Assembly: GCA_963726435.1 (NCBI GenBank)
Contig: CAVSCJ010000005.1
Location: 81,452 to 145,451, forward strand
Direction of reading: 5' to 3'
Source of the DNA: an uncultured Coriobacteriia bacterium
GTDB taxonomy: Bacteria > Actinomycetota > Coriobacteriia > Anaerosomatales > PALSA-660
DNA length: 64,000 nucleotides
Shown here: one piece after another, positions 1 through 64,000 of the stretch
Layout of the letters: every line of letters begins with the position of its first letter
Numbering within the stretch: the stretch's first letter is position 1
Notes under the pieces: model-generated
The model's input: only the letters and a program-made list of their open reading frames with translations
Told to the model about the DNA's origin: nothing
Database searches by the model: none
Made by a program: the position numbers and the translations under genes

Positions 1-1161
1 CGCGGATGCCGCCGATCGAGTAGTGGGCCGCGGGAGCCACAGGGATGAGGTCGCGCGACAGGTCGTATCCGGATTCCAGACATGTCTCGAAGATCATGGG
101 GAAGCGGGCGCGCAACACAGGTTCGCCGAGGTGGCGGGCATCGAGCCAGACGTTCGGCCTGCCGCAGCGCTCCATCACCTTGAGGATCTCCCGGCTGACG
201 ATGTCGCGCGGCGCGAGTTCCGCGAGCGGATGGACGCCGAGCATGAAGCGGCGTTCGTCGCAGTCGAGAAGGTACGCCCCCTCGCCCCGCAGCGCCTCGG
301 TGATCAGGAACTTCGGATTCGCCTCGGAGTCGAAGGCGGTGGGGTGGAACTGCACGAACTCGAGATCGGCGAGCTCGGCGCCCGCGCGCCACGCGGCCGC
401 GACGCCATCGCCCGGTCGCGACCGCGGGATTCGTGGTTATGCGGTAGAGCTGCCCGGCGCCCCCGGTGGCGAGGACCACAGCCTCCGCCCAGCATACCCG
501 CAGCCCGGGACCCGCAGGGTCCCACACGAGCGCTCCCACGCACCGCTCGCCCTCGGTCAGGAGGTCGACCAGGAAGTGCTCCTCGTGCAGCGTCACGCCC
601 TCGGCGTTGCGCACCCTCCCCGAGAGCGTGTTCTGGATCTCGGCTCCGGTAGCGTCGCCGGAGTGCAACACGCGCGGCAAGCGAGTGGCCGCCCTCGCGG
701 TGGAGATCCATGGCGCCCGACGCGGCGTGGTCGAAGGCGACACCCATCGCGACCAGATCGCGCAACGCCGGCCCTGCCTCGGCCACGATGGCGAGCACTA
801 CATCCTCGTCGCACAGGCCAGCGCCGACAACGAGCGTGTCGGCCAGGTGGAGGTCCACCGAATCTGCCTCGCCCACGGCGCCTGCGATGCCGCCCTGCGC
901 GTACCAGGTGTTGGTCTCGGCGACCTTTCCCTTGGTGACCAAGACCACGCCCCACCCCGAGGCGGCCGCGCCCAGCGCGGCCGTGAGGCCGGCGATGCCG
1001 CTGCCTATGACGAGCACGTCGGAAGTGGACTGCGGCAGACCATCGGTGTCGAAGTCCGCCAAGTAGCGCCGCCCGAGCGCCTCGGGGAGGCGCTTGTGCG
1101 CGGCCGGCGCGCGGCCGGTCGCAGGTGCGGCCTCTGCTGAGACGGCCCCGTGCACCGTCAT
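1..1161 (-). pseudogene. nadB: L-aspartate oxidase NadB. The C-terminus runs off the left window edge, and the frame is broken at about 675 and about 412.
   Basis: An internal ATG at 1161 of ORF 304..2145(-) is followed by the FAD motif DVLVIGSGIAGLTAAL and WYAQGGIAGA. The continuation RVLHSGDATGAEIQNTL... and then ...GDGVAAAWRAGAELADLEFVQFHPTAF...PAAHYSIGGIR lie in the other two minus frames. The start overlaps the restored nadA stop as ATGA. Confidence 0.85.
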
Positions 1162-2073
1162 CCGATCGCGACCATACGCTCGACCGAGGCCAGCGCGGCC
1201 GCTGCCACATCGACCGGGATCTCGATGCGAGGTTCGAGCGTCTCCAGCGACGTGAGGACCTTCGGCAAGCGTCGTCTTCTTCATGTTCGGGCACACCGCG
1301 CACGGATCCACGGTGTAGAAGGTCTTGCCGGGCGCCGCCTTCTCGAGCCCGTGGCGCAGCCCCTCCTCGGTCACGACTATGAACTCCGTGGCCGGGGATT
1401 CGGCGGCGTGGCGGAGCATGCCGCTCGTGGAGAGCACTGCGTCGGCAAGCTCGAGAACCTCGGGACGGCACTCGGGGTGGGCCATGACCTCAGCCCGGGG
1501 ATGAGCCTCGATCGCGTCGAGCAGATGCTGCGGCGTGATGCGCTGGTGCGTCGGGCAGAAGCCCTTCCACGGGATGACCTCGACCTCGGGCACCTGCTTC
1601 GCGATCCAATCGGCCAGGTTGCAGTCGGGACCGAACAGGACGCGGTCGGCGTGCAGCGAACGAACGACCTGCACGGCGTTGGCCGACGTGCAGCAGACGT
1701 CGGAGAGCGCTTTGACCTCCGCCGTCGAGTTCACGTACATGACTACAGGGACTGCCGGGTACTCCGCCTTCCAGGCGGCGAGCTTCTCGGCGGAGATCAT
1801 CTCCGCCATCGGACACCCGGCTCTCGGCTCGGGCAGAAGCACCGTCTTGTCGGGCGCCAGCAGCTTGGCGGTCTCGGCCATGAAGTCGACGCCGCAGAAG
1901 ACGATGACCTCGGCCTCGGTCGCCGCGGCCGTGCGCGACAGGCCGAGCGAGTCACCGACGAAGTCCGCGACGTCCTGGACCTCGGCGCGCTGATAGTTGT
2001 GCGCGAGGATGACCGCGTGGCGCCGGACCGCTAGATCGCGGATGGCGGAGGCGAGTTCCGGCTGGTCGCTCAC
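1158..2073 (-). pseudogene. nadA: Quinolinate synthase NadA with one frame break near the C-terminus (about 1265).
   Basis: Family motifs ILAHNYQ, GCPMAEM, VMYVNSTAE, MAHPECRPEV and VCPNMKKTTL are present. After about 1265 the canonical tail KVLTSLETLEPRIEIPVDVAAAALASVERMVAIG-stop is found one frame over. GTG start at 2073 lies behind GGGAG. Confidence 0.85.
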
Positions 2074-2095
2074 GGTGCTCCCGTCGACTCGATTG

Positions 2096-2971
2096 TCAGG
2101 CGCCGGCGGGTGCGGGGACGCCACCCGGGGAGGACACCGCCACATTATCTATCAGGCGCGCGGTTCCCACACGCGCCGCCACGAGGGCGCGCGCTTCCCC
2201 TGCAACGACGCTCAGGGGTTCGAGAGTCCGGGCGTTCACGACATCCGCGTACTCGAGCGTCACTTCCGGCTCCGCCGAGATCGTCGCGGCCAGCGAGGCC
2301 CTCATGGCCTCTGCGTCGGTCTCCCCGGCCGCCGCGGCGTCCCGCGCACGCATGAGCGCGCGCGAGAGCACGAGCGCGTGGGCGCGCTGTTCGCGAGTGA
2401 GGTAGCGGTTGCGGCTCGAGAGAGCGAGTCCGTCCGGCTCGCGAACGATCGGACAACCCACGATGCGGGCGCTGATGTCGAGGTCCCGCACGACACGCTC
2501 GATCACCCGCAACTGCTGGAAGTCCTTCTCGCCGAAGAACGCGACGTCGGGCCCTACGATGTCGAGCAGCTTGGTCACGACGGTGGCGACGCCGATGAAG
2601 TGCCCGGGACGTGAGGCGCCACACAACACCTCGCCTATCGGGCCTGGATCGACTCGCGTGGTGGCGCCCGGAGGATACATCACCCCGACGGTGGGCGCGA
2701 ACAGCACGTCGACGCCCGCCTCCTCGAGCAGTTCCGCGTCCGCCTCGATGTCGCGCGGATACGACTCGAAGTCCTCGCCCGCGCCGAACTGGGTCGGGTT
2801 GACGAACACGGAGACGACCGTGAGGTCGCAGCGCGCCCTGGAGGCCCCGACGAGAGAGAGGTGCCCGGCATGCAGCGCACCCATGGTCGGCACGAGTCCG
2901 ACGGTGCGGCCTTCGAGCCGCGGGCGGCGCAGGACGCTGTGGACCTCCTCTATCGAGTTGAGACGCTCCAC
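2096..2971 (-). CDS. panC: Pantoate-beta-alanine ligase.
   Basis: 291-aa ORF with PTMGALHAGHLSL, VSVFVNPTQF, GHFIGVATVVTKL and FGEKDFQQ. Confidence 0.93.
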   Translation of the reverse strand: MERLNSIEEVHSVLRRPRLEGRTVGLVPTMGALHAGHLSLVGASRARCDLTVVSVFVNPTQFGAGEDFESYPRDIEADAELLEEAGVDVLFAPTVGVMYPPGATTRVDPGPIGEVLCGASRPGHFIGVATVVTKLLDIVGPDVAFFGEKDFQQLRVIERVVRDLDISARIVGCPIVREPDGLALSSRNRYLTREQRAHALVLSRALMRARDAAAAGETDAEAMRASLAATISAEPEVTLEYADVVNARTLEPLSVVAGEARALVAARVGTARLIDNVAVSSPGGVPAPAGA

Positions 2972-2976
2972 GCCGC

Positions 2977-3873
2977 CTACCTTCCGGAGATCCGGCGCAC
3001 GCGGCCTTCGCGACGCGCCCGGACCTCGCCGAGTGCCGCCGCGTCCATGTGCGTCGTCTGCCCTTCACCGGGGAAGGTACCCATGCGCACGTCGGCGGCG
3101 TAGGCCGCCACGGCTTCGCGGGCCGCGTCACCGAGCTCTGCGTAGCGCTTGGCATGGCGCGGCGTGAAGTCTCCGCCCAGGCCGAGCAGGTCGTGGAAGA
3201 CCTGCACCTCTCCATCGCATCCCGCGCCAGCGCCTATCCCTATGGTCGGGATGTCGAGATCGGCCGAGGCGATGGCGGCGATCTCGGCCGGGATGCACTC
3301 GAGCACGACAGCGAACGCTCCCGCGTCCTGCAGCGCCCGACAGTCGTCGAGCAGGCGCTCCGCCGTGGGCGCGTCCTTGGCCTGCACGCGGTAGCCTCCC
3401 AGCTGGTGGACCGATTGTGGCGTGAGACCGACGTGCCCCATGACGGGGATCCCCGCGGCCGTCAGCCGCGAGACCGTCTCAGCGACGACGGCGCCTCCCT
3501 CGAGCTTGACGGCGCCGGAGCCGCCCTCAGACATCAGCCTGCCTGCGTTGCGAAGTGCGTCGTCCACGGAGGCCTGATAGCTCATGAAGGGCATATCCGC
3601 GATGACGAGCGCCCGGCGCGTCACGCGAGTGACGGCGGAGGTCGCCCGGACCATGTCCTCCATCGTCACCGGGATGGTCGAGTCGAAGCCCAGGACGGTC
3701 ATGCCGAGTGAGTCGCCCACCAGGATCGCGTCCACGCCGGCGGCCTCGGCGATCCGGGCGGAAGAGGCATCGTAGGCGGTGATCATCACGATGCGCTGCG
3801 AAGCCGCTTTGCGCGCGCGCAGGGTCGTCGTGGTGACGGGCCGATCGCCCTCGGCGGGGGTACGGACGCCCAT
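2977..3873 (-). CDS. panB: 3-methyl-2-oxobutanoate hydroxymethyltransferase.
   Basis: ITAYDASSA, LVGDSLGM, GAVKLEGG, VMGHVGLTPQS and IGIGAG motifs. ATG at 3873 follows GGAAAGGAGG. Confidence 0.92.
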   Translation of the reverse strand: MGVRTPAEGDRPVTTTTLRARKAASQRIVMITAYDASSARIAEAAGVDAILVGDSLGMTVLGFDSTIPVTMEDMVRATSAVTRVTRRALVIADMPFMSYQASVDDALRNAGRLMSEGGSGAVKLEGGAVVAETVSRLTAAGIPVMGHVGLTPQSVHQLGGYRVQAKDAPTAERLLDDCRALQDAGAFAVVLECIPAEIAAIASADLDIPTIGIGAGAGCDGEVQVFHDLLGLGGDFTPRHAKRYAELGDAAREAVAAYAADVRMGTFPGEGQTTHMDAAALGEVRARREGRVRRISGR

Positions 3874-3960
3874 GGCGTCCTCCTTTCCGATCACACCGTC
3901 CCAGCCCCGTGATCCGGGGTCCAGGCGGTCCCATCGAAGCGTCCCGCTCGATGCGGGGCG

Positions 3961-3975
3961 CCAGTATATCACCAG
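3961..3975 (-). promoter_or_regulatory. Candidate -10 region upstream of panB (minus strand TGGTGATATACTGG).
   Basis: This is an AT-rich island in an otherwise GC-rich spacer, about 90 nt upstream of the panB start. Similar GATATAC/TATACA boxes occur upstream of other operons in the window. Confidence 0.3.
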
Positions 3976-3999
3976 CGAGTGGCGTCTCCTTCAGGCAGC

Positions 4000-4024
4000 G
4001 AGGCCCCGGCAGCGCCGGGGCCTC
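4000..4024 (-). terminator. GC-rich hairpin downstream of the zinc-ribbon gene.
   Basis: Perfect 11-bp stem GAGGCCCCGGC/GCCGGGGCCTC with a 3-nt loop, about 30 nt after the stop at 4053. There is no U-tract. Confidence 0.4.
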
Positions 4025-4052
4025 GAGGATCGATCGCCCGCCCGCGCCGCAA

Positions 4053-4622
4053 CTACTGGAAGAGCTGCACCAGCCACTTGCCGTCCTTGTAGACGACGCT
4101 CATCTGGTCGGTGCGTTGGGTGTACGTACCCTTGACCGGGTCCGTCAGCCATTGCGCGGACACCTGGACGACGACGGTGTTGGCATCTCCCGCGACCGGT
4201 GTCGCCTTCACGATCGTGAGATCCGTCAGGTTCGGCTTGCCGCCGGACGCCACCTTGGCGTCGGCGACCTGCTTCTCGAACGTCGCGACGTCGGTCGCGG
4301 TCATCGAGCCGTGGGCCGCATTCTCGAGCATCCCCGCACCGTCGTAGGCAGCGTAGGCCTCGAGCATGCGGGTCGCTGCCGCCTCAGGTCCGGAGAACGC
4401 GCCCTTCGGCCACAGGAGGTAGACTCCCGCGGCGACGATGGCGACGAAGACGACAGCGGCGACGACCGGCACCAGCCATGCCGGGCGTCCAGACCCGCCA
4501 GCGGTCCTGGCGGGTGCCGATACCGGAGGTTCCGTGGCGCTCGACTCTGTCATGGGCTCTCCGCATTCGGGACACGTTGCGGCCCCGTCGGCCACGGGCG
4601 CGCCGCACCTATCGCACATCAT
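4053..4622 (-). CDS. Zinc-ribbon membrane protein with an extracytoplasmic NTF2/DUF4878-like domain.
   Basis: N-terminal CDRCGAPV...CPECG, then one TM helix (WLVPVVAAVVFVAIVAAGVYLLW), then a soluble C-terminal domain. Confidence 0.75.
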   Translation of the reverse strand: MMCDRCGAPVADGAATCPECGEPMTESSATEPPVSAPARTAGGSGRPAWLVPVVAAVVFVAIVAAGVYLLWPKGAFSGPEAAATRMLEAYAAYDGAGMLENAAHGSMTATDVATFEKQVADAKVASGGKPNLTDLTIVKATPVAGDANTVVVQVSAQWLTDPVKGTYTQRTDQMSVVYKDGKWLVQLFQ

Positions 4623-4699
4623 GCCGTGGCTCTCCTGCCCTGTCGAGAACCGGGGAAGAACGCAGACGGGAGTATATCATCGCCGGGCGCGCTCCAAGC

Positions 4700-5206
4700 C
4701 TACGACGAGCGGTCGCCCAGGGGCGAGAGACGGCCCAAGACGCCCGTGACCCGACCTTCGACCGCGAGGTCCGCCTCGACCGCCGAGCCGTCGGGAAGCC
4801 TGACGTCCGGCGCTATCTCGAGCAGAGGCGTGACCACGAAGTCGCGCTCGAGCATCCGCGCGTGCGGGACCGTCAATTCGGGCGTGTCGATGGCCGCATC
4901 GCCGAAGAGCAGGAGGTCGAGGTCGATCGAGCGCGGACCGAATCGCACCGCCGGCTCGCGGCCCATGGCCCTCTCGATGCCCTTGCACGCCCGCAGCAGC
5001 GAGAGCGCTCCCAGCTCGCTGGCGATCTCCACGACCGCGTTGGCGTACCTGGGCTGCGCCAGGCCGCCCCAGGCCTCGCTCTCGTAGACGCGAGAGGTGG
5101 CGACGACGGTCACGCCCGGCAGGGCGCCCAACTCGCGCACCGCGGCGGCCAGGTTCGTCATCCTGTCTCCGAGGTTCGAGCCGAGCGCGACGTATGCGCG
5201 CGTCAC
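4700..5206 (-). CDS. folK: 2-amino-4-hydroxy-6-hydroxymethyldihydropteridine diphosphokinase (HPPK).
   Basis: AYVALGSNLGDR, GPRSIDLDLLLFG, LTVPHARMLERDFVVTPL. Confidence 0.92.
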   Translation of the reverse strand: MTRAYVALGSNLGDRMTNLAAAVRELGALPGVTVVATSRVYESEAWGGLAQPRYANAVVEIASELGALSLLRACKGIERAMGREPAVRFGPRSIDLDLLLFGDAAIDTPELTVPHARMLERDFVVTPLLEIAPDVRLPDGSAVEADLAVEGRVTGVLGRLSPLGDRSS

Positions 5207-5210
5207 GGCG

Positions 5211-5894
5211 TCACCCGCGCTGGCTGAGGGCGATCGCGACGGCGATCGCTATCCAGACGAGCAGGACGACGATGACGGCTCCGGCGCGGGACCCGCGACC
5301 GCTCGCGAGCTGCTCCATCCTCTGGTTGTCGGACAGCGCTGGATCGCCGGCGCGGACGGGCTTGGATGTGTCGGGCCCGAAACCGAATTCGCTCTGCGCC
5401 TCGGCCTCCTTGGCGGCGACGCGCGAGGGCGCGTCCGTCCCCCACGCGTACTTGACGCCGTCGGGCGGCATGTCCGTGAGGAGCTCTCGAGTGCGGGCGA
5501 CCTGCGAAGCAGGCACCTTGAGCATGAACGGGCGCCCTGCGCCCTGCGGCGGAGTGAACCCGACCGCCTCGCCGGGCTCGAACGGGTCCCAGCCGACGGC
5601 GACGCCCTCCGATCCCAGGGCCTGTGCGATGTCCTGAAGGGCCAGTTGCCCGCCGGGGCGGCTCTGCATGGCCACAACCTCCCAGGCCTCGTCGATCGGG
5701 GCCATCGCAGTGGTGGATGGCTCCTTGGCCCCGGCGACCATGGCCTCGGCGCTGCGAAGCGCCTCAAGATCGTCGATGTCTTCCGGCGTCTCGCCCATCG
5801 CCTTCAGCGCCCGCATCATTCCTGCAACACCCCCCGACGCGAGCCCCTTCATCGGCGCGGGTACCTGGGACCCCGAACCCTCTTCGTCCGTCAT
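5211..5894 (-). CDS. Hypothetical tail-anchored membrane protein with a DUF2007-like domain, occupying the usual folB position.
   Basis: ATG 5894 overlaps the folP stop as ATGA. 227 aa. The central WEVVAMQSRPGGQLALQDIAQALGSEGVAVGWDP...FMLKVPASQVARTRELL resembles a DUF2007 fold. C-terminal TM helix AVIVVLLVWIAIAVAIAL. Confidence 0.7.
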   Translation of the reverse strand: MTDEEGSGSQVPAPMKGLASGGVAGMMRALKAMGETPEDIDDLEALRSAEAMVAGAKEPSTTAMAPIDEAWEVVAMQSRPGGQLALQDIAQALGSEGVAVGWDPFEPGEAVGFTPPQGAGRPFMLKVPASQVARTRELLTDMPPDGVKYAWGTDAPSRVAAKEAEAQSEFGFGPDTSKPVRAGDPALSDNQRMEQLASGRGSRAGAVIVVLLVWIAIAVAIALSQRG

Positions 5895-6736
5895 CGCTCC
5901 CCCGTTCCCTCCCGGATCGCGAGCGCAACGGCGAGCGCTGCCACCGTATCGGCAACGTCGTGCACCCGGACCGCTGACGCACCGCCAGCCACGGCCTCGA
6001 GCGCCGCGGCCAGAGAACCGGCCAGCCGCTCGCGCGGCTCGGACACACCAGTGATCTCCCCTACGAACCGCTTGCGGGACACGCCGACGAGCACCGGGTA
6101 CCCCAGGTCGACTATCTCGTCCAGCCGCCGCAGAAGCTCGAGGTTGTGCGCGGTGGTCTTGCCGAAGCCGATCCCCGGGTCCACGACGATGCGTTCGCGC
6201 GCGACGCCCGCCGACTCCAACCGCGAGGCCCGCGCCTTGAGGCACTCCGCGACCTCGGCGACCACGTCGCCGTAGCGCGGTTCGTCCTGCATCGTGCCGG
6301 GGTCGCCCTGCATGTGCATGACGACCAGCCCGGCGTCGCAGGACGCGGCGAGCGCGACCATCGCGGGATCGGAGAAGCCGGAGACGTCGTTGATGACCGA
6401 GACACCGGCGGCGACACACGCGGACGCCACTTCCGCGTGGCGTGTGTCGATCGAGACGATGGCGCCGGACGACGCCAGAGCAGCCACGACAGGAAGGACG
6501 CGCGCCAGCTCCTCGTTCGGCGTCACTCCTCGCGCCCCCGGGCGGGTGGACTCGCCGCCGACGTCGATCAGATCGGCGCCGGAAGCCAGCATCGACCGGC
6601 CCGACGCGACCGCGGCGCGCGGGTCGTAGTTCACCCCGCCGTCGGAGAACGAGTCGGGGGTGACGTTGACGATGCCCATCACGAGCGGGCGGGCGAGCGA
6701 GATCTCGTGCGGGCCGCAGAGCCAGACGCGCTGCAC
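5891..6736 (-). CDS. folP: Dihydropteroate synthase.
   Basis: MGIVNVTPDSFSDGG, DVGGESTRPGA, SIDT, INDVSG, VMHMQG, DPGIGFGKT. The likely GTG start at 6736 overlaps the folE stop by 1 nt. Confidence 0.9.
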   Translation of the reverse strand: MQRVWLCGPHEISLARPLVMGIVNVTPDSFSDGGVNYDPRAAVASGRSMLASGADLIDVGGESTRPGARGVTPNEELARVLPVVAALASSGAIVSIDTRHAEVASACVAAGVSVINDVSGFSDPAMVALAASCDAGLVVMHMQGDPGTMQDEPRYGDVVAEVAECLKARASRLESAGVARERIVVDPGIGFGKTTAHNLELLRRLDEIVDLGYPVLVGVSRKRFVGEITGVSEPRERLAGSLAAALEAVAGGASAVRVHDVADTVAALAVALAIREGTGER

Positions 6737-7305
6737 TACCGGCTCCCGCCCTTGATCAGCGACATAGCCTCGGCCCGGGTCGCCGCCTTCGTCCGGAATA
6801 TCCCGCGGACGGCGGAGGTGGTGGTGATCGCGCCCGGCTTCTGTACGCCCCGCATGGACATGCAAAGGTGCTCCGCCTCGATCACGACGATCACGCCCTG
6901 GGGCTCCAGGCATTCGATGATCGTGTCGGCGATCTGAGATGTGAGGCGCTCCTGCACCTGGGGCCTCTTCGCGTACACGTCGACCACGCGCGCCAGCTTC
7001 GACAACCCGCAGATGCGGCCGTTCTCCCCGGGGATGTAGGCGACGTGCGCCCGGCCGACGAACGGAAGGAGGTGATGCTCGCAGACCGAGTAGAGAGGGA
7101 TGTCGCGCACCAGCACCATCTCCTGGTGGCCTTCGTCGAAGGTGACGCTGAGGAACCTTCCCGCATCCTGGCCGAGCCCGGCGAAGATCTCCTCGTACAT
7201 CTCCGCGACGCGCTGCGGCGTGTCGGAGAGACCCTCGCGCGCGGGGTCCTCCCCGACTCCCTCGAGGATGAGCCGAACGCCGGCCTCGATCTTGCCGCGG
7301 TCCAT
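6736..7305 (-). CDS. folE: GTP cyclohydrolase I.
   Basis: [34 protein letters not shown]. Confidence 0.95.
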
Positions 7306-7353
7306 CGCGTCCCTCCCGGCTGTGGGCTCTGACCCGTGCGTGTCGTGAGGCTA

Positions 7354-9327
7354 TCAGGCGGAGGGCGCAGGTGCGACCTCTGGGGGTGTGCCCGATCCGG
7401 CTGCCGGCTTCTCGCCGGCGGACTTCTTGCTCCGCGTCCGGACAGGCTTCGGCTCCGCGTCCGGCTTCCCGGATGCCGCCTCGGAGGCCTCCTTGGCGAG
7501 GTACTCGTCCCAGCGACCTTCCAGCAGCGCCTCGACCTCGTCCTTGCCGAGCGTCTCCCGGTCGATCAGAGCCTGCGCCATGAGGTCGAGCTGAGCGCGG
7601 TGCTCCTCCAGTATCGCCTTGGCCCGGTCGAACGCACCGTCGAGAAGGGTGCGGACCTCCTTGTCGATCTCGAACGCTATCTCCTGTGAGTAGTCCGGGG
7701 TGGCGCCGAAATCGCGGCCCAAGAAGACCTCGTGCTGAGGCTCGCCGAGCGTCATCGGCCCGAGCTTGTCGGACATGCCGTACTGAGTGACCATCGCGCG
7801 GGCGATCTTGGTCGCGCGCTCGATGTCGTTGCTGGCCCCCGTGGTCACGTCGCCGAGGGCGATCTCTTCGGAGACTCGCCCGCCCAGAAGCGAGGCGAGC
7901 TCGTCGAGCATGTCGCGCTTGCTGCCGAGGAACTTCTCCTCCTCGGGGAGGTGCCACGTGCTGCCGAGGCTTCTGCCGCGCGGGATGATCGTCACCTTGT
8001 GGACCGTGTCGGTCCGAGGAAGGACGTGACCGACGATCGCATGACCGGACTCGTGGTACGCGATGACCTTCTTCTCGTCGTCGGAGATCAGGCGGCTGCG
8101 GCGCTCGGGACCGGCGACCACGCGGTCGATCGCCTCTTCGAGTTCGACCATCTCGATCTGCTTGCGTCCGTGTCGCGCCGAGAGCAACGCGGCCTCGTTG
8201 ACGAGGTTCGCGAGGTCGGCGCCCGTGAATCCGGGGGTGCGGCGCGCGAGGACCTCGACGTCGATGTCCGAGTTCATGGGCTTGCCCTTGATATGGACCT
8301 TGAGGATGGCGACCCGGCCCTTGAGGTCCGGACGGTCCACGACGACCTGCCGGTCGAAGCGCCCGGGACGCAGGAGCGCGGGGTCGAGGATGTCGGGGCG
8401 GTTCGTCGCCGCGATCAGTATCACGTTGTCCTTGATGTCGAAACCGTCCATCTCGACGAGAAGCTGGTTGAGCGTCTGCTCTCGCTCGTCATGGCCGCCG
8501 CCCAAGCCAGCTCCGCGGTGACGCCCGACCGCGTCGATCTCGTCCACGAAGACGATGCAGGGGCTGGCCGCCTTGGCCTGCTCGAACAGGTCCCGGACGC
8601 GGCTCGCGCCGACGCCCACGAACATCTCCACGAAGTCCGAGCCGGAGATCGAGAAGAAGGGCACGCCGGCCTCACCGGCGACCGCGCGAGCGAGCAGCGT
8701 CTTGCCTGTGCCCGGAGGGCCGACCAACAGCACTCCCTTGGGGATCTTCGCGCCGAGCGCCTGGAACTTGCCGGGGTTCTCGAGGAACTCCTTGATCTCC
8801 TGCAGCTCCTCGACAGCCTCGTCCACACCCGCGACGTCCTTGAACGTCACGCGCGGCTGGTCGCGCGTCATGCGTTTCGCCTTGGCCTTGCCGAAGGACA
8901 TGACGCGGTTGTTGCCACCCTGCATCGACTGCATGAAGAAGAACATCACGCCCACGATGAGCAGGATCGGGAGCAGGTTGATAGCGATCGTCAGCCAAGC
9001 GCTCGGCTTCTGCGGGTTGACGTCGAAGACGCCCGGGAACCTCTGCACGAGGTCCGCGACGGCGTTGTCGCCGATGTAGTTGGCGGTGAACTGGCTGGTC
9101 TTCTTCGCGGCCTGGTCCGCGGCGGTCTTGTAGTAGGTGCCCTCGATGACCTGGTCGCTGGCGAGCACGGTGGCCTGAACGACCCGGCTCGACTCCACCG
9201 CCTGGTAGAACTCGCCCGTTGTGAGCTGGTCCACCGGCTGACCGGGGTTCGTGTACATCGAGATGACGTAGGCGACCGCCGCCAGGATCAGCAGATACAG
9301 GGCGATCGTGCGGATGTTGCGATTCAA
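7354..9327 (-). CDS. ftsH: ATP-dependent zinc metalloprotease FtsH.
   Basis: 657 aa. Two N-terminal TM helices, Walker [12 protein letters not shown], Walker [32 protein letters not shown], and the zinc site HESGHA. Confidence 0.97.
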
Positions 9328-9366
9328 ACGAAAGACCTCCTCGAGCGGCTTCGCCCGATCCGGCCG

Positions 9367-9927
9367 TCAGTCCTGATAGGCCGACGGCTTGAGAACGCCG
9401 ATGTACGGCAGGTTGCGATAGCGCTCCGCGAAATCGAGTCCGTAGCCGACGACGAATTCGTCGGGCACGGAGAATCCTATGTACCTGCAGGAGATGGGTA
9501 CCCGCTGTTTGCCTTCTTTGCTCAGAAGGGTCACCACTTCCAGGCTGGCCGGCTTGCGGCTCGCCAGGTTCTTCAGAAGGTACTTGAGCGTGAGCCCTGT
9601 ATCGATGATGTCCTCTACGACCAGAACGTGACGCCCCTCGATCTGCTCGTCGAGGTCCTTGAGGATGCGGACGACGCCAGACGACTTCGTCGAGGAACCG
9701 TACGACGAGACCGCCATGAAGTCGATCTCGACCGGCACGTCCACCGCACGCGACAGGTCCGCCAGGAACAGAGCGGCGCCGCGCAGGACCGCTACCAGCA
9801 GCAGGGTCTCGCCGTCGTAGTCACGGGTTATCTGCGCGCCCATCTCGCGGACGCGCTCGTCTATCTGCTCTTTCGAGATGACCACGGACTCGATGTCGGG
9901 ATGGATCACGTGAAGGTCCTCTTTCAT
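9367..9927 (-). CDS. hpt: Hypoxanthine phosphoribosyltransferase.
   Basis: VLVVEDIIDTGLTL PRPP motif and VVGYGLDFAERYRNLPYIG. ATG at 9927 overlaps the tilS stop as ATGA. Confidence 0.93.
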   Translation of the reverse strand: MKEDLHVIHPDIESVVISKEQIDERVREMGAQITRDYDGETLLLVAVLRGAALFLADLSRAVDVPVEIDFMAVSSYGSSTKSSGVVRILKDLDEQIEGRHVLVVEDIIDTGLTLKYLLKNLASRKPASLEVVTLLSKEGKQRVPISCRYIGFSVPDEFVVGYGLDFAERYRNLPYIGVLKPSAYQD

Positions 9928-11316
9928 GGTCGCGGCGTCCAATGCAGCCGGATGGCCCTCTTCGTGCCGGGACCCACCCGGTAGTCCTCGCTCATCCTCA
10001 CTCCGGCGACCCATACGATACGCTCGCCGTCGCGCACGACGGGGACGAGCGGGCGGCGCCTCGCAGGCACCTTGGCGTCGGTGAGAACATCCTGCAGCTT
10101 TCGGCTGCCCTCCATGCCCAGCGGGCGCATGCGGTCTCCGGGACGGACGGAATCGACGACGAGCCCCTCGCGCACGGCGTCAAGGTCGATCAGGGCGCTC
10201 GCGGAGTCGGTGTCGATGCCGTCAGGGCCGGCCGGCTCGGCGGTGACGCTCCCCGCCTCGCCTAGGTCGAGCATCCCCGGGACGTTGAGCAGAGATGGTG
10301 CCAACGCTCGCGCCATGCCCGCCTTCCGGGAAATGACGAGTGTACCGTACTCGTCGAACGCTCGCAGCCGTCCGGGCAGGTCTCGAGAGAAGCCGTCTTG
10401 CGCGAGCCCGTCGCACACGGCCTCCAGGTGCTCGAACTCGAGGCGTGAGGCCTCGGGGAACGCGGCGAACACCGCGCGGCGAAGCATGCGGCGCAGGAGC
10501 GGCGCGCGGGAGCGACGATGCGGCACGGGCGATCCGCAGCTCGCCTCCGCGGGACTCCACGTAGGCGGCCTCAGCCTCCGCGGCCTCTCCGTCGAGCAGA
10601 TCGTCCTCTTCGGACATGACTCGGAGCGTGCGAGCCAGGGTGGTATCGAACCTCGGGTTGATCTCGCGCAGGAGCGGGACCACGTCCGCGCGTACGCGGG
10701 CGCGAAGGCGCGAGGTATCGAGGTTGGTCGCGTCCTCCCGCCACGTCTGCCCCAGAGCCGCGAGGTAGCCCGTCACGTCCGCGCGCGTGCAGTCCAGAAG
10801 CGGGCGGACGACCCGTCCGCGGCGATACGGCGGGGAGACCAGACCGGAGACGCCGGTCCCCTGTGCCAAGCGCATGATCATCGTCTCGGCGCGATCGTCG
10901 AACGTATGCGCGGTGGCGATGCGGCCCGCCGCAGGCTCGACTCCCGCCTCCGTGCAGCGCGCGTCGAGCTCCTCGTCGGCGAAGCGGTAGCGGACGCGAC
11001 GGCCGGCGTCCTCCACGTTAAGCCCGGCCTCCTCCGCGTAGGCGCCTACGTCGTATGCCACGACACGGCACAGGACCCGCAACTCGCCGCAGAGCCGCTC
11101 GACGAACTCGGCATCGCTGCCGGCCGCCTCGCCGCGCAACCGGTGGTTGACATGCAGCACCGACAGCCACTGTCCGGCGGCCTTCGATCCGACGAGCCAA
11201 CGCAGGAGTGCGACCGAGTCGGCGCCCCCCGAGACCATCGCGACGACCGGCCCGCCTTCGGCGAACATCGCGCGTGCGGCCGCGGTGGCGGCCGCGATGT
11301 CTGGCAGGGTGCTCAT
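9924..11316 (-). pseudogene. tilS: tRNA(Ile)-lysidine synthase TilS with one frame break at about 10500-10510.
   Basis: The N-terminal PP-loop VAMVSGGADSVAL, TAHTFDDRAET and REDATN are in ORF 10222..11316(-). The C-terminal part ...APLLRRMLRRAV...RPLGMEGSRKLQDVLTDAKVP...VWVAGVR is in ORF 9924..10526(-). Confidence 0.85.
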
Positions 11317-11379
11317 GCGAGTAGCGTACCGCGCCTGGAGTGCCCGCGGTGGTGCGAGGGTCTCGGAACCGAAGGGCAG

Positions 11380-13146
11380 CTATCCGAGCTCGCGCTCGAA
11401 GACCTTGTCGATAGCGAGGATGTCGGTCGACGAGATGATGCCGAGCAGGCGTCCGGGATCGACCGGGTCCACGACTGGGACACGATCGAGATCGCCCTCC
11501 GACATGATGGCCGCGACGTCGCCGACGGACCGATCGGGCGAGGTGGTGACCACTCGCGTGACCATCAGCGCCGACACCGGGGTGACCGCCCTCTCCTGGG
11601 CCGGCAGGTCACGCACGTCCGAAAGACTCACGAAGCCGACCAATCGGGCGTCGTCGGTGACCGGAAAGCCCTTCCGCCGGTGCTTGAGAACGTAGTCATC
11701 GAGGAAGACCTGCACCGATGCGTCCACGGGCACGGTCATGACCGTGCTGGTCATGATGTCACGCACGCTCAGGCCCATGAGGCGGTCCACATAGTCCTCA
11801 CGGCGCCACCTCTGGCGCTTCGAAACGGAGACTCGACCGGCTACCGTGTAGGCGACCACCGACGCCACGAGCCCCGGTATCAGATACCCCGCGCCGCCGG
11901 TCGACTCGGCGACGAAGACCGCGGCCGCGATAGGCGTGTTGTAGCCCGCGGCGAGGAACGCCGCCATGCCGACGACCGGGAACAGCGGGCCATTCGCACC
12001 CGGGACCAAGCCCCGCAGTGTGGAGCCCGCCGCCGCGCCCATCGCGATCATCGGGATGAACAGGCCGCCCGCGGCGCCACTTCCGATGGTGGCCACGGTC
12101 GCGCCGACCTTGAGCAGCAGGAATTCGAACGACTCCACGGGTCCCGCCGCGCCGGACGTCAGGCGTCCGATGGCCTCGTACCCCGTCCCAAGCACCGACG
12201 CACTGCCGAAGAGGGCCAGACCGCCCAAGGCCAGGATCCCGACTACGAGCCCGCCGATCGCGGTGCGTGCCCAGAGCGGCAGACGGACGCGTCCGGCCAA
12301 CCGTTCTGCCGCATGAAGAGAACGCACGAACAGCCGGGCCACGAACCCCACGATCAGTCCGAGAAGCACCGCGTAGCCCAGGTCCGGGACCGACAGCACG
12401 TACTTCTCGGTCGCCTTGAAGAGAGGTTCGACACCCAGAAACTGCACCAGGACCAGGTACGACGCGACCGAACCGACCAGCGACGGGATCAGGGCCTCAT
12501 GCGCCATGTCGTCCATGTAGGGAACCTCGAGTGCGAAGATCACACCCGTGAGGGGCGCCTTGAATATCGCGGCGACGCCCGCGGCGGCTCCGGCGACCGC
12601 CATCTTCTTCACGTCTTCCTCGCCGTAGCCGAAGCGCGCGAGCTTCCGAGTCAGCAGCGAACCGATCGCGCCACCGAGATGGATCGACGGCGCCTCCATG
12701 CCCGCGCTTCCGCCAAGACCGACCGTCGCCAGCGCAGCCAGGACCTTGCCCGGCACCGAGCGGTAGGAGAAGACACCGCCGTGCTCGTGGTACGCCTCGA
12801 TGTACTCCTCGGTCCCTTGGATGGAGGGGTCTTCGGTCGTCTTCTGCATGAGCAGGCCGGAGATCAGGAGGCCGATGGTGGGAAGCAGCAGGATGGTCGC
12901 GGGCGTGAGGAGACGACTCGAGTTCTCCCACAGCACGCCGTATGCGACGAGGTCGATCAGGGTCACCGCAGCGCCGACGAGGACGCCGACGACCAGCGCG
13001 GGAAGGAACTGGCGGCGTACCTGGACCCACAGGTCGGCGGTCCCCTTGCGGGTCGCCAGAACGTAGTCGGACACGCGAGAACTCGGCGTACGCTTCAACG
13101 AACCCTCCGGCCCCGGTGCGGTCTTCGCCCGCTCCGAGCATAGCAT
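11380..13146 (-). CDS. ClC-family chloride/proton channel with tandem C-terminal CBS domains.
   Basis: GGSAGMEAPSIHLG, GSGAAGGLFIPM and about 10 TM helices, followed by two CBS repeats (VRDIMTSTVMTV..., ...VVDPVDPGRLLGIISSTDI). The start codon is uncertain. Confidence 0.88.
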   Translation of the reverse strand: MLCSERAKTAPGPEGSLKRTPSSRVSDYVLATRKGTADLWVQVRRQFLPALVVGVLVGAAVTLIDLVAYGVLWENSSRLLTPATILLLPTIGLLISGLLMQKTTEDPSIQGTEEYIEAYHEHGGVFSYRSVPGKVLAALATVGLGGSAGMEAPSIHLGGAIGSLLTRKLARFGYGEEDVKKMAVAGAAAGVAAIFKAPLTGVIFALEVPYMDDMAHEALIPSLVGSVASYLVLVQFLGVEPLFKATEKYVLSVPDLGYAVLLGLIVGFVARLFVRSLHAAERLAGRVRLPLWARTAIGGLVVGILALGGLALFGSASVLGTGYEAIGRLTSGAAGPVESFEFLLLKVGATVATIGSGAAGGLFIPMIAMGAAAGSTLRGLVPGANGPLFPVVGMAAFLAAGYNTPIAAAVFVAESTGGAGYLIPGLVASVVAYTVAGRVSVSKRQRWRREDYVDRLMGLSVRDIMTSTVMTVPVDASVQVFLDDYVLKHRRKGFPVTDDARLVGFVSLSDVRDLPAQERAVTPVSALMVTRVVTTSPDRSVGDVAAIMSEGDLDRVPVVDPVDPGRLLGIISSTDILAIDKVFERELG

Positions 13147-13207
13147 CGCAGCGAAGGGCGCCGGATCTTCCGGCGCCCTTCGCTTGAGGTCTCTTGCCCT
13201 TGACCTG

Positions 13208-13934
13208 CTACGTCTCGCCGAGGTAGGTCTTGCGCACCTGCTCGTTGACGAGCAGCTCCTTGCCCGGCCCTTCGAGCGCCACCTTCCCGGTCTCGAGCAC
13301 GTAGCCGCGGTCGGCGATCTGCAGGGCCATCGCCGCGTTCTGCTCGACGAGCAGGATCGTGATGCCCTTGTCGTTCAGCTTCTTCGAGTGTCTCGAAGAT
13401 GATCTCGACGACGACCGGGGCGAGCCCCATCGACGGCTCGTCGAGCATGAGCAGCTTCGGATCGGCCATGAGTCCCCGTGCCGTCGCGAGCATCTGCTGC
13501 TCGCCGCCCGAGAGGGTGCCGCCCTTCTGCAGGCGCCGCTCCTTCAGGCGCGGGAAGAGCTCGTAGGCCCACGCCATGGACTCCTTGACGCCCGCGACGT
13601 CCTTCGTGCGCAGGAACGCGCCCATCTCGAGGTTCTCCTCGACCGATCATGCGCGGGAAGATGTGCCGGCCCTCGGGGACCTGGATGATGCCCTTTGCCG
13701 TCACCTGGTGCACCGGCATGCCGGAGATGGTCTCCCCCATGAACTTGATCGAGCCCGTGCGCGGGCTGCAGCAGACCGGAGATCGGTCCGGAGCGTCGTG
13801 GACTTGCCGGCGCCGTTCGCGCCGATGAGCGTGACGATCTCGCCCTTGTCGACGTGCAGGCTGATGCCCTTGAGGGCCTCGATCTGGCCGTAGAAGGTGT
13901 GGATGTCGTCGACCTTGAGTACGTTCTCAGCCAT
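13208..13934 (-). pseudogene. livF: Branched-chain amino-acid ABC transporter ATP-binding protein LivF, with at least 4 frame breaks.
   Basis: The protein can only be read by hopping frames: [23 protein letters not shown]...[13 protein letters not shown] / ISGLLQP / [18 protein letters not shown]... / ENLEMGAF...LSGGEQQMLATARGLMADPKLLMLDEPSMGLAP...ETLE / KLNDKGITILLVEQNA...VRKTYLGET-stop. Confidence 0.85.
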
Positions 13935-14731
13935 CGGTGCCGCCCTGCGCCTGAGCCATCATCGCTTCGGCGCCCTTGCCCAGGTACGCCTCGATGACCT
14001 TCGGGTCGCGCTGGATCTCCGCGGGCTTGCCCTCGGCGATGAGCTCGCCGAAGTCCAGAACGTAGATCCGGTCGGCGATGTCCATGACGACCTTCATGTC
14101 GTGCTCGATCAGCAGGACGGTGACCCCGGTGTCGCGGATCCGACCGATGAGCTTCGTGAGCGACTTCGTCTCCTGCGGGTTCATGCCGGCCGCGGGCTCG
14201 TCGAGCAGGATGAGCTTGGGTTCGGTCGCCAGCGCCCGCGCGATCTCGAGACGGCGCTGGTCTGCCGTAGGGCAGGTTCTTCGCGAGCTCGTTGGCCTTG
14301 TCGGCCAGGCCGACGAAGCGCAGCCGGACTTGAGCGCCTCGTCGACCGTGTGCTGCTCCTCGCGCTTGAACGCCGGCGTGCGCAGCACCGCGCCGAGCGG
14401 GCCGGCCTTCGAACGGCTGTGCCGGCCGACCATGACGTTCTCGAGCGTGGTCATGTTCGCGAAGAGCCGGATGTTCTGGAAGGTGCGGGCGATGCCCATC
14501 TTGCAGACCTCGTGCGGCTTGCGCCCGCCGAGCTCCGTGCCGTCGAAGAGCACGGAGCCCTCGGTCGCCCTGTAGATGCCGGTCATGAGGTTGAAGAACG
14601 TCGTCTTGCCGGCGCCGTTCGGTCCGATGAGCGCGACGATCTCGCCCTCGTCGATGTGCAGGTCGACGTTCGCAGACGGCCCTGAGGCCCCCGAACATCA
14701 TGGTCACGTTCTCAGCTTGGATGACGGACAA
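13927..14731 (-). pseudogene. livG: Branched-chain amino-acid ABC transporter ATP-binding protein LivG, with 3 frame breaks (about 14665, 14335, 14270).
   Basis: Segments are SVIQAENVTMMFGGLRAV / NVDLHIDEGEIVALIGPNGAGKTTFFNLMTGIY...EALK / RLRFVGLADKANELAKNLPYG / DQRRLEIARALATEPKLILLDEPAAGMNPQE...LLIEHDMKVV. Likely TTG start at 14731 after CGGAG. Confidence 0.85.
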
Positions 14732-14767
14732 GGTCGCTACTCCGATCACACGTCGTCGGGGGTGATG

Positions 14768-15953
14768 TCACGGTTGCTCGGTATCCCACAACTGCATGTC
14801 CTCTTCGGCGAGGACGCGCTCGTCCTCGGGGTGCAGTTCCAGCGCTCGACGTTTGCTCGGGATCATGCCCTGTGGTCGTACGGCCATCATGACGACCATG
14901 AGCAGGCCGAACACGAGGAACCGGTAGCCGGTGATCGCCGAGGTCGCGTCGCCCGGAGAGCTTGATGACGCCGGCGACCATGAGGCCCTGGATGAGGTCG
15001 GGAACGCCGCGGATCAGCAGCGCGCCGACGATGACGCCCGGGATCGAGCCCATGCCGCCGAGCACGACGATGCACACGACGAAGACCGACTCCATGAACG
15101 TGAACGACTCGGGCGAGATGAACTGCTGCACGTAGGCGAACGTCACGCCCGCGATACCGCCCGACATCGCACCGAGCGAGAACGCCCACAGCTTCTGCGT
15201 CCTGATGTTGACGCCGCAGGCCGCGGCCGCCACCTCGTTCTCGCGCATGGCGACCCATGCGCGACCGAGCCGCGAGTCGTCCAGCCGCCGGATGATGATG
15301 ATGGCGCCGATGATGAGCAGCAGCACGACGAAGTACCAGAAGAGGTTCGTCCCGAACGACGAACTGCGCCGATCGGCGTCGGGAAGCGGACGTTGTCCGC
15401 AGCCACGTCGCGCCGGCCACGGCGGGACCATCATCTCGCTGCCGCGAGGCAGGCCCGTCGCGCCGTTGGAGAGGCCGAGGAAGTCGTTGTTGAGCAGATG
15501 CGCACGATCTCGCCGAAGCCGAGCGTGACGATCGCGAGGTAGTCGCCCCGCAGCCTCAGGACCGGGAAGCCGAGCGCGAGACCCGTCATCGCGCCCGCCG
15601 AGCGCCGCCGGGGATGAGCATCAGCGCAGTAGGTCGCGCCGCCGAGTGCTGCCCGAGACGGCCTGGCCGATGAGAACGCCCGCGTAGCCGCCCATCGCGT
15701 AGAACGCGATGTAGCCCAGGTCGAGCAGGCCGGCGTAGCCGACGACGATGTTGAGCCCGAGCGCGAGCAGCACCCAGATGCCGACGATGACGAGGATGCG
15801 GACGAGGAACCCGAGCCCGGACGCGGCCTGGAGCACGACCGGCACGATGATCAGCGCCAGCGCGATGACCGCCTAGAGCGCGATCTTCTTCGGCGGCGAT
15901 CTGGCCGCCTTGCTGGCTGACGCTTGCCGTTCGATGCCTGTCGCGTCGGTCAT
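14768..15953 (-). pseudogene. livM: Branched-chain amino-acid ABC permease LivM, with an in-frame TAG at 15873-15875 and at least 4 frame breaks.
   Basis: ATG 15953 ...[23 protein letters not shown]...[24 protein letters not shown]. Later segments [31 protein letters not shown] / [15 protein letters not shown] / ...AWVAMRENEVAAAACGVN...VVLGGMGSIPG... / DATSAITGYRFLVFGLLMVV...DTEQP-stop lie in other frames. Confidence 0.8.
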
Positions 15954-15956
15954 CGG

Positions 15957-16958
15957 CTACACCTTCTCCGCGACGGCTTCGCCGAGCAGACCGCCCGGAC
16001 GGAAGATGAGCACGAGAACGAGCACGATGAACGCGATCACGTCGCGGTAGCGCGGTGGAGAGGAAGCCGCTGGCCAGCGACTCGACGATCCCGAGAAGGA
16101 AGCCGCCGAGCATCGCCCCGCGCAGGTTGCCGATGCCGCCGATGACGGCGGCGGTGAACGACTTGATGCCCGGGATGAAGCCCATGTTGAACTTCACCGA
16201 GCCGTAGTACATGCCGTTGAAGACACCGGCCACAGCGCCCAGCGCGGGCCCGATGAAGAAGGCGAGCGCGATGACGCTGTTGATGTTGACGCCCATGAGG
16301 CCCGCGGCCTCGCGGTCCTGCGACGTCGCGCGCATGGCCTTGCCGATCCGGGTCCTCGAGACGAACGTGTCGAGGAAGAGCAGCAGAAGGAGCGTCGTGA
16401 CGATGATGAAGACCTGCATCGTCGAGACCTTGACGCCGCCGATGGTGAACGCCGTCGTGCGCGGGCACGAACGCCGTGCCGTCGACCCGGGTGTACGGCA
16501 GCTGCTTGCTGCTGACCCAGAGCAGCACGGCGTTCTGAAGGAAGATCGAGACGCCGATCGCCGAGATCAGCGGCGCGAGTCGCGGCGCGTGCCGCAGCGG
16601 CCGGTACGCGAACCGCTCGATGATGACATGCCCAGGAATCCCGACGACGATGGCCGAGATGCAGGAACGTCGCGGCGATGCAGCGCCGACGAATCCGATC
16701 GCCGCTGAGTTGAAGAAGGACTGGATCGGCGCGAGGAAGCCCATGCCCGGCGCCTTCGCCACGGCCGGGTCCGACAGCAGCTTCAGCACGCCAGAGGCCG
16801 ACGTAGCCGCCGACCATGAACAGCTCGCTGTGCGCGAAGTTGATCATGAGCAGGATGCCGTAGACGATCGTGTATCCGAGGGCGACGAGCGCGTACAGGC
16901 CGCCCAGCGTGATGCCGTTGACGATCTGCTCGAGCAGGTAGTTCAGAGTCGAGCTCAA
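15957..16958 (-). pseudogene. livH: Branched-chain amino-acid ABC permease LivH, with at least 4 frame breaks.
   Basis: TTG 16958 begins SSTLNYLLEQIVNGITLGGLYALVALGYTIVYGILLMINFAHSELFMVGGY. Remaining segments are ...ERFAYRPLRHAPRLAPLISAIGVSIFLQNA... / TTAFTIGGVKVSTMQVFIIV...MRATSQDREAAGLMGVN...GGIGNLRGAMLGGFLLGIVESL / AYRDVIAFIVLVLVLIFRPGGLLGE...-stop. Confidence 0.8.
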
Positions 16959-17121
16959 GCGAGGCTCCAGGTCGTGTGGTCGGACGCCGCGCCGGATGAT
17001 AACGACGTCCGAGCGCAGGACGGGTTCCCCGAGCGATGGTCCGGGCGGGCACTCGAGACGTGCCCGCCCGGACCGCACACCCCGCCGATGCGAGGCCGGA
17101 GACTATGCTAGTGCGAGCTCA

Positions 17122-18323
17122 CTACTGAGCGGGGACCCACTTGCCGTCGGCGCCTGACCGATGTAGACGGTGATCGCCTTGTTGGTGGTGTCGCCCTTGC
17201 TGTCGAACTGGACCTTGCCGGTGACGCCTTCGAAGTCGGTCTTGGCGACGGCGGCGATGATGGCCTTCTTGCCCTCGGTCGTGGCGACCTTGTCGGCGCC
17301 CATGCGTCTTGGCGACCTCGACGATCGCCTTGATGATGACGTTGGCGGCGTCATAGGAGTAGGCGTCGTACGCGGCGATCTCTCGCCGGGGTACTCGGCC
17401 TTGAAGCGGCGATGAACTCCTGGCCCTTCGGCATCTTGTCGACGGGCAGGCCGACGGAGGTGGCCAGGTCGCCCTCGGCGTTCGCCGCGCCGGCGAGCTT
17501 GATGAACTCGGGATCGAAGATGCCGTCGCCGCCCATGAGCGGCACCTTGACGCCACCCTCCTTGAGCTGCTTGGAGAGCAGCGCGCCGGAGTTGTAGATG
17601 CCGCCGTAGTAGACGATGTCCGGAGTCGGCGGACTTGATCTTGGTGACGAGGGCCTTGAAGTCGGTGTCCTTGTCGCCGGTCTTCTCGCGACCCGACGAT
17701 CTTGCCGCCGTCGGCCTCGAACTGCTTCGGCCCACTCGTCGGCGAGACCGACGCCGTAGACGGTGGAGTCGTCGACCACGTAGGCCTTCTTCTTGCCGGC
17801 GATCTTGGACGCGTAGTCGGCCCCGACGGGACCCTGGACCGAGTCGATCGGTGCAGACGCGGAAGTAGTTCGTCATGCCCATCTGGGTCAGGTCGACGGC
17901 CGTGTTGGCCGGGCTGACCTGGACGATGTTGGCCTGGTTGTAGATCTTGACCGCGACGCGGGTGACACCGGAGTTCAGGTGGCCCATGACGCCGACGAGC
18001 GTCGGGTTGGACGCGAACTGGGTGGCGACGTTGCCGCCCGTGGTCGGATCGCCCTTGTCGTCACCCTCGACGGTCTTGAGGATGATGCCGAGGTCCTTGA
18101 CCTCCTGCGACGCGTTGGCCTGCTTCACGGCGAGGTTCGCGCCGCGGACCATGCCCTTGCCCAGCGCGACCGCGCCGTCGGTGAGCGGCGCCCCGATGCC
18201 GATCGTGACACGGTGGTCTTCGCGCCACCGGTCGCCGCCGCCGCCGCACCCCGTGACAGCGAGCGCCACGAGCGCGAGCACGACGACGAGGGACAGGTAC
18301 TTCTTGACCTTGCCCATGCTCAT
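17122..18323 (-). pseudogene. livK: Branched-chain amino-acid ABC substrate-binding lipoprotein LivK, with at least 8 frame breaks.
   Basis: ATG 18323 follows GGAGGAAAGGG, with the lipobox LAVTGC. The segments GIGAPLTDG...FRVCT / DSVQGPVGADYASKIAGKKKAYVVDDSTVYGVGLADEW / QFEADGGKIV / GREKTGDKDTDFKALVTKIK / DIVYYGGIYNSGALLSKQLKEGGVKVPLMGGDG... / FKAEYPGE / IAAYDAYSYDAANVI... / MGADKVATTEGKKAI...ITVYIGQ / GADGKWVPAQ-stop alternate among all three frames. Confidence 0.85.
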
Positions 18324-18409
18324 CCCTTTCCTCCGACTTGACGTCCTGTTGTGACGGGCGGGTGCCTGATGCTTCTGCCCTGGGTACACCCGTCCTCAGG
18401 ATTCAGAGA

Positions 18410-18426
18410 GTGTATCAGAGTGATAC
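18410..18426. promoter_or_regulatory. Perfect palindrome TGTATCA-N3-TGATACA in the livK upstream region. It is a candidate operator and overlaps a -10-like GATACACT.
   Basis: Read directly from the sequence. It is the only AT-rich patch in the 288-nt spacer between the Rrf2 stop (18612) and the livK start (18323). Confidence 0.4.
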
Positions 18427-18611
18427 AAGGCGCAACAGTATCGGAAAGGCGCCGGACGCAGCGGCTCGACCCGCGTTTCGTGCGTGTTCCGGCCTCCTGC
18501 GACAGCCTGCGCGGCCGTGCGGCAGCGTGAGCTGATCGGCGAGCAAGAACGGCGCCCGGATGAATACGGAAGGCGGTCCGGCGCTCGCCCGCGAACGCCT
18601 CGGGCGCAGCC

Positions 18612-19024
18612 TCAGATGAAGTACATGGCTGCCGCGCTGACGTCGAGCTCGCGTTGTCTGGCGGCGAGGTCGGCCAGCGTGGTTCCCTCGAGGGCGAGTT
18701 CGAGAGCGGCGGAAGCCGAGGCCCACATCTCCGACACGGCGGAACCGGTCACCTGAGGCACGTCTAGGACGATCCGCTGCACCGCCCTGACGATCTCGGC
18801 CACCGTGATCTCGCCGGCGGGGCGCAGCAGCGCGCAGCCGCCTCCGGCGCCACGGCGGCACTCGACGATGCCGCGCTCGGCCAGCGCGGTGAACTGCTGC
18901 TCCACGAAGCGGCGCGGCAGACCGAGATCGTCGGCGATCTCGCCGGCGGCCACGTAGGCCCCCGGTTCCTGCAGGGCGAGCGCGGTCAGCCCTCGCAGCG
19001 AGTAGTCGAGGCGCTGGGAGACCC

Positions 19025-19028
<4 letters not shown>
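18612..19028 (-). CDS. Rrf2-family transcriptional regulator (CymR/IscR-like), intact.
   Basis: 138 aa: [72 protein letters not shown] 19028 overlaps the cysK stop as GTGA. Confidence 0.85.
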
Positions 19029-19988
<960 letters not shown>

Positions 19989-20034
19989 CGCAGACCTCCG
20001 TGATACGGCGGATGTAGCGGACGTCGTGGCGAAT

Positions 20035-20058
20035 GTACCCGCCTGCCGGCGCGGGTAC
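20035..20058. other. Palindromic hairpin GTACCCGC-N8-GCGGGTAC in the cysK leader/divergent spacer.
   Basis: Perfect 8-bp stem read directly from the sequence, lying between the putative cysK promoter and its RBS. Confidence 0.35.
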
Positions 20059-20067
20059 AAGACGATG

Positions 20068-20100
20068 AACCGCACCATTCTTCATGCTATACATGCGGTT
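20068..20100. promoter_or_regulatory. Inverted repeat AACCGCA-N19-TGCGGTT bracketing an AT-rich core (contains TATACA). Candidate operator of the divergent promoter region.
   Basis: Read directly from the sequence. It is located between cysK (minus) and the small plus-strand membrane ORF. Confidence 0.35.
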
Positions 20101-20175
20101 ACTGGCGACGACGCAGTCGACACGGCGGTTGCGGTACCCTTCAGTTGGGCGGACGGACGAGCGAGGGAGCGACCG

Positions 20176-20562
20176 GTGCGGCCGTGGTTCTGGGCGTGGG
20201 TGATCGTCGCGGCTGGCATCGCAGCCGCCGCAGCGCTCGCCCGCGATCGCACCTCCGCGCCCTTCGCGTTGGGGGCCGCCTGCGCCGCCGCGCTCGAGGC
20301 CGCGGGCGGCACTCCGGGGGCCGAGTGGCTCGCGTTCCTGGGAGTCTCGAGCGTCGTGTTCGTCGCACGTCAACCGGAAGCGGCACCGTCGTCGCCACGG
20401 TTGGACCGGGGCCGGACGCCACAGCATTGGTCGCACCGGCGACTGACAGGTCCGGCGCCCTACCCCTCCATGTGGACGAAGACCTCGCCGTCGCGCACGG
20501 CAACGGGATACGTGCGCACGTCGGCGTCGGGGTGGTCGGTGCTCCCGTCCCGAACGTCGTAG
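20176..20562 (+). CDS. Hypothetical small membrane protein (NfeD-N-terminal-like). The 3' end is doubtful.
   Basis: GTG 20176 follows GAGGGAG. Hydrophobic segments are WFWAWVIVAAGIAAAAAL and WLAFLGVSSVVFV. The tail overlaps the convergent Rieske gene by about 100 nt, so the true stop may differ. Confidence 0.3.
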   Translation: MRPWFWAWVIVAAGIAAAAALARDRTSAPFALGAACAAALEAAGGTPGAEWLAFLGVSSVVFVARQPEAAPSSPRLDRGRTPQHWSHRRLTGPAPYPSMWTKTSPSRTATGYVRTSASGWSVLPSRTS

Positions 20563-21118
20563 CGCCACCCGTGCCACGGGCAGATCAGCGTGTAGCCGTC
20601 GACGAACCCCTCCGCCAGCGGGCCGAACGCGTGGCGGCAGAGGTTGGAGAGCGCGAAGTAGTCGCCCTCGATTCGGACGAGCGCGAGTCGCGATTGCCGA
20701 TCTTCACGTGACGGGCCTGGCCGTCCGCAAGATCGTCGAACGCGGCCACACGCACGTCGACCGGGCCCGACACGGCCTCGACCACTCCGTGCAGCGCGCT
20801 GCCGTCCTCGACGTCGGTACGGATGAACAGCCCGCACCAGCACTTCTTCAGCGCTGCGAACTCGCTCAGGTGGAACTGTATGCACGGGCAGATGATGGCC
20901 ACGTCGGCCTTCGGATCGCCCGTCCTCAGGCGGCAGGGGCAGTAGACGTCGCCGGTCTCGGCGAGGATCTCGATCTCCGAGGTCAGGACCGCGTCGACGA
21001 ACTCAGCGTCGGTGTTGAAGCGGTAGCCGAGCCGCTCCACGAACGGAGTCATGTAGGCCTTCAGGTCGTCGAGCGTCGTGCCGTCTGCGAACCGCCGCCG
21101 CACGGGGTCGCCGCTCAC
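20460..21118 (-). pseudogene. Fusion of a ferredoxin-thioredoxin reductase catalytic-subunit-like domain (FTRc) with a Rieske [2Fe-2S] domain. There is one frame break inside the Rieske domain at about 20695.
   Basis: FTRc cysteines: YCPCRLR...IICPCIQFH...KKCWCGLFI. The same frame continues into the Rieske N-terminus GPVDVRVAAFDDLADGQARHVKIG. The rest, SRLALVRIEGDYFALSNLCRHAFGPL...ICPWHGWRYD...VAVRDGEVFV, is in ORF 20460..20885(-). GTG start 21118 follows GGAGAGGG. Confidence 0.75.
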
Positions 21119-21158
21119 CGGGTGCCGCCCTCTCCGTGAGATGGCCGGACGCACCCGG

Positions 21159-21407
21159 TCAGGCGCTGATCAGGCGCTGGATCCGGGACTTGTCGTAGCC
21201 GACGACGACTTCGTCGCCGATCACCACGACCGGGAAGGAGGTCCCGCCGGACAGCCGCTGTACCTCGTCGATGGCGTCGTTGCGCGCGGCCCCGGCGAGC
21301 TTGTCGACCTCGACGACATCGTATGCGACGCCGCTGTCGTCCAAGAACGCTCGGGCCTGATGGCAGTACGGGCACGTCGAAAGGGCGTAGACCTTGATCG
21401 GCGGCAC
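21159..21407 (-). CDS. Glutaredoxin-like protein (CPYC).
   Basis: 82 aa: IKVYALSTCPYCHQARAFLDDSGVAYDVVEVD...TSFPVVVIGDEVVVGYD. GTG 21407 follows GAAAGGAG. Confidence 0.85.
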   Translation of the reverse strand: MPPIKVYALSTCPYCHQARAFLDDSGVAYDVVEVDKLAGAARNDAIDEVQRLSGGTSFPVVVIGDEVVVGYDKSRIQRLISA

Positions 21408-21504
21408 GGGAACTCCTTTCGGCGTGCTGGTGGTTCGATGGGACGGCGCTGGGCGGCCTCCTGGTGTATGTTCCCCCTCAGGCGTCTCCGTCACGAGGAG
21501 AACC

Positions 21505-22101
21505 ATGGGTCGCAAGTATGAGAAGACGTCGGGCGAAGCGGGCAACGAGAAGCCCGGCACCCAGGCCACGGCGGTCCGGGGCCGGGCACTGCTCATCGTT
21601 CTCGGGACCCTGATAGCGCTCATCGCGCTCTCCGCAGGCGTCTGGTGGCTGACGGTGTGGTCCGGGAGCGAACGGCCCTCCGCCACGCAGGCCACGGAGC
21701 TCACCGCCCTGTCCGAGCGACTGGACGCCGTGACCGCGGCCATCACACCGATCGCCGTGGCCTTCACATCCGAGGCCGCCACGGCGCCGATCGACGTCGC
21801 ATCCTACCGGTCCCGCATAGCGTCCGCGCGGCAGGTCGTGGACCAGGTGAACGGGATCGCCGTCGCAGGCCCCGAGGCCCTGCAGGTCCGCGATCTGATA
21901 GTCACCGGCGGCTCCCAGGTGCTCGAGGGCCTCGATCTCGCTCTGGATGCCGCCGAGAGCGACGAGGCGAGTGCCACCGGGCCGGCGGCCATCGAGGTCG
22001 AGGCCGGCATGCAGTCGCTCAAGGAGGCCCGCGACCTTCTCGACACTCTGCTCGGGCGAACGTCGCTGACGGGATCGGACGAATGCGCTGCGGTGACCTG
22101 A
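21505..22101 (+). CDS. Hypothetical single-pass membrane protein.
   Basis: ATG follows AGGAG. TM helix ALLIVLGTLIALIALSAGVWWL, then an Ala-rich helical ectodomain. The stop abuts the next gene's start. Confidence 0.65.
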   Translation: MGRKYEKTSGEAGNEKPGTQATAVRGRALLIVLGTLIALIALSAGVWWLTVWSGSERPSATQATELTALSERLDAVTAAITPIAVAFTSEAATAPIDVASYRSRIASARQVVDQVNGIAVAGPEALQVRDLIVTGGSQVLEGLDLALDAAESDEASATGPAAIEVEAGMQSLKEARDLLDTLLGRTSLTGSDECAAVT

Positions 22102-23856
22102 GTGGCCGACATCCGTAGAGGCCGCGACTCCCGTCCCGCGCCGCGCCGGCGCAGGAGGCGGCCAGGCCCGGGCCGCCGCGTCCTCGAGGCGCTCTTGGTG
22201 ATCGGCCTGATCGCAGCCATCGCGGGAGGCGCCTGGGCCTTGGCCGGCCCCGGTGCGGGATCGCTCTCGAGGCTGCTGGCGGGCGCTGCCCCGGCCGACA
22301 CGACGACCGCGCCGGTAGCGACTTCCACCGCCTCGCCCTCCACAGAGGAGACGGGCGGCACCGTCCCGGCTCAGCCGACCACCGTCGCTCCCGCTCCCGG
22401 ACTGCCGACCGACGAAGGCGACGGCGTCAAGATCGGAACCTATCTGGGCAACGCGTCGCGCACCTTCTACGGCATCGGCCCGGTCCCGCAGAAGCTCAAG
22501 GTGATCTGGCGCAACCGGATCGGCACCGGACAGACCTCGGGGACGAAGCGGTCCCACGGAGTCACCAACTGGTCGGGCACGGGTTGGACCGGACAGCCGA
22601 CCATCATCCGCGACGCCGGCAAGCTCAGCCTGGTGATCGGCGGCTTCGACCACGGGCTGCGGCGCATAGACGCCAAGACCGGCGAGACGGTGTGGCGCTA
22701 CGAGTTCCCGGACGTCATCAAGGGCACCAACACCATCTGGATCGATCCGAACGCGACGAGCGAGACCACGCGGATACGTGTCATCGCGGGCTCACGCAGG
22801 GGGATGGGATTCACCCTCGCGTCCTCTGGGATCGCCCCGGTGCGTTGCGTGTCGTTCGCCACCGGCCGCGAGCTGTGGCGGCTGCCGGTGCGTCGCACCC
22901 AGTCCTACAGCCGCGACGCCGACGCCTCGGCGATCGTTCTCGACGGATCCGTCTATCAGGGGGTCGAGTCCGCGGACTTCTACAAGCTCGATCCGAACAA
23001 GACGAAGAGCCTGACCATCGGGGGCCACACCTACAGGCGGCCCGTCGTGCTCGCCTCCGCGCTGCTCTACGAGAAGGGCGACCCCGCGGCCCACGGCGGC
23101 AACGTCGTGTTCGAGGCCTCGCCCTGCATGATCGGCGACACGATCTACGCGGCGGCGGGAGCAGGGCGCGTCTACGGCCTGCGCATGAGCGACCTGAAGA
23201 AGGTCTGGCAGTACCGAACGGGATCGGACCTGGACGGCACTCCGGCCGCCACGAAGGACGGATACCTGCTGGTGGCGCTCGACCACGAGTACATCAGGGG
23301 CCGAGGCGGGGTGATCAAGCTCGACCCACGCAAGAGCGGCAAGGCAGCCGCACTCTGGTATCTGCCGACCGAGAACCGCAACTTCGCCGACTGGAGCGGC
23401 GGGATCATCGGGTCGGTGTCGGTCAACGACTCCTACGACACGGACAACACCCGCCCGCCGCTCGCGGCCTGCGTCGCGATCGACGGCAACATCTACGTCT
23501 TCTCCCAGAACGAGACGAAGGGCACGGCGATCGTGTACGACGGCAAGACACGGATGCCGACTCCGATCGTCGTTTACAAGCACAACGTCGGAGGCGCGAT
23601 CTCGACCCCGATCATGGTCGACGACTACATCATCGCGGCCGGCTACGACAGCCGGGTCAAGGTCTACAGGGTCCGATACGACGACCCTAAGGGCGTGGCC
23701 CTCAAGACGCGCGACGGCAAGACGGCGCACGTGAGCGTGAGGCTGGTCGACTCGCTGCAACTGGGCGGGACGATCGAGTCGACGCCGGTAGTGTGGAACG
23801 GTCGGATATATGTAGGGTGCCGCGACGGGTACTTCTACTGCATCGGAGAGAAGTAG
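22102..23856 (+). CDS. Membrane-anchored PQQ-like beta-propeller repeat protein.
   Basis: 584 aa. Arg-rich N-terminus plus a TM helix, a Thr/Pro linker, then repeated propeller blades (DAKTGETVWRY, ATGRELWRL, DLKKVWQY, GRIYVGCRDGYFYC). Confidence 0.8.
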   Translation: MADIRRGRDSRPAPRRRRRRPGPGRRVLEALLVIGLIAAIAGGAWALAGPGAGSLSRLLAGAAPADTTTAPVATSTASPSTEETGGTVPAQPTTVAPAPGLPTDEGDGVKIGTYLGNASRTFYGIGPVPQKLKVIWRNRIGTGQTSGTKRSHGVTNWSGTGWTGQPTIIRDAGKLSLVIGGFDHGLRRIDAKTGETVWRYEFPDVIKGTNTIWIDPNATSETTRIRVIAGSRRGMGFTLASSGIAPVRCVSFATGRELWRLPVRRTQSYSRDADASAIVLDGSVYQGVESADFYKLDPNKTKSLTIGGHTYRRPVVLASALLYEKGDPAAHGGNVVFEASPCMIGDTIYAAAGAGRVYGLRMSDLKKVWQYRTGSDLDGTPAATKDGYLLVALDHEYIRGRGGVIKLDPRKSGKAAALWYLPTENRNFADWSGGIIGSVSVNDSYDTDNTRPPLAACVAIDGNIYVFSQNETKGTAIVYDGKTRMPTPIVVYKHNVGGAISTPIMVDDYIIAAGYDSRVKVYRVRYDDPKGVALKTRDGKTAHVSVRLVDSLQLGGTIESTPVVWNGRIYVGCRDGYFYCIGEK

Positions 23857-23901
23857 GCCCCGTCGCGGGCGGATGGCGACGATGAAGCGAGGACTCCCGG
23901 G

Positions 23902-24756
23902 ATGTGCCAGTTCTGCGTGCAGCACGGTGATGGCAAGTCATGGTATCTCCAGGCCAGCGCCTACGCCTACGACCTCGACAGCGATCTGAAGAGGCGCGAG
24001 TACCTGCTCGACTTCGTGAAGGACTTCGGACGCGGCCGCACCTTCGCGCTCACCAACCTCGACCGCCTCGAGAAGCTGCCGGCGCCTCTGCGCGACCTGG
24101 GCCGCGGCGTCGCCAGCGCGCGCATGAAGCTCTACCACTACGGGCAGCCGGTGCCCATAGAGGAGTGCGAGGCGATCTTCGATATCGCGACCTCGGTCGT
24201 GCGGATCCCATGCCCGTGCCGCTATGAGGCGGGGACCAAGGACGAGGGGTATTGCCTGGCCATCACGACGAAACCGATCGACGGAGTCCTTGACGAAGCC
24301 TTCGCGGACTACGAGGTCGGACCGGATCTGGCGAAGTTCGAGCGGCTGACCAAAGAGCAGGCGGTCGCGCTGCTCCAGCGGTCAGAGGGAGAGGGATGCA
24401 TGCACTCGGTGTGGACCTTCGTCACGCCGTTCATAGGCGCCATCTGCAACTGCAGCCTGGAGTCGGGCTGCATGGCGATGCGGATAACGGTCGAGCACCA
24501 GACGCCGATCATGCTGAAGGGCCACTACCTGGCGAGCGCGAACCTCGAGGAGTGCGTGGGCTGCGCCGAGTGTGTCGAGCGATGCCCATTCTCGGCGATC
24601 GCTATCGGCCCCGGCCACAAGCGCGCGATCGTCGATGCTGAGAAGTGCTACGGCTGCGGGGTCTGCCGCTCCGCTTGCGAGTACGGCGCCCTGTCGCTGC
24701 GCGAACGCGAGGGTGCTCCCGGGGGCCTGCTGGTCGCGAGCGCCGCGACCGCTTAG
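23902..24756 (+). CDS. 4Fe-4S dicluster domain protein with an uncharacterised Cys-rich N-terminal domain.
   Basis: N-terminus MCQFCVQHGDGKSWY, then PCPCRYE and ICNCSLESGC. Two ferredoxin motifs: CVGCAECVERCP and CYGCGVCRSACE. Confidence 0.8.
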   Translation: MCQFCVQHGDGKSWYLQASAYAYDLDSDLKRREYLLDFVKDFGRGRTFALTNLDRLEKLPAPLRDLGRGVASARMKLYHYGQPVPIEECEAIFDIATSVVRIPCPCRYEAGTKDEGYCLAITTKPIDGVLDEAFADYEVGPDLAKFERLTKEQAVALLQRSEGEGCMHSVWTFVTPFIGAICNCSLESGCMAMRITVEHQTPIMLKGHYLASANLEECVGCAECVERCPFSAIAIGPGHKRAIVDAEKCYGCGVCRSACEYGALSLREREGAPGGLLVASAATA

Positions 24757-27275
24757 CCGAGCGGGCCCGCCGGCTCTCCCAGCTCGATGCGGACCGACTC
24801 CGGCGCGACGCTGCACAGCAGATCGGCCATCGCGGGATGGCACGTGAGGAAGACGACCTGCCGACGCTCGGAGAGGTCGGCGACGGCCTCGGCCGCGGGC
24901 CGCAGCCGCTCGGGGTCGAAGTTCACGAGAACGTCGTCCATCAGGACGGGGAGTCCCGCGGCGACCTCCCCGAGCTGATCGACCAGCCCGAGGCGCAGTG
25001 CCAGGTAGAGCTGCTCGACGGTGCCTCGCGAGAGCCTGTCGGGAGTGATCGGGGCACCCGAGGAATCGAACACCTCGATGTCGTTCGTGCCCAGAGGGAT
25101 CGCGATCCTCGGGTAGCGTCCGCCGGTCATTCGGCTGAGCGCGGCCTCCGCGCGTTTGACGACCTCCGGCTGCCGCTCGAACTCGTAGAGTCTCTGGGCG
25201 CGAGACATCAGTTCCGAGGCCAGCGCCAGAACTGCGTAGTCCTGGACGGAGACAGCGATCTTCTCCGTCGCCGTCTCTTCTTCGAGGCGCAACACGGCCA
25301 AGCGGTCCTCCCGGCCCTCTGCGGCGATCCTCGCCCGCAGGGTCGCGGCCTCGTCGGTCAGGGCCTCGACAGCCCGCAACGCGTCGTCGGCCTCGAGCCG
25401 CGCGACGGACTCGAGTCTGCGCGCCTCCTCGATGCCCCCCTCGGCCACTCCCGCGGCGGCCAGTTCCGCCGAGACCGACCCGACGAGATCCTCCGACCGC
25501 TTCGACTCGAGCGACGCCTCCCTGTCGAGACGATCGGCGAGCACGAGCGCCTCTGCCCGGAGGCGCTCCGCTTCAGCCGCTGACTCGACCCGGGCCGAAG
25601 CGCGTCCGACCAGTTCGATGCAGCGATCGGCCGACACTGCATCGGGCTCCTCGCCCAGGAGCGGAGCCACCTCCGCTCGCACCCGCCCGACGAAGAGCGC
25701 GACACGCTCCCCATCCGATGCGATCCTCTCCCTCACGCTCTTTCGCTCGCGGTCGCCCAAGCGCACCTCGCGCGCGGCCTGGAGGCGGGCCTGTACGGCG
25801 GCCGGCCTCTCGACGCCGGTACCCAGCCCCCACGCGCGAACCTGCTCTGACCACGCGGCGGCGCGCTCTTCGAGAGCGCGTGTCGCACTCTCAGCCGCGG
25901 CGCCGGTCGTGGCGCAGCGGGTGAGCGCGGCATCTCTGCCCGTGCCGGCGACCGGCCGTGCCGTTCGGACGAACAGGAACGCCACCCCGGCCACAGTGAC
26001 CACGCCGGCGAACACGGCGAGGCTGGCCTGCCCGAGCGCCAGACCGGCGACGAGACCGGCGACTCCCAGGGCGGCCGCCACGACCGCAGGCAGCGGGAAC
26101 GTGCGGACGAAACCGGCTCCTCCGTCCCCGTCCGTTCCGCTGCCGGCCGCCTGCGCCGCGGCGCTGTCCCGCGCCTCCGACGCGACATCCGCGCGGGCGC
26201 TCAGCTTGTCCAACTCCGCGCGCGCCGCCTCGATCTCCGCGGCGAGGCCATCGTCGGCCGTCGCGGCCAGCGCCTGCTCCTCGGACCAGCCGGCCCCGTC
26301 CAGCGACGCGCGGATGCGCCCCTCCAGTTCGATCAGCCTGCTGCGCTGCTCCGCGAGGGCGGCGAGCCGCTCGCCGAAGGCCGGAGCGTCCACCACCAGG
26401 CCGCGCACCGCGTCGGCGAGCCGCGCCGCGTCGGCATCGGCCGGCACCGCGTCCGCTGACGCACGCGCTTCTCCGGCCTGTCTTGCCAGGTCCCGTGCCC
26501 CGCCGGCGGCGGTTGTCGACTCCTTCACCATGCGGTCGGCCTCGGCCACGGTCCGGGCGAGCAGTTCGGCGCGCGACTGCGTCTCCACACGCGAACGCCT
26601 GGCCGACTCGATGCGCTCCCCGACGTCCGCGAGAAGAACGGCGTCCGCTCTCAAGCCGTCCGCCTCGCTCTCGAGCTGGCGGATCCCGGCCCGCACGACG
26701 TCCCGGTCCGACTTGGCCTTGTTCACCGCCGACGTGGTTCCACGCCTCTTCCACAGCGCGTCCATCCGTTCGGCGAGCTCCGTGCGGATATCGGCCGGGC
26801 TGACCGCGAGACCCGCCCCCGCGGCGTAGAGCCGGGACATCAGGTCGGCATCCTTGCCCTTGAGCTGGTCGAGTTGCTGCATCTCTGAGAGCCCGAAGCC
26901 GAGCACGACCCGGTAGGCACTCCGGCTCACCCCGCGGACGAGCTCGTCGACAAGACCGTCGCGCGGAGGGCCGGACAGCGCGTGCACCGTCACCGCACCG
27001 CCGTGCGGCCCCTCGATGCGCTCGACGACCCACTCTCCGCCGTCATCGCGGAACACCAGCCTGCCCTGCCGCTTACCCCCGGACGCGGGCAGGTACGGGT
27101 TCTCGTCGCCGCGCTGCGTCGGAAAGCCGTAGAGCACGTAGCGCACGAAGGCCGTGAGGCTGCTCTTCCCGGCTTCGTTGGGCCCGACGACCACGGTCAG
27201 TTTCGGCGACAGGTCGCCCACGCGGCAGCCGCCGATGCGGCCGAAGCGCTCAGGCTCGATGCGTGCCAGCCTCAT
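24753..27275 (-). CDS. YhaN/SbcC-like AAA ATPase with a long coiled coil and a central hydrophobic hairpin.
   Basis: 840 aa from ATG 27275, which overlaps the upstream stop as ATGA. Walker A GPNEAGKSS, Ala/Arg/Glu-rich coiled coil, C-terminal SRGTVEQLYLALRLGL and PVLMDDVLVNFD. Confidence 0.85.
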   Translation of the reverse strand: MRLARIEPERFGRIGGCRVGDLSPKLTVVVGPNEAGKSSLTAFVRYVLYGFPTQRGDENPYLPASGGKRQGRLVFRDDGGEWVVERIEGPHGGAVTVHALSGPPRDGLVDELVRGVSRSAYRVVLGFGLSEMQQLDQLKGKDADLMSRLYAAGAGLAVSPADIRTELAERMDALWKRRGTTSAVNKAKSDRDVVRAGIRQLESEADGLRADAVLLADVGERIESARRSRVETQSRAELLARTVAEADRMVKESTTAAGGARDLARQAGEARASADAVPADADAARLADAVRGLVVDAPAFGERLAALAEQRSRLIELEGRIRASLDGAGWSEEQALAATADDGLAAEIEAARAELDKLSARADVASEARDSAAAQAAGSGTDGDGGAGFVRTFPLPAVVAAALGVAGLVAGLALGQASLAVFAGVVTVAGVAFLFVRTARPVAGTGRDAALTRCATTGAAAESATRALEERAAAWSEQVRAWGLGTGVERPAAVQARLQAAREVRLGDRERKSVRERIASDGERVALFVGRVRAEVAPLLGEEPDAVSADRCIELVGRASARVESAAEAERLRAEALVLADRLDREASLESKRSEDLVGSVSAELAAAGVAEGGIEEARRLESVARLEADDALRAVEALTDEAATLRARIAAEGREDRLAVLRLEEETATEKIAVSVQDYAVLALASELMSRAQRLYEFERQPEVVKRAEAALSRMTGGRYPRIAIPLGTNDIEVFDSSGAPITPDRLSRGTVEQLYLALRLGLVDQLGEVAAGLPVLMDDVLVNFDPERLRPAAEAVADLSERRQVVFLTCHPAMADLLCSVAPESVRIELGEPAGPLG

Positions 27276-28519
27276 CGCGCACCGTCCTCGAGCATCTCGA
27301 GGCACAGATCCCGCGCCCGGAGCAGCAGCTCCTCCTGCGACAGATCGCGCTCCACCACGCCGACGGTCGACTCCAAGGGCGCCAAGATCTCTGCGAGCAG
27401 CTTCTCCACCCCACCCTGCTCGGCGGCCAGCTCGTCGACCAGGCGGACCAGGTCGCCGGCGAAGTCCTGCGACCCCCGGAGCCGATCGATGTCGAGGCAG
27501 GCGGCCGTGTGGTCGGAGACGCGGTCGATCCAGACCCACGGATCGGCGGCGAGCTGCTCCCCGCGCAGTTCCGCGAGCAGGTCGGCCATCTCCGTCCCCC
27601 GGACGAGTGCTTCGTGGGCCTCGCTGCGGCCGGTCATCTCGATCCGGGCGATGGCCGGCCGCCCGTCGGCATCCGCGCGCACCTCCTCGCATGCGCGGCG
27701 CAGCAGATCCCGGACGTCCTCGGCGTCAGCGCACGTCGAAGCGTCCACGCCGGCGCGGGACCACACTATCGAGCACAGGGGGCGGAACTCGACCGTCGCA
27801 CCCGACGGACCGACCTCGACGAGGTAACAGCCGTGCGCGCCCGTCTCCTTGGGATTGAGGCCCTGCGGGCTGCCTGCGTAGACGATCGCGGGCGAGGTCG
27901 AGAGGACCTCCGGCTTGTGGATGTGCCCGAGCGCCCAGTAGTCCATCCGCGCCCCGCGCAAGGCCTCCATCGAGGCGGGCGCGTAGTCGAGGTAGCCCTC
28001 GCGGCCGCCTACATTCGCGTGCAGCACGCCGATCGCGATACCGCCGCCTTCGAGCCGGCGGAAGCCCGAAGCCAGGTCGCGCTTCTCGGCCGCGTGCTCG
28101 TAGCTGCGCCCGTAGAGGGTGCAGAGAAGCTCTCCGTCGCGTTCGACCGGCACGGCCTCGACCTCGGCGGTGGAGAAGTACCGGACCGTCCCGGGAAGCG
28201 CCGGGCCGGAGGACCAGGCGTCGGCCGGATCGTGGTTGCCGCGAGAGATGTAGACCGGGATGGCGGCGTCGGCCAAGCGCTGCATCGCCGCCTGGAAGCG
28301 GAAGCGCGCCGGAGTGCTCTTGTCGCCGCCGTTGAAGACGTCGCCCGCCAGCAGCAGGAAGTCGACCTTCTCTTCAAGGGAGAGCGTGACGATGCGGTCG
28401 AGCGACTCGGGGATCGAAGCCACCAGCGCCGCCCGCACGCGAGGGTCGGAAGCGTCGACGCCCGAGAACGGAGCACCGAGGTGCAGGTCGGCTGCATGCA
28501 CGAATCTGACGGGCCGCAT
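27272..28519 (-). CDS. YhaO/SbcD-like metallophosphoesterase (DNA repair exonuclease family).
   Basis: FVHAADLHLG, LLLAGDVFN, ISRGNHD, GVLHANV and ALGHIH calcineurin-like motifs. ATG 28519 follows GGGGAG. Confidence 0.87.
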   Translation of the reverse strand: MRPVRFVHAADLHLGAPFSGVDASDPRVRAALVASIPESLDRIVTLSLEEKVDFLLLAGDVFNGGDKSTPARFRFQAAMQRLADAAIPVYISRGNHDPADAWSSGPALPGTVRYFSTAEVEAVPVERDGELLCTLYGRSYEHAAEKRDLASGFRRLEGGGIAIGVLHANVGGREGYLDYAPASMEALRGARMDYWALGHIHKPEVLSTSPAIVYAGSPQGLNPKETGAHGCYLVEVGPSGATVEFRPLCSIVWSRAGVDASTCADAEDVRDLLRRACEEVRADADGRPAIARIEMTGRSEAHEALVRGTEMADLLAELRGEQLAADPWVWIDRVSDHTAACLDIDRLRGSQDFAGDLVRLVDELAAEQGGVEKLLAEILAPLESTVGVVERDLSQEELLLRARDLCLEMLEDGAR

Positions 28520-28699
28520 CCGGCTCCCCACTGGCTCAGGTCGTCTGCTACCGGGCGCTGCCCATCGTAGCGCACGCGGCTGACAGCACTCCGCGCGCGT
28601 CCCCGCCCGTGGCGGTACGATGCAGGCACCATCTTCTCGGGCAGGGCACCTTCCGACAGCGGTCCGACGGGTCCACGCGCGACAGCGCGCAGAACGCGG

Positions 28700-28707
28700 T
28701 ATACAAT
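28700..28707 (+). promoter_or_regulatory. Candidate -10 box TATACAAT upstream of the COG2403 gene.
   Basis: AT-rich octamer about 60 nt upstream of the start, flanked by GC-rich inverted repeats. Confidence 0.3.
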
Positions 28708-28766
28708 GCGCGGGCTGAAGTATGCAGGCATGAGACCGCAGCCAGCGCAAACACAGGGAGATGAGC

Positions 28767-30101
28767 ATGGATCGTATGCGGACCGTCATCATGGGCGCCG
28801 CCGGGCGCGACTTCCACGACTTCCAGGTCCTGTACCGCGACGACCCCTCCGTGGAGGTGGTGGCGTTCACCGCCACCCAGATCCCGGGGATCGACTGCCG
28901 GACCTACCCCGCAGCGATCGCCGGCCCGCTCTACCCCGACGGTATCCCGATCGTCCCCGAGGCCGGTCTGGCCGAGCTCATCCGTGAGAAGGACATCGCG
29001 AAGGTGATCTTCGCCTACTCGGACGTGTCGCACCTCGACGTCATGCACAAGGCGTCTATCGTCCTGGCCGCCGGGGCGGACTTCGAACTTCTCGCTGCCG
29101 AGCGCACCATGCTCGCCTCCACCAAGCCCGTGATCTCGATCTGCGCCGTCCGTACGGGCGTCGGCAAGTCGGGCATCTCTCGCTACGTTTGGGAGCTGCT
29201 CGCCGAGCACGGCCTTCGCGGCGTCGACATCCGCCACCCCATGCCCTATCGCGACCTCACGACGATGCGTGTCGAGCGCTACGCGTCCCTGGCCGACCTG
29301 GACGAACTCGGCGTGACGCTCGAGGAGCGCGAGGAGTACGAGCACCTCATCCAGGTCGGCGCGGTCGTGATGGCCGGCGTCGACTACCGCGACATCCTGC
29401 GCGCGGCCGAGGCGGAGGCCGACGTCGTGATCTGGGACGGCGGCAACAACGACACGCCTTTCGTACGCCCGGACCTCGAGATCGTCGCGCTGGACCCTCA
29501 CCGCCCGGGACACGAGAGGCTCTACCACCCCGGCGAGGTCAACTTCCTGCGCGCGCAGGCGCTCGTCATCAACAAGGTCGACACGGCGGACCCGGCCAAC
29601 GTCGCCGATCTTCGGGAGGCAGCCAGACTCTACAACCCGGGCGCGACGCTGATCGAGACGGACTCGACGGTGGTGGTCGCCGGCGGGGACGAGCAGCTGC
29701 GCGGGAAGCGCGTGCTCGTCATCGAGGACGGGCCGACGGTCACCCACGGCGGCATGCCCTACGGCGCTGGAGTCGTGGCCGCGCGGCGCGCGGGCGCCGA
29801 GATCGTCGACCCGCGACCCTACGCGGCCGGCTCGCTCCGGGAGGTCTTCGCCTCTTGGCCGCACATCACCGAGGTCCTGCCCGCGATGGGCTACTCCCCT
29901 GAGCAGCTGGCCGACCTGGCGGCCACCATCGCCGCCGTCCCCTGCGACGCCGTAGTCATCGCCACGCCGATCGACTTGAGCCGACTCATCGACATCCCAC
30001 AGAAGGCGGTGCGCGTCACGTACGGCGTCGCCGATCGCGGCGAGCCGACGATACGCGGACTCGTCGAGACCTTCCTGCGCGAGCGCAGGCTGATCGCCTA
30101 G
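28767..30101 (+). CDS. COG2403-type P-loop protein (resembles cyclic 2,3-diphosphoglycerate synthetase; also seen annotated as a predicted GTPase).
   Basis: RTVIMGAAGRDFHDFQVLYRDDP.VEVVAFTATQIPGI, VIFAYSDVSH, KPVISICAVRTGVGKSG, RHPMPYRDL, TLEEREEYEHLI, VIWDGGNNDTPF. The start is 28761, 28767 or 28776. Confidence 0.75.
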   Translation: MDRMRTVIMGAAGRDFHDFQVLYRDDPSVEVVAFTATQIPGIDCRTYPAAIAGPLYPDGIPIVPEAGLAELIREKDIAKVIFAYSDVSHLDVMHKASIVLAAGADFELLAAERTMLASTKPVISICAVRTGVGKSGISRYVWELLAEHGLRGVDIRHPMPYRDLTTMRVERYASLADLDELGVTLEEREEYEHLIQVGAVVMAGVDYRDILRAAEAEADVVIWDGGNNDTPFVRPDLEIVALDPHRPGHERLYHPGEVNFLRAQALVINKVDTADPANVADLREAARLYNPGATLIETDSTVVVAGGDEQLRGKRVLVIEDGPTVTHGGMPYGAGVVAARRAGAEIVDPRPYAAGSLREVFASWPHITEVLPAMGYSPEQLADLAATIAAVPCDAVVIATPIDLSRLIDIPQKAVRVTYGVADRGEPTIRGLVETFLRERRLIA

Positions 30102-30113
30102 TCCCCGGCGCCG

Positions 30114-30132
30114 CCGCGGACCGGCACCGCGG
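30114..30132. terminator. Hairpin CCGCGG-N7-CCGCGG between convergent genes.
   Basis: Read directly from the sequence. It lies in the 35-nt gap between the stops at 30101 (+) and 30137 (-). Confidence 0.3.
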
Positions 30133-30136
30133 GCGA

Positions 30137-30562
30137 CTACTCGACGATGACCGTCAGATCGAACGTCCGCTCAGGCGGAACGCCCTTCTCCCAATAGCGG
30201 ACGTACTCCAGGTCCAGGTCGCCCGTGCCGAAAGCTGCGGCAGTGTAGGTGAGCACCCGCGTGCCGCCGGCGCCGACGACACCTGGAGTGGCCGACGACT
30301 CGAAAGCGTCGTCCTTCTCCGTCAGCTGGGGCGGCAGGGACTCGACCACCTTCCAGTCGAAGCCCGTCGAAGGGTTGGAGTCCAGGGACACCACCAGCTC
30401 GGCGCCCTGCTTGAGTCGGATCGTCGTACCGTCGGCGCTCGCGTCCACCCTCATCGTGCCGGAAATCGGCGCGGGAGTCTGTGGTTGGGCCGTACATGCC
30501 ACGACCAAGGCGACCGGCAACACGATCGAGAGCACCGCAACGACTCTCACGGACCTGTGCAT
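30137..30562 (-). CDS. Chagasin-family (I42) cysteine-peptidase inhibitor, predicted lipoprotein.
   Basis: Signal/lipobox VALVVAC, plus the three chagasin loops SNPSTGFDW, VVGAGGTRV and VRYWEKG. Confidence 0.85.
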   Translation of the reverse strand: MHRSVRVVAVLSIVLPVALVVACTAQPQTPAPISGTMRVDASADGTTIRLKQGAELVVSLDSNPSTGFDWKVVESLPPQLTEKDDAFESSATPGVVGAGGTRVLTYTAAAFGTGDLDLEYVRYWEKGVPPERTFDLTVIVE

Positions 30563-30786
30563 CGCTGACACCTCCCCGGTATCGGACATACCCCTTTAGA
30601 CGCGGCGGACCGGGTAGAGGATCACGGTCTTCGGCACCTTGTCCGCCGGAGGTGGGAAACCACTGTCTTCAGGTTGTTGAACAGTAGCAGCTGCACTTCC
30701 AGCGCATCCACTCGTGCTGCTCGGATGGCGGACGGAAGGCGCCGACGCACTAGTACGGCACCCGGATGGCGCTGGGCTGCCGGTCC

Positions 30787-32130
30787 CTACTTCAGCAGCA
30801 CGCTCGCTGTGACCGTCTTGGCGCCCAGCCACCAGGAGAACGCCGGCAGCTCCGCCTTGAAACGGTAGACGCCCTTCCGCATGCCCTTCTTGAATGCGAA
30901 GGTGCACTTCCAGGCGCCTGCGCCACCGGACGAGTATACGCTGTGGCTGTGATACCGGACCCAGGTGCTGGAGCCCGGCTTCTGCACGTAGACGGTGTAG
31001 GCCCGGCCGACCGCCGCCCCCGGCGTGACCACTCCTCGCAGGGTGATTCTGCGTCCTACGTGCGAGTGGCCTGCGCTCGCCTTGATCGTCAGACTGGACT
31101 TCGGCCGGACCAGTGAGATCTCGTCGAGGACGGCGGACGTCCCGGACACAGTCTCGGTCGGGCTGAGAGTCGTGGTGCCGCCGGCGAGCCGGACCCAGAC
31201 GCGAGCCCTGACCGCGTCCGGCGGCGACTTGGTGAAGATCGACATCTGGCGGAACGATGAGGCGTTGGCGCCCGCGACATCGCCGCTCGTGTGGGTCGTC
31301 AGCACCGAGGCCCCGACGGCGTCCAGGTACTCGAGGCGGAACTCCAGTCCCGCTGGGTCGCACGTCGTCCGCGCCCACGCCGAAACGCAGTAGCTCGTCT
31401 CCGGGCTGATCGTGACGACCTGCGACATCCAGGCGACGGACGACCGGCTGGCGCTCGTGTTGAGCAACTTCGCCGAGTTGTGCGTCGACTTCACCGGAGT
31501 CTTGAGGTGCGCGGTCACGGTCGTGTCGTGGGAACCGGAGAACGACCACCACACGGCCTCGTTGCGCCAGGTTATGCGGGAGAGCGCCCACACGTCGAAC
31601 GACCCGTTGCGCAGGAGGTTCGACGGCGGCGCGCTCGCCTGGATGCGGTTGTAGCGGCAGGCGTGGTAGCCGGCGTCCAGATCGCTGGCGATGTACTTGA
31701 TGTTCGTGACCGTGCCGGACGCGTTGCTGGAGCTGGTCTGCTCGTATGTGACGTACATCGTGTGCGAGTCGTCCACCCACCCGTAGAAGATCCGGATGTG
31801 GCCGACCTTGTGCAGCGCGTCGCCGGGCTGGAGATCGGCCACGGCGATCCTGTGCGTGACGTGGTGGAACGAGGAGGTCGACCAACCCGGCTTCGAGGTG
31901 GCCCAGCACATCGACGCGTAGCCGGAGCAATCAGTGCGGTAGCCGAGGTAGGTCCTGTGCTGGCTGTAGTGGACGTGCTTGTCCATCCACGTCTGCGCGC
32001 GAGCGAGCACGGTCGCGCGCGTGATGGCGAAGGCGCTCGGCGCGCAGAGCAGGGTGAGGGCCAGAACGAAGAAGATCGCAAGGCCGGCGACCCACGCGTG
32101 CGAATGCTGTCTTCCCGCTCGGCTTACCAC
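30787..32130 (-). CDS. Secreted multidomain protein: N-terminal papain-like (NlpC/P60-like) domain, a CBM-like jelly-roll domain and a C-terminal Ig-like domain.
   Basis: Signal peptide ...LLCAPSAFA. Putative Cys/His pair in TDCSGYASMCW and GHIRIFYGW. Central NLLRNGSFDVW... region typical of CBM4_9-like modules. Confidence 0.7.
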   Translation of the reverse strand: MVSRAGRQHSHAWVAGLAIFFVLALTLLCAPSAFAITRATVLARAQTWMDKHVHYSQHRTYLGYRTDCSGYASMCWATSKPGWSTSSFHHVTHRIAVADLQPGDALHKVGHIRIFYGWVDDSHTMYVTYEQTSSSNASGTVTNIKYIASDLDAGYHACRYNRIQASAPPSNLLRNGSFDVWALSRITWRNEAVWWSFSGSHDTTVTAHLKTPVKSTHNSAKLLNTSASRSSVAWMSQVVTISPETSYCVSAWARTTCDPAGLEFRLEYLDAVGASVLTTHTSGDVAGANASSFRQMSIFTKSPPDAVRARVWVRLAGGTTTLSPTETVSGTSAVLDEISLVRPKSSLTIKASAGHSHVGRRITLRGVVTPGAAVGRAYTVYVQKPGSSTWVRYHSHSVYSSGGAGAWKCTFAFKKGMRKGVYRFKAELPAFSWWLGAKTVTASVLLK

Positions 32131-32293
32131 GCGCACCTCCCGCGACGTTCAGCGTACACCCCCTACCGCCCGTCATCGGCACGCGAGGGCTGACGCGGGA
32201 GGGCCTGCGAGCCCGTAAGCGCGCGACACCTCGCGCCGGCGACAGCAGGCCCTCGAGAGCCTCCGGGGATGCCGGCTCCCGCGAGCGCGCGGT

Positions 32294-33613
32294 CTACCCT
32301 TCCGGCTCCGGGAGGAGTTCGCGCTCCATGTCCTCTAGCCGCTCCAGCTCACGAGTGGCCCACGACACCTCTTGCTCGGCCTGAGTGCGACGGGCGCTCA
32401 CCGCAGCGGCGCGCTCGAGTTCGACCGCCTCGCGCACGCGGGCCTGATCCTCTTCACGCTCGCGTTCGTGTTCGACGTAGGCCTCGATCCCCTCACTCAG
32501 GCGTTTGAGCCCCTCCAGCGCTCCGTGCAGCACGTTCAGCGAGGACGCGGTGTCATCCAGCCCGAAGGAAGCCAGCAGTCGCCCGAGCTCCTCCCGGCGA
32601 TCGCGCTCCTGGTCCCGCTCTGCTTCGACGGCGGCGAGCTCGCGTTCCTTCGCCTTCGTGAAGGCGGACGAGACCGCTCTGCGGGCCTTCAGGTCCGCGA
32701 TCGTCTGCCGGTATCGCATCGATTCGGAGTGCCGCCGTTCTTCGCTCTGGCGCCTGCGGTCCTTCTGCTCTTGGAGCTGCGACTGCACGCGAGCGAGCTT
32801 GCTCTTGAGCTCGTCACGCTCCTCGCACAGGACCCGCAGCACCTCGGGTCTGTCGCCACCGCCGATCTGGATCTGGCCGATCGTTCCAGCCTGCTCCCCA
32901 GCGAAGCCCGGGGCCTGCGCGGACTCCGCCGCCTGCGCGTCGAGACCGCCGCGCAGGAACTGGAGCTCACCCTCGCGCTTGACGGGCGACCCGGTGCCTG
33001 CGCTACGGCGCAGGCGTCGCTCGCTCCATCCGAACCCTCTCTCGCGGCCGGCCGGCGCCGGGGCTGCTTCCGGCTGGGCATCGAAGGGGCCTTCCGGCTC
33101 CTGGAGCTCCCGGGGCTCCTCTAGCGCCGCGGGAGGGTCGGGAACCGCAGCGATGCGCGCCGGAACGCCGCGGTGGCTTGCGGGCTCTGCATCGGCCGGG
33201 CCGGAGTCCCCGGCTGCGGCCTGGGATGCGGAGTCGGTCTCCGCGGCGGGAAGGATGGCGCGCGCCGAAGCGTCGTCCGGCAAGTCCGCCCCGACGGCCA
33301 TCTCGGGGCCGGCGGCGTCAGCCGCTTCGTCCTCGGTCTCCGGTAGCGTCTGCTCGTCCGCCGGAGGATCGTACGGCCGCTCGGCAGTGGCTTCTTCCGA
33401 AGCAGCGTCCTCCGCCGGAAGGTCGCCTGCGGCTGCTTCTTCCTGCAGAGCGCCCAGCTCCGCCTCAAGGTCTGACTGGGCCTCATCTTCAGGCTCCTGC
33501 ACGAAGATGCTCTCCGTGAGCGCGAGCGCACGGTCGAGGTCGCCGGTGGCGATCGCCGCGAAGACCTGATTGACCTGCACAGCCTCCTGCGGCAGGGCAT
33601 CGAGGTACCTCAT
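32294..33613 (-). CDS. Hypothetical acidic, disordered protein with a C-terminal coiled coil.
   Basis: ATG 33613 follows GGGGGAG. 439 aa. The long Asp/Glu/Ala/Pro-rich middle has no TM helix. The C-terminal heptad-like region is ELKSKLARVQSQLQEQKDRRRQSEERR... Confidence 0.6.
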   Translation of the reverse strand: MRYLDALPQEAVQVNQVFAAIATGDLDRALALTESIFVQEPEDEAQSDLEAELGALQEEAAAGDLPAEDAASEEATAERPYDPPADEQTLPETEDEAADAAGPEMAVGADLPDDASARAILPAAETDSASQAAAGDSGPADAEPASHRGVPARIAAVPDPPAALEEPRELQEPEGPFDAQPEAAPAPAGRERGFGWSERRLRRSAGTGSPVKREGELQFLRGGLDAQAAESAQAPGFAGEQAGTIGQIQIGGGDRPEVLRVLCEERDELKSKLARVQSQLQEQKDRRRQSEERRHSESMRYRQTIADLKARRAVSSAFTKAKERELAAVEAERDQERDRREELGRLLASFGLDDTASSLNVLHGALEGLKRLSEGIEAYVEHEREREEDQARVREAVELERAAAVSARRTQAEQEVSWATRELERLEDMERELLPEPEG

Positions 33614-33832
33614 GTGACGCTCCCCCGCGCCGGTGGAGCCACGGTCACATGTGTCGCATCCATACTTGCCCTTGATTCCGTCGCCGATTCGGCGAGATTC
33701 TGCCCATCGCGGATACACGACCAGTCCTAGATATCGGCCTGGTGCGCGCTTGCCTTGAGCCGAGAACCTCGCCTGCTGCGCCAAGGCGCCCAGACCGGCC
33801 CAGACCAGATGAAGCGAGGCCGGCTCGCGGGG

Positions 33833-34937
33833 TCAGGCGGAGCTTCTGGCGAGCTTCAGCGCCAGATGAGGGAACGCGCTCACGACCATGTCGACCAGCC
33901 GACCAGGTGGACGCGTGAGCGCATCCGTCACGGGAATGCCGAGTTCGAGCTCGTAGAGCACGATCGCGGTCGTGACTTCGGCGTCGGTCATGTGCTCGTG
34001 ATTGAGGGTCAGGCCGATGACCTTCGTGTCGGCGAACGCCTCGATCAGATCGATCTCGCTCCGGGGCGTCGGCATCGGGACGTCGGGGAAGTCGCTCATG
34101 CGCGTGCGCGCGGGCGCGTGCTGCAGGATGACGGCTTGAGGCTTGCTGCCGCGCAGGATGGCGCACGACGAGACGTAGGCGGGGTGGATCAGTGCACCCT
34201 GGCCCTCGATGACGATCACGTCCGGGTCCTCGCCGTCGAAGGCTTCGACCACGGAGGCTTCCATCTCCCCGGAGCAGAACTGGATGGGGACGGCGTCGAG
34301 CGCCACGCCGTAGCGGACGCCCTGGATGAGGCTCGTCTGCCCGGTCCCGACCAGAACCGCCTTGATGCCGCGCTGGTTGAGAGCCCGCACGAGGATCGTC
34401 GCCGTCGTGCGCTTGCCGATCGCGCCGTCGGTGCCCAGAACGGCGATGCGCGGACAGGTGACCGACGTCGATGCGCCCGCTCCAGAGCCGCAGGTGCTTC
34501 TTGTCTCGCGGGCGCCGCACGTCCAGGATCCTCACCCCGTGCGCCGCGGCCGCCGCTGCGAACTCGGGATCGTCGTTGAGGAACTCGTGGAGCCCGTTGA
34601 CGAGGTTCATCCCCAGTCCGATGGCTTCGAGCATGACCCCTCGTTCGACGGCGGAGAGCATGCCGCTCGAGGGCGCGATCCCGAAGACGAAGTAGTCGGG
34701 GACGCGACCGGCGATGGCGATCGCCTCCTCGAGATCGACGCAAAGCGGGATCCCGTTCGGCGTGCCGTCGAGCACGAACCCCGCATCGAGCCCGGCCTTC
34801 TGGCTGTCGATCACCGCGAGGATCTCGTACTTCTCGGAGTAGCGGACCAGACCGTTCGCGGTCTTGCCGTCGATGTCTCCGAAGTTCGCTTCGGCGTACA
34901 CGACGGCGGTGCCTTCGGTCGCGGGTGAACTGGACAT
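33833..34937 (-). pseudogene. DUF1611 family protein (DgcN-like) with one frame break at about 34463.
   Basis: The N-terminal half MSSSPATEGTAVVYAEANFGDIDGKTANGLVRYSEKY... is in ORF 33645..35576(-). TCPRIAVLGTDGAIGKRTTATILVRALNQRGIKAV... continues in ORF 33833..34390(-). Confidence 0.8.
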
Positions 34938-34987
34938 GTCGTCCTCCACATGGGCTGTCGGGGACCTACATGAAGGATTGTCCCACG

Positions 34988-35923
34988 CTACGCGGGAGTC
35001 GAACCGAACGGCAGCTGGTCGCGCAGGAAGTCGTCGGCGTTGGCGAATGCGAACTTCTCCGCGAGGTCTGCTCCGTAGGCGCGGTCGACCGCGACAAGCA
35101 AGGCGACCAGGGATGCGGGATCCGCAAGCTCGCCCATGGCCGAGACTCCCCAGTCGCTGCCGATCGAGACTGCGCCTTCGCCGGCCAGCGTGGCGATCCT
35201 GTCGACGTGGCCGAGGGCCTCGTCGACGGACCCGTGCTCGCCCAGGAAGTCCGGCGGGAACGCCAGACCGACGAGTCCGCCATGCTCGCCGAGAGCGCGC
35301 AGCTGATCGTCTGAAAGCCCCCTGGGATGCTCCACGATCGACCGGCAGAACGAGTGCGTCTCGAGCACCGGAGGCGAGTACAGCTCCAGTGCCTCGTAGA
35401 AGCCGGCCTCGTTGAGGTGGGCGAGGTCCAGGAAGAGCGGGCTCGTCTCGAGCTCGCCGAGGAGTCGCCGACCCGCCCCCTTGAGAGGGGCGGCGCCGTC
35501 GTCGTAGCAGCTGAACCCGTATGAGGTCTCGTAGTTCCAGGTCAACGAGAGACTCCGCAGGCAGTGCAGTCTCCAAAGCGTGTCGAGCGCGTCGGGCCCA
35601 ACACCCGGGAGTTCAAGACCTTCGGAGTGTGGAAGCACCCCCGTCCGCGGGTCCTCGGCGTCCAGGTCTTCGACGGTGGTTATCAGACGCAGGTGAGAGC
35701 CGTGTGAGGCGAGCAACTCGCCGTGAGCCTGGAGCTGGACGAGCAGACTGCTCTCAGGATGGTGCGGATACAGGGATGACCAGACAGCGGCGGCGCGGTG
35801 CGACCCGGAGAGGTAGCACGAACCGTAGACAGGAAAACCCCCATCGAGAAGGGCCACCCCGGACAGGATGTCCTGGTGCAGGTCGATGACCACGGGGGTC
35901 GGGCGTTCGCTGTGACCCTGCAA
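34988..35923 (-). CDS. Membrane dipeptidase family (peptidase M19).
   Basis: VVIDLHQD, SLTWNYETS, LDLAHLNEAGF, ETHSFCRSIVEHPRGLSDDQL, GGLVGLAF, IGSDWG. The start (TTG 35923 or a downstream GTG) is uncertain. Confidence 0.8.
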   Translation of the reverse strand: MQGHSERPTPVVIDLHQDILSGVALLDGGFPVYGSCYLSGSHRAAAVWSSLYPHHPESSLLVQLQAHGELLASHGSHLRLITTVEDLDAEDPRTGVLPHSEGLELPGVGPDALDTLWRLHCLRSLSLTWNYETSYGFSCYDDGAAPLKGAGRRLLGELETSPLFLDLAHLNEAGFYEALELYSPPVLETHSFCRSIVEHPRGLSDDQLRALGEHGGLVGLAFPPDFLGEHGSVDEALGHVDRIATLAGEGAVSIGSDWGVSAMGELADPASLVALLVAVDRAYGADLAEKFAFANADDFLRDQLPFGSTPA

Positions 35924-36054
35924 GGCGTGTACCTGCGCGTTCTCTCGTCTGCCGACTGGGCACCGTTCCGGACAGGGTGCGGTCGGACGCGGGACCGCGC
36001 ACGCGCTTCACTAGCGAGAACGGTTCCAACCGGCACGGATCCAAGCGGGCGCGG

Positions 36055-37272
36055 CTACGGCGTCAGCAGTCTCGACTCCTTCAGCCGCGTCGCCAGCACC
36101 AGGCCCACTAGCATCAACCCGATCAGAACGACCAGCGACGGGGTCATCGAGCCGGTCGCCGGAACCTTGAGGGCGTCCATCGCCAGGATGAACGCGATGC
36201 CTGAGACCTGCCCCATGAGCAGCAGCATGCCGTTCGAGGTCCCTTCGGGCGTGGGGCGGGCGATCTCGGCGCCGTACTGGAAGCCTATGGGCCCGGAGCT
36301 GAGGAGGAAGAAGCCGAGGACCGAAGAGGACAGCATGAGCATGAGGGTGCTCGTCGCGAACGTGACGCCGGCAAGCCCCACGGTGGCGCCCGCGATCGCG
36401 ACGACGATGAAGGGCACCCTGCGACGGTAGCGGTCGGACAGGATGGGCAGGACCACCGCGCCGACGACGCCCCCCAGGATCATCAGGCCGCCGGCGTTCC
36501 CGGCGTCGATGGCCGTGAATCCGCGCGGGCGAAGGATCTCCTCGATCCAGGTGGTCACGGCGTTGAAGATCCCGAGCCCGATGAAGAAGATCAGCATCAG
36601 CAGCACGAAGTCCCGCTTGCGCAGCGCCTGCTTGAGCCCGTCGAACATGAGCGTGCGCTCTTCCTCTTCCGGCGGTCCTATGGGGGTTGGAGGGCGCTCG
36701 CGGGCGACGACCAGGAATATGACCCCGGCTATGAGCGCGCCGACCCCGTAGGCGAGCAGCATCCGGGCGATCCCGCCGTGGAGGCTGAGCCACGGGGTGA
36801 GCACCAGAGCGACGAGGATGCCGACGTAGACCGCCAACGACCCCATGCCCGCAGCCGTGGCCCGCTCATCGAGCGGGAACCAGCGAGCGGACACCTTGGT
36901 CACCGCGTTGAGGATGAAGGGCTGGCCGACCGCGATGCCGATCTGCGCGATCAGCACGAGCGTGTAGTCCGTGGCCACCAGGCCGCGCATGAGCCCGAAC
37001 ACGCCGGTCAGCCCGGCGCCGATCGCCACGGACACACGGAAGCCGAAGGTGTCGATCACCCACGAAGCGGGGATGGAGACGATCAGGTAGGTGGCCATGA
37101 AGCTCAGTGACAGCAGACCGATGCTGAGGCTCGAGACGCCGTAGTACTCCGCCGAACTGCTGGTGATCGGCGCGAAGGTGATCCACAGCAGCTGGTTGAA
37201 GGCCACGGTGAGCATGAAGGCCGCAAGGACGACCCATCGGTAGCCGTGGGCCTTGTAGGCGGGCGCTTCCAT
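36055..37272 (-). CDS. MFS transporter.
   Basis: 405 aa from ATG 37272, with 12 predicted hydrophobic helices and a central loop RERPPTPIGPPEEEERTL. Confidence 0.85.
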   Translation of the reverse strand: MEAPAYKAHGYRWVVLAAFMLTVAFNQLLWITFAPITSSSAEYYGVSSLSIGLLSLSFMATYLIVSIPASWVIDTFGFRVSVAIGAGLTGVFGLMRGLVATDYTLVLIAQIGIAVGQPFILNAVTKVSARWFPLDERATAAGMGSLAVYVGILVALVLTPWLSLHGGIARMLLAYGVGALIAGVIFLVVARERPPTPIGPPEEEERTLMFDGLKQALRKRDFVLLMLIFFIGLGIFNAVTTWIEEILRPRGFTAIDAGNAGGLMILGGVVGAVVLPILSDRYRRRVPFIVVAIAGATVGLAGVTFATSTLMLMLSSSVLGFFLLSSGPIGFQYGAEIARPTPEGTSNGMLLLMGQVSGIAFILAMDALKVPATGSMTPSLVVLIGLMLVGLVLATRLKESRLLTP

Positions 37273-37394
37273 CGGACCCCCGGCTCGTAGTCGAACGGTG
37301 CACGTCTCGGCAAGGACGATGGCAGGTCGAGGCGCGCGCGTACAGTGCCAGGACAGCACTACCCGCCATGGTGCGGGGGCGCGCGTCGACCGGG

Positions 37395-38501
37395 TCACCG
37401 GCCGAGCAATCCCAACACAGCGTCGGCTATGGCTCTCGAAGCTTCCGGACGAGCCATCTCGAGCATCCGGGCGGACATCGCGCTCAGCTCGCCGTTGCCG
37501 GACCGCAGCCAACGCTCGACCAGCGCCGCGGCCCGCTTCGGGCCCGGCTCGAACACAGCTCCGCCGTTGCGCTCGGCCCACGCGACGTTGTCCTCTTCCT
37601 GTCCGGGGACGAAGCCCGTCAGCAGCGTCGGCAGCCCGAGGCACGCGGCCTCGGCGACAGTCCCGGGCCCGGCCTTCGTGAGCAGGATGTCCGCCGCGAC
37701 CATCCACTCGGCCACGCGGTTCGTGAGCCCGAGGACGGCGACCGGGATCGGCCAGACGGCGCCCTCCAGCCGCCTCCGCAGGCGCTCGTTCCCGCCGGCG
37801 ATCACTGCCATCTGAGAGGGCACACCACCGTCCGCCAGCCGCTTGGCGACAGCGGCCGCCATCCCTCCGATGCGCCCCATCCCGGCGCCTCCTCCCATGA
37901 CGAGCACGAGCGGGAGGCCCGTCTCCACGCCCAGGGCGCGCCGGGCCTCGGCCTTCGACAGTCCCCGGGCCTCAACGAAGGCGCGTCGGATCGGCAATCC
38001 CGTCGCGACGACGCGGTTCGGCCGCATGCCCGCCTCGATCGCCAGCAGACGGATGTCACCGTCGGAGACGCAGCACAGGTCGGCACGCCTGGTGAACCAC
38101 GAGACGGGCGGCACCCCGCCGTCGACGACGACCGAGACGAACGGCGCCTTGCACCCGGCCGAGCGCATCGCCCGCAGGGGGACGCCGTTCAGTAGAGCGT
38201 GCACGCTGATCACGAGATCGGGCCTGGTGTCGAGGATGGCGCGTGCCATGTCCTCGCGGAGCAGTCCGTACGCCCCTCCCTCGAGGAGCCTGACACCGAC
38301 AGGAGTCATGACGACGTTGTAGGCGAGCCGGTAGAGGTCGGGCGCGATCGCGACCACGGGAGCATAGGAGTCCGAAACGTGGTTGAACGGGAACCGCGCG
38401 TGCTCGTCGAGCATGTTGACGAGCGTCACAGAAGCGCGACCCTCGAAAGCCTCCTCCAGGCTCTGGGCCGAGGCGAGGTGCCCGCCGCCGGCCCCTGTCA
38501 T
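37395..38501 (-). CDS. GT28-family glycosyltransferase (MGDG synthase / diacylglycerol glycosyltransferase-like). The N-terminus may extend to GTG 38550 through a CCCC-run indel.
   Basis: (RITIL)MTGAGGGHLASAQSL, LVLVMGGGAGMG, ADILLTKAGPGTVAEAACLGLP, GQEEDN. The conserved first strand RITIL lies upstream of the first ATG and has no in-frame start. Confidence 0.8.
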   Translation of the reverse strand: MTGAGGGHLASAQSLEEAFEGRASVTLVNMLDEHARFPFNHVSDSYAPVVAIAPDLYRLAYNVVMTPVGVRLLEGGAYGLLREDMARAILDTRPDLVISVHALLNGVPLRAMRSAGCKAPFVSVVVDGGVPPVSWFTRRADLCCVSDGDIRLLAIEAGMRPNRVVATGLPIRRAFVEARGLSKAEARRALGVETGLPLVLVMGGGAGMGRIGGMAAAVAKRLADGGVPSQMAVIAGGNERLRRRLEGAVWPIPVAVLGLTNRVAEWMVAADILLTKAGPGTVAEAACLGLPTLLTGFVPGQEEDNVAWAERNGGAVFEPGPKRAAALVERWLRSGNGELSAMSARMLEMARPEASRAIADAVLGLLGR

Positions 38502-38567
38502 CAGGATGGTGATCCTGGGGAGTCCGCCGGTCAGCCCTCCGGACCGACACGATCCGAGGCAGCGCGC

Positions 38568-40097
38568 TCACAGCTCCCGGCCTTCGGCGGATGCCGCGGC
38601 GGATTCGCGGACCGGGCGAACACCAAGGCGCAGCCTCTTTCGTGTCACCTTCCACTCCAGCGGCAGCCCCAGTGCCAGGTTGGTCTGCGCGTCGAGCGCG
38701 GGCAGCAGGCCGAACGCGATGCCTGCGACCGGAAGGAGCGCCCACATCTTCGCGATCTCGAGCGCCGCCCACATGAAGTGCCGGTCGCCAGGCGGGAACC
38801 GCACGACGTCGATCGCCATCGACGTGACGATCACGACTGTGGAGACCGTGAACAGCCCTGTGACCAGAATCGCGAGCGCGCCGGGCGGGCGAAGGAGCAC
38901 AGGCATCAGAGAGAGACTCGCCGCCGCGCTGAAGCCGACAACCGGCAGCACGTGGTCGTGAAGGACCTGACCCAATCGGAGCCAGACCGATCTGTCCGTC
39001 TTCCCTGAAAGCAGTTGCCCGGCGAGGAAGCCGACATCCGCGGCGCCCCAAGCATGCCGTCGCAACTGCACGTAGCGGTTGCGCAGCGCCGAGAGCCACG
39101 TGTCGCCCTCGGCCGAGTCCAGCGACACGGGAAGGTAGACGGGGACAACGGAGACGTCTCCTCCGCGCTGCACCATGTAGTCCAGGTAGATGTGCCAGTC
39201 CTCAGCGATGACCGCGGGGTCCCACCAGTCGCACTCCTGGGCGAGGCATAGGCTCATCGTGTACGTCGAGATGGGAAGCGGATCGTATCCGGGAAGGGTC
39301 AGCTCGGCCAGGACGTACAGTTGCGTCAACCGCGCTGTGAACCGCACCGGGGCCGGTACCCGCCACATGTTGTTGTGGTAGAGGAGCGGCGCCTGCCAGA
39401 AGCGGGTGTGCCGGCGTTCGTCGCGGGCAAAGAGCTCGGCGACCGCGGCGAAGTAGTTCGGATCGACCACGGAGTCGGCGTCGCAAGCGGTCAGCGTGAC
39501 GAGCGACGACGCGACGCCCATCCTCTCCAGCTCCTCGCGCGCCATCCGGGCGGCCCACCGCAGATTGGCCGCCTTGACCTGCAGCTCGCCCGGAAGGCCG
39601 TCGGGATGGATGGTCACGAGGACGTGCGCGAACGCGGCCGCGTACTCGCGCGCGAGCGTGTCCCCTTTCGCAGCCGAGCCGGACTCGCGCTCCTCCATGG
39701 CGAGCACGACCACGAGGCGCTCCGGCGCATCGCCCTGAGCGGCGAGCGCGTCGAGCGTCCGGCGCAGGACGGGAGCGGGCTCCGTGTGGTTCGGCACCAG
39801 CACCACATGCCACACGTCCGCCGGCGCTATTCCGCCTGGACCGGGAACGTCCCGCGCGGCGCCCCAGTCCTTGAGCCGCCACCGCCGGCAGCGCTGCACG
39901 CCGACCGTGTAGAGGAACAGGTGGGCGGTGATCCACACGACGAAGTAGGCGAAGAGGACGGCAGCGATCCACATCCACTGCAGCGGGAACAGCGCGAGCC
40001 CGAAGATCATCGCGATGACGACCGTCCAAGAGACGGCCGCTGGGAGAGCTTCCCCCATACGGATCCGCACCGATCGGACCCGGGTTGATGCAGTCAC
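38568..40097 (-). CDS. Integral-membrane GT2-family glycosyltransferase.
   Basis: N-terminal TM pair, catalytic region VVLVPNHTEP...LTACDADSVVDP...QAPLLYHNN...RRHAWGA, C-terminal TM cluster. GTG 40097 follows GAAGGGGA; ATG 40058 is an alternative start. Confidence 0.8.
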   Translation of the reverse strand: MTASTRVRSVRIRMGEALPAAVSWTVVIAMIFGLALFPLQWMWIAAVLFAYFVVWITAHLFLYTVGVQRCRRWRLKDWGAARDVPGPGGIAPADVWHVVLVPNHTEPAPVLRRTLDALAAQGDAPERLVVVLAMEERESGSAAKGDTLAREYAAAFAHVLVTIHPDGLPGELQVKAANLRWAARMAREELERMGVASSLVTLTACDADSVVDPNYFAAVAELFARDERRHTRFWQAPLLYHNNMWRVPAPVRFTARLTQLYVLAELTLPGYDPLPISTYTMSLCLAQECDWWDPAVIAEDWHIYLDYMVQRGGDVSVVPVYLPVSLDSAEGDTWLSALRNRYVQLRRHAWGAADVGFLAGQLLSGKTDRSVWLRLGQVLHDHVLPVVGFSAAASLSLMPVLLRPPGALAILVTGLFTVSTVVIVTSMAIDVVRFPPGDRHFMWAALEIAKMWALLPVAGIAFGLLPALDAQTNLALGLPLEWKVTRKRLRLGVRPVRESAAASAEGREL

Positions 40098-40256
40098 AGA
40101 GATCCCCTTCGAGGTGGCCTGAAGACGATGATGAGTGAACGGAGCTTCTTGGGGACAAGACCACACAGGAAACGCACGGCACTTCGCGCGCGTCCAGTGC
40201 CTGACCACACACTAGACTGTTGTCTACCCCGATGGTCCGAGAGAGCGGCTGCCCAC

Positions 40257-41720
40257 ATGACCGAAGAGACCCCCCACGTTCGCGCGACCTCCGAGAACCC
40301 TGAGAACATCGGCGACCAGGACCGCCTCACCATGGAGGCGGACACGGTTCTGCCACCCGCCGTGCTCGTAAGGCGCGGGTGGGTGGCGAGCACGTTCGAG
40401 TCCTTCCACTACCGGGACTTCACGCTGTTCTGGTCGGGCGCGCTCGTGAGCAACGTCGGCACGTGGATGCAGAACGCGGCGCTCGCCATCGTCGTCTGGT
40501 CGTTCCAGCCCGCGCAGGCGTCGCTCAACACGGGCATCGTCCAAGGCATCGCCGGTCTGCCGGTCCTGTTCCTCGCGATCCCCGCGGGCGCCGTCGCCGA
40601 CCGGGTCGACCGGCGCAGGCTGCTCATCTGGATCCAGGTCGTACTGCTCCTCCAGGCGGCTGCCATGGGCGTCCTCTACGACGCCAACGTTCTCAGTTCC
40701 AGGCAACCCGTCCTCTCGCTCGTGATCGTAGCGACACTCGGTCTCCTAGGCGGGGTATTCGTGGCCTTCCAGGGCCCCGCGTTCCAGTCGATCCTGCCCG
40801 ACCTCGTCCCGCGCGCGTCGCTCATGAACGGCATCGCGCTCAACTCGGCGCAACTGCAGTCCTCGCGGATGCTCGGGCCCGCGATAGTCGCGGCCATGGT
40901 GCTCGCCGGCGCGGGAATGGGGCTGGTCTTCTACATCAACGCGCTGAGCTTCCTGTTCGTGATCGCCGCGCTGCTCGCGATCCGGCCGCGCGCGGAGTTC
41001 CGCGCCGGCCGCGGTGCCGAAGCGGCTGACAACCCCGCGGAGACGCCGGGTCCCGGGGCGCGTGGCACGGCCGGAGTGGAGGCGGCGGAGGTCGTGAGCG
41101 CCTGGAAGACACTGATGGCCGGCGTCGCATACGCGCGCGAGAACAGCGCCATCGGCGTGCTGATCCTGACCACGGCGCTGCTCGTCTTCCTGGGCTTCCC
41201 GTACGTGATCATCCTCACCGCTGTCATCCAGACACGGTTCGCAGGCGCCGACGTCGCGCGGCTCTACGGGATCGTCTACACCTTCAACGGCATGGGCGCG
41301 CTCATCGGAGCGCTCGGCATCGCGGGCCTGCCGGCCACGATCAAGCGCAACCGCGTCATACCGCTGGCGCTTCTGGCCTTCTCGGCGCTGATCATCGCGT
41401 TCTCGCTCGCTCCAACACTCCTGGTGATGATCGTCTGCACGACGCTGGCCGGCGCCGCGTACATGGCGACCAGCTCGCTGGTCATGACGTCGATCCAAGC
41501 AGCCGTCCCGGGCCATCTTCGAGGTCGCGTCATGGCGCTCTTCATGATGTCCTTCATGGGCGTCATGCCGCTCTCCGCGTTCGCCTTCGGCCCGCTGGGC
41601 CAGGCGATCGGGCCGGACACGGCGGTGCTCGCCGGCGGCGTGCTGCTCCTGGCGTGGGCGGCGCTCCTAGCGCTGCGGCCGTCGTGGCTGCAGGCGATCT
41701 CGCCGGTGCCGAAGGCGTGA
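40257..41720 (+). CDS. MFS transporter (MFS_3/EntS-like).
   Basis: FHYRDFTLFWSGALVSNVGTWMQNAA, ADRVDRRRLL, 12 or more hydrophobic helices. The start is ATG 40257 or 40332. Confidence 0.85.
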   Translation: MTEETPHVRATSENPENIGDQDRLTMEADTVLPPAVLVRRGWVASTFESFHYRDFTLFWSGALVSNVGTWMQNAALAIVVWSFQPAQASLNTGIVQGIAGLPVLFLAIPAGAVADRVDRRRLLIWIQVVLLLQAAAMGVLYDANVLSSRQPVLSLVIVATLGLLGGVFVAFQGPAFQSILPDLVPRASLMNGIALNSAQLQSSRMLGPAIVAAMVLAGAGMGLVFYINALSFLFVIAALLAIRPRAEFRAGRGAEAADNPAETPGPGARGTAGVEAAEVVSAWKTLMAGVAYARENSAIGVLILTTALLVFLGFPYVIILTAVIQTRFAGADVARLYGIVYTFNGMGALIGALGIAGLPATIKRNRVIPLALLAFSALIIAFSLAPTLLVMIVCTTLAGAAYMATSSLVMTSIQAAVPGHLRGRVMALFMMSFMGVMPLSAFAFGPLGQAIGPDTAVLAGGVLLLAWAALLALRPSWLQAISPVPKA

Positions 41721-41754
41721 AGAGACTCGGCGCCGGAGACGCTGTCCGCGCCTG

Positions 41755-43296
41755 CTACAAGTCTCGCAGCGTGTCGAGGTAGGTGCGGTATTCGGGGTCG
41801 CGCATGAACTCCCGGATGCGGCGCCGGCCCTCGGCCAGGAAGCTCGTGGGCGCGAACTTGTACTGCACGTGCAGCCATGCCCACGACGCCGCGCGCTCCC
41901 GAAGAGGCATCCGTGCGAGCTCGGCGAGCTGCGCTTCGCCGAGGCGCCTGAATCGCCCGAGTGCGCCTCGCACCGCGGCCGCGACGATCCGAGGGAGCGA
42001 GTAGAAGCGCCGGTACGCGCGTTCCACGTGCCCCTGCATCTGAGCCGCTGTCATGTTCTGGGGACGTATCGCGACGTGCATCCCGTCGAAGAAGCGAAGC
42101 CCGTCGAGGGTCTTGAACAAGACCGCCCCCACCGACTCGTGCTCGGCGGTGCGCTTCGTCCCGGGAAGCGGCGTCTCGAACAGGTACTGAAGAGAGCTGA
42201 CGCAACGTCTCGCGAACTCGCCGTCGTGGCGGATCACTTCTGCAGTGTCCTCGACGAACGCGATGAACATCCCGTGGACGAGCAGGCCCTGTCTCCGCAT
42301 CGCGCGCAGAGCGCGGGCCGTCCTCGTCGAGTCCGCCTTCTTATGGATCCGTGCGAGGGCTTCGTCGCTCGCGGATTCCACCCCGACGCACACGACGGTC
42401 ACCGCGGCAGCGCGCTTCAGCAGCCTGAGGAACTCCTTGTCGATGCGGCCGTCCCCGGCGAAGACCGAGTCGGCGCGCAGTTGCGTAACCAAGATCCGTG
42501 CGAAGCCGTGCTGAGCGACCGCTCTGAGGAAGTCCTTGAACGCGTGCTTGTCGGCCGCCGCGTTGTCGTCGATGAGGAACGCCGTCCCGAACCCCTGGGC
42601 CTGGGCCTCGAGGAGTTCGCCCAGCGCTTGTTCATCACTCCGTACCGTGTAGCGCGGCCAGATCTGGCAGACCTCGCAGAAGTCGCAGCGCTGAGGACAA
42701 CCCCGCGCCCTCCACACCGCTGCGACGTCGGCCCGGCCGTAGTCGTGGACGAGCGTGCGGTCCACGCGCGGCAGCGCGTCGAGTTCGGCGCGGGTCAGCT
42801 GCTCGGACGGCGGACCCTGCAACGTCGTCGCCCCGGTCCGCCACACGAGACCGGGAATGTCGGCGAAACGCTCGTCGCCCCGTCCGCACACGACGGCGAG
42901 GAACCGCGGGAGCGTCCGCTCGGCTTCCCCACGCAAGACGAAGTCCGCGCCGATGTCCAAGCTGCGCTCGGGCGCACACGTGGGCTCGGGGCCGCCGAGC
43001 ACGATCGTTGCCTGCGGATTTAGGGCGCGAGCGTGTTCGAGCAGGTCGCGCGTGCGCGGGAGCGTGCATGTGATCGCCGAGAAGCCGACGACGTCACAAG
43101 AGGCGACGTAGTCCCAGTCGGTCGAGTCCTTGCCGCTGACGTCCTCGATGAAGGCGCGCACGTCGTAGCCGGCCTCGCGCACTACGGTAGCCAGTATCGG
43201 CGCGCCGCGCCCCATGGCGACGCCCGTGTAGATGTTCAGCCCCGGCGAGCCGGCCTCTATGATGGCCACCCGGCGCCCGCCTTGCCCGATACCCAT
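41755..43296 (-). CDS. B12-binding-domain radical SAM protein.
   Basis: N-terminal Rossmann-like B12-binding region (VVGFSAITCTL...IVLGGPEPT), followed by RGCPQRCDFC (CxxxCxxC). Confidence 0.85.
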   Translation of the reverse strand: MGIGQGGRRVAIIEAGSPGLNIYTGVAMGRGAPILATVVREAGYDVRAFIEDVSGKDSTDWDYVASCDVVGFSAITCTLPRTRDLLEHARALNPQATIVLGGPEPTCAPERSLDIGADFVLRGEAERTLPRFLAVVCGRGDERFADIPGLVWRTGATTLQGPPSEQLTRAELDALPRVDRTLVHDYGRADVAAVWRARGCPQRCDFCEVCQIWPRYTVRSDEQALGELLEAQAQGFGTAFLIDDNAAADKHAFKDFLRAVAQHGFARILVTQLRADSVFAGDGRIDKEFLRLLKRAAAVTVVCVGVESASDEALARIHKKADSTRTARALRAMRRQGLLVHGMFIAFVEDTAEVIRHDGEFARRCVSSLQYLFETPLPGTKRTAEHESVGAVLFKTLDGLRFFDGMHVAIRPQNMTAAQMQGHVERAYRRFYSLPRIVAAAVRGALGRFRRLGEAQLAELARMPLRERAASWAWLHVQYKFAPTSFLAEGRRRIREFMRDPEYRTYLDTLRDL

Positions 43297-43438
43297 GGGT
43301 CACCCGTCTCATCGTTGGTCGCACTCTGCGGATAGCGGGAATGTACCCAACGCTCGAGTCGGCGCGCCCGCTCTTCGACGCGACCCTCCCGAGATGTGCG
43401 TGCCCGCGCGCGATCCCATAGACAGGAGGGCTGGCGAG

Positions 43439-44446
43439 GTGCCCCATCTCCTCGAACCGCTGACGGACTGCAAGCTCGTCCTCAAGAACCGACTCGTGAT
43501 GCCGCCGATGGCGACGTCGAAGGCCGACCCCGACGGGAGCATGAGCGGCGCACTGCTCGCGTACTACGACGAGAAGTCGCGCGGCGGCGCCATCGGGCTG
43601 ATCATCACCGAGCACTGCTACATCACCAGGCAGGGCATGAACCGGGTCGGGCAACCCTCGATCGCGGATGACGGCACGATCGAAGGGTGGAGGGAGCTGA
43701 CCTCGATCCTCCACGGCAACGGCTCGAAGGCGGTCATGCAGATCAACCACGCGGGGGCCGCCAGCAGCGCCGCGGCCACGGGGCTCGAGGTGGTCGGCCC
43801 GTCGAACGTGCCTCTCCCCTTGGGCCGGCCCGAGACACCCCGAGGACTCACGCACCGTGAGATCGACATCTTGGTCGGGCAGTTCGCCGCAGCGGCACGC
43901 CGAGTGAAGGAGGCCGGGTTCGACGGCGTGGAGATCCACGGCGCCCACGGATACTTGCTGAACCAGTTCTTCTCGCCGCTGACCAACAAGCGGACCGACG
44001 AATACGGAGGCGTCGTGTTCGGCAGGATCCGCCTGCATCTGGATGTGATCGCTGCAGTGCGCGAGGCGGTCGGTGAGGAGTTCCCCGTCCTGTTGCGACT
44101 CGGCGCCCGCGACTACATGGAGGGCGGCACCCGCATCGAGGACAGCACGATCGCGGCGGTCGAGTTCGAACGGGCCGGGGTCGATATCCTGGACGTCACC
44201 GGCGGCCTGACGGGCTACATCAGGCCGGGACACGACGAGCCGGGGTACTTCGCCGAGTTGTCCGAGGCCATCAAGGGCGTGGTGTCGATCCCGGTGATCC
44301 TCACCGGAGGCGTCACGGAACCGCAACACGCCGAGAGGCTCCTTGCCGAGGGCAAGGCCGACCTCATCGGCGTCGGCAGGGCGATCCTGGGCGATTCCTC
44401 GTGGGCCCAGCGGGCCGTCAGCTCACTCCAAGGGGGACCGGGCTAG
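43439..44446 (+). CDS. NADH:flavin oxidoreductase, Old Yellow Enzyme family.
   Basis: NRLVMPPMAT, MQINHAG, GFDGVEIHGAHGYLLNQFFSPLTNKRTDEYGG, ADLIGVGRA. GTG 43439 follows AGGAGGG. Confidence 0.88.
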   Translation: MPHLLEPLTDCKLVLKNRLVMPPMATSKADPDGSMSGALLAYYDEKSRGGAIGLIITEHCYITRQGMNRVGQPSIADDGTIEGWRELTSILHGNGSKAVMQINHAGAASSAAATGLEVVGPSNVPLPLGRPETPRGLTHREIDILVGQFAAAARRVKEAGFDGVEIHGAHGYLLNQFFSPLTNKRTDEYGGVVFGRIRLHLDVIAAVREAVGEEFPVLLRLGARDYMEGGTRIEDSTIAAVEFERAGVDILDVTGGLTGYIRPGHDEPGYFAELSEAIKGVVSIPVILTGGVTEPQHAERLLAEGKADLIGVGRAILGDSSWAQRAVSSLQGGPG

Positions 44447-44733
44447 GCGCCCGATCTCGCGAGCGGGCCGATACCGGCGAACACGTGCAGGGCCCGATCG
44501 CCCTCGATCGTCGGCGGCCCGCAGACTTCCACCGGACCGGACCTGCCGTCGGCGATCTCGATCCGCATCTGCTCGGCGGGCTCGATGATCAGACCGAGCG
44601 GAAGCGCGGCGTGAGCGTGCCACCCCGCACCGTCCGGCGAGCCTCCGGGAGCGTCGGTGAAGTCCAACAGGACGGTGACACCGGACACAACGACCGTCTC
44701 GCCGTCGAAGATCGTGGCTTCGACCTCTTCCAT
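44443..44733 (-). CDS. Hypothetical 96-aa protein.
   Basis: ATG 44733 follows GGAAGGAAGGGA. No recognisable motifs. Confidence 0.45.
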   Translation of the reverse strand: MEEVEATIFDGETVVVSGVTVLLDFTDAPGGSPDGAGWHAHAALPLGLIIEPAEQMRIEIADGRSGPVEVCGPPTIEGDRALHVFAGIGPLARSGA

Positions 44734-44960
44734 CAGCGGATCCCTTCCTTCCCAGGCAGGTCGACGTATATGTGAGTACGTACCCGGGAGGGAGGCGCCG
44801 GACCCCACGGGCCGAGTGCCGACGCTACAGAAGGGGAAGAGGAGGCCCCGATCCGGCATGAGGAGGTCCTCATCCCTGGGGGAATGCTGAATGTTTGCCG
44901 AACGGCACTCCGGCTCGGCCGCGGCACGGGGCTTGCTCGGCCTCCCACCGTGAAGACCCA

Positions 44961-45665
44961 GTGAAAGTCCATCGCATCCAGGGCATCGCGTTCTCCAGCT
45001 ACCTCATCGAGACACCCGCAGCGCTCTTCCTAGTCGACAGCGGCTTCCGCTGGTTCGAGAGTCTCATCACGCGCAAGGTGCGCTCGATCGGGCGCAGCCT
45101 CGGCGACCTCAGGCTCGCCGTCCTCACGCACCCGCACCTCGACCACGTCGGCTCGATCCCGGCGCTCCTGAAGCGGGCGGACTTCGAGATCGCGGCGCAC
45201 CCCGCATCTTGCGAAGTGCTCTCGACCGGCGGCCGCGACTTCTCCCCCCCGACCAGGAACTGGACCCGCGCGGTCGGATGGCTGGCCACGAACGCGATGC
45301 CGCTGCTTCATCTGCCCGCCATCGCGCCGACGTTCGCGCTGAACGACGGCCGGCGTCTTGACGACTTCGGCCTTGCCGGCGCTCTCCACTTCACGCCCGG
45401 GCACAGCAAGTGGTGCATCTCGCTGCTGCTGGACGACGGGACGGCGTTCGCGGGCGACCTTCTGATAGGGCCCGGCCACATGACCCGCGACGTGGCGCCC
45501 CCTGCGATGGCGGCGGACCCGGAAGGGGCGTTCCGCAGCATCCGGAAGCTGCTCGACGCCGGCGCCACGCGGTTCATGCCGGCCCACGGGCGGGCATTCC
45601 GCGCGGGCGACGTGAGGGAGATGCTCGCCGATCTCGACACGGGTGGATCGGGGCCGGTGACCTAG
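44961..45665 (+). CDS. MBL-fold metallo-hydrolase.
   Basis: LVDSG, LTHPHLDHVGS, TPGHS. GTG 44961 is the most plausible start. Confidence 0.8.
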   Translation: MKVHRIQGIAFSSYLIETPAALFLVDSGFRWFESLITRKVRSIGRSLGDLRLAVLTHPHLDHVGSIPALLKRADFEIAAHPASCEVLSTGGRDFSPPTRNWTRAVGWLATNAMPLLHLPAIAPTFALNDGRRLDDFGLAGALHFTPGHSKWCISLLLDDGTAFAGDLLIGPGHMTRDVAPPAMAADPEGAFRSIRKLLDAGATRFMPAHGRAFRAGDVREMLADLDTGGSGPVT

Positions 45666-45685
45666 CTCGACTCCGGGGTCGCTGC

Positions 45686-45901
45686 CTAGTGCCGGGTCTC
45701 GTCCCACTCCTTCACGGCCATTCCCACGTCCCACCAGTAGGTCTTCTTCTCGGCGGCCTTGCGCGCCTTCGGCGACAGGCTCACTTTGACCATCTCGCTG
45801 ACCTTCTCCGCCGCGGCAAGCCGGGCGAGGACGCGGTCCAAGGCGGCCTCGGCCGCAGTGTCGGCGATGCAGGACGACTTCAGGATCTCCTCGTCGGTCA
45901 T
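45686..45901 (-). CDS. Hypothetical 71-aa protein.
   Basis: ATG 45901. Lys/Ala-rich helical sequence ending WWDVGMAVKEWDETRH. No recognisable family. Confidence 0.4.
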   Translation of the reverse strand: MTDEEILKSSCIADTAAEAALDRVLARLAAAEKVSEMVKVSLSPKARKAAEKKTYWWDVGMAVKEWDETRH

Positions 45902-46140
45902 CGGATCCGCTCCATCCGTCGTGTCCGGAATCCTACGAGCCCCTGACGACAAGTAGATTACCCGCACGCGCCGCGAGTAGCAGGCCGGAAGGTGCCCGTC
46001 AGCCTGCGGCATGCCTCCTGCGCGCGGCGGGCCGGCGCGACGAGAGCGACCACGAGCCGCTGGCCTCATCGCCACTACGAGCGGCGCGCCCGGCCAGGCG
46101 GGGAATAGTCGATAGGAGCAAGAGCGCGAAGGGACCTGCC

Positions 46141-47112
46141 GTGGGTTGTGTCGAGACAGAAGAGACTTTCGATTCGCGGATCTCGGAACTGGACGAGTCG
46201 TCTCGGCGCGGGTTGGATCTGCGCGCCCTGACCGTCAGCGTGACGCTACGATGCAACCAGGTGTGCTCGCACTGCCATGTGAGCGCCTCGCCTTCACGAG
46301 GCGAGATGATGGGCGCGGACACGATGGCGCGAGTCGTTGAAGTCGCGTCGGACCTCGGTCCCGAGGTCGTCGACATCACCGGTGGGGCGCCCGAGCTCAA
46401 TCCCCTCCTGCCCGACCTCCTCCGCGCGCTTCGCGCGCACGGACACCGCGTGCAGCTCCGCACGAACCTGACGGTACTCGCGGACCCCGAACATGCAGCG
46501 CTGGCTGGCCTCTACGCTTCTTCCGGGATCGAGCTGCTCGCGTCGCTGCCGTGCTACACCGTCCGCAACGTCGACCTGGGCCGTGGCCCGGGAGTGCACG
46601 ACCTGAGCGTGCGGATGCTGCTCGCGCTCAACGCGCTGGGGTACGGCACGGATGGCGGACCCCGGCTCGACCTCATCTACAACACCGTCGGTACGACCCT
46701 CCCCGAGCCGCAGGCCATGCTGGAGGAGCTGTTCCGCGAAGAGCTGGCCGCGAGGTTCGGCATCGTCTTCACCCACCTGCTCACGATGACGAACATGCCG
46801 GTAGGGCGCTTCCGCGACCGTCTGATCGCTGAGGGAGGATACGATCGCTACCTTCGCGCACTGCGAGAGGCCTTCAATCCGGAGGTCGTCCCCTTCCTGC
46901 AGTGCAGGCACCAGGTCGAGGTCGGATGGGACGGGCGGCTCTACGACTGCGACTTCAACCTCGGGCGGGGGATACCCGTGTCGCACGATGCGCCCCCGAC
47001 GGTGTGGGAGTTCGACGCCGAGGCCCTGGCGACGCGGCGGGTGGTCCACTCCGTCCACTGCTTCGGCTGCACGGCGGGCGCGGGATCGAGTTGAAACGGC
47101 GCGCTGACATGA
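46141..47112 (+). CDS. arsS: Radical SAM/Cys-rich-domain protein of the ArsS (rSAM/selenodomain) type. The in-frame TGA at 47092-47094 is read as probable selenocysteine.
   Basis: TLRCNQVCSHCHV (CxxxCxxC), DITGGAPELNP, ASLPCY, MTNMPVGRF, LYDCDFN. The C-terminus is HCFGCTAGAGSS-TGA-NGALT-TGA, and the family motif is GSS[C/U]GG. GTG 46141 follows GAAGGGA. Confidence 0.8.
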
Positions 47113-47126
47113 CCGGTCCGGTCAGC
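47103..47126. other. Palindromic stem-loop GCTGAC-N12-GTCAGC (inner alternative TGACC-GGTCC-GGTCA) between the convergent arsS and arsM-like genes. Candidate SECIS for arsS and/or a bidirectional terminator.
   Basis: Read directly from the sequence. It starts 9 nt after the arsS TGA and spans the second TGA. Confidence 0.4.
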
Positions 47127-47137
47127 CGCACCTGCCG

Positions 47138-47866
47138 CTACGAGGGCTTCGCCGCCAGGAACGACGCCCAGTAGGTGTAGTCGTTCCGGGGGTTGGGGCG
47201 CTCGTCGAGTTGCTCCGCGACGAACCCCACCGACTCGAGCATCGCCTTCAACTCCGCCGCCGGCAGAGCGCCCGAGATTCAAAGCGACCAGCTGTCCGGG
47301 TCAGCCGACACCTCGGCCGCCTTCTCGGGCTTCAGGACGGCGTCGCACAGTGCGAGCCGCCCGCCGGCGCGGAGCACGCGGTGAGCCTCGGCGAGGAGTT
47401 CCGGCTTCCTCGGCGACAGGTTGAGGCAACCGTTCGACTGGACCGCGTCGAACGCGCCGTCGTCGAAGGGCAGGCGCTCCGAGGCGTCAGCCAGCAGGAA
47501 GGTCACCGGCGCGGAAGGCGCCATCGCCGCCGCCTCGCGTGCCCGCCCGATCATCTCGGGAGTGATGTCCACGCCCACGACTTCACCCTCCGGTCCCACG
47601 GCAGCCGCCGCCACCAGAGCGTCGAGGCCGCCGCCGCAGCCGATGTCCAGTACTCGCTCGCCCGCGGTGAGCCGCGCGAAGGAGGCCGGGTTCCCGACCC
47701 CCACGAACGACTCGAGCGAAACCACCGGGATGCCGTCGAGAGTATCGCCGTACCCCAGGTACTCCGCGCAGCGGTTGCCGGTCCACACGCCGAAACCAGC
47801 GTCGATGCCGAGCGCCACCCGGGAGAAGCGCTTGAGGACCGAATCGGTTATCTCGTCCGCCTGCAT
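47138..47866 (-). CDS. arsM: ArsM/UbiE-type SAM-dependent methyltransferase. The in-frame TGA at 47279-47281 is read as probable selenocysteine.
   Basis: VLDIGCGGGLD, VVGVDITPEMI, FDAVQSNGCLNLSPRK, RVLRAGGRLAL. The ORF stops at TGA after DSWSL, but the frame stays open through ISGALPAAELKAMLESVGF...AAKPS to TAG 47138. ATG 47866 follows GAAGGGGAG. Confidence 0.72.
47251..47269 (-). other. Candidate SECIS-like hairpin G-CUCUGCC-GGC-GGCGGAG-U, 10 nt downstream of the arsM-like UGA.
   Basis: Stem of 7-8 bp including one G-U pair, folded by eye. No covariation or predictor support. Confidence 0.3.
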
Positions 47867-47876
47867 GGTCTCCCCT

Positions 47877-49208
47877 TCACCGTGGATGCCGCCAGCCGTC
47901 GAGGACCGCCGGGTCGATGCCGAACCGATACCCCGCGATGATCGCGAGGTACGCCGCGGACGCACGCACGACGCCTCCTTCGTTCCAGCGGCGGCTCGAA
48001 GTGAGCGCGCGCTGGGGCAGGATCCGCACGGAACCGAGCCGCATGATCCTGCGCGAGAGCTCCCAGTCTTCCATCACCGGCTGCGTGGGGTAGCCGCCCA
48101 GGTCCTCGAAGGTGCGCTTGGTCATGAAGAGCGCCTGGTCGCCGTAGGGGACTCGGAAGACGGCCATCCTCATCCGGCCGGCGAGGGTGAAGAGGCGGGC
48201 CAGCGGCGTGTCGTACGTCCCCCAGCTGAAGGCACCCCCGCTGGTCCCTTCGGCGGACAGCGCTCGGCACACCAGTGCGGCCGACTTGGCGGGCAGCGTG
48301 GTATCGGCGTGCAGGAACACGAGCGCATCGCAAGTCGCCGCCCTCGCCCCCGCGTTCATCTGCCCGGCACGGCCCCGCGGGGCGTCGATCACTCGGGCGC
48401 CGGCGCTCCTGGCTGCGTGCGGCGTGCCATCCTGGCTTCCTCCGTCGACCACTATCACCTCGCGAGCGCCTCCGCTGAACGCGCTGCTCACGGCGGCGCC
48501 CACGCGATCCGCCTCATCGAGCGCGGGGATGACCACCGAGACCGAGGCAGGGGGAGTCCGCTCAAGACGGCGCTCCGCCTCCCATAGGGGGAGGTCCTCC
48601 GGGCGGTCCACGTCGGCCAAGCGGTCGGCGAAGCCGACGGTCAGACCAGCCTGCCCGGCACGGCGCAGAGTGTCGCGGAAGACCGTGTCCGCACCCCACT
48701 CGATCCCCTCGAACAGTACCGGGAGTCCTCGATGCGCAGCGCGCGCGCTGACGCCGAGAAGCCAGTAGCCGCCGTCCTCGGCGGGACCGATCACCACGTC
48801 GTGCGTCGCGAGTTGTCGCAGCGCCGCGCGCACGTGTGTCGCGCGCGCGGCCGGGCAGTCCGAGCCCACCACGACCGCCGAAGGAGCGCCGGACCGGAAG
48901 GAAGACGACATCGCCGAGCGCAGCCGGTCGCCCAGGTCGCCCTCCGGCTGCGGCGCGAAACGCGGCCAGTCGCCCAGCCACGCCGCGACTTCGCCGGGCG
49001 ACCCGCCATCGACGTGAACCTCGATATCAGCGTCGCCGGAGGCCTGCAGCGGCCTCATCCGCGAGACGCAGTGGGCCGCGAGCTCGCGGTGCAGCGCCGC
49101 CGCGCCCTCCGCGCCCAGCCGCGGGATCAGGCGGCTCTTCACCTCGCCGGACCTGGGGAACCGGGCCACGACAGCGACGACGGGCCGCTTGCGGGATGCC
49201 GCCGTCAC
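47877..49208 (-). CDS. Fusion of rSAM/selenodomain-associated transferase 1 (DUF2064/TIGR04282-like) and transferase 2 (GT2, TIGR04283-like).
   Basis: N-terminal half: VVARFPRSGEVKSRL, VVGSDCP, IGPAEDGGYWLLG. C-terminal half: VSVVIPALDEA, VIVVDGGSQDGT, RGRAGQMNAGA, FLHADTTLP, YGDQALF, MEDWELSRR, TSSRRW. GTG 49208 overlaps the upstream stop as GTGA. Confidence 0.85.
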   Translation of the reverse strand: MTAASRKRPVVAVVARFPRSGEVKSRLIPRLGAEGAAALHRELAAHCVSRMRPLQASGDADIEVHVDGGSPGEVAAWLGDWPRFAPQPEGDLGDRLRSAMSSSFRSGAPSAVVVGSDCPAARATHVRAALRQLATHDVVIGPAEDGGYWLLGVSARAAHRGLPVLFEGIEWGADTVFRDTLRRAGQAGLTVGFADRLADVDRPEDLPLWEAERRLERTPPASVSVVIPALDEADRVGAAVSSAFSGGAREVIVVDGGSQDGTPHAARSAGARVIDAPRGRAGQMNAGARAATCDALVFLHADTTLPAKSAALVCRALSAEGTSGGAFSWGTYDTPLARLFTLAGRMRMAVFRVPYGDQALFMTKRTFEDLGGYPTQPVMEDWELSRRIMRLGSVRILPQRALTSSRRWNEGGVVRASAAYLAIIAGYRFGIDPAVLDGWRHPR

Positions 49209-50638
49209 AGCTCGGCCTTGAAGTCGTTGTGTCCCACGAGTATCCGGAGCGCGCCTCTCAGCGCGGGGTTGTCCCGCAAGTGCTCGGCGTACTCGGCGTC
49301 CGCCGGTCGCTTCACGGCGTCGGCGAAGGTCGGATAGGCGTGCAACACCGATGAGAGCGAGGAGAGCGGCATGTCGTTGTGGAGCAGGATCGCGGCCTCG
49401 TTGATCAGCTCGCCCGCGCGCGGCCCCAGGATGTGAGCTCCGAGGAGGTGCCCGCGATCGTCGAGGACGTACTTCGCGACGCCATCCGTCGCGGCCTCGG
49501 TGCGGGCGCGGTCCTGAGTCGAGAAGTCGTACCGGCGAACCCGGACCGAGTCACCGTACGCCTCGTGCGCCTGCGCCTCCGTCATGCCGAGATGCGCCAG
49601 CTCGGGCTCCGTGAACAGCACCCACGCGATGTCCCTCCAGGCGACCTTGGGTCCGACCGGCAACAGGGCGTTGGTGGCGGCGGCGATCCCCTCGCGCTCG
49701 GCCGTGTGCGTGAAGCGATAGGGGCCGGTGACGTCACCCGCGGCGAAGATGTGGCGCGCTGTCGTCCGCATGTGAGCGTCGGTGACTATGCCGCGTTCTC
49801 CGACCTCCACGCCGGCGGCCTCCAGCCCTTCAGGGACGACCGGCATGCGGCCGGCCGCCACGAGCAACCTTTCTGCCTCGAACTCCCTGCCGCCTCCGAC
49901 CAGAACGACGCCGCCGTCACGCGGTTCGACGCGCTCGAGAGGAACGCCCGTCACGATCTCGACTCCCTGCGACGCAAGCACCGCCCTGAGCCGTTCGACA
50001 AGCTCCGGCTCCTCCGCGCGCAAGAGCTCGGAGCGCACCAGCATGGTGACCCGGGTCCCCAGTCTCGTGAACGCGGAGGCCATCTCGACCGCCACCGGCC
50101 CGCCGCCGAGGATGGCCAGCGACCGCGGCAGCACATCGATGTCCCACAGGGTGTCAGAGGTGAGCGCCGCGGTCTCGTCCAGCCCCGGGACCCGAGGGAG
50201 GAGCGGCCGGGAGCCGGTGGCGATAACAAAGCGGCGTCCCACCAACGTACGACCGCCGACCTCGACCACGCTCGGCTCCACGAAACGGGCCTCGCCCGCA
50301 AAGACCTCGAGGCCGTAGCCCGCGAGGACTTCCGCTGAGTCGTGCTGGCCGATCTGCTCCCTCACCGAGCGCACGTGAGCCATCACGCCCGACGTGTCGA
50401 TCCTGAAGGGCCCGTCCGGCGCAAGGCCGAACCGTTCCAGCTGATCCGGGACCGAGGCGGCACGGGCCGCCGCGAGCAGGGTCTTGCTGGGCACGCAGCC
50501 GCGCCACGTGCACTCCCCGCCGAGCTGTCCGCGCTCGACTATGGCGACGCTCGCGCCGAGACCTAGACCCACGAGCGCCGCTGTCCGACCGGCAGAGCCC
50601 GAGCCGAGCACCACTAGATCGAATCGCGCCTCTTCCAC
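49205..50638 (-). CDS. Pyridine nucleotide-disulfide oxidoreductase (dihydrolipoamide dehydrogenase / mercuric-reductase-like class I).
   Basis: DLVVLGSGSAG, redox-active GGECTWRGCVPSK, ILGGGPVAVE, AAGDV, C-terminal HAYPTF. Confidence 0.88.
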   Translation of the reverse strand: MEEARFDLVVLGSGSAGRTAALVGLGLGASVAIVERGQLGGECTWRGCVPSKTLLAAARAASVPDQLERFGLAPDGPFRIDTSGVMAHVRSVREQIGQHDSAEVLAGYGLEVFAGEARFVEPSVVEVGGRTLVGRRFVIATGSRPLLPRVPGLDETAALTSDTLWDIDVLPRSLAILGGGPVAVEMASAFTRLGTRVTMLVRSELLRAEEPELVERLRAVLASQGVEIVTGVPLERVEPRDGGVVLVGGGREFEAERLLVAAGRMPVVPEGLEAAGVEVGERGIVTDAHMRTTARHIFAAGDVTGPYRFTHTAEREGIAAATNALLPVGPKVAWRDIAWVLFTEPELAHLGMTEAQAHEAYGDSVRVRRYDFSTQDRARTEAATDGVAKYVLDDRGHLLGAHILGPRAGELINEAAILLHNDMPLSSLSSVLHAYPTFADAVKRPADAEYAEHLRDNPALRGALRILVGHNDFKAEL

Positions 50639-50834
50639 GCTGCAGCCTCCTCCTCACCTGCACGGTGTGTACCCGAAGACCGGGGGGGTCGTGGCGATGA
50701 CAGTCGCTCGCGATGGGCATGCGACAGGGCGAGCGCCCGGTGACAGGACCCAAGCGGTACCCTTGCGTCATGCACGTGAGTGCGCCCGCGCGGGTTCGGG
50801 CGGACGGATAGACGGGCAGACGGGAGCGCAGACC

Positions 50835-51309
50835 ATGCAGATCGAGTACCTCGCGGATCATCCGCTGCTCGTCCCCGAGCTCGCGCGCCTGCACTTCGAG
50901 CAGTGGGGGTACCTCCGGCCCGACGAGACCCTTGAGGACCGGACTCGACGGCTCGAGGCGAGTTGCGGGCGGGGCGGCGTGCCGAGCGTCGTCGTGGCGC
51001 TCGAGGACGGCGTCGCTCCGCGGCTCCGCGATGCTCGTCGCGAGCGACATGGCCGAGACGCGGCCGGGACTCACCCCGTGGCTCGCCGGCCTGTACGTCG
51101 TCGAGGCGTACCGCGGGCACGGATACGGCTCTGCGCTGGTCGGACGGATCGAGTCAGACGCGTCGGCGCTCGGAGTCGAACGGCTGTACCTGTACACGCC
51201 GGACGCAGAGGACTTCTACGCCGCGCTCGGGTGGACGGTCTATGAGAGATGCGAGCACCTCGGCCAACAGGTCGCGGTGATGTCGAAGGCGCTCGGGCAG
51301 ACCGCCTAG
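50835..51309 (+). pseudogene. GNAT family N-acetyltransferase with one frame break at about 51010.
   Basis: MQIEYLADHPLLVPELARLHFEQWGY...VVVALEDG is in ORF 50484..51245(+). LRGSAMLVASDM...LYVVEAYRGHGYGSALV...LYLYTPDAEDFYAALGW is in ORF 50932..51309(+). Confidence 0.75.
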
Positions 51310-52315
51310 CGCGGCATGGCCTCCAGCACTCGCCGGCCCTCTTCGAACAGATAGCAGGACACGAAGTGTCCGGGAGAGACCTCGACGAGCTCCGGCATCG
51401 TCGTCTCACACGCGCAGCCGACGCACCCGCTCCTCGCATAGCAGCGGCCGGCAAAACGGCAGCCCGGCAGCGGATCGATGGGGCTCGTGACGTCACCTTC
51501 GAGCAGGATCCGCTTCGTGCGTTGCGCCGGGTTGGTCACGGGGATCGCTGACAGCAGCGCCTTCGTGTAGGGATGCAGCGGGTTGTTGTACAGCTCCCGC
51601 TTCTGCGCCACCTCGACCAGCCGGCCGAGGTACATCACGCCCACCCGGTCGCTGATGTGCTTTACCACGTTCAGCCCGTGCGCGATGAACAGGTACGTCA
51701 GGCCGAACTCCTCGCGCAGGTCGGACAGCAGGTTGAGCACCTGCGCTTGGATCGAGACGTCGAGTGCCGAGACCGGCTCGTCGCACACGATCAGCCGCGG
51801 CTCCATCGCGAGCGCGCGTGCGATGCCGACCCTCTGGCGCTGCCCGCCGGAGAACTCGTGCGGGAAGCGGTTGCGGTAGTTGGCCGACAGCCCCACGGCG
51901 TTGAAGAGGTAGCCGACGCGGTCGGCGATCTGCTCGCGAGGCAGCAGGTTGTTGATGCGGATCGGCTCCGAGACGATGTCGCCCACGGTCATGCGCGGGT
52001 TCAGCGACGAGTACGGGTCCTGGAAGATCAGCTGGATGCCGCAGCACAGCTTGCGGCGCTCGCGCGCCGAGAGGCTCGCTACGTTGCGCCCCTCGTACCA
52101 GATCTCGCCGGCGGTGGGCGTATAGAGGTTCACGAGCATCTTGCCGACGGTCGTCTTGCCGCAACCCGACTCTCCCACCAGCCCGAACGCCTCGCCGGCG
52201 CAGATGTCGAGCGAGAGGTCGTCGACCGCCTTGAGCACGGATGTGGTCCGCCCCAGCAGGTCGGTGTCGACCGGGAAGAACTTCGAGAGGTGCTTGAGCT
52301 GTACCAGCGGCCCGG

Positions 52316-52319
<4 letters not shown>
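51306..52319 (-). CDS. Opp/Dpp-family peptide ABC transporter ATP-binding protein (F-type).
   Basis: [37 protein letters not shown]-terminal oligopeptide domain [18 protein letters not shown] 52319 overlaps the upstream stop as GTGA. Confidence 0.9.
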
Positions 52320-53314
<995 letters not shown>

Positions 53315-53323
53315 CTGTCCGTC

Positions 53324-54310
53324 CTACTTGACCCGGGCCTTGGGATCGAAGGCGTCGCGCAGACCATCGCCCAGGAGGTTGAACGCCAGCACCGTTGCGG
53401 TGATCGCCATACCCGGGAACAGCAGAGCGTACGGCGCCTGGAAGATGAGGCCGCGCGCTCGCCCGAGCATGTCGCCCCACTCCGCCTGTGGCGGCTGCAC
53501 CCCCATGCCCAGGAAGCCGAGGGCGGCGGTGTCGAGTACCGCGCTCGAGATGCCGAGCGTCCCGCGGACGATGATCACGGACAGCGCGTTCGGCAGGACG
53601 TGCCGGAAGATGATCCGAAGCGGGCTGTTGCCCACGACGCGCGCGGCCGCTACGTAGTCGTTCTCCTTGATCGACAGGAAGCTGCCTCTGACGATGCGGG
53701 CGTACTCGGGGATCGAGACGAGCCCGATGGCGATCACCGCCTTGTCGATGCCCTTGCCGAGGGCTGCCATCAGCGTGATGGCCAGAAGGATCGACGGGAC
53801 GGCGAGCATCATGTCCATCACGCGCATGATCACGGTGTCGACCCAGCCGCCGGCGTATCCGGCGATCGCGCCGAGGATGACGCCGACCGTGAGCGCGATG
53901 GAGACCGCCAGCAGTCCGACCGTGAGCGATACGCGTGTGCCGGCGATGACCCGGCTGAAGATGTCCATGCCGAGCTGGTCGGTGCCGAACCAGTGCTGTG
54001 CGCTCGGGAACTTGAGCGTGTTGGCCATGTTCGTCTCGATCGGGTTGTACGGCGTCAGGTACGACCCGAAGACCGCCACGAGCACCAGGAAGCCGATGAA
54101 GAAGAGGCTCACCATCGCAGCCCTGTTCGCTATCAGGGCGTTCCACATCTCGAGCCACTGGTTCTCGGGCTTCTCGTGGAACGTCTCGTCTTCCTCGGGG
54201 AACTGCCCCCTGGGCAGCGCCTCGCCGAGTGCCATCGCCTCGTCGGCGATGAGGCTCTCCGAGGGCTGATCGGGCGCCGTACCTGGCGCGGGGGCTGTCG
54301 GCCAGTCCAT
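53324..54310 (-). CDS. Opp/Dpp-family peptide ABC transporter permease (C-type).
   Basis: 328 aa from ATG 54310: WFGTDQLGMDIFSRV, EYARIVRGSFLSIKENDYVAAARVVG, six hydrophobic helices. Confidence 0.9.
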   Translation of the reverse strand: MDWPTAPAPGTAPDQPSESLIADEAMALGEALPRGQFPEEDETFHEKPENQWLEMWNALIANRAAMVSLFFIGFLVLVAVFGSYLTPYNPIETNMANTLKFPSAQHWFGTDQLGMDIFSRVIAGTRVSLTVGLLAVSIALTVGVILGAIAGYAGGWVDTVIMRVMDMMLAVPSILLAITLMAALGKGIDKAVIAIGLVSIPEYARIVRGSFLSIKENDYVAAARVVGNSPLRIIFRHVLPNALSVIIVRGTLGISSAVLDTAALGFLGMGVQPPQAEWGDMLGRARGLIFQAPYALLFPGMAITATVLAFNLLGDGLRDAFDPKARVK

Positions 54311-54315
54311 GCGCG

Positions 54316-55335
54316 CTAGCCCTCCCGCTTCGACGCGTACTTGATGCGCGGATCGAGGTAGGCGTAGATGAGGTCGGCCACCAGGTTGACGATGACGAAG
54401 ATCACGGCGACGAGCAGCACGATCCCCTGCACGATCGGGAAATCGGACTTCAGGATGGAGTCCACGGTGAACTTGCCTATGCCCGGCCACGAGAACACGC
54501 TCTCGGTGAGCAGCGCGCCCCCGAGAAGCGCTCCGAACTGCAAGCCGATGACGGTCGTCACGGGGATCAACGAGTTGCGCAGCGCGTGCTTGCCGACGAC
54601 CCTCGCCTCCGAGATGCCCTTGGCTCGGGCCGTCCTGATGTAGTCCTGGCCGAGAGTGTCGAGCATCGTCGAACGAGTCATGCGGGTGATGATCGCCATC
54701 GAGTACATCCCGAGCGTGAGCGCCGGCAGGATGATGTGGATGGCGGCGTCCTTGAGACCCTCCCAGTTGCCCTGCAGGATCGCATCGATCGAGTAGAAGC
54801 CGGTCACGTGCACCGGCTGGAGCAGGACGTTGATCCGTCCACCCGAGGGCAGCAGGTGCAGGAAGCCGCTGAAGAACATGATGAACAGGATCCCCAACCA
54901 GAAGATGGGGATGGAGACCCCCACGAGAGCGAGCAACGTCCCCGCCGCATCGAACACGGAGTTCTTCTTCACCGCCGCGATCACCCCGAGAAGGATCCCG
55001 ACCAGGGAAGCGAAGATGATCGCCACGACAGCGAGCTCGATCGTTGCCGGGAAGCGCGCTCCGATCTCCTCGGCCACCGGGGACTTCGTGTAGTACGACG
55101 TCCCAAGGTCTCCCTGTAGCGCGCCCGCCACGTAGTGGAGGTACTGCGTGACGACCGGCTCCTCGAGGCCGTTGGCCTGCCTCCAAGCCTGCATCGTCTC
55201 CTCCGTCGCGTGCTGACCGAGCACGACGGGAGCAGGGTCAGGCGAGAACACCCTCATGAGCGAGAACACGATGATGGACACTCCGATCAGGACCGGAATG
55301 ACCATGAGCACTCTCTTCACCACGTACTTGAGCAT
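54316..55335 (-). CDS. Opp/Dpp-family peptide ABC transporter permease (B-type).
   Basis: MLKYVVKRVLMVIPVLIGVSIIVF, DYIRTARAKGISEARVVGKHALRNSL. Confidence 0.92.
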   Translation of the reverse strand: MLKYVVKRVLMVIPVLIGVSIIVFSLMRVFSPDPAPVVLGQHATEETMQAWRQANGLEEPVVTQYLHYVAGALQGDLGTSYYTKSPVAEEIGARFPATIELAVVAIIFASLVGILLGVIAAVKKNSVFDAAGTLLALVGVSIPIFWLGILFIMFFSGFLHLLPSGGRINVLLQPVHVTGFYSIDAILQGNWEGLKDAAIHIILPALTLGMYSMAIITRMTRSTMLDTLGQDYIRTARAKGISEARVVGKHALRNSLIPVTTVIGLQFGALLGGALLTESVFSWPGIGKFTVDSILKSDFPIVQGIVLLVAVIFVIVNLVADLIYAYLDPRIKYASKREG

Positions 55336-55428
55336 CGCGTGCGGCTCTCATGTGGGCCAGCGAAGGTGCAGCCGAAGACCACGACACGTGATCTTCGGCT
55401 GCATTCAGAAGTCCGCTGATATCTTGGG

Positions 55429-57003
55429 TTACTTCTTCACTGCCTTCGAAAGGAACACGTTGCCGGTCACATGGTAAAGGAAGCCGGACACGTTCGGCCG
55501 ATAGCCGGCCAGCGTCTTCGCGTGCGACAGAGGCAGCCAGACCGCGCGCTCCGCAACGAACTTCTCCATAGCGCCGTAGGCCGCGTTGCGCGCAGGGCCG
55601 TTCGGCATGGAGAGGGCCTTCTTGATGTCGGCCTTGTATGTCGGGTCCTGCCACCGCGCGATGTTCATGGTCGGATCCGGGTCGGCGAGCAGGTTGAGGA
55701 AGTTGTCGGGGTCGCCGTTGTCACCGATCCACCCGTAGAACGCGATGTCGTAGTCGCCGCCCTTGACCTTCTCCTTGTAGGTGGTCCAGTCGAAGGTGTC
55801 GATCGTGGCTGCGACGCCGACCTTCTGCAGGTAGCCCTGGATCGCGGTCGCAAGCGCCGCGCCGGTGGCGGCGTTGTAGGGACGAGGGTTGGTGTAGGCG
55901 ATCATGTGGATGCTCTTGATCCCGGCCTTCGCCAGGCCCGCCTTCGCAGCCACTGGGTCGTAGCCGACCTGCTTGACGGTCGCGTCGTAGCCCGGAACGA
56001 ACGTCGGCAGGATCGTCGTGGCCTTCTCGGAGTAGCCCTGATACAGGCTCGTCACGAGCTCGTCGACGTTGATGGCCTGCGAGACGGCGATGCGGGCAGG
56101 GGCATTCTTGAACATCTTCGTAGTGGTGTTGTAGGCCATGTAGTTGACGTTCATGCCGGCTTCCTCGAACAGCTTGCTGCCGCCCTGCGTGATCTGACCG
56201 ACGACCGTGGCGTCGATACCGTCGATCATGTCGACTTCACCGTTGCTCAGCGCCAGGACGCGGGCCGAGTTGTCCGAGATGAAGCGGAAGACGACGTTCT
56301 TGATGATGGCCTTGTCGCCCCAGTACTCGTCGTTGCGAACGAGCACGACGTTCTCGCCCTTGTTCCACTTCACGAACTTGTAGGGACCGGTTCCGACAGG
56401 AGCTTCCATGACGGAGTTCTTGCCGTCGGTGAGCGCCTTGGGGCTGACGATCGGAGCAGCCAGGCTCATGGCGAGGTTCGCGAGGAACGCGGTGTTCTTC
56501 GCCGTGAGGTTGATCTTCACCGTCGAGGGATCGACCACGACGACGTCCTTGACCGAGCCGTAGACGAACGGGCCGTAGGACATGTCCGCGGTCACCTTCG
56601 GCGGGATCTGGCGGTCGATGTTGAACTTGACTGCATCGGCGTTGAAGTCGGTGCCGTCGTGGAACTTGACGCCCTGACGGAGCTTGAACGTGTAGCTCAG
56701 GCCGTCGGGACTGATCGTCCACGTCTCCGCCAGGGAGGGCAGCACCGCAGTCGACTTGTCCTCGTACTTCAGCAGGCCCTCGTAGATGTTGACGATGATC
56801 TTCGAGGACTCGCCGTCGTCCACGAGCGCGGGATCCAGACCACGCGGATCCGCCCCTTGCGCATACGTGAACGTGTCGTTGGCGGCAGTCGTGCCGCCAC
56901 CGGTCGTACCGGTCGGGGTGCTCGGTGCGGCGCAACCAGCGAGTGCTGCGACGCCGAGCGCTACGACCAGTACGAGTGCGAACGTGCGTACGTGATACTT
57001 CAT
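55429..57003 (-). CDS. Opp/Dpp-family (SBP family 5) peptide-binding lipoprotein.
   Basis: ATG 57003 follows GGAGAAGGGG. Lipobox ALAGC. GLDPALVDDGESS, LVRNDEYWG, typical length of about 524 aa. Confidence 0.9.
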   Translation of the reverse strand: MKYHVRTFALVLVVALGVAALAGCAAPSTPTGTTGGGTTAANDTFTYAQGADPRGLDPALVDDGESSKIIVNIYEGLLKYEDKSTAVLPSLAETWTISPDGLSYTFKLRQGVKFHDGTDFNADAVKFNIDRQIPPKVTADMSYGPFVYGSVKDVVVVDPSTVKINLTAKNTAFLANLAMSLAAPIVSPKALTDGKNSVMEAPVGTGPYKFVKWNKGENVVLVRNDEYWGDKAIIKNVVFRFISDNSARVLALSNGEVDMIDGIDATVVGQITQGGSKLFEEAGMNVNYMAYNTTTKMFKNAPARIAVSQAINVDELVTSLYQGYSEKATTILPTFVPGYDATVKQVGYDPVAAKAGLAKAGIKSIHMIAYTNPRPYNAATGAALATAIQGYLQKVGVAATIDTFDWTTYKEKVKGGDYDIAFYGWIGDNGDPDNFLNLLADPDPTMNIARWQDPTYKADIKKALSMPNGPARNAAYGAMEKFVAERAVWLPLSHAKTLAGYRPNVSGFLYHVTGNVFLSKAVKK

Positions 57004-57080
57004 CTTCCACCCCTTCTCCGATGACCTGAACCGTGCCGCCGCGAGAAGCCGCGGCATCCCCTGACTAACCCGGCCCTTCG

Positions 57081-57093
57081 AGTGTATATCACC
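57081..57093 (-). promoter_or_regulatory. Candidate -10 region (minus strand GGTGATATACACT) upstream of the peptide ABC operon.
   Basis: AT-rich box about 80 nt upstream of the SBP start, downstream of the terminator-like hairpin. Confidence 0.3.
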
Positions 57094-57143
57094 TCCGTAC
57101 AGGTGCGTAGCGCCGGCGCAGGCGACGCGCGCAGAAGGAGGTG

Positions 57144-57167
57144 GGGCTCGACCAAACGGTCGAGCCC
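57144..57167 (-). terminator. Strong hairpin GGGCTCGACC-N4-GGTCGAGCCC after the secreted-protein gene.
   Basis: Perfect 10-bp stem with a 4-nt loop. A weak pyrimidine tract (CACCTCCTTCT) follows on the minus strand. Confidence 0.5.
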
Positions 57168-57263
57168 TTCAAGAGACCGCTTGAGCGGATCGAACCGCCG
57201 TCGGAGGGGCTCTCGACCCGCGACGGCTTGGGCGGCGTCACGCCCAGGACGCCGGGAACCGCC

Positions 57264-58013
57264 CTAGTCGATGACGTAGTGGACGGTGCTCAGAACCTGG
57301 CTCTCCACGATGTACGGGTCGTCGTCGGGGTCGACGAACGCCCAGGCGTTGTCGTAGAGCTGCGGGAGGATGTCGACGGTGTTCACCTTGAATGTGAACT
57401 CCACCGCTCCCGGGGCCTTGAGCCAGCGCTGGTAGAAGACGTTGTCCGCTTCGGTGTTCCCGAAGTCCAAGTCGGCGCCGAACCACGGGCGCCAGTCCCA
57501 AGCGGTGGTGTTCCAGCCGACCGTGTACGCCACCGTGATCCACGACTCGGTCCCATTCACCGGCGTCACCGTCATGCCGTTGCTGACTATCGTGAAGCCG
57601 ACGTCCTCCATGATCGTCGAGTAGGCCGTGCACGGCTTCATGGTCCCGCTTCCCGAATACACGAACTTGTACTTGCCGCGCTCCGGGATGCTGAACGAGA
57701 TGGTCGAGCCCTTCTTCGACATCAGGTAGCCGTAGACCTCTTCGTCAACGTCCCACCTGTAGACCTTCACGGTGCCTGACAGAGCGTGATAGTGACTCCC
57801 GCTGATCCTTCTTTGGAGCTTGACGGTGAGCGAGTACGGCCACGCCGTCGTACCCGCGTCCGGGTTGTGCACGGTGGCTGTCTTCGCCACCACGATCCGT
57901 GTCACAGACTTCGCGAGCGCCACGGCTGGCAGCGCCAGCGTGACCGCGGCGATCACCGCGACCGCGACGAGAGCGAGACGTGTCAACCGAGACGAACCTT
58001 CGTGCGCTTTCAT
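57264..58013 (-). CDS. Hypothetical secreted protein (beta-rich, Ig-like).
   Basis: ATG 58013 follows AGGGAGGGG. Signal peptide LALVAVAVIAAVTLALPAVALA. No catalytic motifs seen. Confidence 0.65.
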   Translation of the reverse strand: MKAHEGSSRLTRLALVAVAVIAAVTLALPAVALAKSVTRIVVAKTATVHNPDAGTTAWPYSLTVKLQRRISGSHYHALSGTVKVYRWDVDEEVYGYLMSKKGSTISFSIPERGKYKFVYSGSGTMKPCTAYSTIMEDVGFTIVSNGMTVTPVNGTESWITVAYTVGWNTTAWDWRPWFGADLDFGNTEADNVFYQRWLKAPGAVEFTFKVNTVDILPQLYDNAWAFVDPDDDPYIVESQVLSTVHYVID

Positions 58014-58164
58014 GACCCCTCCCTGTGACGAGCGATCGCTCGCTACCCTCCAGAGCGCGGCGGCGCCGCGCGCGGATCCCCCACGAATGCTTCCCCGAAA
58101 GGGCTCGCGATTCAACCGCCCAAAGGGATGATTCCGCAAGACTCGAAAGGTCCGGGGACGCTCG

Positions 58165-58899
58165 CTAGACGGGCAGGCGATCCTCGTCGAAGTGCAGGCC
58201 TTGCGCGAGCTGTCTCGCCTCCTCGTGGCGCGACTGCCTGTCCAGCAGGTTGACCAGTAGCGACAGAGCCCGGTTGTATGGGCCCTTGCCCTCGGCGTTC
58301 TCGTAGATGATCTTGGCCCGGCGCAGGACGCGTTCCGCCTCGTCTTCGCGGGACTGTTGCAGCAGCCCGGAAGCAAGGTCGATCATCGGCTCCACGAGTC
58401 GGCGATCGCTGCGCCCGAGAGCGCGCTCGTAGGCGACGACGCTCCGCCGCAGGGACGGCTCGCCCTCATCGATCCTGGACCGGCCGACCAGAAAGAGGCC
58501 CAAGCCGTTCAGTGCGTAGGCGAGCCCCGTGAGGTCCTGCGCGGCCTTGGTCTCGTAGAGCGACACGGCGCGGCGATAGGCGGACTCGGCCTCCTCCGGG
58601 TCGCTCAACACGCGAGCCAGGCGGGCAGTGGACAGCGCGACGTCGGGCCAGTCCGGATGTCGCTGGGACTCCTTGATCGCGATGCTGGCGCGCCAAACCG
58701 TCGCCGCACGGCGCCACTCGCCGTGCTTCACGAAGCGGTCGCCCGCAGCATCGAGCGCCTTGGCCGCCTCGACAGACTCCGGTCCGTGCTCGGCCTCGAC
58801 GGCGCGAACGGCCGGCAGCGACAGCCGCCGGACGGGAGGGAGGATCCTGTCCGCCAGGCGGGTCAGGCGCCTTCTTGCGGTCCGGGTCCACTTGGGCAC
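58165..58899 (-). CDS. Tetratricopeptide-repeat protein.
   Basis: 244 aa with repeated A-x-x-Y/L-x-x-A helices (AESAYRRAVSLYE, GLAYALNGLGLFL, RRSVVAYERAL, AERVLRRAKIIYE). Confidence 0.65.
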   Translation of the reverse strand: MPKWTRTARRRLTRLADRILPPVRRLSLPAVRAVEAEHGPESVEAAKALDAAGDRFVKHGEWRRAATVWRASIAIKESQRHPDWPDVALSTARLARVLSDPEEAESAYRRAVSLYETKAAQDLTGLAYALNGLGLFLVGRSRIDEGEPSLRRSVVAYERALGRSDRRLVEPMIDLASGLLQQSREDEAERVLRRAKIIYENAEGKGPYNRALSLLVNLLDRQSRHEEARQLAQGLHFDEDRLPV

Positions 58900-58962
58900 T
58901 GGCTTCGTGTCCTATCCAGTCCGAGGTTCGCCGACACTGACGCGCCGGACCGGACTCGGTCC

Positions 58963-60129
58963 CTACGGTATCAGTCCGTGCAACGGGAACAACAGACCCC
59001 GCGCTTCCCGGACCACAGCCTCGGTCTGCGCAAGCGCGCCCGCAGCCTCCTCGGCCGGGAGCTCGAAGAGATCGGTCGCGCCGAGGCTGCGGGGAGCGTC
59101 CTTTCGGAGCAGCGAGATGACACGCTCGCGCCAACTCTCGGGGATCTCGTCGGCAAGCCCGACACCGAGCAACCTGGCCATGACCCAGGTCCATGCGAGA
59201 GGGACCACGTTGAGGATCTGGTAGCCGCCGCCGCCGAGTGCGACGAGGCGACCCTCGCACATCTCGTCGGCGAGCCCGACGACGCGGTCTACGAGGTCCC
59301 TGTAGCCGGGCAGGGTCATCCCGAGGTCGGTCAGCGGGTCGGTGTGATGGGCGTCCGCACCGAACTGCCCCACGATGACGTCGGGTTTGAACGCCCGCGT
59401 CAGCGGAGTGACGACCCGGTCGAAGGCGAGCCGGTAGCACTCATCCGTTGCGAAACGCGGCATCGGCACGTTGACCGCATAGCCGCGCCCTTCGTCGTAG
59501 CCCATCTCGGAGGTGAAACCGGTCCCGGGGAACGCGTACAGACCGCTCTCGTGCAGCGAGATCGTCATGACCTTGGACGTGCCGTCGAACGCCTCCTGTA
59601 CGCCGTCGCCGTGGTGCGCGTCTATGTCGATGTAGAGCACCCGCAGCTCCGGCTTGGCGGCGCGCGCCACCGCGATCGCGACCGCGGCGTCGTTGTAGAC
59701 GCAGAAGCCGGCGGCGCGGCTGCGGTGGGCGTGGTGCAGGCCGCCTGCGATCGAGAAGGCACGCGTGCGCCGTCCGCACAGCACCTCCTCAAGCGCCACG
59801 ATCGAAGCGCCGCAGACCAGAGCCGAGATGCGGTGCATGCCCGGGAAGATCGGGTTGTCCTCCGTGCCGAGGCCCGAACCCGCGTGCAGCCCTGTCCCCC
59901 AATCGCTCGCCTCTACGACCGCCTCGATGTAGCCGCTCGAATGCACGAGCATCAGCTCCCGATCCGATGCCGGGCGAGGCTCGATGATCTCTCCCGGCGC
60001 GGGAATGCCGTACGCGGCCATGAGATCCACGGTCAGAGTGAGACGCAGAGGGTTGAGCGGGTGCCCGGGGCCCAGGTCGTACTCGGCGAGAGCGGGGTCC
60101 CATATGAGCGCTGCTCTGGCCAAGTGCAC
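58963..60129 (-). CDS. Histone-deacetylase-family protein deacetylase (AcuC-like).
   Basis: HPLNPLR, GGLHHA, GFCVYND, IDIDAHHGDGVQEAF, GADAHHTDPL, GGGGY. The start is GTG 60129 or TTG 60123. Confidence 0.87.
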   Translation of the reverse strand: MHLARAALIWDPALAEYDLGPGHPLNPLRLTLTVDLMAAYGIPAPGEIIEPRPASDRELMLVHSSGYIEAVVEASDWGTGLHAGSGLGTEDNPIFPGMHRISALVCGASIVALEEVLCGRRTRAFSIAGGLHHAHRSRAAGFCVYNDAAVAIAVARAAKPELRVLYIDIDAHHGDGVQEAFDGTSKVMTISLHESGLYAFPGTGFTSEMGYDEGRGYAVNVPMPRFATDECYRLAFDRVVTPLTRAFKPDVIVGQFGADAHHTDPLTDLGMTLPGYRDLVDRVVGLADEMCEGRLVALGGGGYQILNVVPLAWTWVMARLLGVGLADEIPESWRERVISLLRKDAPRSLGATDLFELPAEEAAGALAQTEAVVREARGLLFPLHGLIP

Positions 60130-60208
60130 GCACCCCCGGCTTCCGAAGACACGATCGCGAGGGGAAAGCCCGTCCGAAGGGGAATCCTCATCTTGGAGGT
60201 ATACCACT

Positions 60209-62869
60209 ATGCGCAGGATGCTTGACCCCAAGACCATCGCGCTCATCGGCGCCACGGAGACCGAAGGCGCAGTCGGCAGGACGATCATGGAGAACCTGCT
60301 GGCCTCGACCGGGCGCGACATCTACCCGGTCAACCCGCGTCACAAGACCGTGTTCGGGCTGCCTTGCGTCCCGAGTATCGCGGACGTGCCCGCGGGCGTG
60401 GACCTCGCGATCGTCGCGACGCCCGCGGAGGGAGTGCCCGACGTGCTCGACGGATGCGCGGCGGCGCGCGTCGCCGGCGCGATCGTCGTCTCGGCGGGGT
60501 TCGGTGAGACCGGCACGCATGGCGTGGTGCTCGAGAGGCGCATCGAGAAGCTTCTGCGCACCTCCCCCATGCGTGTCGTCGGTCCCAACTGCCTCGGCAT
60601 CATCCGTCCGACCATCGGCCTGAACGCCTCGTTCCTCACGGTGGAGCCGAAGGCCGGCGACATCGCTCTGATATCGCAGAGCGGCGCGCTCGGGACCGGC
60701 ATGCTCGACTGGGCTGTGAGCGCGAATGTCGGCTTCTCGCTGTTCGCATCGGTGGGCGGCATGGTGGACGTCGACTTCGCGGACCTCATCGACTTCCTCG
60801 GCGAGGACCGGCACACGCGCAGCATCCTCATCTACATGGAGAGCATCGGGAACGCGCGGAGGTTCATGAGCGCGGCGCGAGGCTTCGCGAGGAACAAGCC
60901 GATCATCGTGCTGAAGCCCGGACGGTACGCCGCGAGCGCCCGTGCCGCACTCTCCCACACCGGCGCGCTCGCCGGCGACGACGAGGTCTATGAGGCCGCG
61001 TTCCGCAGGACCGGCGTCGTCCGCGTCCACGAGGTCGCCGACCTCTTCCACGCAGCGGAGGTGCTCGATTCCCACCTCCTCCCGGTGGGCCCGGACGTGG
61101 CGATCGTGACCAACGCCGGAGGCCTCGGCGTCATGGCGACCGACTCGCTCATCGAGCTGGGCGGGAGACTCGCGCCGCTGACCGAGAAGACCATGAAGGC
61201 GCTGGACGCGGCCCTGCCGATCTACTGGAGCCATTCCAACCCCATCGACGTCTTGGGTGATGCGGGCAGCGACCGCTTCGTAGCGGGAGTCGACGCATGC
61301 CTGCGCGACAAAGGCGTCAACGGCGTCCTCGTCATCTACACGCCTCAGGGCAACGCGCGTCCCGACGCCATGGCCGAGCAGGTCGCGGCGCTGGCCGGCA
61401 AGGCAGCCAAGCCGCTCATCACCGTGCTCATGGGCGGCCGCACCGTCGACAACGGCCGCGCTATCTTCCAGGCGGCCGGCGTGCCCTGCTACGACACCCC
61501 CGAGGACGCGGTCAAGTCGTACATGGGCATGTACCGCTACGCGAGGAACCTCGAGCTTCTCTACGAGACGCCCGCCCAGCTGGCGATCGACGTCGCGCCA
61601 CCCATACACAACCTGCAGGCGACCTTGCTGCGGGTCGCACGGAGCGGCCGCAAGGTGCTCACGGAAGACGAGTCGAAGCGGTTCGTGAAGACGTATGGGA
61701 TCCCGGTCATCACACAACGGCTGACCCACAACGTCGAGGAAGCACTGGCCGCGGCGACTCGCCTCGGCTACCCCGTGGTTCTCAAGATCGCCTCCGAGGG
61801 CATCACGCACAAGACAGCCGCGGGCGGAGTCGAGACCGGCGTGTGCTCCCCTGAAGACCTGGAGCGCGCGTACGAGCGCCTGCTCGCGCGCGTGCGCAGG
61901 AGTTCGCCGAACGCCGTGATCGAGGGCGTCTCGGTCCAGAAGATGGTACGGGCGGTCGACTACGAGATCATCCTGGGACTCAAGAAGGATCCGCAGTTCG
62001 GGACGGTGATCGTGTTCGGCGCCGGGGGTGTCGCCGCCGAGGGGCTCGCCGACTTCGCCGTGGCCCTCCCTCCGCTGAACCAGACGCTGGCCCACCGCAT
62101 GATGGAGGAGACCCGCATCTTCGCGAGGATGCTCAAGCCGCCCGGCGGAGTGACCGCGCCGGACATCGGCGAGTTGGAGGAGCTGCTCGTCAAGCTCTCG
62201 AACATCGCCGTGGACTTCCCGGAGATCGCAGAGGTCGACATCAACCCGCTCGTGATCGCGAACGGGAAGGCCTGCGCGGTCGACGCGCGCATCGTGATCG
62301 ACGAATCGGTGATCGCGGGCAAGCCCAGGTTCCCGCATCTCGTGATCTCGCCCTACCCCACTCGATACGTCACTCCGTGGAAGCTGTCGGACGGCACGGA
62401 GGTCCTGCTGCGGCCGATCCGCCCCGAGGACGAGCCGATGGAAGCCGAGATGCTGGCCACTCTGTCGCCGGAGACCCTGCGCGGCCGCTTCTTCGAGCAC
62501 AACATCGACATCACGCACGAGATGCTCGTGCGGTTCACCAACATCGACTACGACCGCGAGATGGCGATCATCGCCGAGCTCACGCTCGGGAAGAAGAAGC
62601 GCATGATCGGCGTGGGTCGCCTGATGGCCGAAGCGGACAGGGGTTGCGGCGAGTTCGCGGTGGTCGTCCACGACGACTTCCAGAGCAGAGGGCTCGGCTA
62701 CAAGCTGACCGACGTCATCATCGGCATCGCGCAGGAGAAGGGGCTTCGGGAGATCACGGGCTACATCGATGCGGGCAACCACCGGATGCTCAAGGTCGTC
62801 TCAGAGCTCGGGTTCGTCGCGGTGAGGACGGACGACAGAGTCACGACCGTGCGGTTGGATCTCATCTGA
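60209..62869 (+). CDS. pat: Pat-type protein lysine acetyltransferase: ADP-forming acyl-CoA synthetase-like domains plus a C-terminal GNAT.
   Basis: 886 aa: IALIGATETEG, GPNCLGI, SQSGALG, an ATP-grasp region, and the C-terminal GNAT AVVVHDDFQSRGLGYKL. Confidence 0.88.
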   Translation: MRRMLDPKTIALIGATETEGAVGRTIMENLLASTGRDIYPVNPRHKTVFGLPCVPSIADVPAGVDLAIVATPAEGVPDVLDGCAAARVAGAIVVSAGFGETGTHGVVLERRIEKLLRTSPMRVVGPNCLGIIRPTIGLNASFLTVEPKAGDIALISQSGALGTGMLDWAVSANVGFSLFASVGGMVDVDFADLIDFLGEDRHTRSILIYMESIGNARRFMSAARGFARNKPIIVLKPGRYAASARAALSHTGALAGDDEVYEAAFRRTGVVRVHEVADLFHAAEVLDSHLLPVGPDVAIVTNAGGLGVMATDSLIELGGRLAPLTEKTMKALDAALPIYWSHSNPIDVLGDAGSDRFVAGVDACLRDKGVNGVLVIYTPQGNARPDAMAEQVAALAGKAAKPLITVLMGGRTVDNGRAIFQAAGVPCYDTPEDAVKSYMGMYRYARNLELLYETPAQLAIDVAPPIHNLQATLLRVARSGRKVLTEDESKRFVKTYGIPVITQRLTHNVEEALAAATRLGYPVVLKIASEGITHKTAAGGVETGVCSPEDLERAYERLLARVRRSSPNAVIEGVSVQKMVRAVDYEIILGLKKDPQFGTVIVFGAGGVAAEGLADFAVALPPLNQTLAHRMMEETRIFARMLKPPGGVTAPDIGELEELLVKLSNIAVDFPEIAEVDINPLVIANGKACAVDARIVIDESVIAGKPRFPHLVISPYPTRYVTPWKLSDGTEVLLRPIRPEDEPMEAEMLATLSPETLRGRFFEHNIDITHEMLVRFTNIDYDREMAIIAELTLGKKKRMIGVGRLMAEADRGCGEFAVVVHDDFQSRGLGYKLTDVIIGIAQEKGLREITGYIDAGNHRMLKVVSELGFVAVRTDDRVTTVRLDLI

Positions 62870-62886
62870 GGGCGTCTGGTGCCACG

Positions 62887-64000
62887 ATGGCGGACGTAGC
62901 GGGCGGTACGCGGGGCAGGCGATACGGAGACAAGTGGCTCGTGCTTGTCGCCGCCTCCGTAGGCCTGTTCCTGGTGGTCGTGGACAGCACGATCGTCAAC
63001 ATCTCGATCCCGGCCATGATCAAGGGTCTGAACACCGACCTCTCGAGTGTGGAGTGGGTGCTCAACGGCTACACGCTCGTCTTCGCGTCGCTTCTGATCC
63101 CGATGGGCCGGACCGGCGACATGTTCGGACGCAAGCTGGTCTTCCTGGTCGGGTTGGCGTTGTTCGGGGTCGCTTCGGCCGCCTGCGGTCTGGCGCCGAC
63201 GATCGGCCTGCTGGTCACGTCCCGAGTGGTGCAGGCGGTCGGAGCGGCCGCGATGATGCCGGCGACCCTGTCGCTCGTTCAGGTGAGCTTCGAGCCGAGT
63301 GAGCGCGGACTCGCTTTCGGGGTGTGGGCCGCCATCTCGGGGTTCGGGATCGGGATCGGGCCGACGCTGGGAGGGCTGCTGACCGAGTACGACTGGCGCT
63401 ACATCTTCTTCGTGAACGTTCCGATCGTGGCTGCGGCATTCGTCTACACGCTGCTGGTCGTGCCGGAGTCGAAGGACGCGGAGTGCCACTCGATCGACTG
63501 GACCGGCGGCGCGCTGTGGGTGACCGCGTTCACTGCGTTCAACTACGCGGTCATCGAGGGGCCGGCGGTGAGTTGGGGCGGCGCGATACCGTGGTTGTTC
63601 GCTGGGTCGGTCATGCTCATGGCGGCGTTCCTGTGGTGGGAGTCGCGCGCTGCCGAGCCGATGCTCAACCTCGGCCTGTTCAAGAGCTCGGCGTTCTCGG
63701 CCGGCAACGCTGCCACGACCGCCCTGCTGTTCGGGATGGTCGGCGGGTTCTTCCTCATACCGCTGTTCCTCCAAGACGGGCTGGGCTTCAGTGCGCTCAG
63801 GACCGGGCTCACGCTCGCGCCGATCGCGCTGGTGCTCATGGTGATCGGACCCATCGTCGGCTCGCTCAGTGACCGTCACCCGCCGCGCTGGTTCATGGTG
63901 CCGGGCATGCTGACCGTGAGCGCCGCCCTTCTGTGGATCTCGACGATCACCACCGCCGACACCCCCACGTCCCTGCTACCGCGCTTCCTGCTGATGGGCG
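62887..64000 (+). CDS. DHA2-family MFS efflux transporter, 3' end beyond the window.
   Basis: Open frame from ATG 62887 to the window end: LVVVDSTIVNISIPAMI, GRTGDMFGRKLVFLVGL, VQAVGAAAMMPATLSLV. Confidence 0.85.
   Translation, partial: MADVAGGTRGRRYGDKWLVLVAASVGLFLVVVDSTIVNISIPAMIKGLNTDLSSVEWVLNGYTLVFASLLIPMGRTGDMFGRKLVFLVGLALFGVASAACGLAPTIGLLVTSRVVQAVGAAAMMPATLSLVQVSFEPSERGLAFGVWAAISGFGIGIGPTLGGLLTEYDWRYIFFVNVPIVAAAFVYTLLVVPESKDAECHSIDWTGGALWVTAFTAFNYAVIEGPAVSWGGAIPWLFAGSVMLMAAFLWWESRAAEPMLNLGLFKSSAFSAGNAATTALLFGMVGGFFLIPLFLQDGLGFSALRTGLTLAPIALVLMVIGPIVGSLSDRHPPRWFMVPGMLTVSAALLWISTITTADTPTSLLPRFLLMG

Follow-up and report, generated by a model that had tools for sequence, protein, structure and literature searches.

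With a probability of about 0.88, the TGA at 47092-47094 in the gene for the radical SAM protein ArsS is a selenocysteine codon accompanied by a SECIS hairpin, and the convergent methyltransferase gene is recoded likewise. Positions are those of the window, by which we mean the whole 64-kb stretch of DNA that was analysed. ArsS would then be a 323-residue radical SAM enzyme with the C-terminus C-F-G-C-T-A-G-A-G-S-S-U-N-G-A-L-T, which is terminated by a second TGA. The hairpin UGACCG-GUC-CGGUCA, opening at this real stop codon, would work as a bacterial SECIS. The methyltransferase would carry its selenocysteine (U) at 47281..47279 and its own hairpin at 47269..47251. The arsS feature is beyond chance: 10 related loci retain both TGAs, the tail between them and the hairpin core, and the palindrome that forms the hairpin is unique in the window.

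The arsS gene and its Cys/Sec column

Read via the internal UGA, the arsS coding sequence spans 46141..47112 on the plus strand and encodes 323 aa, including the radical SAM and DUF3641 domains. The frame 46141..47094 opens with GTG, which is the first start codon past the upstream stop. The radical SAM motif CxxxCxxC is present as CNQVCSHC at residues 38-45. Before the first TGA (47092-47094, plus strand) the C-terminus reads HCFGCTAGAGSS. Past this TGA, the five sense codons AAC GGC GCG CTG ACA (N-G-A-L-T, 47095..47109, plus strand; family consensus x-G-A-L-x) lead to the second TGA at 47110-47112, so that the predicted protein ends in HCFGCTAGAGSS-U-NGALT. The first TGA is the putative selenocysteine codon (residue 318) and falls on the Cys column of the family. 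The second (47110..47112, plus strand) is the predicted true stop; it forms part of the hairpin's 5' arm, and is TGA in all actinobacterial-type relatives. An earlier note on this DNA had described this layout for the open reading frame 46141..47094, and every element of it was found at its coordinates when the sequence was re-read.

The earlier note had also regarded the product as an ArsS (TIGR04167-type) radical SAM protein, and this identity was confirmed. With the UGA read as Cys, ArsS scored 349.9 bits (E = 1.1e-104) against the NCBIfam model TIGR04167, above the curated cutoff of 300 bits. Residues 26-322 of 323 were aligned with model positions 6-303 of 303, and the alignment spans the read-through tail. 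The Pfam matches were Radical_SAM (46.2 bits) and DUF3641 (154.1 bits over 134/134 model positions). The segment HCFGCTAGAGSS-U-NG fits the homologue consensus CxxCxAGxGSS-[Cys/Sec]-x-G, which closes DUF3641. The NCBIfam product name of TIGR04167 is "arsenosugar biosynthesis radical SAM (seleno)protein ArsS", and the selenoprotein form is listed as 'Radical SAM domain protein, GxxU', with AAR34688.1 as an example (PMC13188914). Known ArsS enzymes, cyanobacterial ones included, convert DMAs(III) into DDMAA by addition of the 5'-deoxyadenosyl radical (Cheng et al. 2021, as summarized in PMC13598754 and PMC12159101). The protein studied here resembles known ArsS in the CxxxCxxC motif, in DUF3641, in the motif CxxCxAGxGSS-[C/U]-xG with U at the GxxU position, and in its TIGR04282/TIGR04283 neighbour.

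The Cys/Sec column was compared among the best 120 matches of ArsS from 5.8 billion proteins. The 51 closest homologues (57-100% identity) were called as ending at G-[ST]-[SG], nearly always GSS, and P0070 (62% identity over 78% of the query) was called likewise. The remaining 68/120, none above 56% identity, read GSS-C-x-G-[AS]-[LI]-x, and Cys occupies this column in all listed homologues of up to 53% identity. The Cyanobium locus L005 is also of the Cys form (GSS-TGC-GGG-GGC). The TGA had been placed at the Cys/Sec position of the family, and the comparison agrees with this: the distant homologues have Cys there, and the closest 51 are called as ending there. The motif had been given as GSS, Cys or Sec, and then Gly. 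The Cys or Sec after GSS stood, whereas the Gly does not follow directly, and the real motif is GSS-[C/U]-x-G. Homologues that end at GSS with no Cys or Sec behind it had been named beforehand as evidence against the proposal; the check gave no refutation, as 68/120 carry Cys. The public call P0001 has 261 aa from an internal Met, and its start lies past the radical SAM motif.

Ten related actinobacterial-type loci were available at the DNA level. Four came from GTDB, as MAGs with the label Coriobacteriia or "uncultured Actinomycetes"; a metagenome scan and an exact-protein look-up supplied three each. AGT-TGA was kept in 10/10 of these loci. The codons after the TGA were AAY/AGC, GGY, GCN/TCC, CTN and NNN, followed by TGA. 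The third position was variable in 5/5 tail codons, and Gly and Leu were invariant. Pairwise across the relatives, the tail codons differed by 88 synonymous vs 51 non-synonymous changes, and sequence similarity dropped out right past the hairpin. This pattern indicates a translated sequence that is closed by a real stop, and not a 3' UTR.

The search pattern of the metagenome scan consisted of coding sequence 5' of the TGA only, with no bias toward downstream structure. The scan gave 120 stretches, 77 of which proved to be genuine Sec-form arsS 3' ends. In 77/77, GSS-UGA is followed by a short tail of 2-10 sense codons, most often 4-5 (x-G-x-x-x), and a real stop. Compared with known ArsS there is no difference in kind; here the clade is actinobacterial and consists of MAGs only, and every sampled locus is of the Sec form, with no Cys-form member among them. 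A further difference from known ArsS is that the real stop in this clade is always UGA and is part of the putative SECIS stem.

The candidate SECIS hairpin of arsS

A perfect palindrome of 15 nt, TGACCGGTCCGGTCA, begins with the second TGA and occupies 47110..47124 on the plus strand. This is the candidate SECIS-type hairpin UGACCG-GUC-CGGUCA, the apical loop of which begins 21 nt past the UGA. It could fold with a 6-bp stem and a GUC loop, or alternatively with 5 bp and a GGUCC loop; the second fold matches the stem-loop with a GGUCC-type apical loop that the earlier note had seen past the UGA. In 9/11 clade loci, the hairpin core GACCGGUCCGGUC is invariant. The other two, L030 with an AGUUCG loop and L078 with a GGUC loop, vary in the loop only and keep the GACC/GGUC stem; both are put out of register by the ungapped within-clade alignment. 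Because the core is invariant, no covariation of the hairpin was found in this ungapped alignment of the clade loci. The palindrome was also considered as a dispersed repeat or an operator and was rejected as such, because the window contains it exactly once and similar sequences are no more frequent than expected by chance.

Across lineages, the hairpin is more variable in sequence and similar in position. The loop begins 19-23 nt past the UGA in most bacterial lineages of the metagenome scan. The loops read GGC, GGU, GGUC or GUC, and the real stop (UAG, UAA or UGA) falls within the 5' arm or next to it. For the covariation test, 44 unique Sec-form arsS 3' ends, drawn from many lineages, were placed in a gap-free alignment anchored at the UGA. 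Columns 19-24 and 28-33 were paired in 72% of the cells (n=44), or in 83% without one divergent clade; the slid controls, in which the partners were moved by 1-3 columns, gave 28-45% pairing. The observed pairing was matched by 0/2000 column shuffles, and each pair showed 3-5 standard pair types. The scan of hairpin centres had its sole peak at loop column 25 (0.86 vs <=0.61 elsewhere). Cys-form arsS was represented by three loci only and was mixed: of the six SECIS column pairs, two, three and five could form.

The published bSECIS rules include a loop of 3-9 nt, a stem of 4-16 bp, a UGA distance of 16-37 nt, a G within the first two loop positions, and a free energy of <= -7.5 kcal/mol (PMC13188914). 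The arsS hairpin satisfies the loop length, the stem length, the G position and the spacing (21 nt). The energy of its core, -6.5 (15 nt) or -7.3 (26 nt) kcal/mol, is slightly short of the -7.5 threshold. With context, values of -8.5 (35 nt) and -16.8 (49 nt) kcal/mol were obtained via alternative pairings that are specific to the window. The shuffle z was -2.05 for the 15-nt core and -0.8 for 49 nt, and the longer contexts folded no better than shuffles. Single-sequence folding energy is uninformative here because the GC content of the window is 68%. Comparative tests were therefore used, and the support for the hairpin is comparative. Rfam gave nothing at gathering thresholds over the whole window or at E <= 10 in 46900-47400, and therefore no curated model covers this arsS SECIS type.

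The type example of a bacterial SECIS is that of E. coli fdhF. In its loop, an essential G and U lie about 20-21 nt past the UGA. The position of G22/U23 in the arsS loop is close to that of these essential residues. The candidate hairpins of arsS and of the methyltransferase also resemble the bSECISearch consensus, with a loop of 3-5 nt that has G and then U or G, and a stem of 5-8 bp. Compared with bacterial SECIS elements, the arsS element is different in that it extends beyond the coding region, has the real stop inside its 5' arm, and has a short core of borderline energy.

The convergent methyltransferase and the arsenic cassette

An ArsM-like SAM methyltransferase is convergent with arsS (47138..47866, minus strand; 242 aa via an internal UGA). 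The in-frame UGA (47279..47281, minus strand) corresponds to residue 196 in W-S-L-U-I-S-G-A-L, which is the Cys column in ArsM structures. After the UGA, the frame continues for 46 codons to a TAG at 47140..47138, which is separated from the arsS stop by only 25 nt. In 9/9 relatives that cover the region, the TGA is kept together with a tail of ~46 conserved codons. Within the tail, the NPRNDYTxWASF block is near-invariant and the third codon positions are the most variable; the N-terminus M-Q-A-D-E-I-T is kept in relatives as well. Public calls split the methyltransferase into a piece of ~195-200 aa and an orphan ORF of 34-35 aa. The homologue search for the methyltransferase gave 92 proteins that are called as stopping at W-x-x, immediately ahead of the U column. 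Among the full-length homologues, 21/28 fit a strict CxxGxL and read W-A-G-C-[ILV]-[SA]-G-A-L.

When entered as C, the U of the methyltransferase aligns with the Cys of GEC[LI][AG]GAL in 5evj and 5eg5/4fr0. We take this Cys to be the As(III)-binding Cys224 of CmArsM. The best NCBIfam matches were the ArsM selenoprotein models and NF008823, all below their cutoffs; for example, NF008823 gave 172.1 bits against a cutoff of 263 bits. Unlike ArsM, the methyltransferase has GVGNP instead of the N-terminal GCGNP cysteine (FVGVGNP vs FWGCGNP in 5evj). Because of the sub-cutoff NF008823 score and this missing cysteine, the enzyme is named ArsM-like, and not ArsM. The arsenite methyltransferase has been catalogued as a selenoprotein with the motif UxxG (PMC13188914). 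With the selenoprotein forms of ArsM (NF008823 and the fusion families NF041537, NF041536 and NF047649), the methyltransferase shares U-I-S-G at the As(III)-binding Cys column. It is shorter (242 aa) than these forms and is without the AhpD, DUF2284 and UXPK C-terminal domains of the fusion families.

The SECIS-type hairpin predicted for the methyltransferase, GCUCUGCC-GGC-GGCGGAGU, is located at 47251..47269 on the minus strand. It fits the bSECIS geometry, with an 8-bp stem, a GGC loop, and 17 nt from the UGA to the start of the loop. Its MFE of -11.3 kcal/mol meets the -7.5 threshold, and 0/200 shuffles were as good. In the comparison of 10 loci, 97.5% of the cells were paired, a result equalled by 42/500 shuffles. 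One compensated pair only was found (U-A to C-G), in which the change on one arm is synonymous (GCU-to-GCC) and that on the other is non-synonymous (GAG-to-GGG). The methyltransferase is a second gene in which the putative recoding syndrome of arsS appears independently.

Two further genes on the minus strand belong to the same group. The first (47877..49208) encodes a fused TIGR04282 + TIGR04283 arsenosugar-biosynthesis glycosyltransferase (177.1 bits, cutoff 134; 206.1 bits, cutoff 182), and the JGI cluster name for it is 'rSAM/selenodomain-associated transferase 2/1'. The second (49205..50638) encodes a FAD disulfide oxidoreductase similar to MerA or dihydrolipoamide dehydrogenase, for which the NCBIfam matches were all sub-cutoff. 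The gene order of the cassette is repeated in the related loci L126-L128, and the FAD disulfide oxidoreductase was noted in L126 and L127. The genes for ArsS, the methyltransferase, the glycosyltransferase and the flavoprotein disulfide reductase are the known arsenosugar (rSAM/selenodomain) cassette.

Decoding of the UGA codons and a possible selenium-arsenic link

If the UGA at 47092 were a real stop, ArsS would end at GSS, as gene callers end it in every clade member. The hairpin, which lies within the 25-nt gap separating the convergent genes, might then be a transcript-end or stability element of both, and it would suit this explanation that the Sec machinery was unseen in the window. Such a stop is nevertheless very improbable. 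The five codons, which precede a conserved second stop, keep x-G-A-L-x with all third positions varying, and the TIGR04167 model aligns across the tail. The hairpin is found at an equal UGA distance in unrelated lineages with other neighbours. A U-tract is also absent, and scanning 46900-47400 for terminators and promoters gave no match. A real stop would moreover cost the methyltransferase 46 conserved residues.

The Sec machinery was searched for in the window and in related loci. ARAGORN found no tRNA, including tRNA-Sec, in the 64-kb window or in the 10 related loci. SelA, SelB and SelD were not found among the ~30 window ORFs scanned with NCBIfam and Pfam, and no sel-type Pfam family was found in the gene lists of the 10-kb flanks of L126-L128. 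Since this machinery was not seen, the insertion of selenocysteine at the UGAs of arsS and the methyltransferase is what we infer from the sequences. The window was also screened for in-frame TGAs with coding-like GC3 on both sides, and only the methyltransferase was genuine. The other in-frame TGA matches were junk frames, and the match at 38570..38568 represents two adjacent genes.

The clearly conserved downstream frame, together with selA/B/C/D being unseen, would also fit a UGA at which, in place of the Sec machinery, near-cognate decoding (Cys or Trp) or a suppressor specific to the lineage inserts a standard amino acid. This explanation is likewise very improbable. UGA is the ordinary stop in 9/17 other confidently identified window genes, which excludes a genome-wide reassignment and argues against decoding as a standard amino acid. 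Both UGAs are located at catalytic Cys columns of catalogued selenoprotein families, and both have hairpins with a G-first loop at the bSECIS distance. In addition, a change from TGA to TGY would simply yield Cys, yet every clade member retains TGA. That the TGA marks a pseudogene with a nonsense mutation, or one misassembled contig, has a negligible probability: it is suggested only by public calls that are truncated or badly started here (P0001), and is excluded by conservation over independent assemblies, with the TGA present in 10 independent related loci, in 77 metagenomic loci across the wider family, and in 51 protein clusters that stem from different samples and assemblers.

With selenocysteine as the preferred reading, a mechanism could be proposed. 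With the first UGA occupying the ribosomal A site, the arsS hairpin, whose apical loop lies 21 nt further on, would bind SelB loaded with Sec-tRNA(Sec). The selenols might bind the trivalent arsenic substrate; for ArsS, this would be DMAs(III), ahead of the 5'-deoxyadenosyl addition. The idea of an arsenic ligand draws on two analogies, one with the ArsM cysteine and the other with ArsL, in which a C-terminal Cys motif binds arsenic. The radical SAM enzyme ArsL (arsinothricin) also makes a C-As bond, and it binds the arsenic substrate through a C-terminal RCCLKC motif (bioRxiv 10.64898/2026.04.29.721666). ArsL belongs to the NF040542 family, uses an ACP radical and not 5'-dA, and has another motif; its likeness to ArsS would be functional only. 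The CxxC...[C/U] motif of ArsS may also have a role as an auxiliary Fe-S ligand.

The clade has probably fixed Sec in both As-C bond-forming enzymes (ArsS and the ArsM-like methyltransferase), at the probable arsenic-binding position. A pathway that handles arsenic as Se-As adducts, passed from selenol to selenol, is a speculative extension of this view and is unlikely. If such a relay were true, organoarsenical synthesis in the clade would be selenium-dependent, and the substrates or products might differ from those of the cyanobacterial arsenosugar pathway.

TIGR04167 ArsS and the arsenite methyltransferase are already known as selenoprotein families, and the picture of these families is unchanged. 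The additions are modest: an all-Sec actinobacterial clade that is mis-annotated by public gene calls, two putative convergent selenoprotein genes within one arsenic cassette, and a cross-lineage description of the candidate ArsS SECIS as a short hairpin at a fixed UGA distance that overlaps the real stop. The finding matters chiefly for annotation. Gene callers truncate arsS at GSS and split the methyltransferase, and therefore two predicted catalytic selenocysteines are absent from the public protein sets for this clade of soil and sediment Actinobacteria. If the locus is read correctly, the lineage must decode Sec. Its use of Sec in two arsenic-handling enzymes would be a small, concrete link between selenium and arsenic metabolism.

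A candidate second selenoprotein beside arsS

The ArsM-like methyltransferase gene (47138..47866, minus strand) is convergent with arsS, and contains an in-frame UGA (47281..47279, minus strand) directly after W-S-L, which gives the motif U-I-S-G. The 46 codons downstream of this UGA are conserved, and the gene has a SECIS-like hairpin of its own (47269..47251, minus strand). These features suggest the methyltransferase as a candidate for the second selenoprotein of the locus.

The public gene calls divide or truncate several genes of the cassette. In the clade relatives L126 (10827-11555), L127 (11064-11813) and L128 (11001-11726), the methyltransferase is called as two ORFs, one of about 195-200 aa and an orphan one of 34-35 aa. 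The public call for the arsS of the window (P0001) has 261 aa and begins at an internal Met; the CxxxCxxC motif is thereby lost. In L126, the FAD disulfide oxidoreductase (12893-14328) is called as two pieces (315 and 126 aa), and the fused glycosyltransferase lacks a call for its DUF2064 half; the defects in these two genes are likely due to frameshift errors of that assembly.

Other genes of the window

A B12-binding radical SAM protein is encoded 3 kb upstream of arsS (41755..43296, minus strand). It matches the 'CUAEP/CCAEP-tail radical SAM (seleno)protein' family and ArsL weakly, far below the cutoff. The interval between its gene and arsS encodes an OYE flavoprotein and a protein of the MBL fold; these genes might be part of an extended organoarsenical cluster. 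For six large ORFs with coding-like GC3 (22102..23853 and 28761..30098 on the plus strand; 24756..27692, 30790..32136, 32297..33784 and 38571..40208 on the minus strand), NCBIfam and Pfam give either no family at all or just weak matches to single domains, namely a PQQ-like beta-propeller and AAA_27.

Hairpins in Cys-form arsS and in one Sec-form arsS clade

Among the three Cys-form controls, the L130 locus (protein P0054) forms 5 of the 6 pairs at the SECIS columns (positions ~2940-2990), in a hairpin that surrounds the arsS stop codon. This pairing might be left over from a recent switch from Sec to Cys, or be mere chance.

One Sec-form arsS clade is represented by 13 loci (L012, L014, L020, L021, L023, L028, L038, L041, L058, L084, L092, L114 and L120), whose 3' ends read GMGSS-UGA-QG[T/A]TA-stop; the hairpin at +21 is absent from this clade. 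Several members (such as L014, L021, L038, L041, L114 and L120) have an alternative stem that begins about 8 nt past the UGA, with the codons CCAC(A/G)G. Its closing distance varies among the loci, and the stem reaches 13 bp in L114. The clade could represent another bSECIS class or eukaryotic algal transcripts.

Follow-up and report, generated by a model that had tools for sequence, protein, structure and literature searches.

Organisation of the locus

The locus analysed here places a radical SAM gene, arsS, next to genes for an ArsM-like methyltransferase, a fused transferase and a disulfide oxidoreductase, and it raises the question of whether these four genes form one pathway and on which element, arsenic or selenium, such a pathway would act. 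The genes lie within a 64-kb stretch of DNA (the window) of a 2.0-Mb Coriobacteriia metagenome-assembled genome (MAG). The initial annotation had described four genes, with arsS converging on a minus-strand operon, a GTGA overlap at the first junction and a 10-nt gap at the second, and all of this was confirmed in the sequence (Table 1), the gene identities and the operon layout being borne out by open reading frames, profile matches and junction reads. The fusion/methyltransferase junction reads TGA aggggagacc ATG and includes a Shine-Dalgarno-like AGGGGAG; because of the 10-nt gap the two frames differ, and read-through from the TGA stop of the fusion into the methyltransferase was thus rejected. 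A spacer of 25 nt separates the convergent arsS and methyltransferase genes. GC3 was 0.84-0.87 for each of the frames 49205-50638(-), 47877-49208(-) and 46141-47094(+) of the open reading frame list. A sigma-70 promoter scan of the locus found none, and matches in a terminator scan were not above chance level.

Table 1. Coordinates of genes, domains, the gene overlap, selenocysteine codons and candidate SECIS hairpins, numbered from the first letter of the window.
Feature	Position	Strand	Remarks
arsS	46141..47112	+	start codon approximate; full gene needs read-through at the TGA below, then stops at 47112
ArsM-like methyltransferase	47138..47866	-	242 aa, predicted selenoprotein; frame requires read-through at the TGA below
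Fused transferase	47877..49208	-	443 aa
Disulfide oxidoreductase	49205..50638	-	477 aa
GTGA overlap, reductase stop/fusion start	49205..49208	-	GAG CTG TGA overlaps GTG
T1 domain, DUF2064/TIGR04282 (N-terminal)	about 48591-49178	-	profile match
T2 domain, GT2/TIGR04283 (C-terminal)	about 47901-48542	-	profile match
TGA as selenocysteine (U318) in ArsS	47092..47094	+	homologue alignment
TGA as selenocysteine (U196) in methyltransferase	47279..47281	-	alignment to ArsM Cys in 5evj
Hairpin directly 3' of arsS UGA, SECIS candidate	47097..47128	+	core UGACCGG-UCC-CCGGUCA, in the 25-nt spacer
8-bp hairpin, 12 nt past methyltransferase UGA, SECIS candidate	47251..47269	-	RNAalifold

Matches to ArsR-type HTH, Acr3, ArsB and ArsC proteins were absent from the window, as had been stated before, and Acr3 plus two ArsR-type genes sit on another contig of the genome, a location that speaks against an organoarsenical reading.

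The exact cassette (reductase, fusion, Sec-methyltransferase and convergent arsS) is present in 4/121 genomes of the order, with 68-82% identity. The co-occurrence expected by the initial annotation was therefore upheld, the whole four-gene module being found in three other genomes (G008, G071 and G109), with both TGA codons kept. None of six tested flanking genes (40128-46075 and 50932-51309) had a match at these three loci; the flanks, which code for a metallo-beta-lactamase, a 129-aa ORF, an OYE reductase and B12-radical SAM, MFS and GNAT proteins, are not conserved with the cassette, which seems to travel as one block between genomes of the order.

Selenocysteine codons and downstream hairpins

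Alignment identifies one in-frame TGA in arsS and one in the methyltransferase gene as predicted selenocysteine (Sec) codons. At the position of U318, ten aligned ArsS homologues have a Cys codon (TGC/TGT) and six a TGA, and the TGA is kept in the three orthologous cassettes. U196 of the methyltransferase pairs with the C-terminal conserved ArsM Cys of 5evj (SLUISGAL vs GECLAGAL), and both this TGA and the protein sequence downstream of it are kept in 4/4 orthologues. In the RNAalifold predictions, the arsS hairpin consists of 10 pairs across four orthologues, with an invariant upper stem and one compensatory pair in the lower stem, and the methyltransferase hairpin retains 8/8 pairs in 4/4 sequences, with one compensatory and three one-sided changes, the support being that of a four-way comparison in which coding constraint could also explain the conservation. 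Folds of the single sequences past each UGA did not outperform shuffled sequences (z 0.91 and 0.37). The genome encodes selA, selB, a Sec-containing selD and tRNA-Sec. Bacterial selenoproteins are recognised by a UGA where homologues have Cys, by a hairpin downstream of it and by Sec machinery in the genome; all three are found, in support of the two Sec enzymes proposed by the initial annotation.

ArsS and the ArsM-like methyltransferase

ArsS scores 349.6 bits against the TIGR04167 equivalog cut-off of 300 and contains the Pfam domains PF04055 and PF12345 (153.8 bits for the latter). Its radical SAM CX3CX2C motif is CNQVCSHC (residues 38-45; C38/C42/C45), and its Cys-rich C-terminal DUF3641 domain ends in ...CFGCTAGAGSSUNGALT, in agreement with the ...AGxGSS[C/U] tail of the family. 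The cyanobacterial ArsS adenosylates dimethylarsenite to 5'-deoxy-5'-dimethylarsinoyl-adenosine (DDMAA) (PMC13598754; 10.1101/2022.09.23.509062; PMC12159101), an activity known only for the cyanobacterial enzyme and predicted for the present one from family membership. Since the ArsS reaction is reported to be redox-neutral (PMC13598754), a dedicated reductase is not obviously needed for it.

The methyltransferase is the sole ArsM-like gene in the genome. Its top NCBIfam matches are Sec-containing ArsM fusion families (NF041537, 199 bits; NF041536, 172; NF047649, 182) and NF008823, all below cut-off; in particular, it fails the ArsM cut-offs of NF008823 (172.1 < 263) and of the arsenosugar ArsM model NF038099 (58.6 < 400). 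The closest PDB match is the arsenite methyltransferase 5evj (E 1.3e-21). Of the two As(III)-binding Cys positions in the ArsM catalytic domain (SNC... and ...GEC.GGA), the second is occupied by Sec U196 and the first is shifted by one residue (SNGC vs SNC in 5evj). The N-terminal ArsM Cys pair is incomplete, a Val replacing Cys (FVGVGNP vs FWGCGNP in 5evj) and C33 being the only Cys upstream. A score under every NCBIfam ArsM cut-off and the missing Cys of the N-terminal pair weigh against an organoarsenical reading.

The fused transferase and its neighbours in other genomes

The fusion passes the cut-offs of both transferase families, with TIGR04282 (T1) matching residues 11-206 (177.1 > 134) and TIGR04283 (T2) residues 223-436 (206.1 > 182), and Pfam assigns DUF2064 and Glycos_transf_2; together with that of ArsS, these scores above curated cut-offs argue for an organoarsenical pathway. 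The AlphaFold model (pLDDT 94.1, pTM 0.91) has two GT-A-type domains, and its pTM indicates that they pack in a defined way. Foldseek matched the CofC-like T1 half to 3cgx (E 6.5e-20) and to the CofC/FbiD guanylyltransferases 7p97 and 6bwg; the T2 half, a GT2 fold, matches GpgS, WrtF and PcManGT. T2 resembles polyprenyl-P-type GT2s, and its acidic motifs D255-G-G-S-x-D260 and H300-A-D302 are invariant in 40 homologues.

An artefact of assembly or annotation, in which a lost stop or an indel would have joined two genes, might be suspected in an assembly of the MAG type, the more so as the orthologue in G071 is spread over three frames. However, the frame runs through without a break and neither domain is truncated, other orthologues are likewise 443 aa and come from independent assemblies, the identical architecture recurs at 80 loci in other phyla, and the two domains pack as described above; we consider the artefact practically negligible, and the fusion a single polypeptide.

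The domain-architecture survey proposed by the initial annotation was run, and it recovered DUF2064+GT2 fusions across many phyla. Over 120 protein clusters contain the TIGR04282+TIGR04283 fusion, and JGI and NCBI already name many of them accordingly; the fusion is full-length in at least 11/40 relatives, it is the usual form in the order, and it was collected from 80 species-level loci of Desulfobacterota, Planctomycetota, Kiritimatiellae, Verrucomicrobiota, Cyanobacteria and others. Longer architectures exist too (GT2+DUF2064+GT2 and a GT87-fused form). The idea that the fusion is a special feature of this locus was thus not borne out: it is routine and no discovery in itself. Literature searches found nothing on DUF2064 and no paper combining arsenosugar, glycosyltransferase and ArsM.

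In most relatives within the order ArsS lies directly upstream of the fusion, and the two are linked in 25/80 loci from other phyla. In 34/80 loci (43 in a first, narrower pass) the fusion stood without any other tested partner gene in the DNA examined. T1T2 is thus not strictly tied to ArsS, which counts against an organoarsenical reading. Larger clusters add ArsM-like methyltransferases, in one locus with a PHO4 phosphate/arsenate-type transporter, and in such clusters T1T2 is accompanied by a GT87-like GT-C transferase and DedA/VTT proteins. GT-C transferases and DedA/VTT proteins are typical of lipid-linked sugar export. DedA proteins have been proposed as undecaprenyl-phosphate flippases (PMC10127716). 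No literature link between DUF547 and arsenic was found.

These neighbourhoods bear on a different reading, in which another nucleophile would be the substrate of the ArsS-like enzyme and of the methyltransferase, and the product would be, for instance, a 5'-deoxy sugar in modified form, a seleno-sugar or a thio-sugar destined for a glycan or lipid of the cell envelope. The many T1T2 loci without ArsS, the export-type partners and a window without ars resistance genes would all fit such a product; on the contrary, an ArsS above its equivalog cut-off, a methyltransferase structurally nearest to arsenite methyltransferases with Sec at an As-binding position, and the recurrence of ArsM-like genes in the larger clusters, once beside the PHO4-type transporter, point to arsenic. 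We therefore regard a non-arsenic product as unlikely and favour arsenic as the element on which the cassette would act.

The disulfide reductase as a recurrent partner

The fourth gene encodes a class I pyridine-nucleotide disulfide oxidoreductase (PF07992 and PF02852) with the redox-active motif GGECTWRGCVPSK, whose Cys codons lie at 50495-50512, a His-containing HAYPT motif and a C-terminal extension of roughly 35 aa. The CxxxxC cysteines, C43 and C48, are the only two Cys of the protein. Its top NCBIfam match is NF004991, at 382.6 bits and thus below the cut-off of 620. The nearest PDB matches are mercuric reductases; identity with MerA was rejected because the C-terminal Cys pair for Hg(II) hand-off is absent and the score falls below the TIGR02053 cut-off (364.2 < 454.45).

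In 21/80 loci, from several phyla, the fusion has a reductase homologue upstream of it and in the same orientation, where about 2% would be expected by chance if a genome carries two of these genes per 2 Mb; the linked reductases have the C-terminal extension in common. Those at the equivalent position in planctomycete clusters are true NF004991 members (817.5 and 805.1 bits). A DedA/VTT membrane protein accompanies 15/21 of the linked reductases and is absent beside the present one, which, like its score under the NF004991 cut-off, speaks against an organoarsenical reading. The linkage across phyla supports the suggestion of the initial annotation that the disulfide reductase is a pathway member.

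The enzyme might instead be a passenger, that is, a general thiol-redox or metal-stress enzyme sharing the transcript with no specific role in the pathway. Its nearest solved relatives are indeed generic (MerA, Lpd, GR), a 74%-identical orthologue in G064 stands apart from the other three genes, all of them missing within about 8.7 kb, and the homologues (51-52%) of relatives such as G015 and G054 are unlinked to T1T2. Nevertheless, the 4-nt start/stop overlap with the fusion, a position kept in all four cassettes, the same-strand upstream linkage in several phyla and the shared C-terminal extension make a passenger quite improbable; a flavin disulfide reductase repeatedly accompanies the arsenosugar-type pathway.

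Discussion

Taken together, we read the locus, with a probability of roughly 0.65, as a compact cassette of four genes for the biosynthesis of an organoarsenical of the arsenosugar type, carried by an anaerobic Coriobacteriia bacterium that uses selenocysteine. The cassette is genuine but unremarkable: it represents, with four genes, the bacterial gene set already annotated under "arsenosugar biosynthesis", and the recurrent reductase is the one useful new point. The initial annotation had proposed a redox-dependent arsenic or selenium pathway: reductase membership and the Sec enzymes found support, and as to the substrate element the evidence favours arsenic over selenium.

By homology, the Sec-containing ArsM-like methyltransferase would convert As(III) to methylated trivalent arsenic, and ArsS, as its family membership suggests, would use a 5'-deoxyadenosyl radical to convert dimethylarsenite to 5'-deoxy-5'-dimethylarsinoyl-adenosine. 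The late steps can be inferred as follows. The fused T1T2 protein may process the arseno-ribose: a nucleotide-linked (phospho)intermediate would come from the CofC/FbiD-like T1 half, and the GT2 half would move the sugar onto an acceptor; the fusion of two consecutive steps would fit this scheme. The translationally coupled flavoprotein, with NAD(P)H, may hold a thiol/selenol or the arsenical itself reduced, for example by recycling a Cys/Sec pair that has become oxidised in the methyltransferase or in ArsS, or by regenerating trivalent methylarsenicals, a role suggested by its conserved linkage.

A wider proposal, which we put forward tentatively and hold to be possible rather than probable, is that an NF004991-like reductase is an unrecognised core part of ArsS/T1T2 pathways across phyla, dedicated to regenerating either the Cys/Sec centres of the methyltransferase or ArsS or trivalent methylarsenicals, and that the four-gene Coriobacteriia cassette is a minimal complete pathway. 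From the comparison of loci, the flavoprotein reductase joins the candidate pathway, as do DedA/VTT, DUF547 and GT-C transferase proteins in other phyla. Since the four genes are conserved as a unit, they offer a small set for reconstitution of the steps after ArsS, and, if the reductase is a core component, the reconstituted cassette would reveal the late steps of bacterial arsenosugar synthesis.

Comparison with known systems

The closest parallel is the arsM-arsS arsenosugar pathway of Synechocystis sp. PCC 6803 (Xue et al. 2019 and Cheng et al. 2021, cited in 10.1101/2022.09.23.509062 and PMC12159101), where an ArsM-type methyltransferase likewise adjoins a TIGR04167 radical SAM enzyme. 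Unlike there, both enzymes are predicted selenoproteins in the present locus, their genes are convergent and not co-transcribed, the methyltransferase is short (242 aa) and below the ArsM cut-offs, and the host is an anaerobic Coriobacteriia MAG and no cyanobacterium. With the Sec-containing ArsM fusion families (NF041537 ArsM/AhpD, NF041536 ArsM/DUF2284 and NF047649 MTase/UXPK-star) the methyltransferase has in common an ArsM-like domain with selenocysteine, but it is a single domain without the AhpD, DUF2284 or UXPK tail and scores far below their cut-offs. The TIGR04282 and TIGR04283 models (rSAM/selenodomain-associated transferase 1 and 2, both now named arsenosugar biosynthesis glycosyltransferase in NCBIfam) describe separate proteins of 189 and 221 positions, whereas here, as in many genomes, they form one polypeptide. 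Finally, the reductase shares with the NF004991 (PRK06370.1-3) FAD-containing oxidoreductase subfamily the class I flavoprotein disulfide reductase fold with CxxxxC, but some 30 residues at the N-terminus of the model have no counterpart in it, and its sequence GGECTWRGC stands in place of GGDCLNVGC.

Layout of the cassette and gene family assignment

Four genes were singled out in the window (G+C ≈69%) by ORF listing and a GC3 filter (see table), in agreement with the initial annotation, which had described the same genes and both of their junctions. Sequence reading confirmed that the reductase stop and the start of the fused transferase overlap as GTGA (49205–49208), and that the methyltransferase ATG is preceded by a 10-nt gap with AGGGGAG. 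Curated NCBIfam cut-offs were exceeded by ArsS (349.6 vs 300) and by the N-terminal (TIGR04282, 177.1 vs 134) and C-terminal (TIGR04283, 206.1 vs 182) halves of the fusion, with consistent Pfam assignments for the cassette proteins, while the methyltransferase and the reductase reached no NCBIfam cut-off. The four genes upstream of arsS listed in the table showed no conservation alongside the cassette in relatives.

Features of the cassette, its surroundings and related loci elsewhere in the genome (G000, contigs C1 and C4)
Feature	Position	Strand	Remarks
Pyridine-nucleotide disulfide oxidoreductase, 477 aa	49205-50638	minus	first gene of run
Fused transferase, 443 aa	47877-49208	minus	second gene of run
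Methyltransferase	to TAG at 47138	minus	last gene of run; frame passes through TGA 47279-47281
arsS	start near 46141, stop 47112	plus	passes through TGA 47092-47094, ends five codons on
Spacer palindrome	47103-47126		
B12-binding radical SAM	41755-43296	minus	upstream of arsS
OYE-type flavin oxidoreductase	43232-44446	plus	upstream of arsS
Metallo-beta-lactamase fold	44895-45665	plus	upstream of arsS
129-aa ORF	45686-46075		after metallo-beta-lactamase-fold gene; no Pfam match
ArsR-type HTH_5 genes	C4 98179-98268, 99275-99418		≈3 kb from Acr3
Acr3	C4 102215-103204		380 bits > 282.8
tRNA-Sec	C1 180561-180657		near selA, selB, selD

Selenocysteine and arsenic context

The genome (2.0-Mb assembly, seven contigs, 92% complete) carries outside the window a selA, selB and selD cluster with a nearby tRNA-Sec (C1 180561-190102); its selD has one in-frame TGA, SelD thus being itself a selenoprotein. 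In the methyltransferase, the TGA falls opposite a conserved cysteine near the C-terminus of the aligned arsenite methyltransferase structure 5evj, and the ArsS position is occupied by TGC or TGT in ten aligned homologues and by TGA in six. Both codons, and the protein sequence beyond them, are retained in three orthologous cassettes. A conserved candidate SECIS hairpin follows each UGA: across orthologous cassettes all eight pairs of the methyltransferase hairpin are kept, with one compensatory change, and the upper stem of the ArsS hairpin is invariant. Folding energies after the UGAs were unremarkable in single sequences. The convergent recoded genes are separated by a 25-nt spacer, filled for the most part by a palindrome that is, on the plus transcript, the candidate arsS SECIS and may also serve as a bidirectional terminator.

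As initially annotated, no ArsR-type HTH, Acr3, ArsB or ArsC match was found within the 64-kb window. Acr3 and two ArsR-type genes lie together elsewhere, in a probable arsenic resistance locus (C4 98179-103204); the 92%-complete genome gave no match to ArsB or to either type of ArsC.

Conservation of the cassette in the order

Most relatives of the order carry arsS immediately 5' of the fusion, in the same orientation, with neither the reductase nor the methyltransferase close by. Neighbourhood comparison showed co-occurrence of all four genes in related genomes, the whole arrangement with convergent arsS recurring at 68–82% amino-acid identity in G008, of the same genus, and in G071 and G109, of other families. 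Six window flanking genes used as queries (40128-46075, 50932-51309) had no match at these three loci. Identity to the window's genome is 76–80% (cassette) and 85% (SelA) for G008, 71–82% and 63% for G071, and 68–72% and 68% for G109; for G071 the cassette thus shows more similarity than expected, a hint of lateral transfer of the module, on a thin baseline of two marker genes. A 625-aa translational GTPase, also used as an identity baseline, has in a further relative a homologue with two in-frame TAG codons (G015:C19:54042-55895). A reductase orthologue (74% identical) occurs in G064 (L037 8729-10144), with ArsS, fusion and methyltransferase absent within ≈8.7 kb.

The fused transferase

The fusion had been considered an unusual architecture, a view that its distribution does not sustain, since it is common. 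Protein search retrieved 2605 matches at E <= 1e-10, and all but one of the best 120 contain both PF09837 and PF00535, with query coverage of at least 91%. Many matches are named "rSAM/selenodomain-associated transferase 2/transferase 1" by JGI, and NCBI-named proteins from Coriobacteriia, Anaerosomatales and Actinomycetia MAGs are included. A one-genome-per-species scan gave 303 relatives, and nearly all of the best 80, from Desulfobacterales, Planctomycetota, Kiritimatiellae, Verrucomicrobiota, Cyanobacteria (for example Leptolyngbya sp. FACHB-8), Nitrospirales and others, cover the whole protein. Longer forms also exist, namely GT2+DUF2064+GT2 (793 aa) and one carrying a GT87-like membrane domain on its N-terminal side (1159 aa).

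That two ORFs had been mistaken for one is contradicted by the single 443-aa frame and by the relatives: at least 11 of 40 have a single full-length match, in three more the gene is fragmented or truncated at a contig edge, and none has clearly separate genes for the two halves. The G071 orthologue (L036 10053-11374) is matched by three segments, each in another frame, through either a frameshift in the gene or an assembly error in a 52% complete genome; its three cassette neighbours are intact. A 579-aa metagenomic protein, P0099, has the ArsS C-terminal domain (PF12345) ahead of DUF2064 and GT2, and may be either a genuine fusion of all three parts or a gene call that extends from the end of ArsS, across its UGA, into the fused transferase.

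The confident AlphaFold model (pLDDT 94.1, pTM 0.91) predicts two GT-A-type domains. The nearest structures to the first are 3cgx, a DUF2064 protein from structural genomics, and 7p97 and 6bwg, both guanylyltransferases of the CofC/FbiD type; the second most resembles WrtF, glucosyl-3-phosphoglycerate synthase and a mannosyltransferase of the polyprenyl-phosphate type.

Association with the reductase in other phyla

Partner genes were sought by tblastn across 80 fusion loci from other lineages: ArsS was found at 25, DedA/VTT at 23, a reductase homologue at 21 (15 of them with VTT alongside), a GT87-like GT-C transferase at 12, DUF547 at nine, ArsM-like methyltransferase at eight and AhpC at six. 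All reductase matches of the first pass precede the fusion in the same orientation, several abutting it. The window's 2-Mb genome encodes only two such proteins, so that a reductase would fall within 9 kb by chance in ≈2% of cases; the loci are not independent, yet come from several phyla.

Planctomycete examples of the linked reductase belong to NF004991 proper (817.5 and 805.1 bits vs 620), and the same model is the best, below cut-off, for the window's protein (382.6) and for one from Delongbacteria (343.7). A basic extension at the C-terminus, following the HPYPT motif, is common to the linked reductases; the redox site reads GGECTWRGC in the window's clade and GGDCLNVGC in planctomycete, Kiritimatiellae and Brocadiaceae members. 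The window's reductase cannot be MerA, because it has only two cysteines.

Extended clusters occur in Planctomycetota and Delongbacteria (L113, L117, L093, L108), with ArsM-like methyltransferase, PHO4 transporter, ArsS, VTT/DedA, DUF547 (separate or fused), NF004991 reductase, rhodanese, AhpC or CMD, GT87-like GT-C and then GT2+DUF2064+GT2, these last four domains forming in L117 one 1159-aa reading frame.

Proposed pathway and comparison with known systems

ArsM provides methylated arsenite, and ArsS converts dimethylarsenite to 5'-deoxy-5'-dimethylarsinoyl-adenosine by redox-neutral radical adenosylation (PMC13598754; 10.1101/2022.09.23.509062; PMC12159101). The ArsM role would fall to the Sec-methyltransferase, the sole ArsM-like gene of the window's genome, although one cysteine of its N-terminal pair is missing and it scores under all ArsM cut-offs. 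The two transferase halves would then act on the arseno-ribose as nucleotidyl-transferase and glycosyl-transferase, respectively, and the reductase might maintain the Cys/Sec centres, or else the arsenical, in a reduced state.

DedA proteins have been proposed to flip undecaprenyl phosphate (PMC10127716), and their combination with GT2 and GT-C in larger clusters from other phyla suggests export of a lipid-linked sugar across the membrane. The window's cassette, in contrast, lacks the DedA and GT-C parts: it has neither VTT nor DUF547 partner, the one VTT gene of the genome being ≈50 kb away and DUF547 having no match there. The cassette is the known ArsS/TIGR04282/TIGR04283 gene set, already named by NCBI and, in its fused form, annotated by JGI, and as a member of it is of modest interest; what sets it apart is the compact, mobile-looking arrangement of four genes, of which two encode selenoproteins and one a divergent reductase that no DedA protein accompanies.

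Follow-up and report, generated by a model that had tools for sequence, protein, structure and literature searches.

A Predicted Selenocysteine Codon at the Cys224-Equivalent Position of an ArsM-Like Methyltransferase Clustered With ArsS in an Uncultured Actinomycetota Lineage

Introduction

Does the TGA that appears to close an ArsM-like methyltransferase gene end translation, or does it encode selenocysteine (Sec) at the position where arsenite methyltransferases carry a conserved cysteine? The locus that raises this question lies at 47138..47866 on the minus strand of a stretch of 64,000 nucleotides, hereafter the window (64 kb), which has a G+C content of 68%. Canonical ArsM is defined by four cysteines, namely Cys44, Cys72, Cys174, and Cys224 (PMC5552862), and it was the last of these whose place the TGA was originally predicted to take.

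Sec-containing ArsM homologues are already catalogued, which settles a point that the original prediction had left open. Arsenite methyltransferase with the motif UxxG is listed among prokaryotic selenoproteins in Table 1 of a recent catalogue, where Fomenko et al. (2007, Science) is cited for it (PMC13188914); eight such sequences were reported from the GOS marine metagenome data (PMC2398784), and 41 genes from 39 bacterial genomes (PMC5029168). Because Sec at this cysteine has been catalogued since 2007, the present assignment is a correct call of a known kind of gene. Comparison with homologous loci makes it very probable that the TGA at 47281-47279 is a Sec codon.

Gene Structure and the Position of the TGA

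The methyltransferase gene starts at ATG 47866-47864, 13 nt past the stop codon of the glycosyltransferase gene upstream, and runs for 195 codons to EVSADPDSWSL, after which comes the TGA (47279..47281, minus strand). The frame then stays open for 46 codons (ISGALPAAELKAMLESVGFVAEQLDERPNPRNDYTYWASFLAAKPS) and is closed by TAG at 47140-47138. The read-through gene of 242 codons would thus comprise 195 residues, the predicted Sec196 in the motif U-I-S-G, and a tail of 46 residues. Both sequence and frame were re-derived and agree with the coordinates first given. The peptide predicted across the TGA reads DSWSL-U-ISGALPAAELK, and peptides predicted from the tail include AMLESVGFVAEQLDER and NDYTYWASFLAAK.

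A class I SAM-binding domain is present, as Methyltransf_31 (95.9 bits), Methyltransf_25 (80.4 bits), and Methyltransf_11 all match in Pfam. The best NCBIfam matches, all below their cut-offs, are NF041537 (199 bits), NF047649 (182), and NF008823 (172). Against solved structures, phmmer aligns the protein with Chlamydomonas ArsM (5evj, E = 1e-21) and with Cyanidioschyzon ArsM (CmArsM; 4fr0/4kw7). In these structures the TGA column is the cysteine of geCL(a/g)GAL, that is, Cys224 of CmArsM, and the placement of the TGA at this cysteine is thereby confirmed.

A homologue search covering 5.8 billion proteins returned about 65 public homologues at 68-99% identity. Each is 193-208 residues long and covers 81% of the query, and therefore the stop position is common to them. 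Where names are given, they are generic SAM-dependent, arsenite, or UbiE-type methyltransferase. Remoter protein matches fall into two groups, forms of about 200 residues and full-length forms of 260-290 residues, the latter reading W-x-G-C-[IL]-[AS]-G-[AG]-L over the TGA position and having the same tail architecture.

At the DNA level, genome representatives of Actinomycetota, Chloroflexota, Acidobacteriota, Eisenbacteria, and Proteobacteria yielded 64 distinct loci. Wherever a stop stands in the column, it is TGA (48 of 48 distinct homologous loci, with neither TAA nor TAG in any), and the remaining 16 loci have TGC or TGT. This comparison of TGA with TGC/TGT in orthologues had been proposed together with the original prediction. 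The same column is therefore Cys in 16 loci and in the solved ArsM structures, which is the pairing of Cys with Sec known from selenoproteins, and the TGA homologues in other organisms have conserved coding sequence downstream. Within the close clade, four additional contigs repeat the pattern of a TGA followed by an open tail.

The Tail and the Hairpin Downstream of the TGA

The tail of 46 codons (47141..47278, minus strand), with the pattern ISGAL...NPRNDYTxWASF..K, is recognized by its conservation, its GC3, and tblastn. In all 48 TGA loci and 16 Cys loci the frame is open and recognizably conserved to the ...KP end, and in five loci (L006-L010) tblastn matches run past the stop and span residues 1-240 of the query. 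Two outcomes that would have told against Sec were thus not encountered: the homologues share the stop position and still have the ISGAL tail in their DNA, and the downstream codons, far from decaying, are conserved and selected. In a codon alignment of the close ArsS-linked clade, dN/dS of the tail is 0.2-0.5 at pS 0.3-0.6, as against 0.1-0.2 for the part upstream of the TGA; all indels in the tail are in-frame, and there are no stops. Judging from these substitution patterns, the tail is under purifying selection within this clade.

A SECIS-like hairpin, GCUCUGCC-GGC-GGCGGAGU, follows 10 nt past the UGA (47251..47269, minus strand). The bacterial SECIS (bSECIS) model asks for an apical loop of 3-9 nt, a stem of 4-16 bp, a G within the first two loop positions, a UGA-to-loop distance of 16-37 nt, and a minimum free energy of -7.5 kcal/mol or lower (PMC13188914). 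The hairpin satisfies these constraints, with a 3-nt loop starting GG, an 8-bp stem, a distance of 17 nt, and -11.9 kcal/mol. A hairpin of 7-8 bp at this spacing had been noted earlier, and it both stays within the bSECIS limits and shows covariation.

The test that matters here is pairing in a fixed register, the sole folding test that discriminates TGA from Cys forms. Of the 8 positions, 7.1 pair in TGA forms and 4.9 in Cys forms, from which the hairpin is absent (Mann-Whitney p = 5e-7); slid-register controls give 2.7-4.0 pairs. Covariation is seen at pair 11/27 (CG in 33 sequences, GC in 11) and at pair 12/26 (UA in 30, CG in 8). In seven sequences of the close clade, GAG (Glu) is the pairing partner of GCU, a rare Ala codon; an eighth carries UCU (Ser) there, and in three the partners are GCC and GGG (Gly). 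In one locus (L087) the loop-closing pair changes from C-G to U-A. These compensatory codon changes indicate that amino-acid changes are tolerated where the helix is kept. The 42-nt context of the hairpin has no extra stability over shuffles (z = -0.09, in a 68% GC sequence), and whole-context folding energy does not separate TGA forms (-23.8 kcal/mol) from Cys forms (-23.7 kcal/mol). Rfam yielded no family and no SECIS model, either for the window at the gathering threshold or for 47000-47400 at E <= 10, a result that is uninformative for bacterial SECIS.

Gene Cluster and Proposed Function

Convergent with the methyltransferase, and with its stop only 25 nt from that of the latter, lies arsS (46141..47112, plus strand), which encodes a radical SAM (seleno)protein with Radical_SAM and DUF3641 domains and scores 349.9 bits against TIGR04167 (cut-off 300). 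Its start at 46141 is putative, being the earliest start codon of the ORF, and its radical SAM cluster motif (CxxxCxxC) reads CNQVCSHC. After CFGCTAGAGSS comes a predicted Sec codon, TGA 47092-47094, in the motif G-S-S-U; NGALT and the stop TGA 47110-47112 follow. That this gene, too, has a TGA at a conserved cysteine holds up: the position is that of a C-terminal Cys, and the TGA is conserved in close relatives (L001-L004, L007, L086-L088). A SECIS-like hairpin, UGACCG-GUC-CGGUCA (47110..47124, plus strand), has 6 bp, a GUC loop, and a UGA-to-loop distance of 21 nt, with an energy of -7.3 kcal/mol alone and -15.3 kcal/mol in a 44-nt context. The hairpin opens with the three bases of the arsS stop codon, and every close homologue conserves its sequence, UGACCGGUCCGGUC.

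Immediately upstream of the methyltransferase is a fused TIGR04282 and TIGR04283 "arsenosugar biosynthesis" glycosyltransferase (DUF2064 + GT2; 47877..49208, minus strand), which exceeds both cut-offs (206.1 bits against 182 for TIGR04283; 177.1 against 134 for TIGR04282). The first gene of the conserved cluster (49205..50638, minus strand) encodes a class I pyridine nucleotide-disulfide oxidoreductase of MerA or lipoamide dehydrogenase-like type, with Pyr_redox_2 and Pyr_redox_dim domains and a CTWRGC redox motif, scoring below all equivalog cut-offs. The order of oxidoreductase, glycosyltransferase fusion, methyltransferase(U), and convergent ArsS(U) recurs, whole or in part, on at least eight independent contigs (68-99% identity), one of them rearranged. 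Remoter TGA-form homologues, at about 45% identity, are not adjacent to ArsS.

ArsS adenosylates dimethylarsenite to 5'-deoxy-5'-dimethylarsinoyl-adenosine (PMC13598754). Because ArsS starts arsenosugar synthesis and shares the cluster, the likeliest role of the methyltransferase would be to supply methylated arsenic. From homology and synteny, the odds that the enzyme methylates arsenic at all are even. The arsenic assignment is weak because the protein falls below the cut-offs of both the curated arsenite methyltransferase model NF008823 (172.1 bits against 263) and the arsenosugar ArsM model NF038099 (58.6 bits against 400), and because two of the defining cysteine columns hold other residues.

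The first of these is the Cys72 column, which holds Val57 (GCG to GVG). The original prediction had noticed valine in place of the GCGNP cysteine and took it to hint at a modified substrate range; the residue does align with Cys72, and the loss of this cysteine is common to the family, all 66 members sampled having V or T. The second is the Cys174 column (SNC motif), which holds Gly146 here and Gly in all 66 members. The "partner cysteine" seen earlier in QSNGCLNLS does exist as Cys147, although it sits one residue after the Cys174 column; of the 50 Sec-form sequences, 8 have it, and the 16 Cys forms all lack it. Cys33, which 7 of those 50 sequences share and no Cys form has, precedes the Cys72 column by 24 residues (28 for Cys44 in CmArsM), in an N-terminus that is outside the phmmer alignment. 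The Cys224-equivalent column, occupied by the TGA and its predicted Sec196, is thus the family's only invariant Cys/Sec position.

The gene structure, the Cys/Sec pairing, the conservation of TGA, tail, and hairpin, and the synteny are direct observations, and they are consistent with the following mechanism. The hairpin at 47269-47251 would recruit SelB with Sec-tRNA(Sec), and the ribosome would insert Sec at the UGA and continue through the 46-codon tail. In the resulting product of 242 residues, the conserved nucleophile, which is the metalloid ligand at the Cys224-equivalent position, would be Sec196. This residue may bind trivalent arsenic species, the presumed substrate, probably together with the clade-specific Cys147 and Cys33. 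The enzyme would then methylate the bound arsenic and pass it to ArsS for arsenosugar synthesis.

A different function for the same selenoprotein is also conceivable, though unlikely: the ArsS-linked clade may be something other than a conventional arsenite methyltransferase and may belong to a distinct double-selenoprotein organometalloid pathway of uncultured soil Actinomycetota. On this account, the enzyme, having lost Cys72 and Cys174 and gained Cys33 and Cys147 around an obligatory Sec, would have Sec-ArsS, a dedicated disulfide oxidoreductase, and the fused glycosyltransferase as partners. The substrate would be passed between enzymes on Se-As or Se-Se bonds. Substrate or product might be unlike those of the ArsM-to-ArsS route in cyanobacteria; candidates include a monomethylated arsenical, a selenium species, and a lipid-linked product.

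Alternative Readings of the TGA

The Sec reading has to be weighed against other explanations of the TGA itself. One is genuine termination, in which a functional protein of 195 residues lacks the Cys224-equivalent and the sequence downstream is a small ORF, a regulatory RNA, or a terminator. Gene callers do give a product of 194-195 residues and a separate ORF of 34-43 residues in the tail, and the hairpin could in principle be an RNA element. However, Cys homologues of full length read across the site without a break as C-[IL]-[AS]-G-[AG] and continue into a tail of the same architecture, and the ISGAL that follows the TGA is conserved as protein upstream of any internal start. Termination also leaves the exclusive use of TGA unexplained, the hairpin has no U-tract, and the shortened product would lose the family's only invariant Cys/Sec. 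Genuine termination is thus a very improbable explanation.

Equally improbable is that the UGA is read by means other than Sec, either as near-cognate Cys or Trp or by a lineage-specific recoding, yielding a full-length protein free of selenium. In its favor, the evidence for full-length translation does not in itself fix the residue inserted, and the Sec-decoding machinery was not found in the window: ARAGORN detected no tRNA genes in the 64 kb, hence no tRNA-Sec, and Pfam detected no SelA, SelB, or SelD domains among 30 ORFs and the five cluster-region proteins of the window. Nor were selA, selB, selD, or tRNA-Sec found within the 10-kb flanks of close relatives. TGA, however, is the normal stop of neighboring genes (47879-47877 is one instance), and apart from the present one no TGA in the window has an in-frame, high-GC3 coding signal of at least 25 codons beyond it, adjacent-gene junctions excepted. 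Moreover, the column is the classic Cys/Sec column of a catalogued UxxG selenoprotein family, and the hairpin fits the bSECIS model. One locus, L017 from a Sporichthyaceae MAG, has a TGA-form homologue followed by tRNA-Sec and selD (TIGR00476, 394.9 bits); when its SelD was used as a tblastn query, no SelD-like sequence was found in the window or in any locus but L017 itself. L017 thereby shows that actinobacteria able to decode Sec do have TGA forms, without being proof for the present genome.

The Sec reading is still less threatened by a plain nonsense mutation, which would make the gene a decaying pseudogene and the open tail a leftover. The original prediction mentioned decayed genes in the window, and truncated-looking ORFs do occur there (the one at 18615-20081 has half a PALP domain, and an M19 peptidase matches its profile from position 67 on); that no Sec machinery was seen in the window would suit decay as well. 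Against this, the same stop is found in all of the roughly 65 homologues and TGA in every stop-bearing locus, and pS of 0.4-0.6 rules out that the relatives are one clonal population. The tail remains in frame and under purifying selection with a GC3 of 0.96 (0.90 upstream of the TGA), the hairpin covaries, and a second gene of the cluster, arsS, has the same pattern. Because of these conservation data, the nonsense-mutation reading is effectively refuted and hardly worth entertaining. Finally, a genome-wide reassignment of UGA was rejected because the neighboring genes end in TGA and there is only one read-through site.

Relation to Known Systems

With Sec as the preferred reading, the methyltransferase and ArsS both belong to selenoprotein families that are already catalogued, and knowledge of recoding and of selenoprotein families is unchanged by the methyltransferase finding. 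The interest of the locus is modest, and lies in cysteines that differ from the canonical ArsM set, a tight linkage to ArsS, and the uniformly shortened public gene calls. These calls are systematically wrong for the clade: with some 65 database homologues all shortened to 193-208 residues, the family's only invariant Cys/Sec residue is lost from the annotation. An uncultured soil Actinomycetota lineage is added to the organisms with predicted Sec in both ArsM-like and ArsS enzymes, which is of use when genes of arsenic and selenium cycling are annotated in soil metagenomes. In addition, the TGA and Cys forms provide a natural comparison of Sec with Cys at a putative metalloid-binding site.

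The arsS gene product is an ordinary Sec-form member of its family. The radical SAM protein TIGR04167 is catalogued as a prokaryotic selenoprotein with the motif GxxU (PMC13188914), and the present protein shares its domains, the CxxxCxxC motif, and a predicted Sec at GxxU (here GSSU). Nothing notable sets it apart; its SECIS-like hairpin overlaps its own stop, five codons after the Sec.

The models that score highest against the methyltransferase domain are those of ArsM fusions, which share the same UxxG Sec. Haft and Tolstoy are said to have described such multi-selenoproteins in 2025, comprising ArsM/AhpD (NF041537), ArsM/DUF2284 (NF041536), and methyltransferase/UXPK-star (NF047649). The scores of 199, 172, and 182 bits for NF041537, NF041536, and NF047649, respectively, lie far below the cut-offs of 510, 575, and 460, and only the methyltransferase part of these models is matched. 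Unlike the fusions, the protein in the window has no AhpD, DUF2284, or UXPK-star part and only one predicted Sec.

Canonical ArsM/AS3MT, as represented by CmArsM (4fr0/4kw7) and the Chlamydomonas enzyme (5evj), has the same fold region, the same SAM-binding motifs, and the C-[IL]-x-G-A-L context. However, only Cys224 of the four cysteine columns is certainly kept, as the predicted Sec, and a Cys is found at one residue past the Cys174 column. The protein is also about 140 residues shorter (242 against 377-387) and lacks the large C-terminal domain.

A close counterpart in kind is the Sec arsenite S-adenosylmethyltransferase family (PRK11873/NF008823). The present clade differs from it in scoring below the NF008823 cut-off, in having Val and Gly at the Cys72 and Cys174 columns, in its short tail of 46 residues, and in its specific linkage to ArsS. 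The two nevertheless have in common the ArsM lineage, a predicted or catalogued Sec in the Cys224 column within U-x-x-G (here UISG), the existence of Cys homologues, and a bSECIS-type hairpin after the UGA.

Selenium-related features of homologous loci

In a contig from a Sporichthyaceae metagenome-assembled genome, L017, a tRNA-Sec gene on the minus strand (L017:2837-2931) comes immediately after a homologue of the ArsM-like methyltransferase that carries TGA (at 2187) at the Cys224 column, and selD (L017:2990-3994) comes next. The region L017:1515-3994, comprising the TGA-form homologue, the tRNA-Sec gene and selD, is thus a compact selenium-utilisation neighbourhood.

In the loci L009 and L010, where the homologue is 51% identical, the codon immediately 5' of the TGA (L009:2679 and L010:2679) encodes Cys, giving EAWAC-U-IAGAL, where U is predicted Sec. 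None of the other sequences was seen to have this vicinal Cys-Sec pair.

Hairpins and the 3' ends of the convergent genes

The SECIS-like hairpin of arsS, the convergent radical SAM selenoprotein gene, takes the arsS stop codon itself (47110-47112, within 47092-47140 of the window) as its first three bases, so that stop codon and hairpin start lie only five codons past the predicted arsS Sec codon. Because this hairpin is located in the 25-nt gap separating the stop codons of arsS and the methyltransferase gene, it might also serve as a terminator for both convergent genes.

In the methyltransferase gene, the Logan contig L005 is almost identical to contig L003 across the 190 codons preceding the TGA (synonymous divergence, pS, 0.006), and departs from it sharply just 3' of the hairpin (L005:1444-1590), where pS in the tail that follows the TGA is 0.34 and the sequence resembles the L007/L002 type. 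This switch stems either from 3'-end recombination or from a chimeric assembly.

Surrounding genes

Some genes in the window are possibly fragmented. A single stop-to-stop ORF at 18615-20081 (minus strand) contains a complete Rrf2 regulator domain together with a PLP-dependent (PALP) domain matched over just its first half (profile positions 3-141 of 295), and could represent a truncated or decayed cysteine-synthase-like gene adjoining its regulator. Within 33836-36007 (minus strand), a DUF1611 C-terminal P-loop domain (33836-34531), the only part of DUF1611 found, adjoins an M19 dipeptidase ORF whose match starts at profile position 67. In L001, which at 83% identity is the closest genome relative, the region L001:879-2767 is likewise called as separate short M19, DUF1611_N and DUF1611 pieces, a pattern that may result from frameshifts, miscalled starts or real fragmentation. 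L001 also carries a heliorhodopsin gene (L001:5424-6185), which lies upstream of the conserved cluster at a distance of about 4 kb.

Downstream of arsS, the block at 37398-45665 encodes an MBL-fold hydrolase, an Old Yellow Enzyme (OYE)-type flavin oxidoreductase, a B12-binding radical SAM enzyme (B12-rSAM), an MFS transporter, a GT2 enzyme and an MGDG-synthase-like glycosyltransferase. The near-identical contig L003 shares all of these genes except the one for the MBL-fold hydrolase; tblastn searches with three genes (MBL, OYE and B12-rSAM) detected none in more distant relatives. Finally, an ORF with a domain resembling the ferredoxin:thioredoxin-reductase catalytic subunit and an adjacent ORF with a C-terminal glutaredoxin domain (20588-21803, minus strand) suggest a small redox module.
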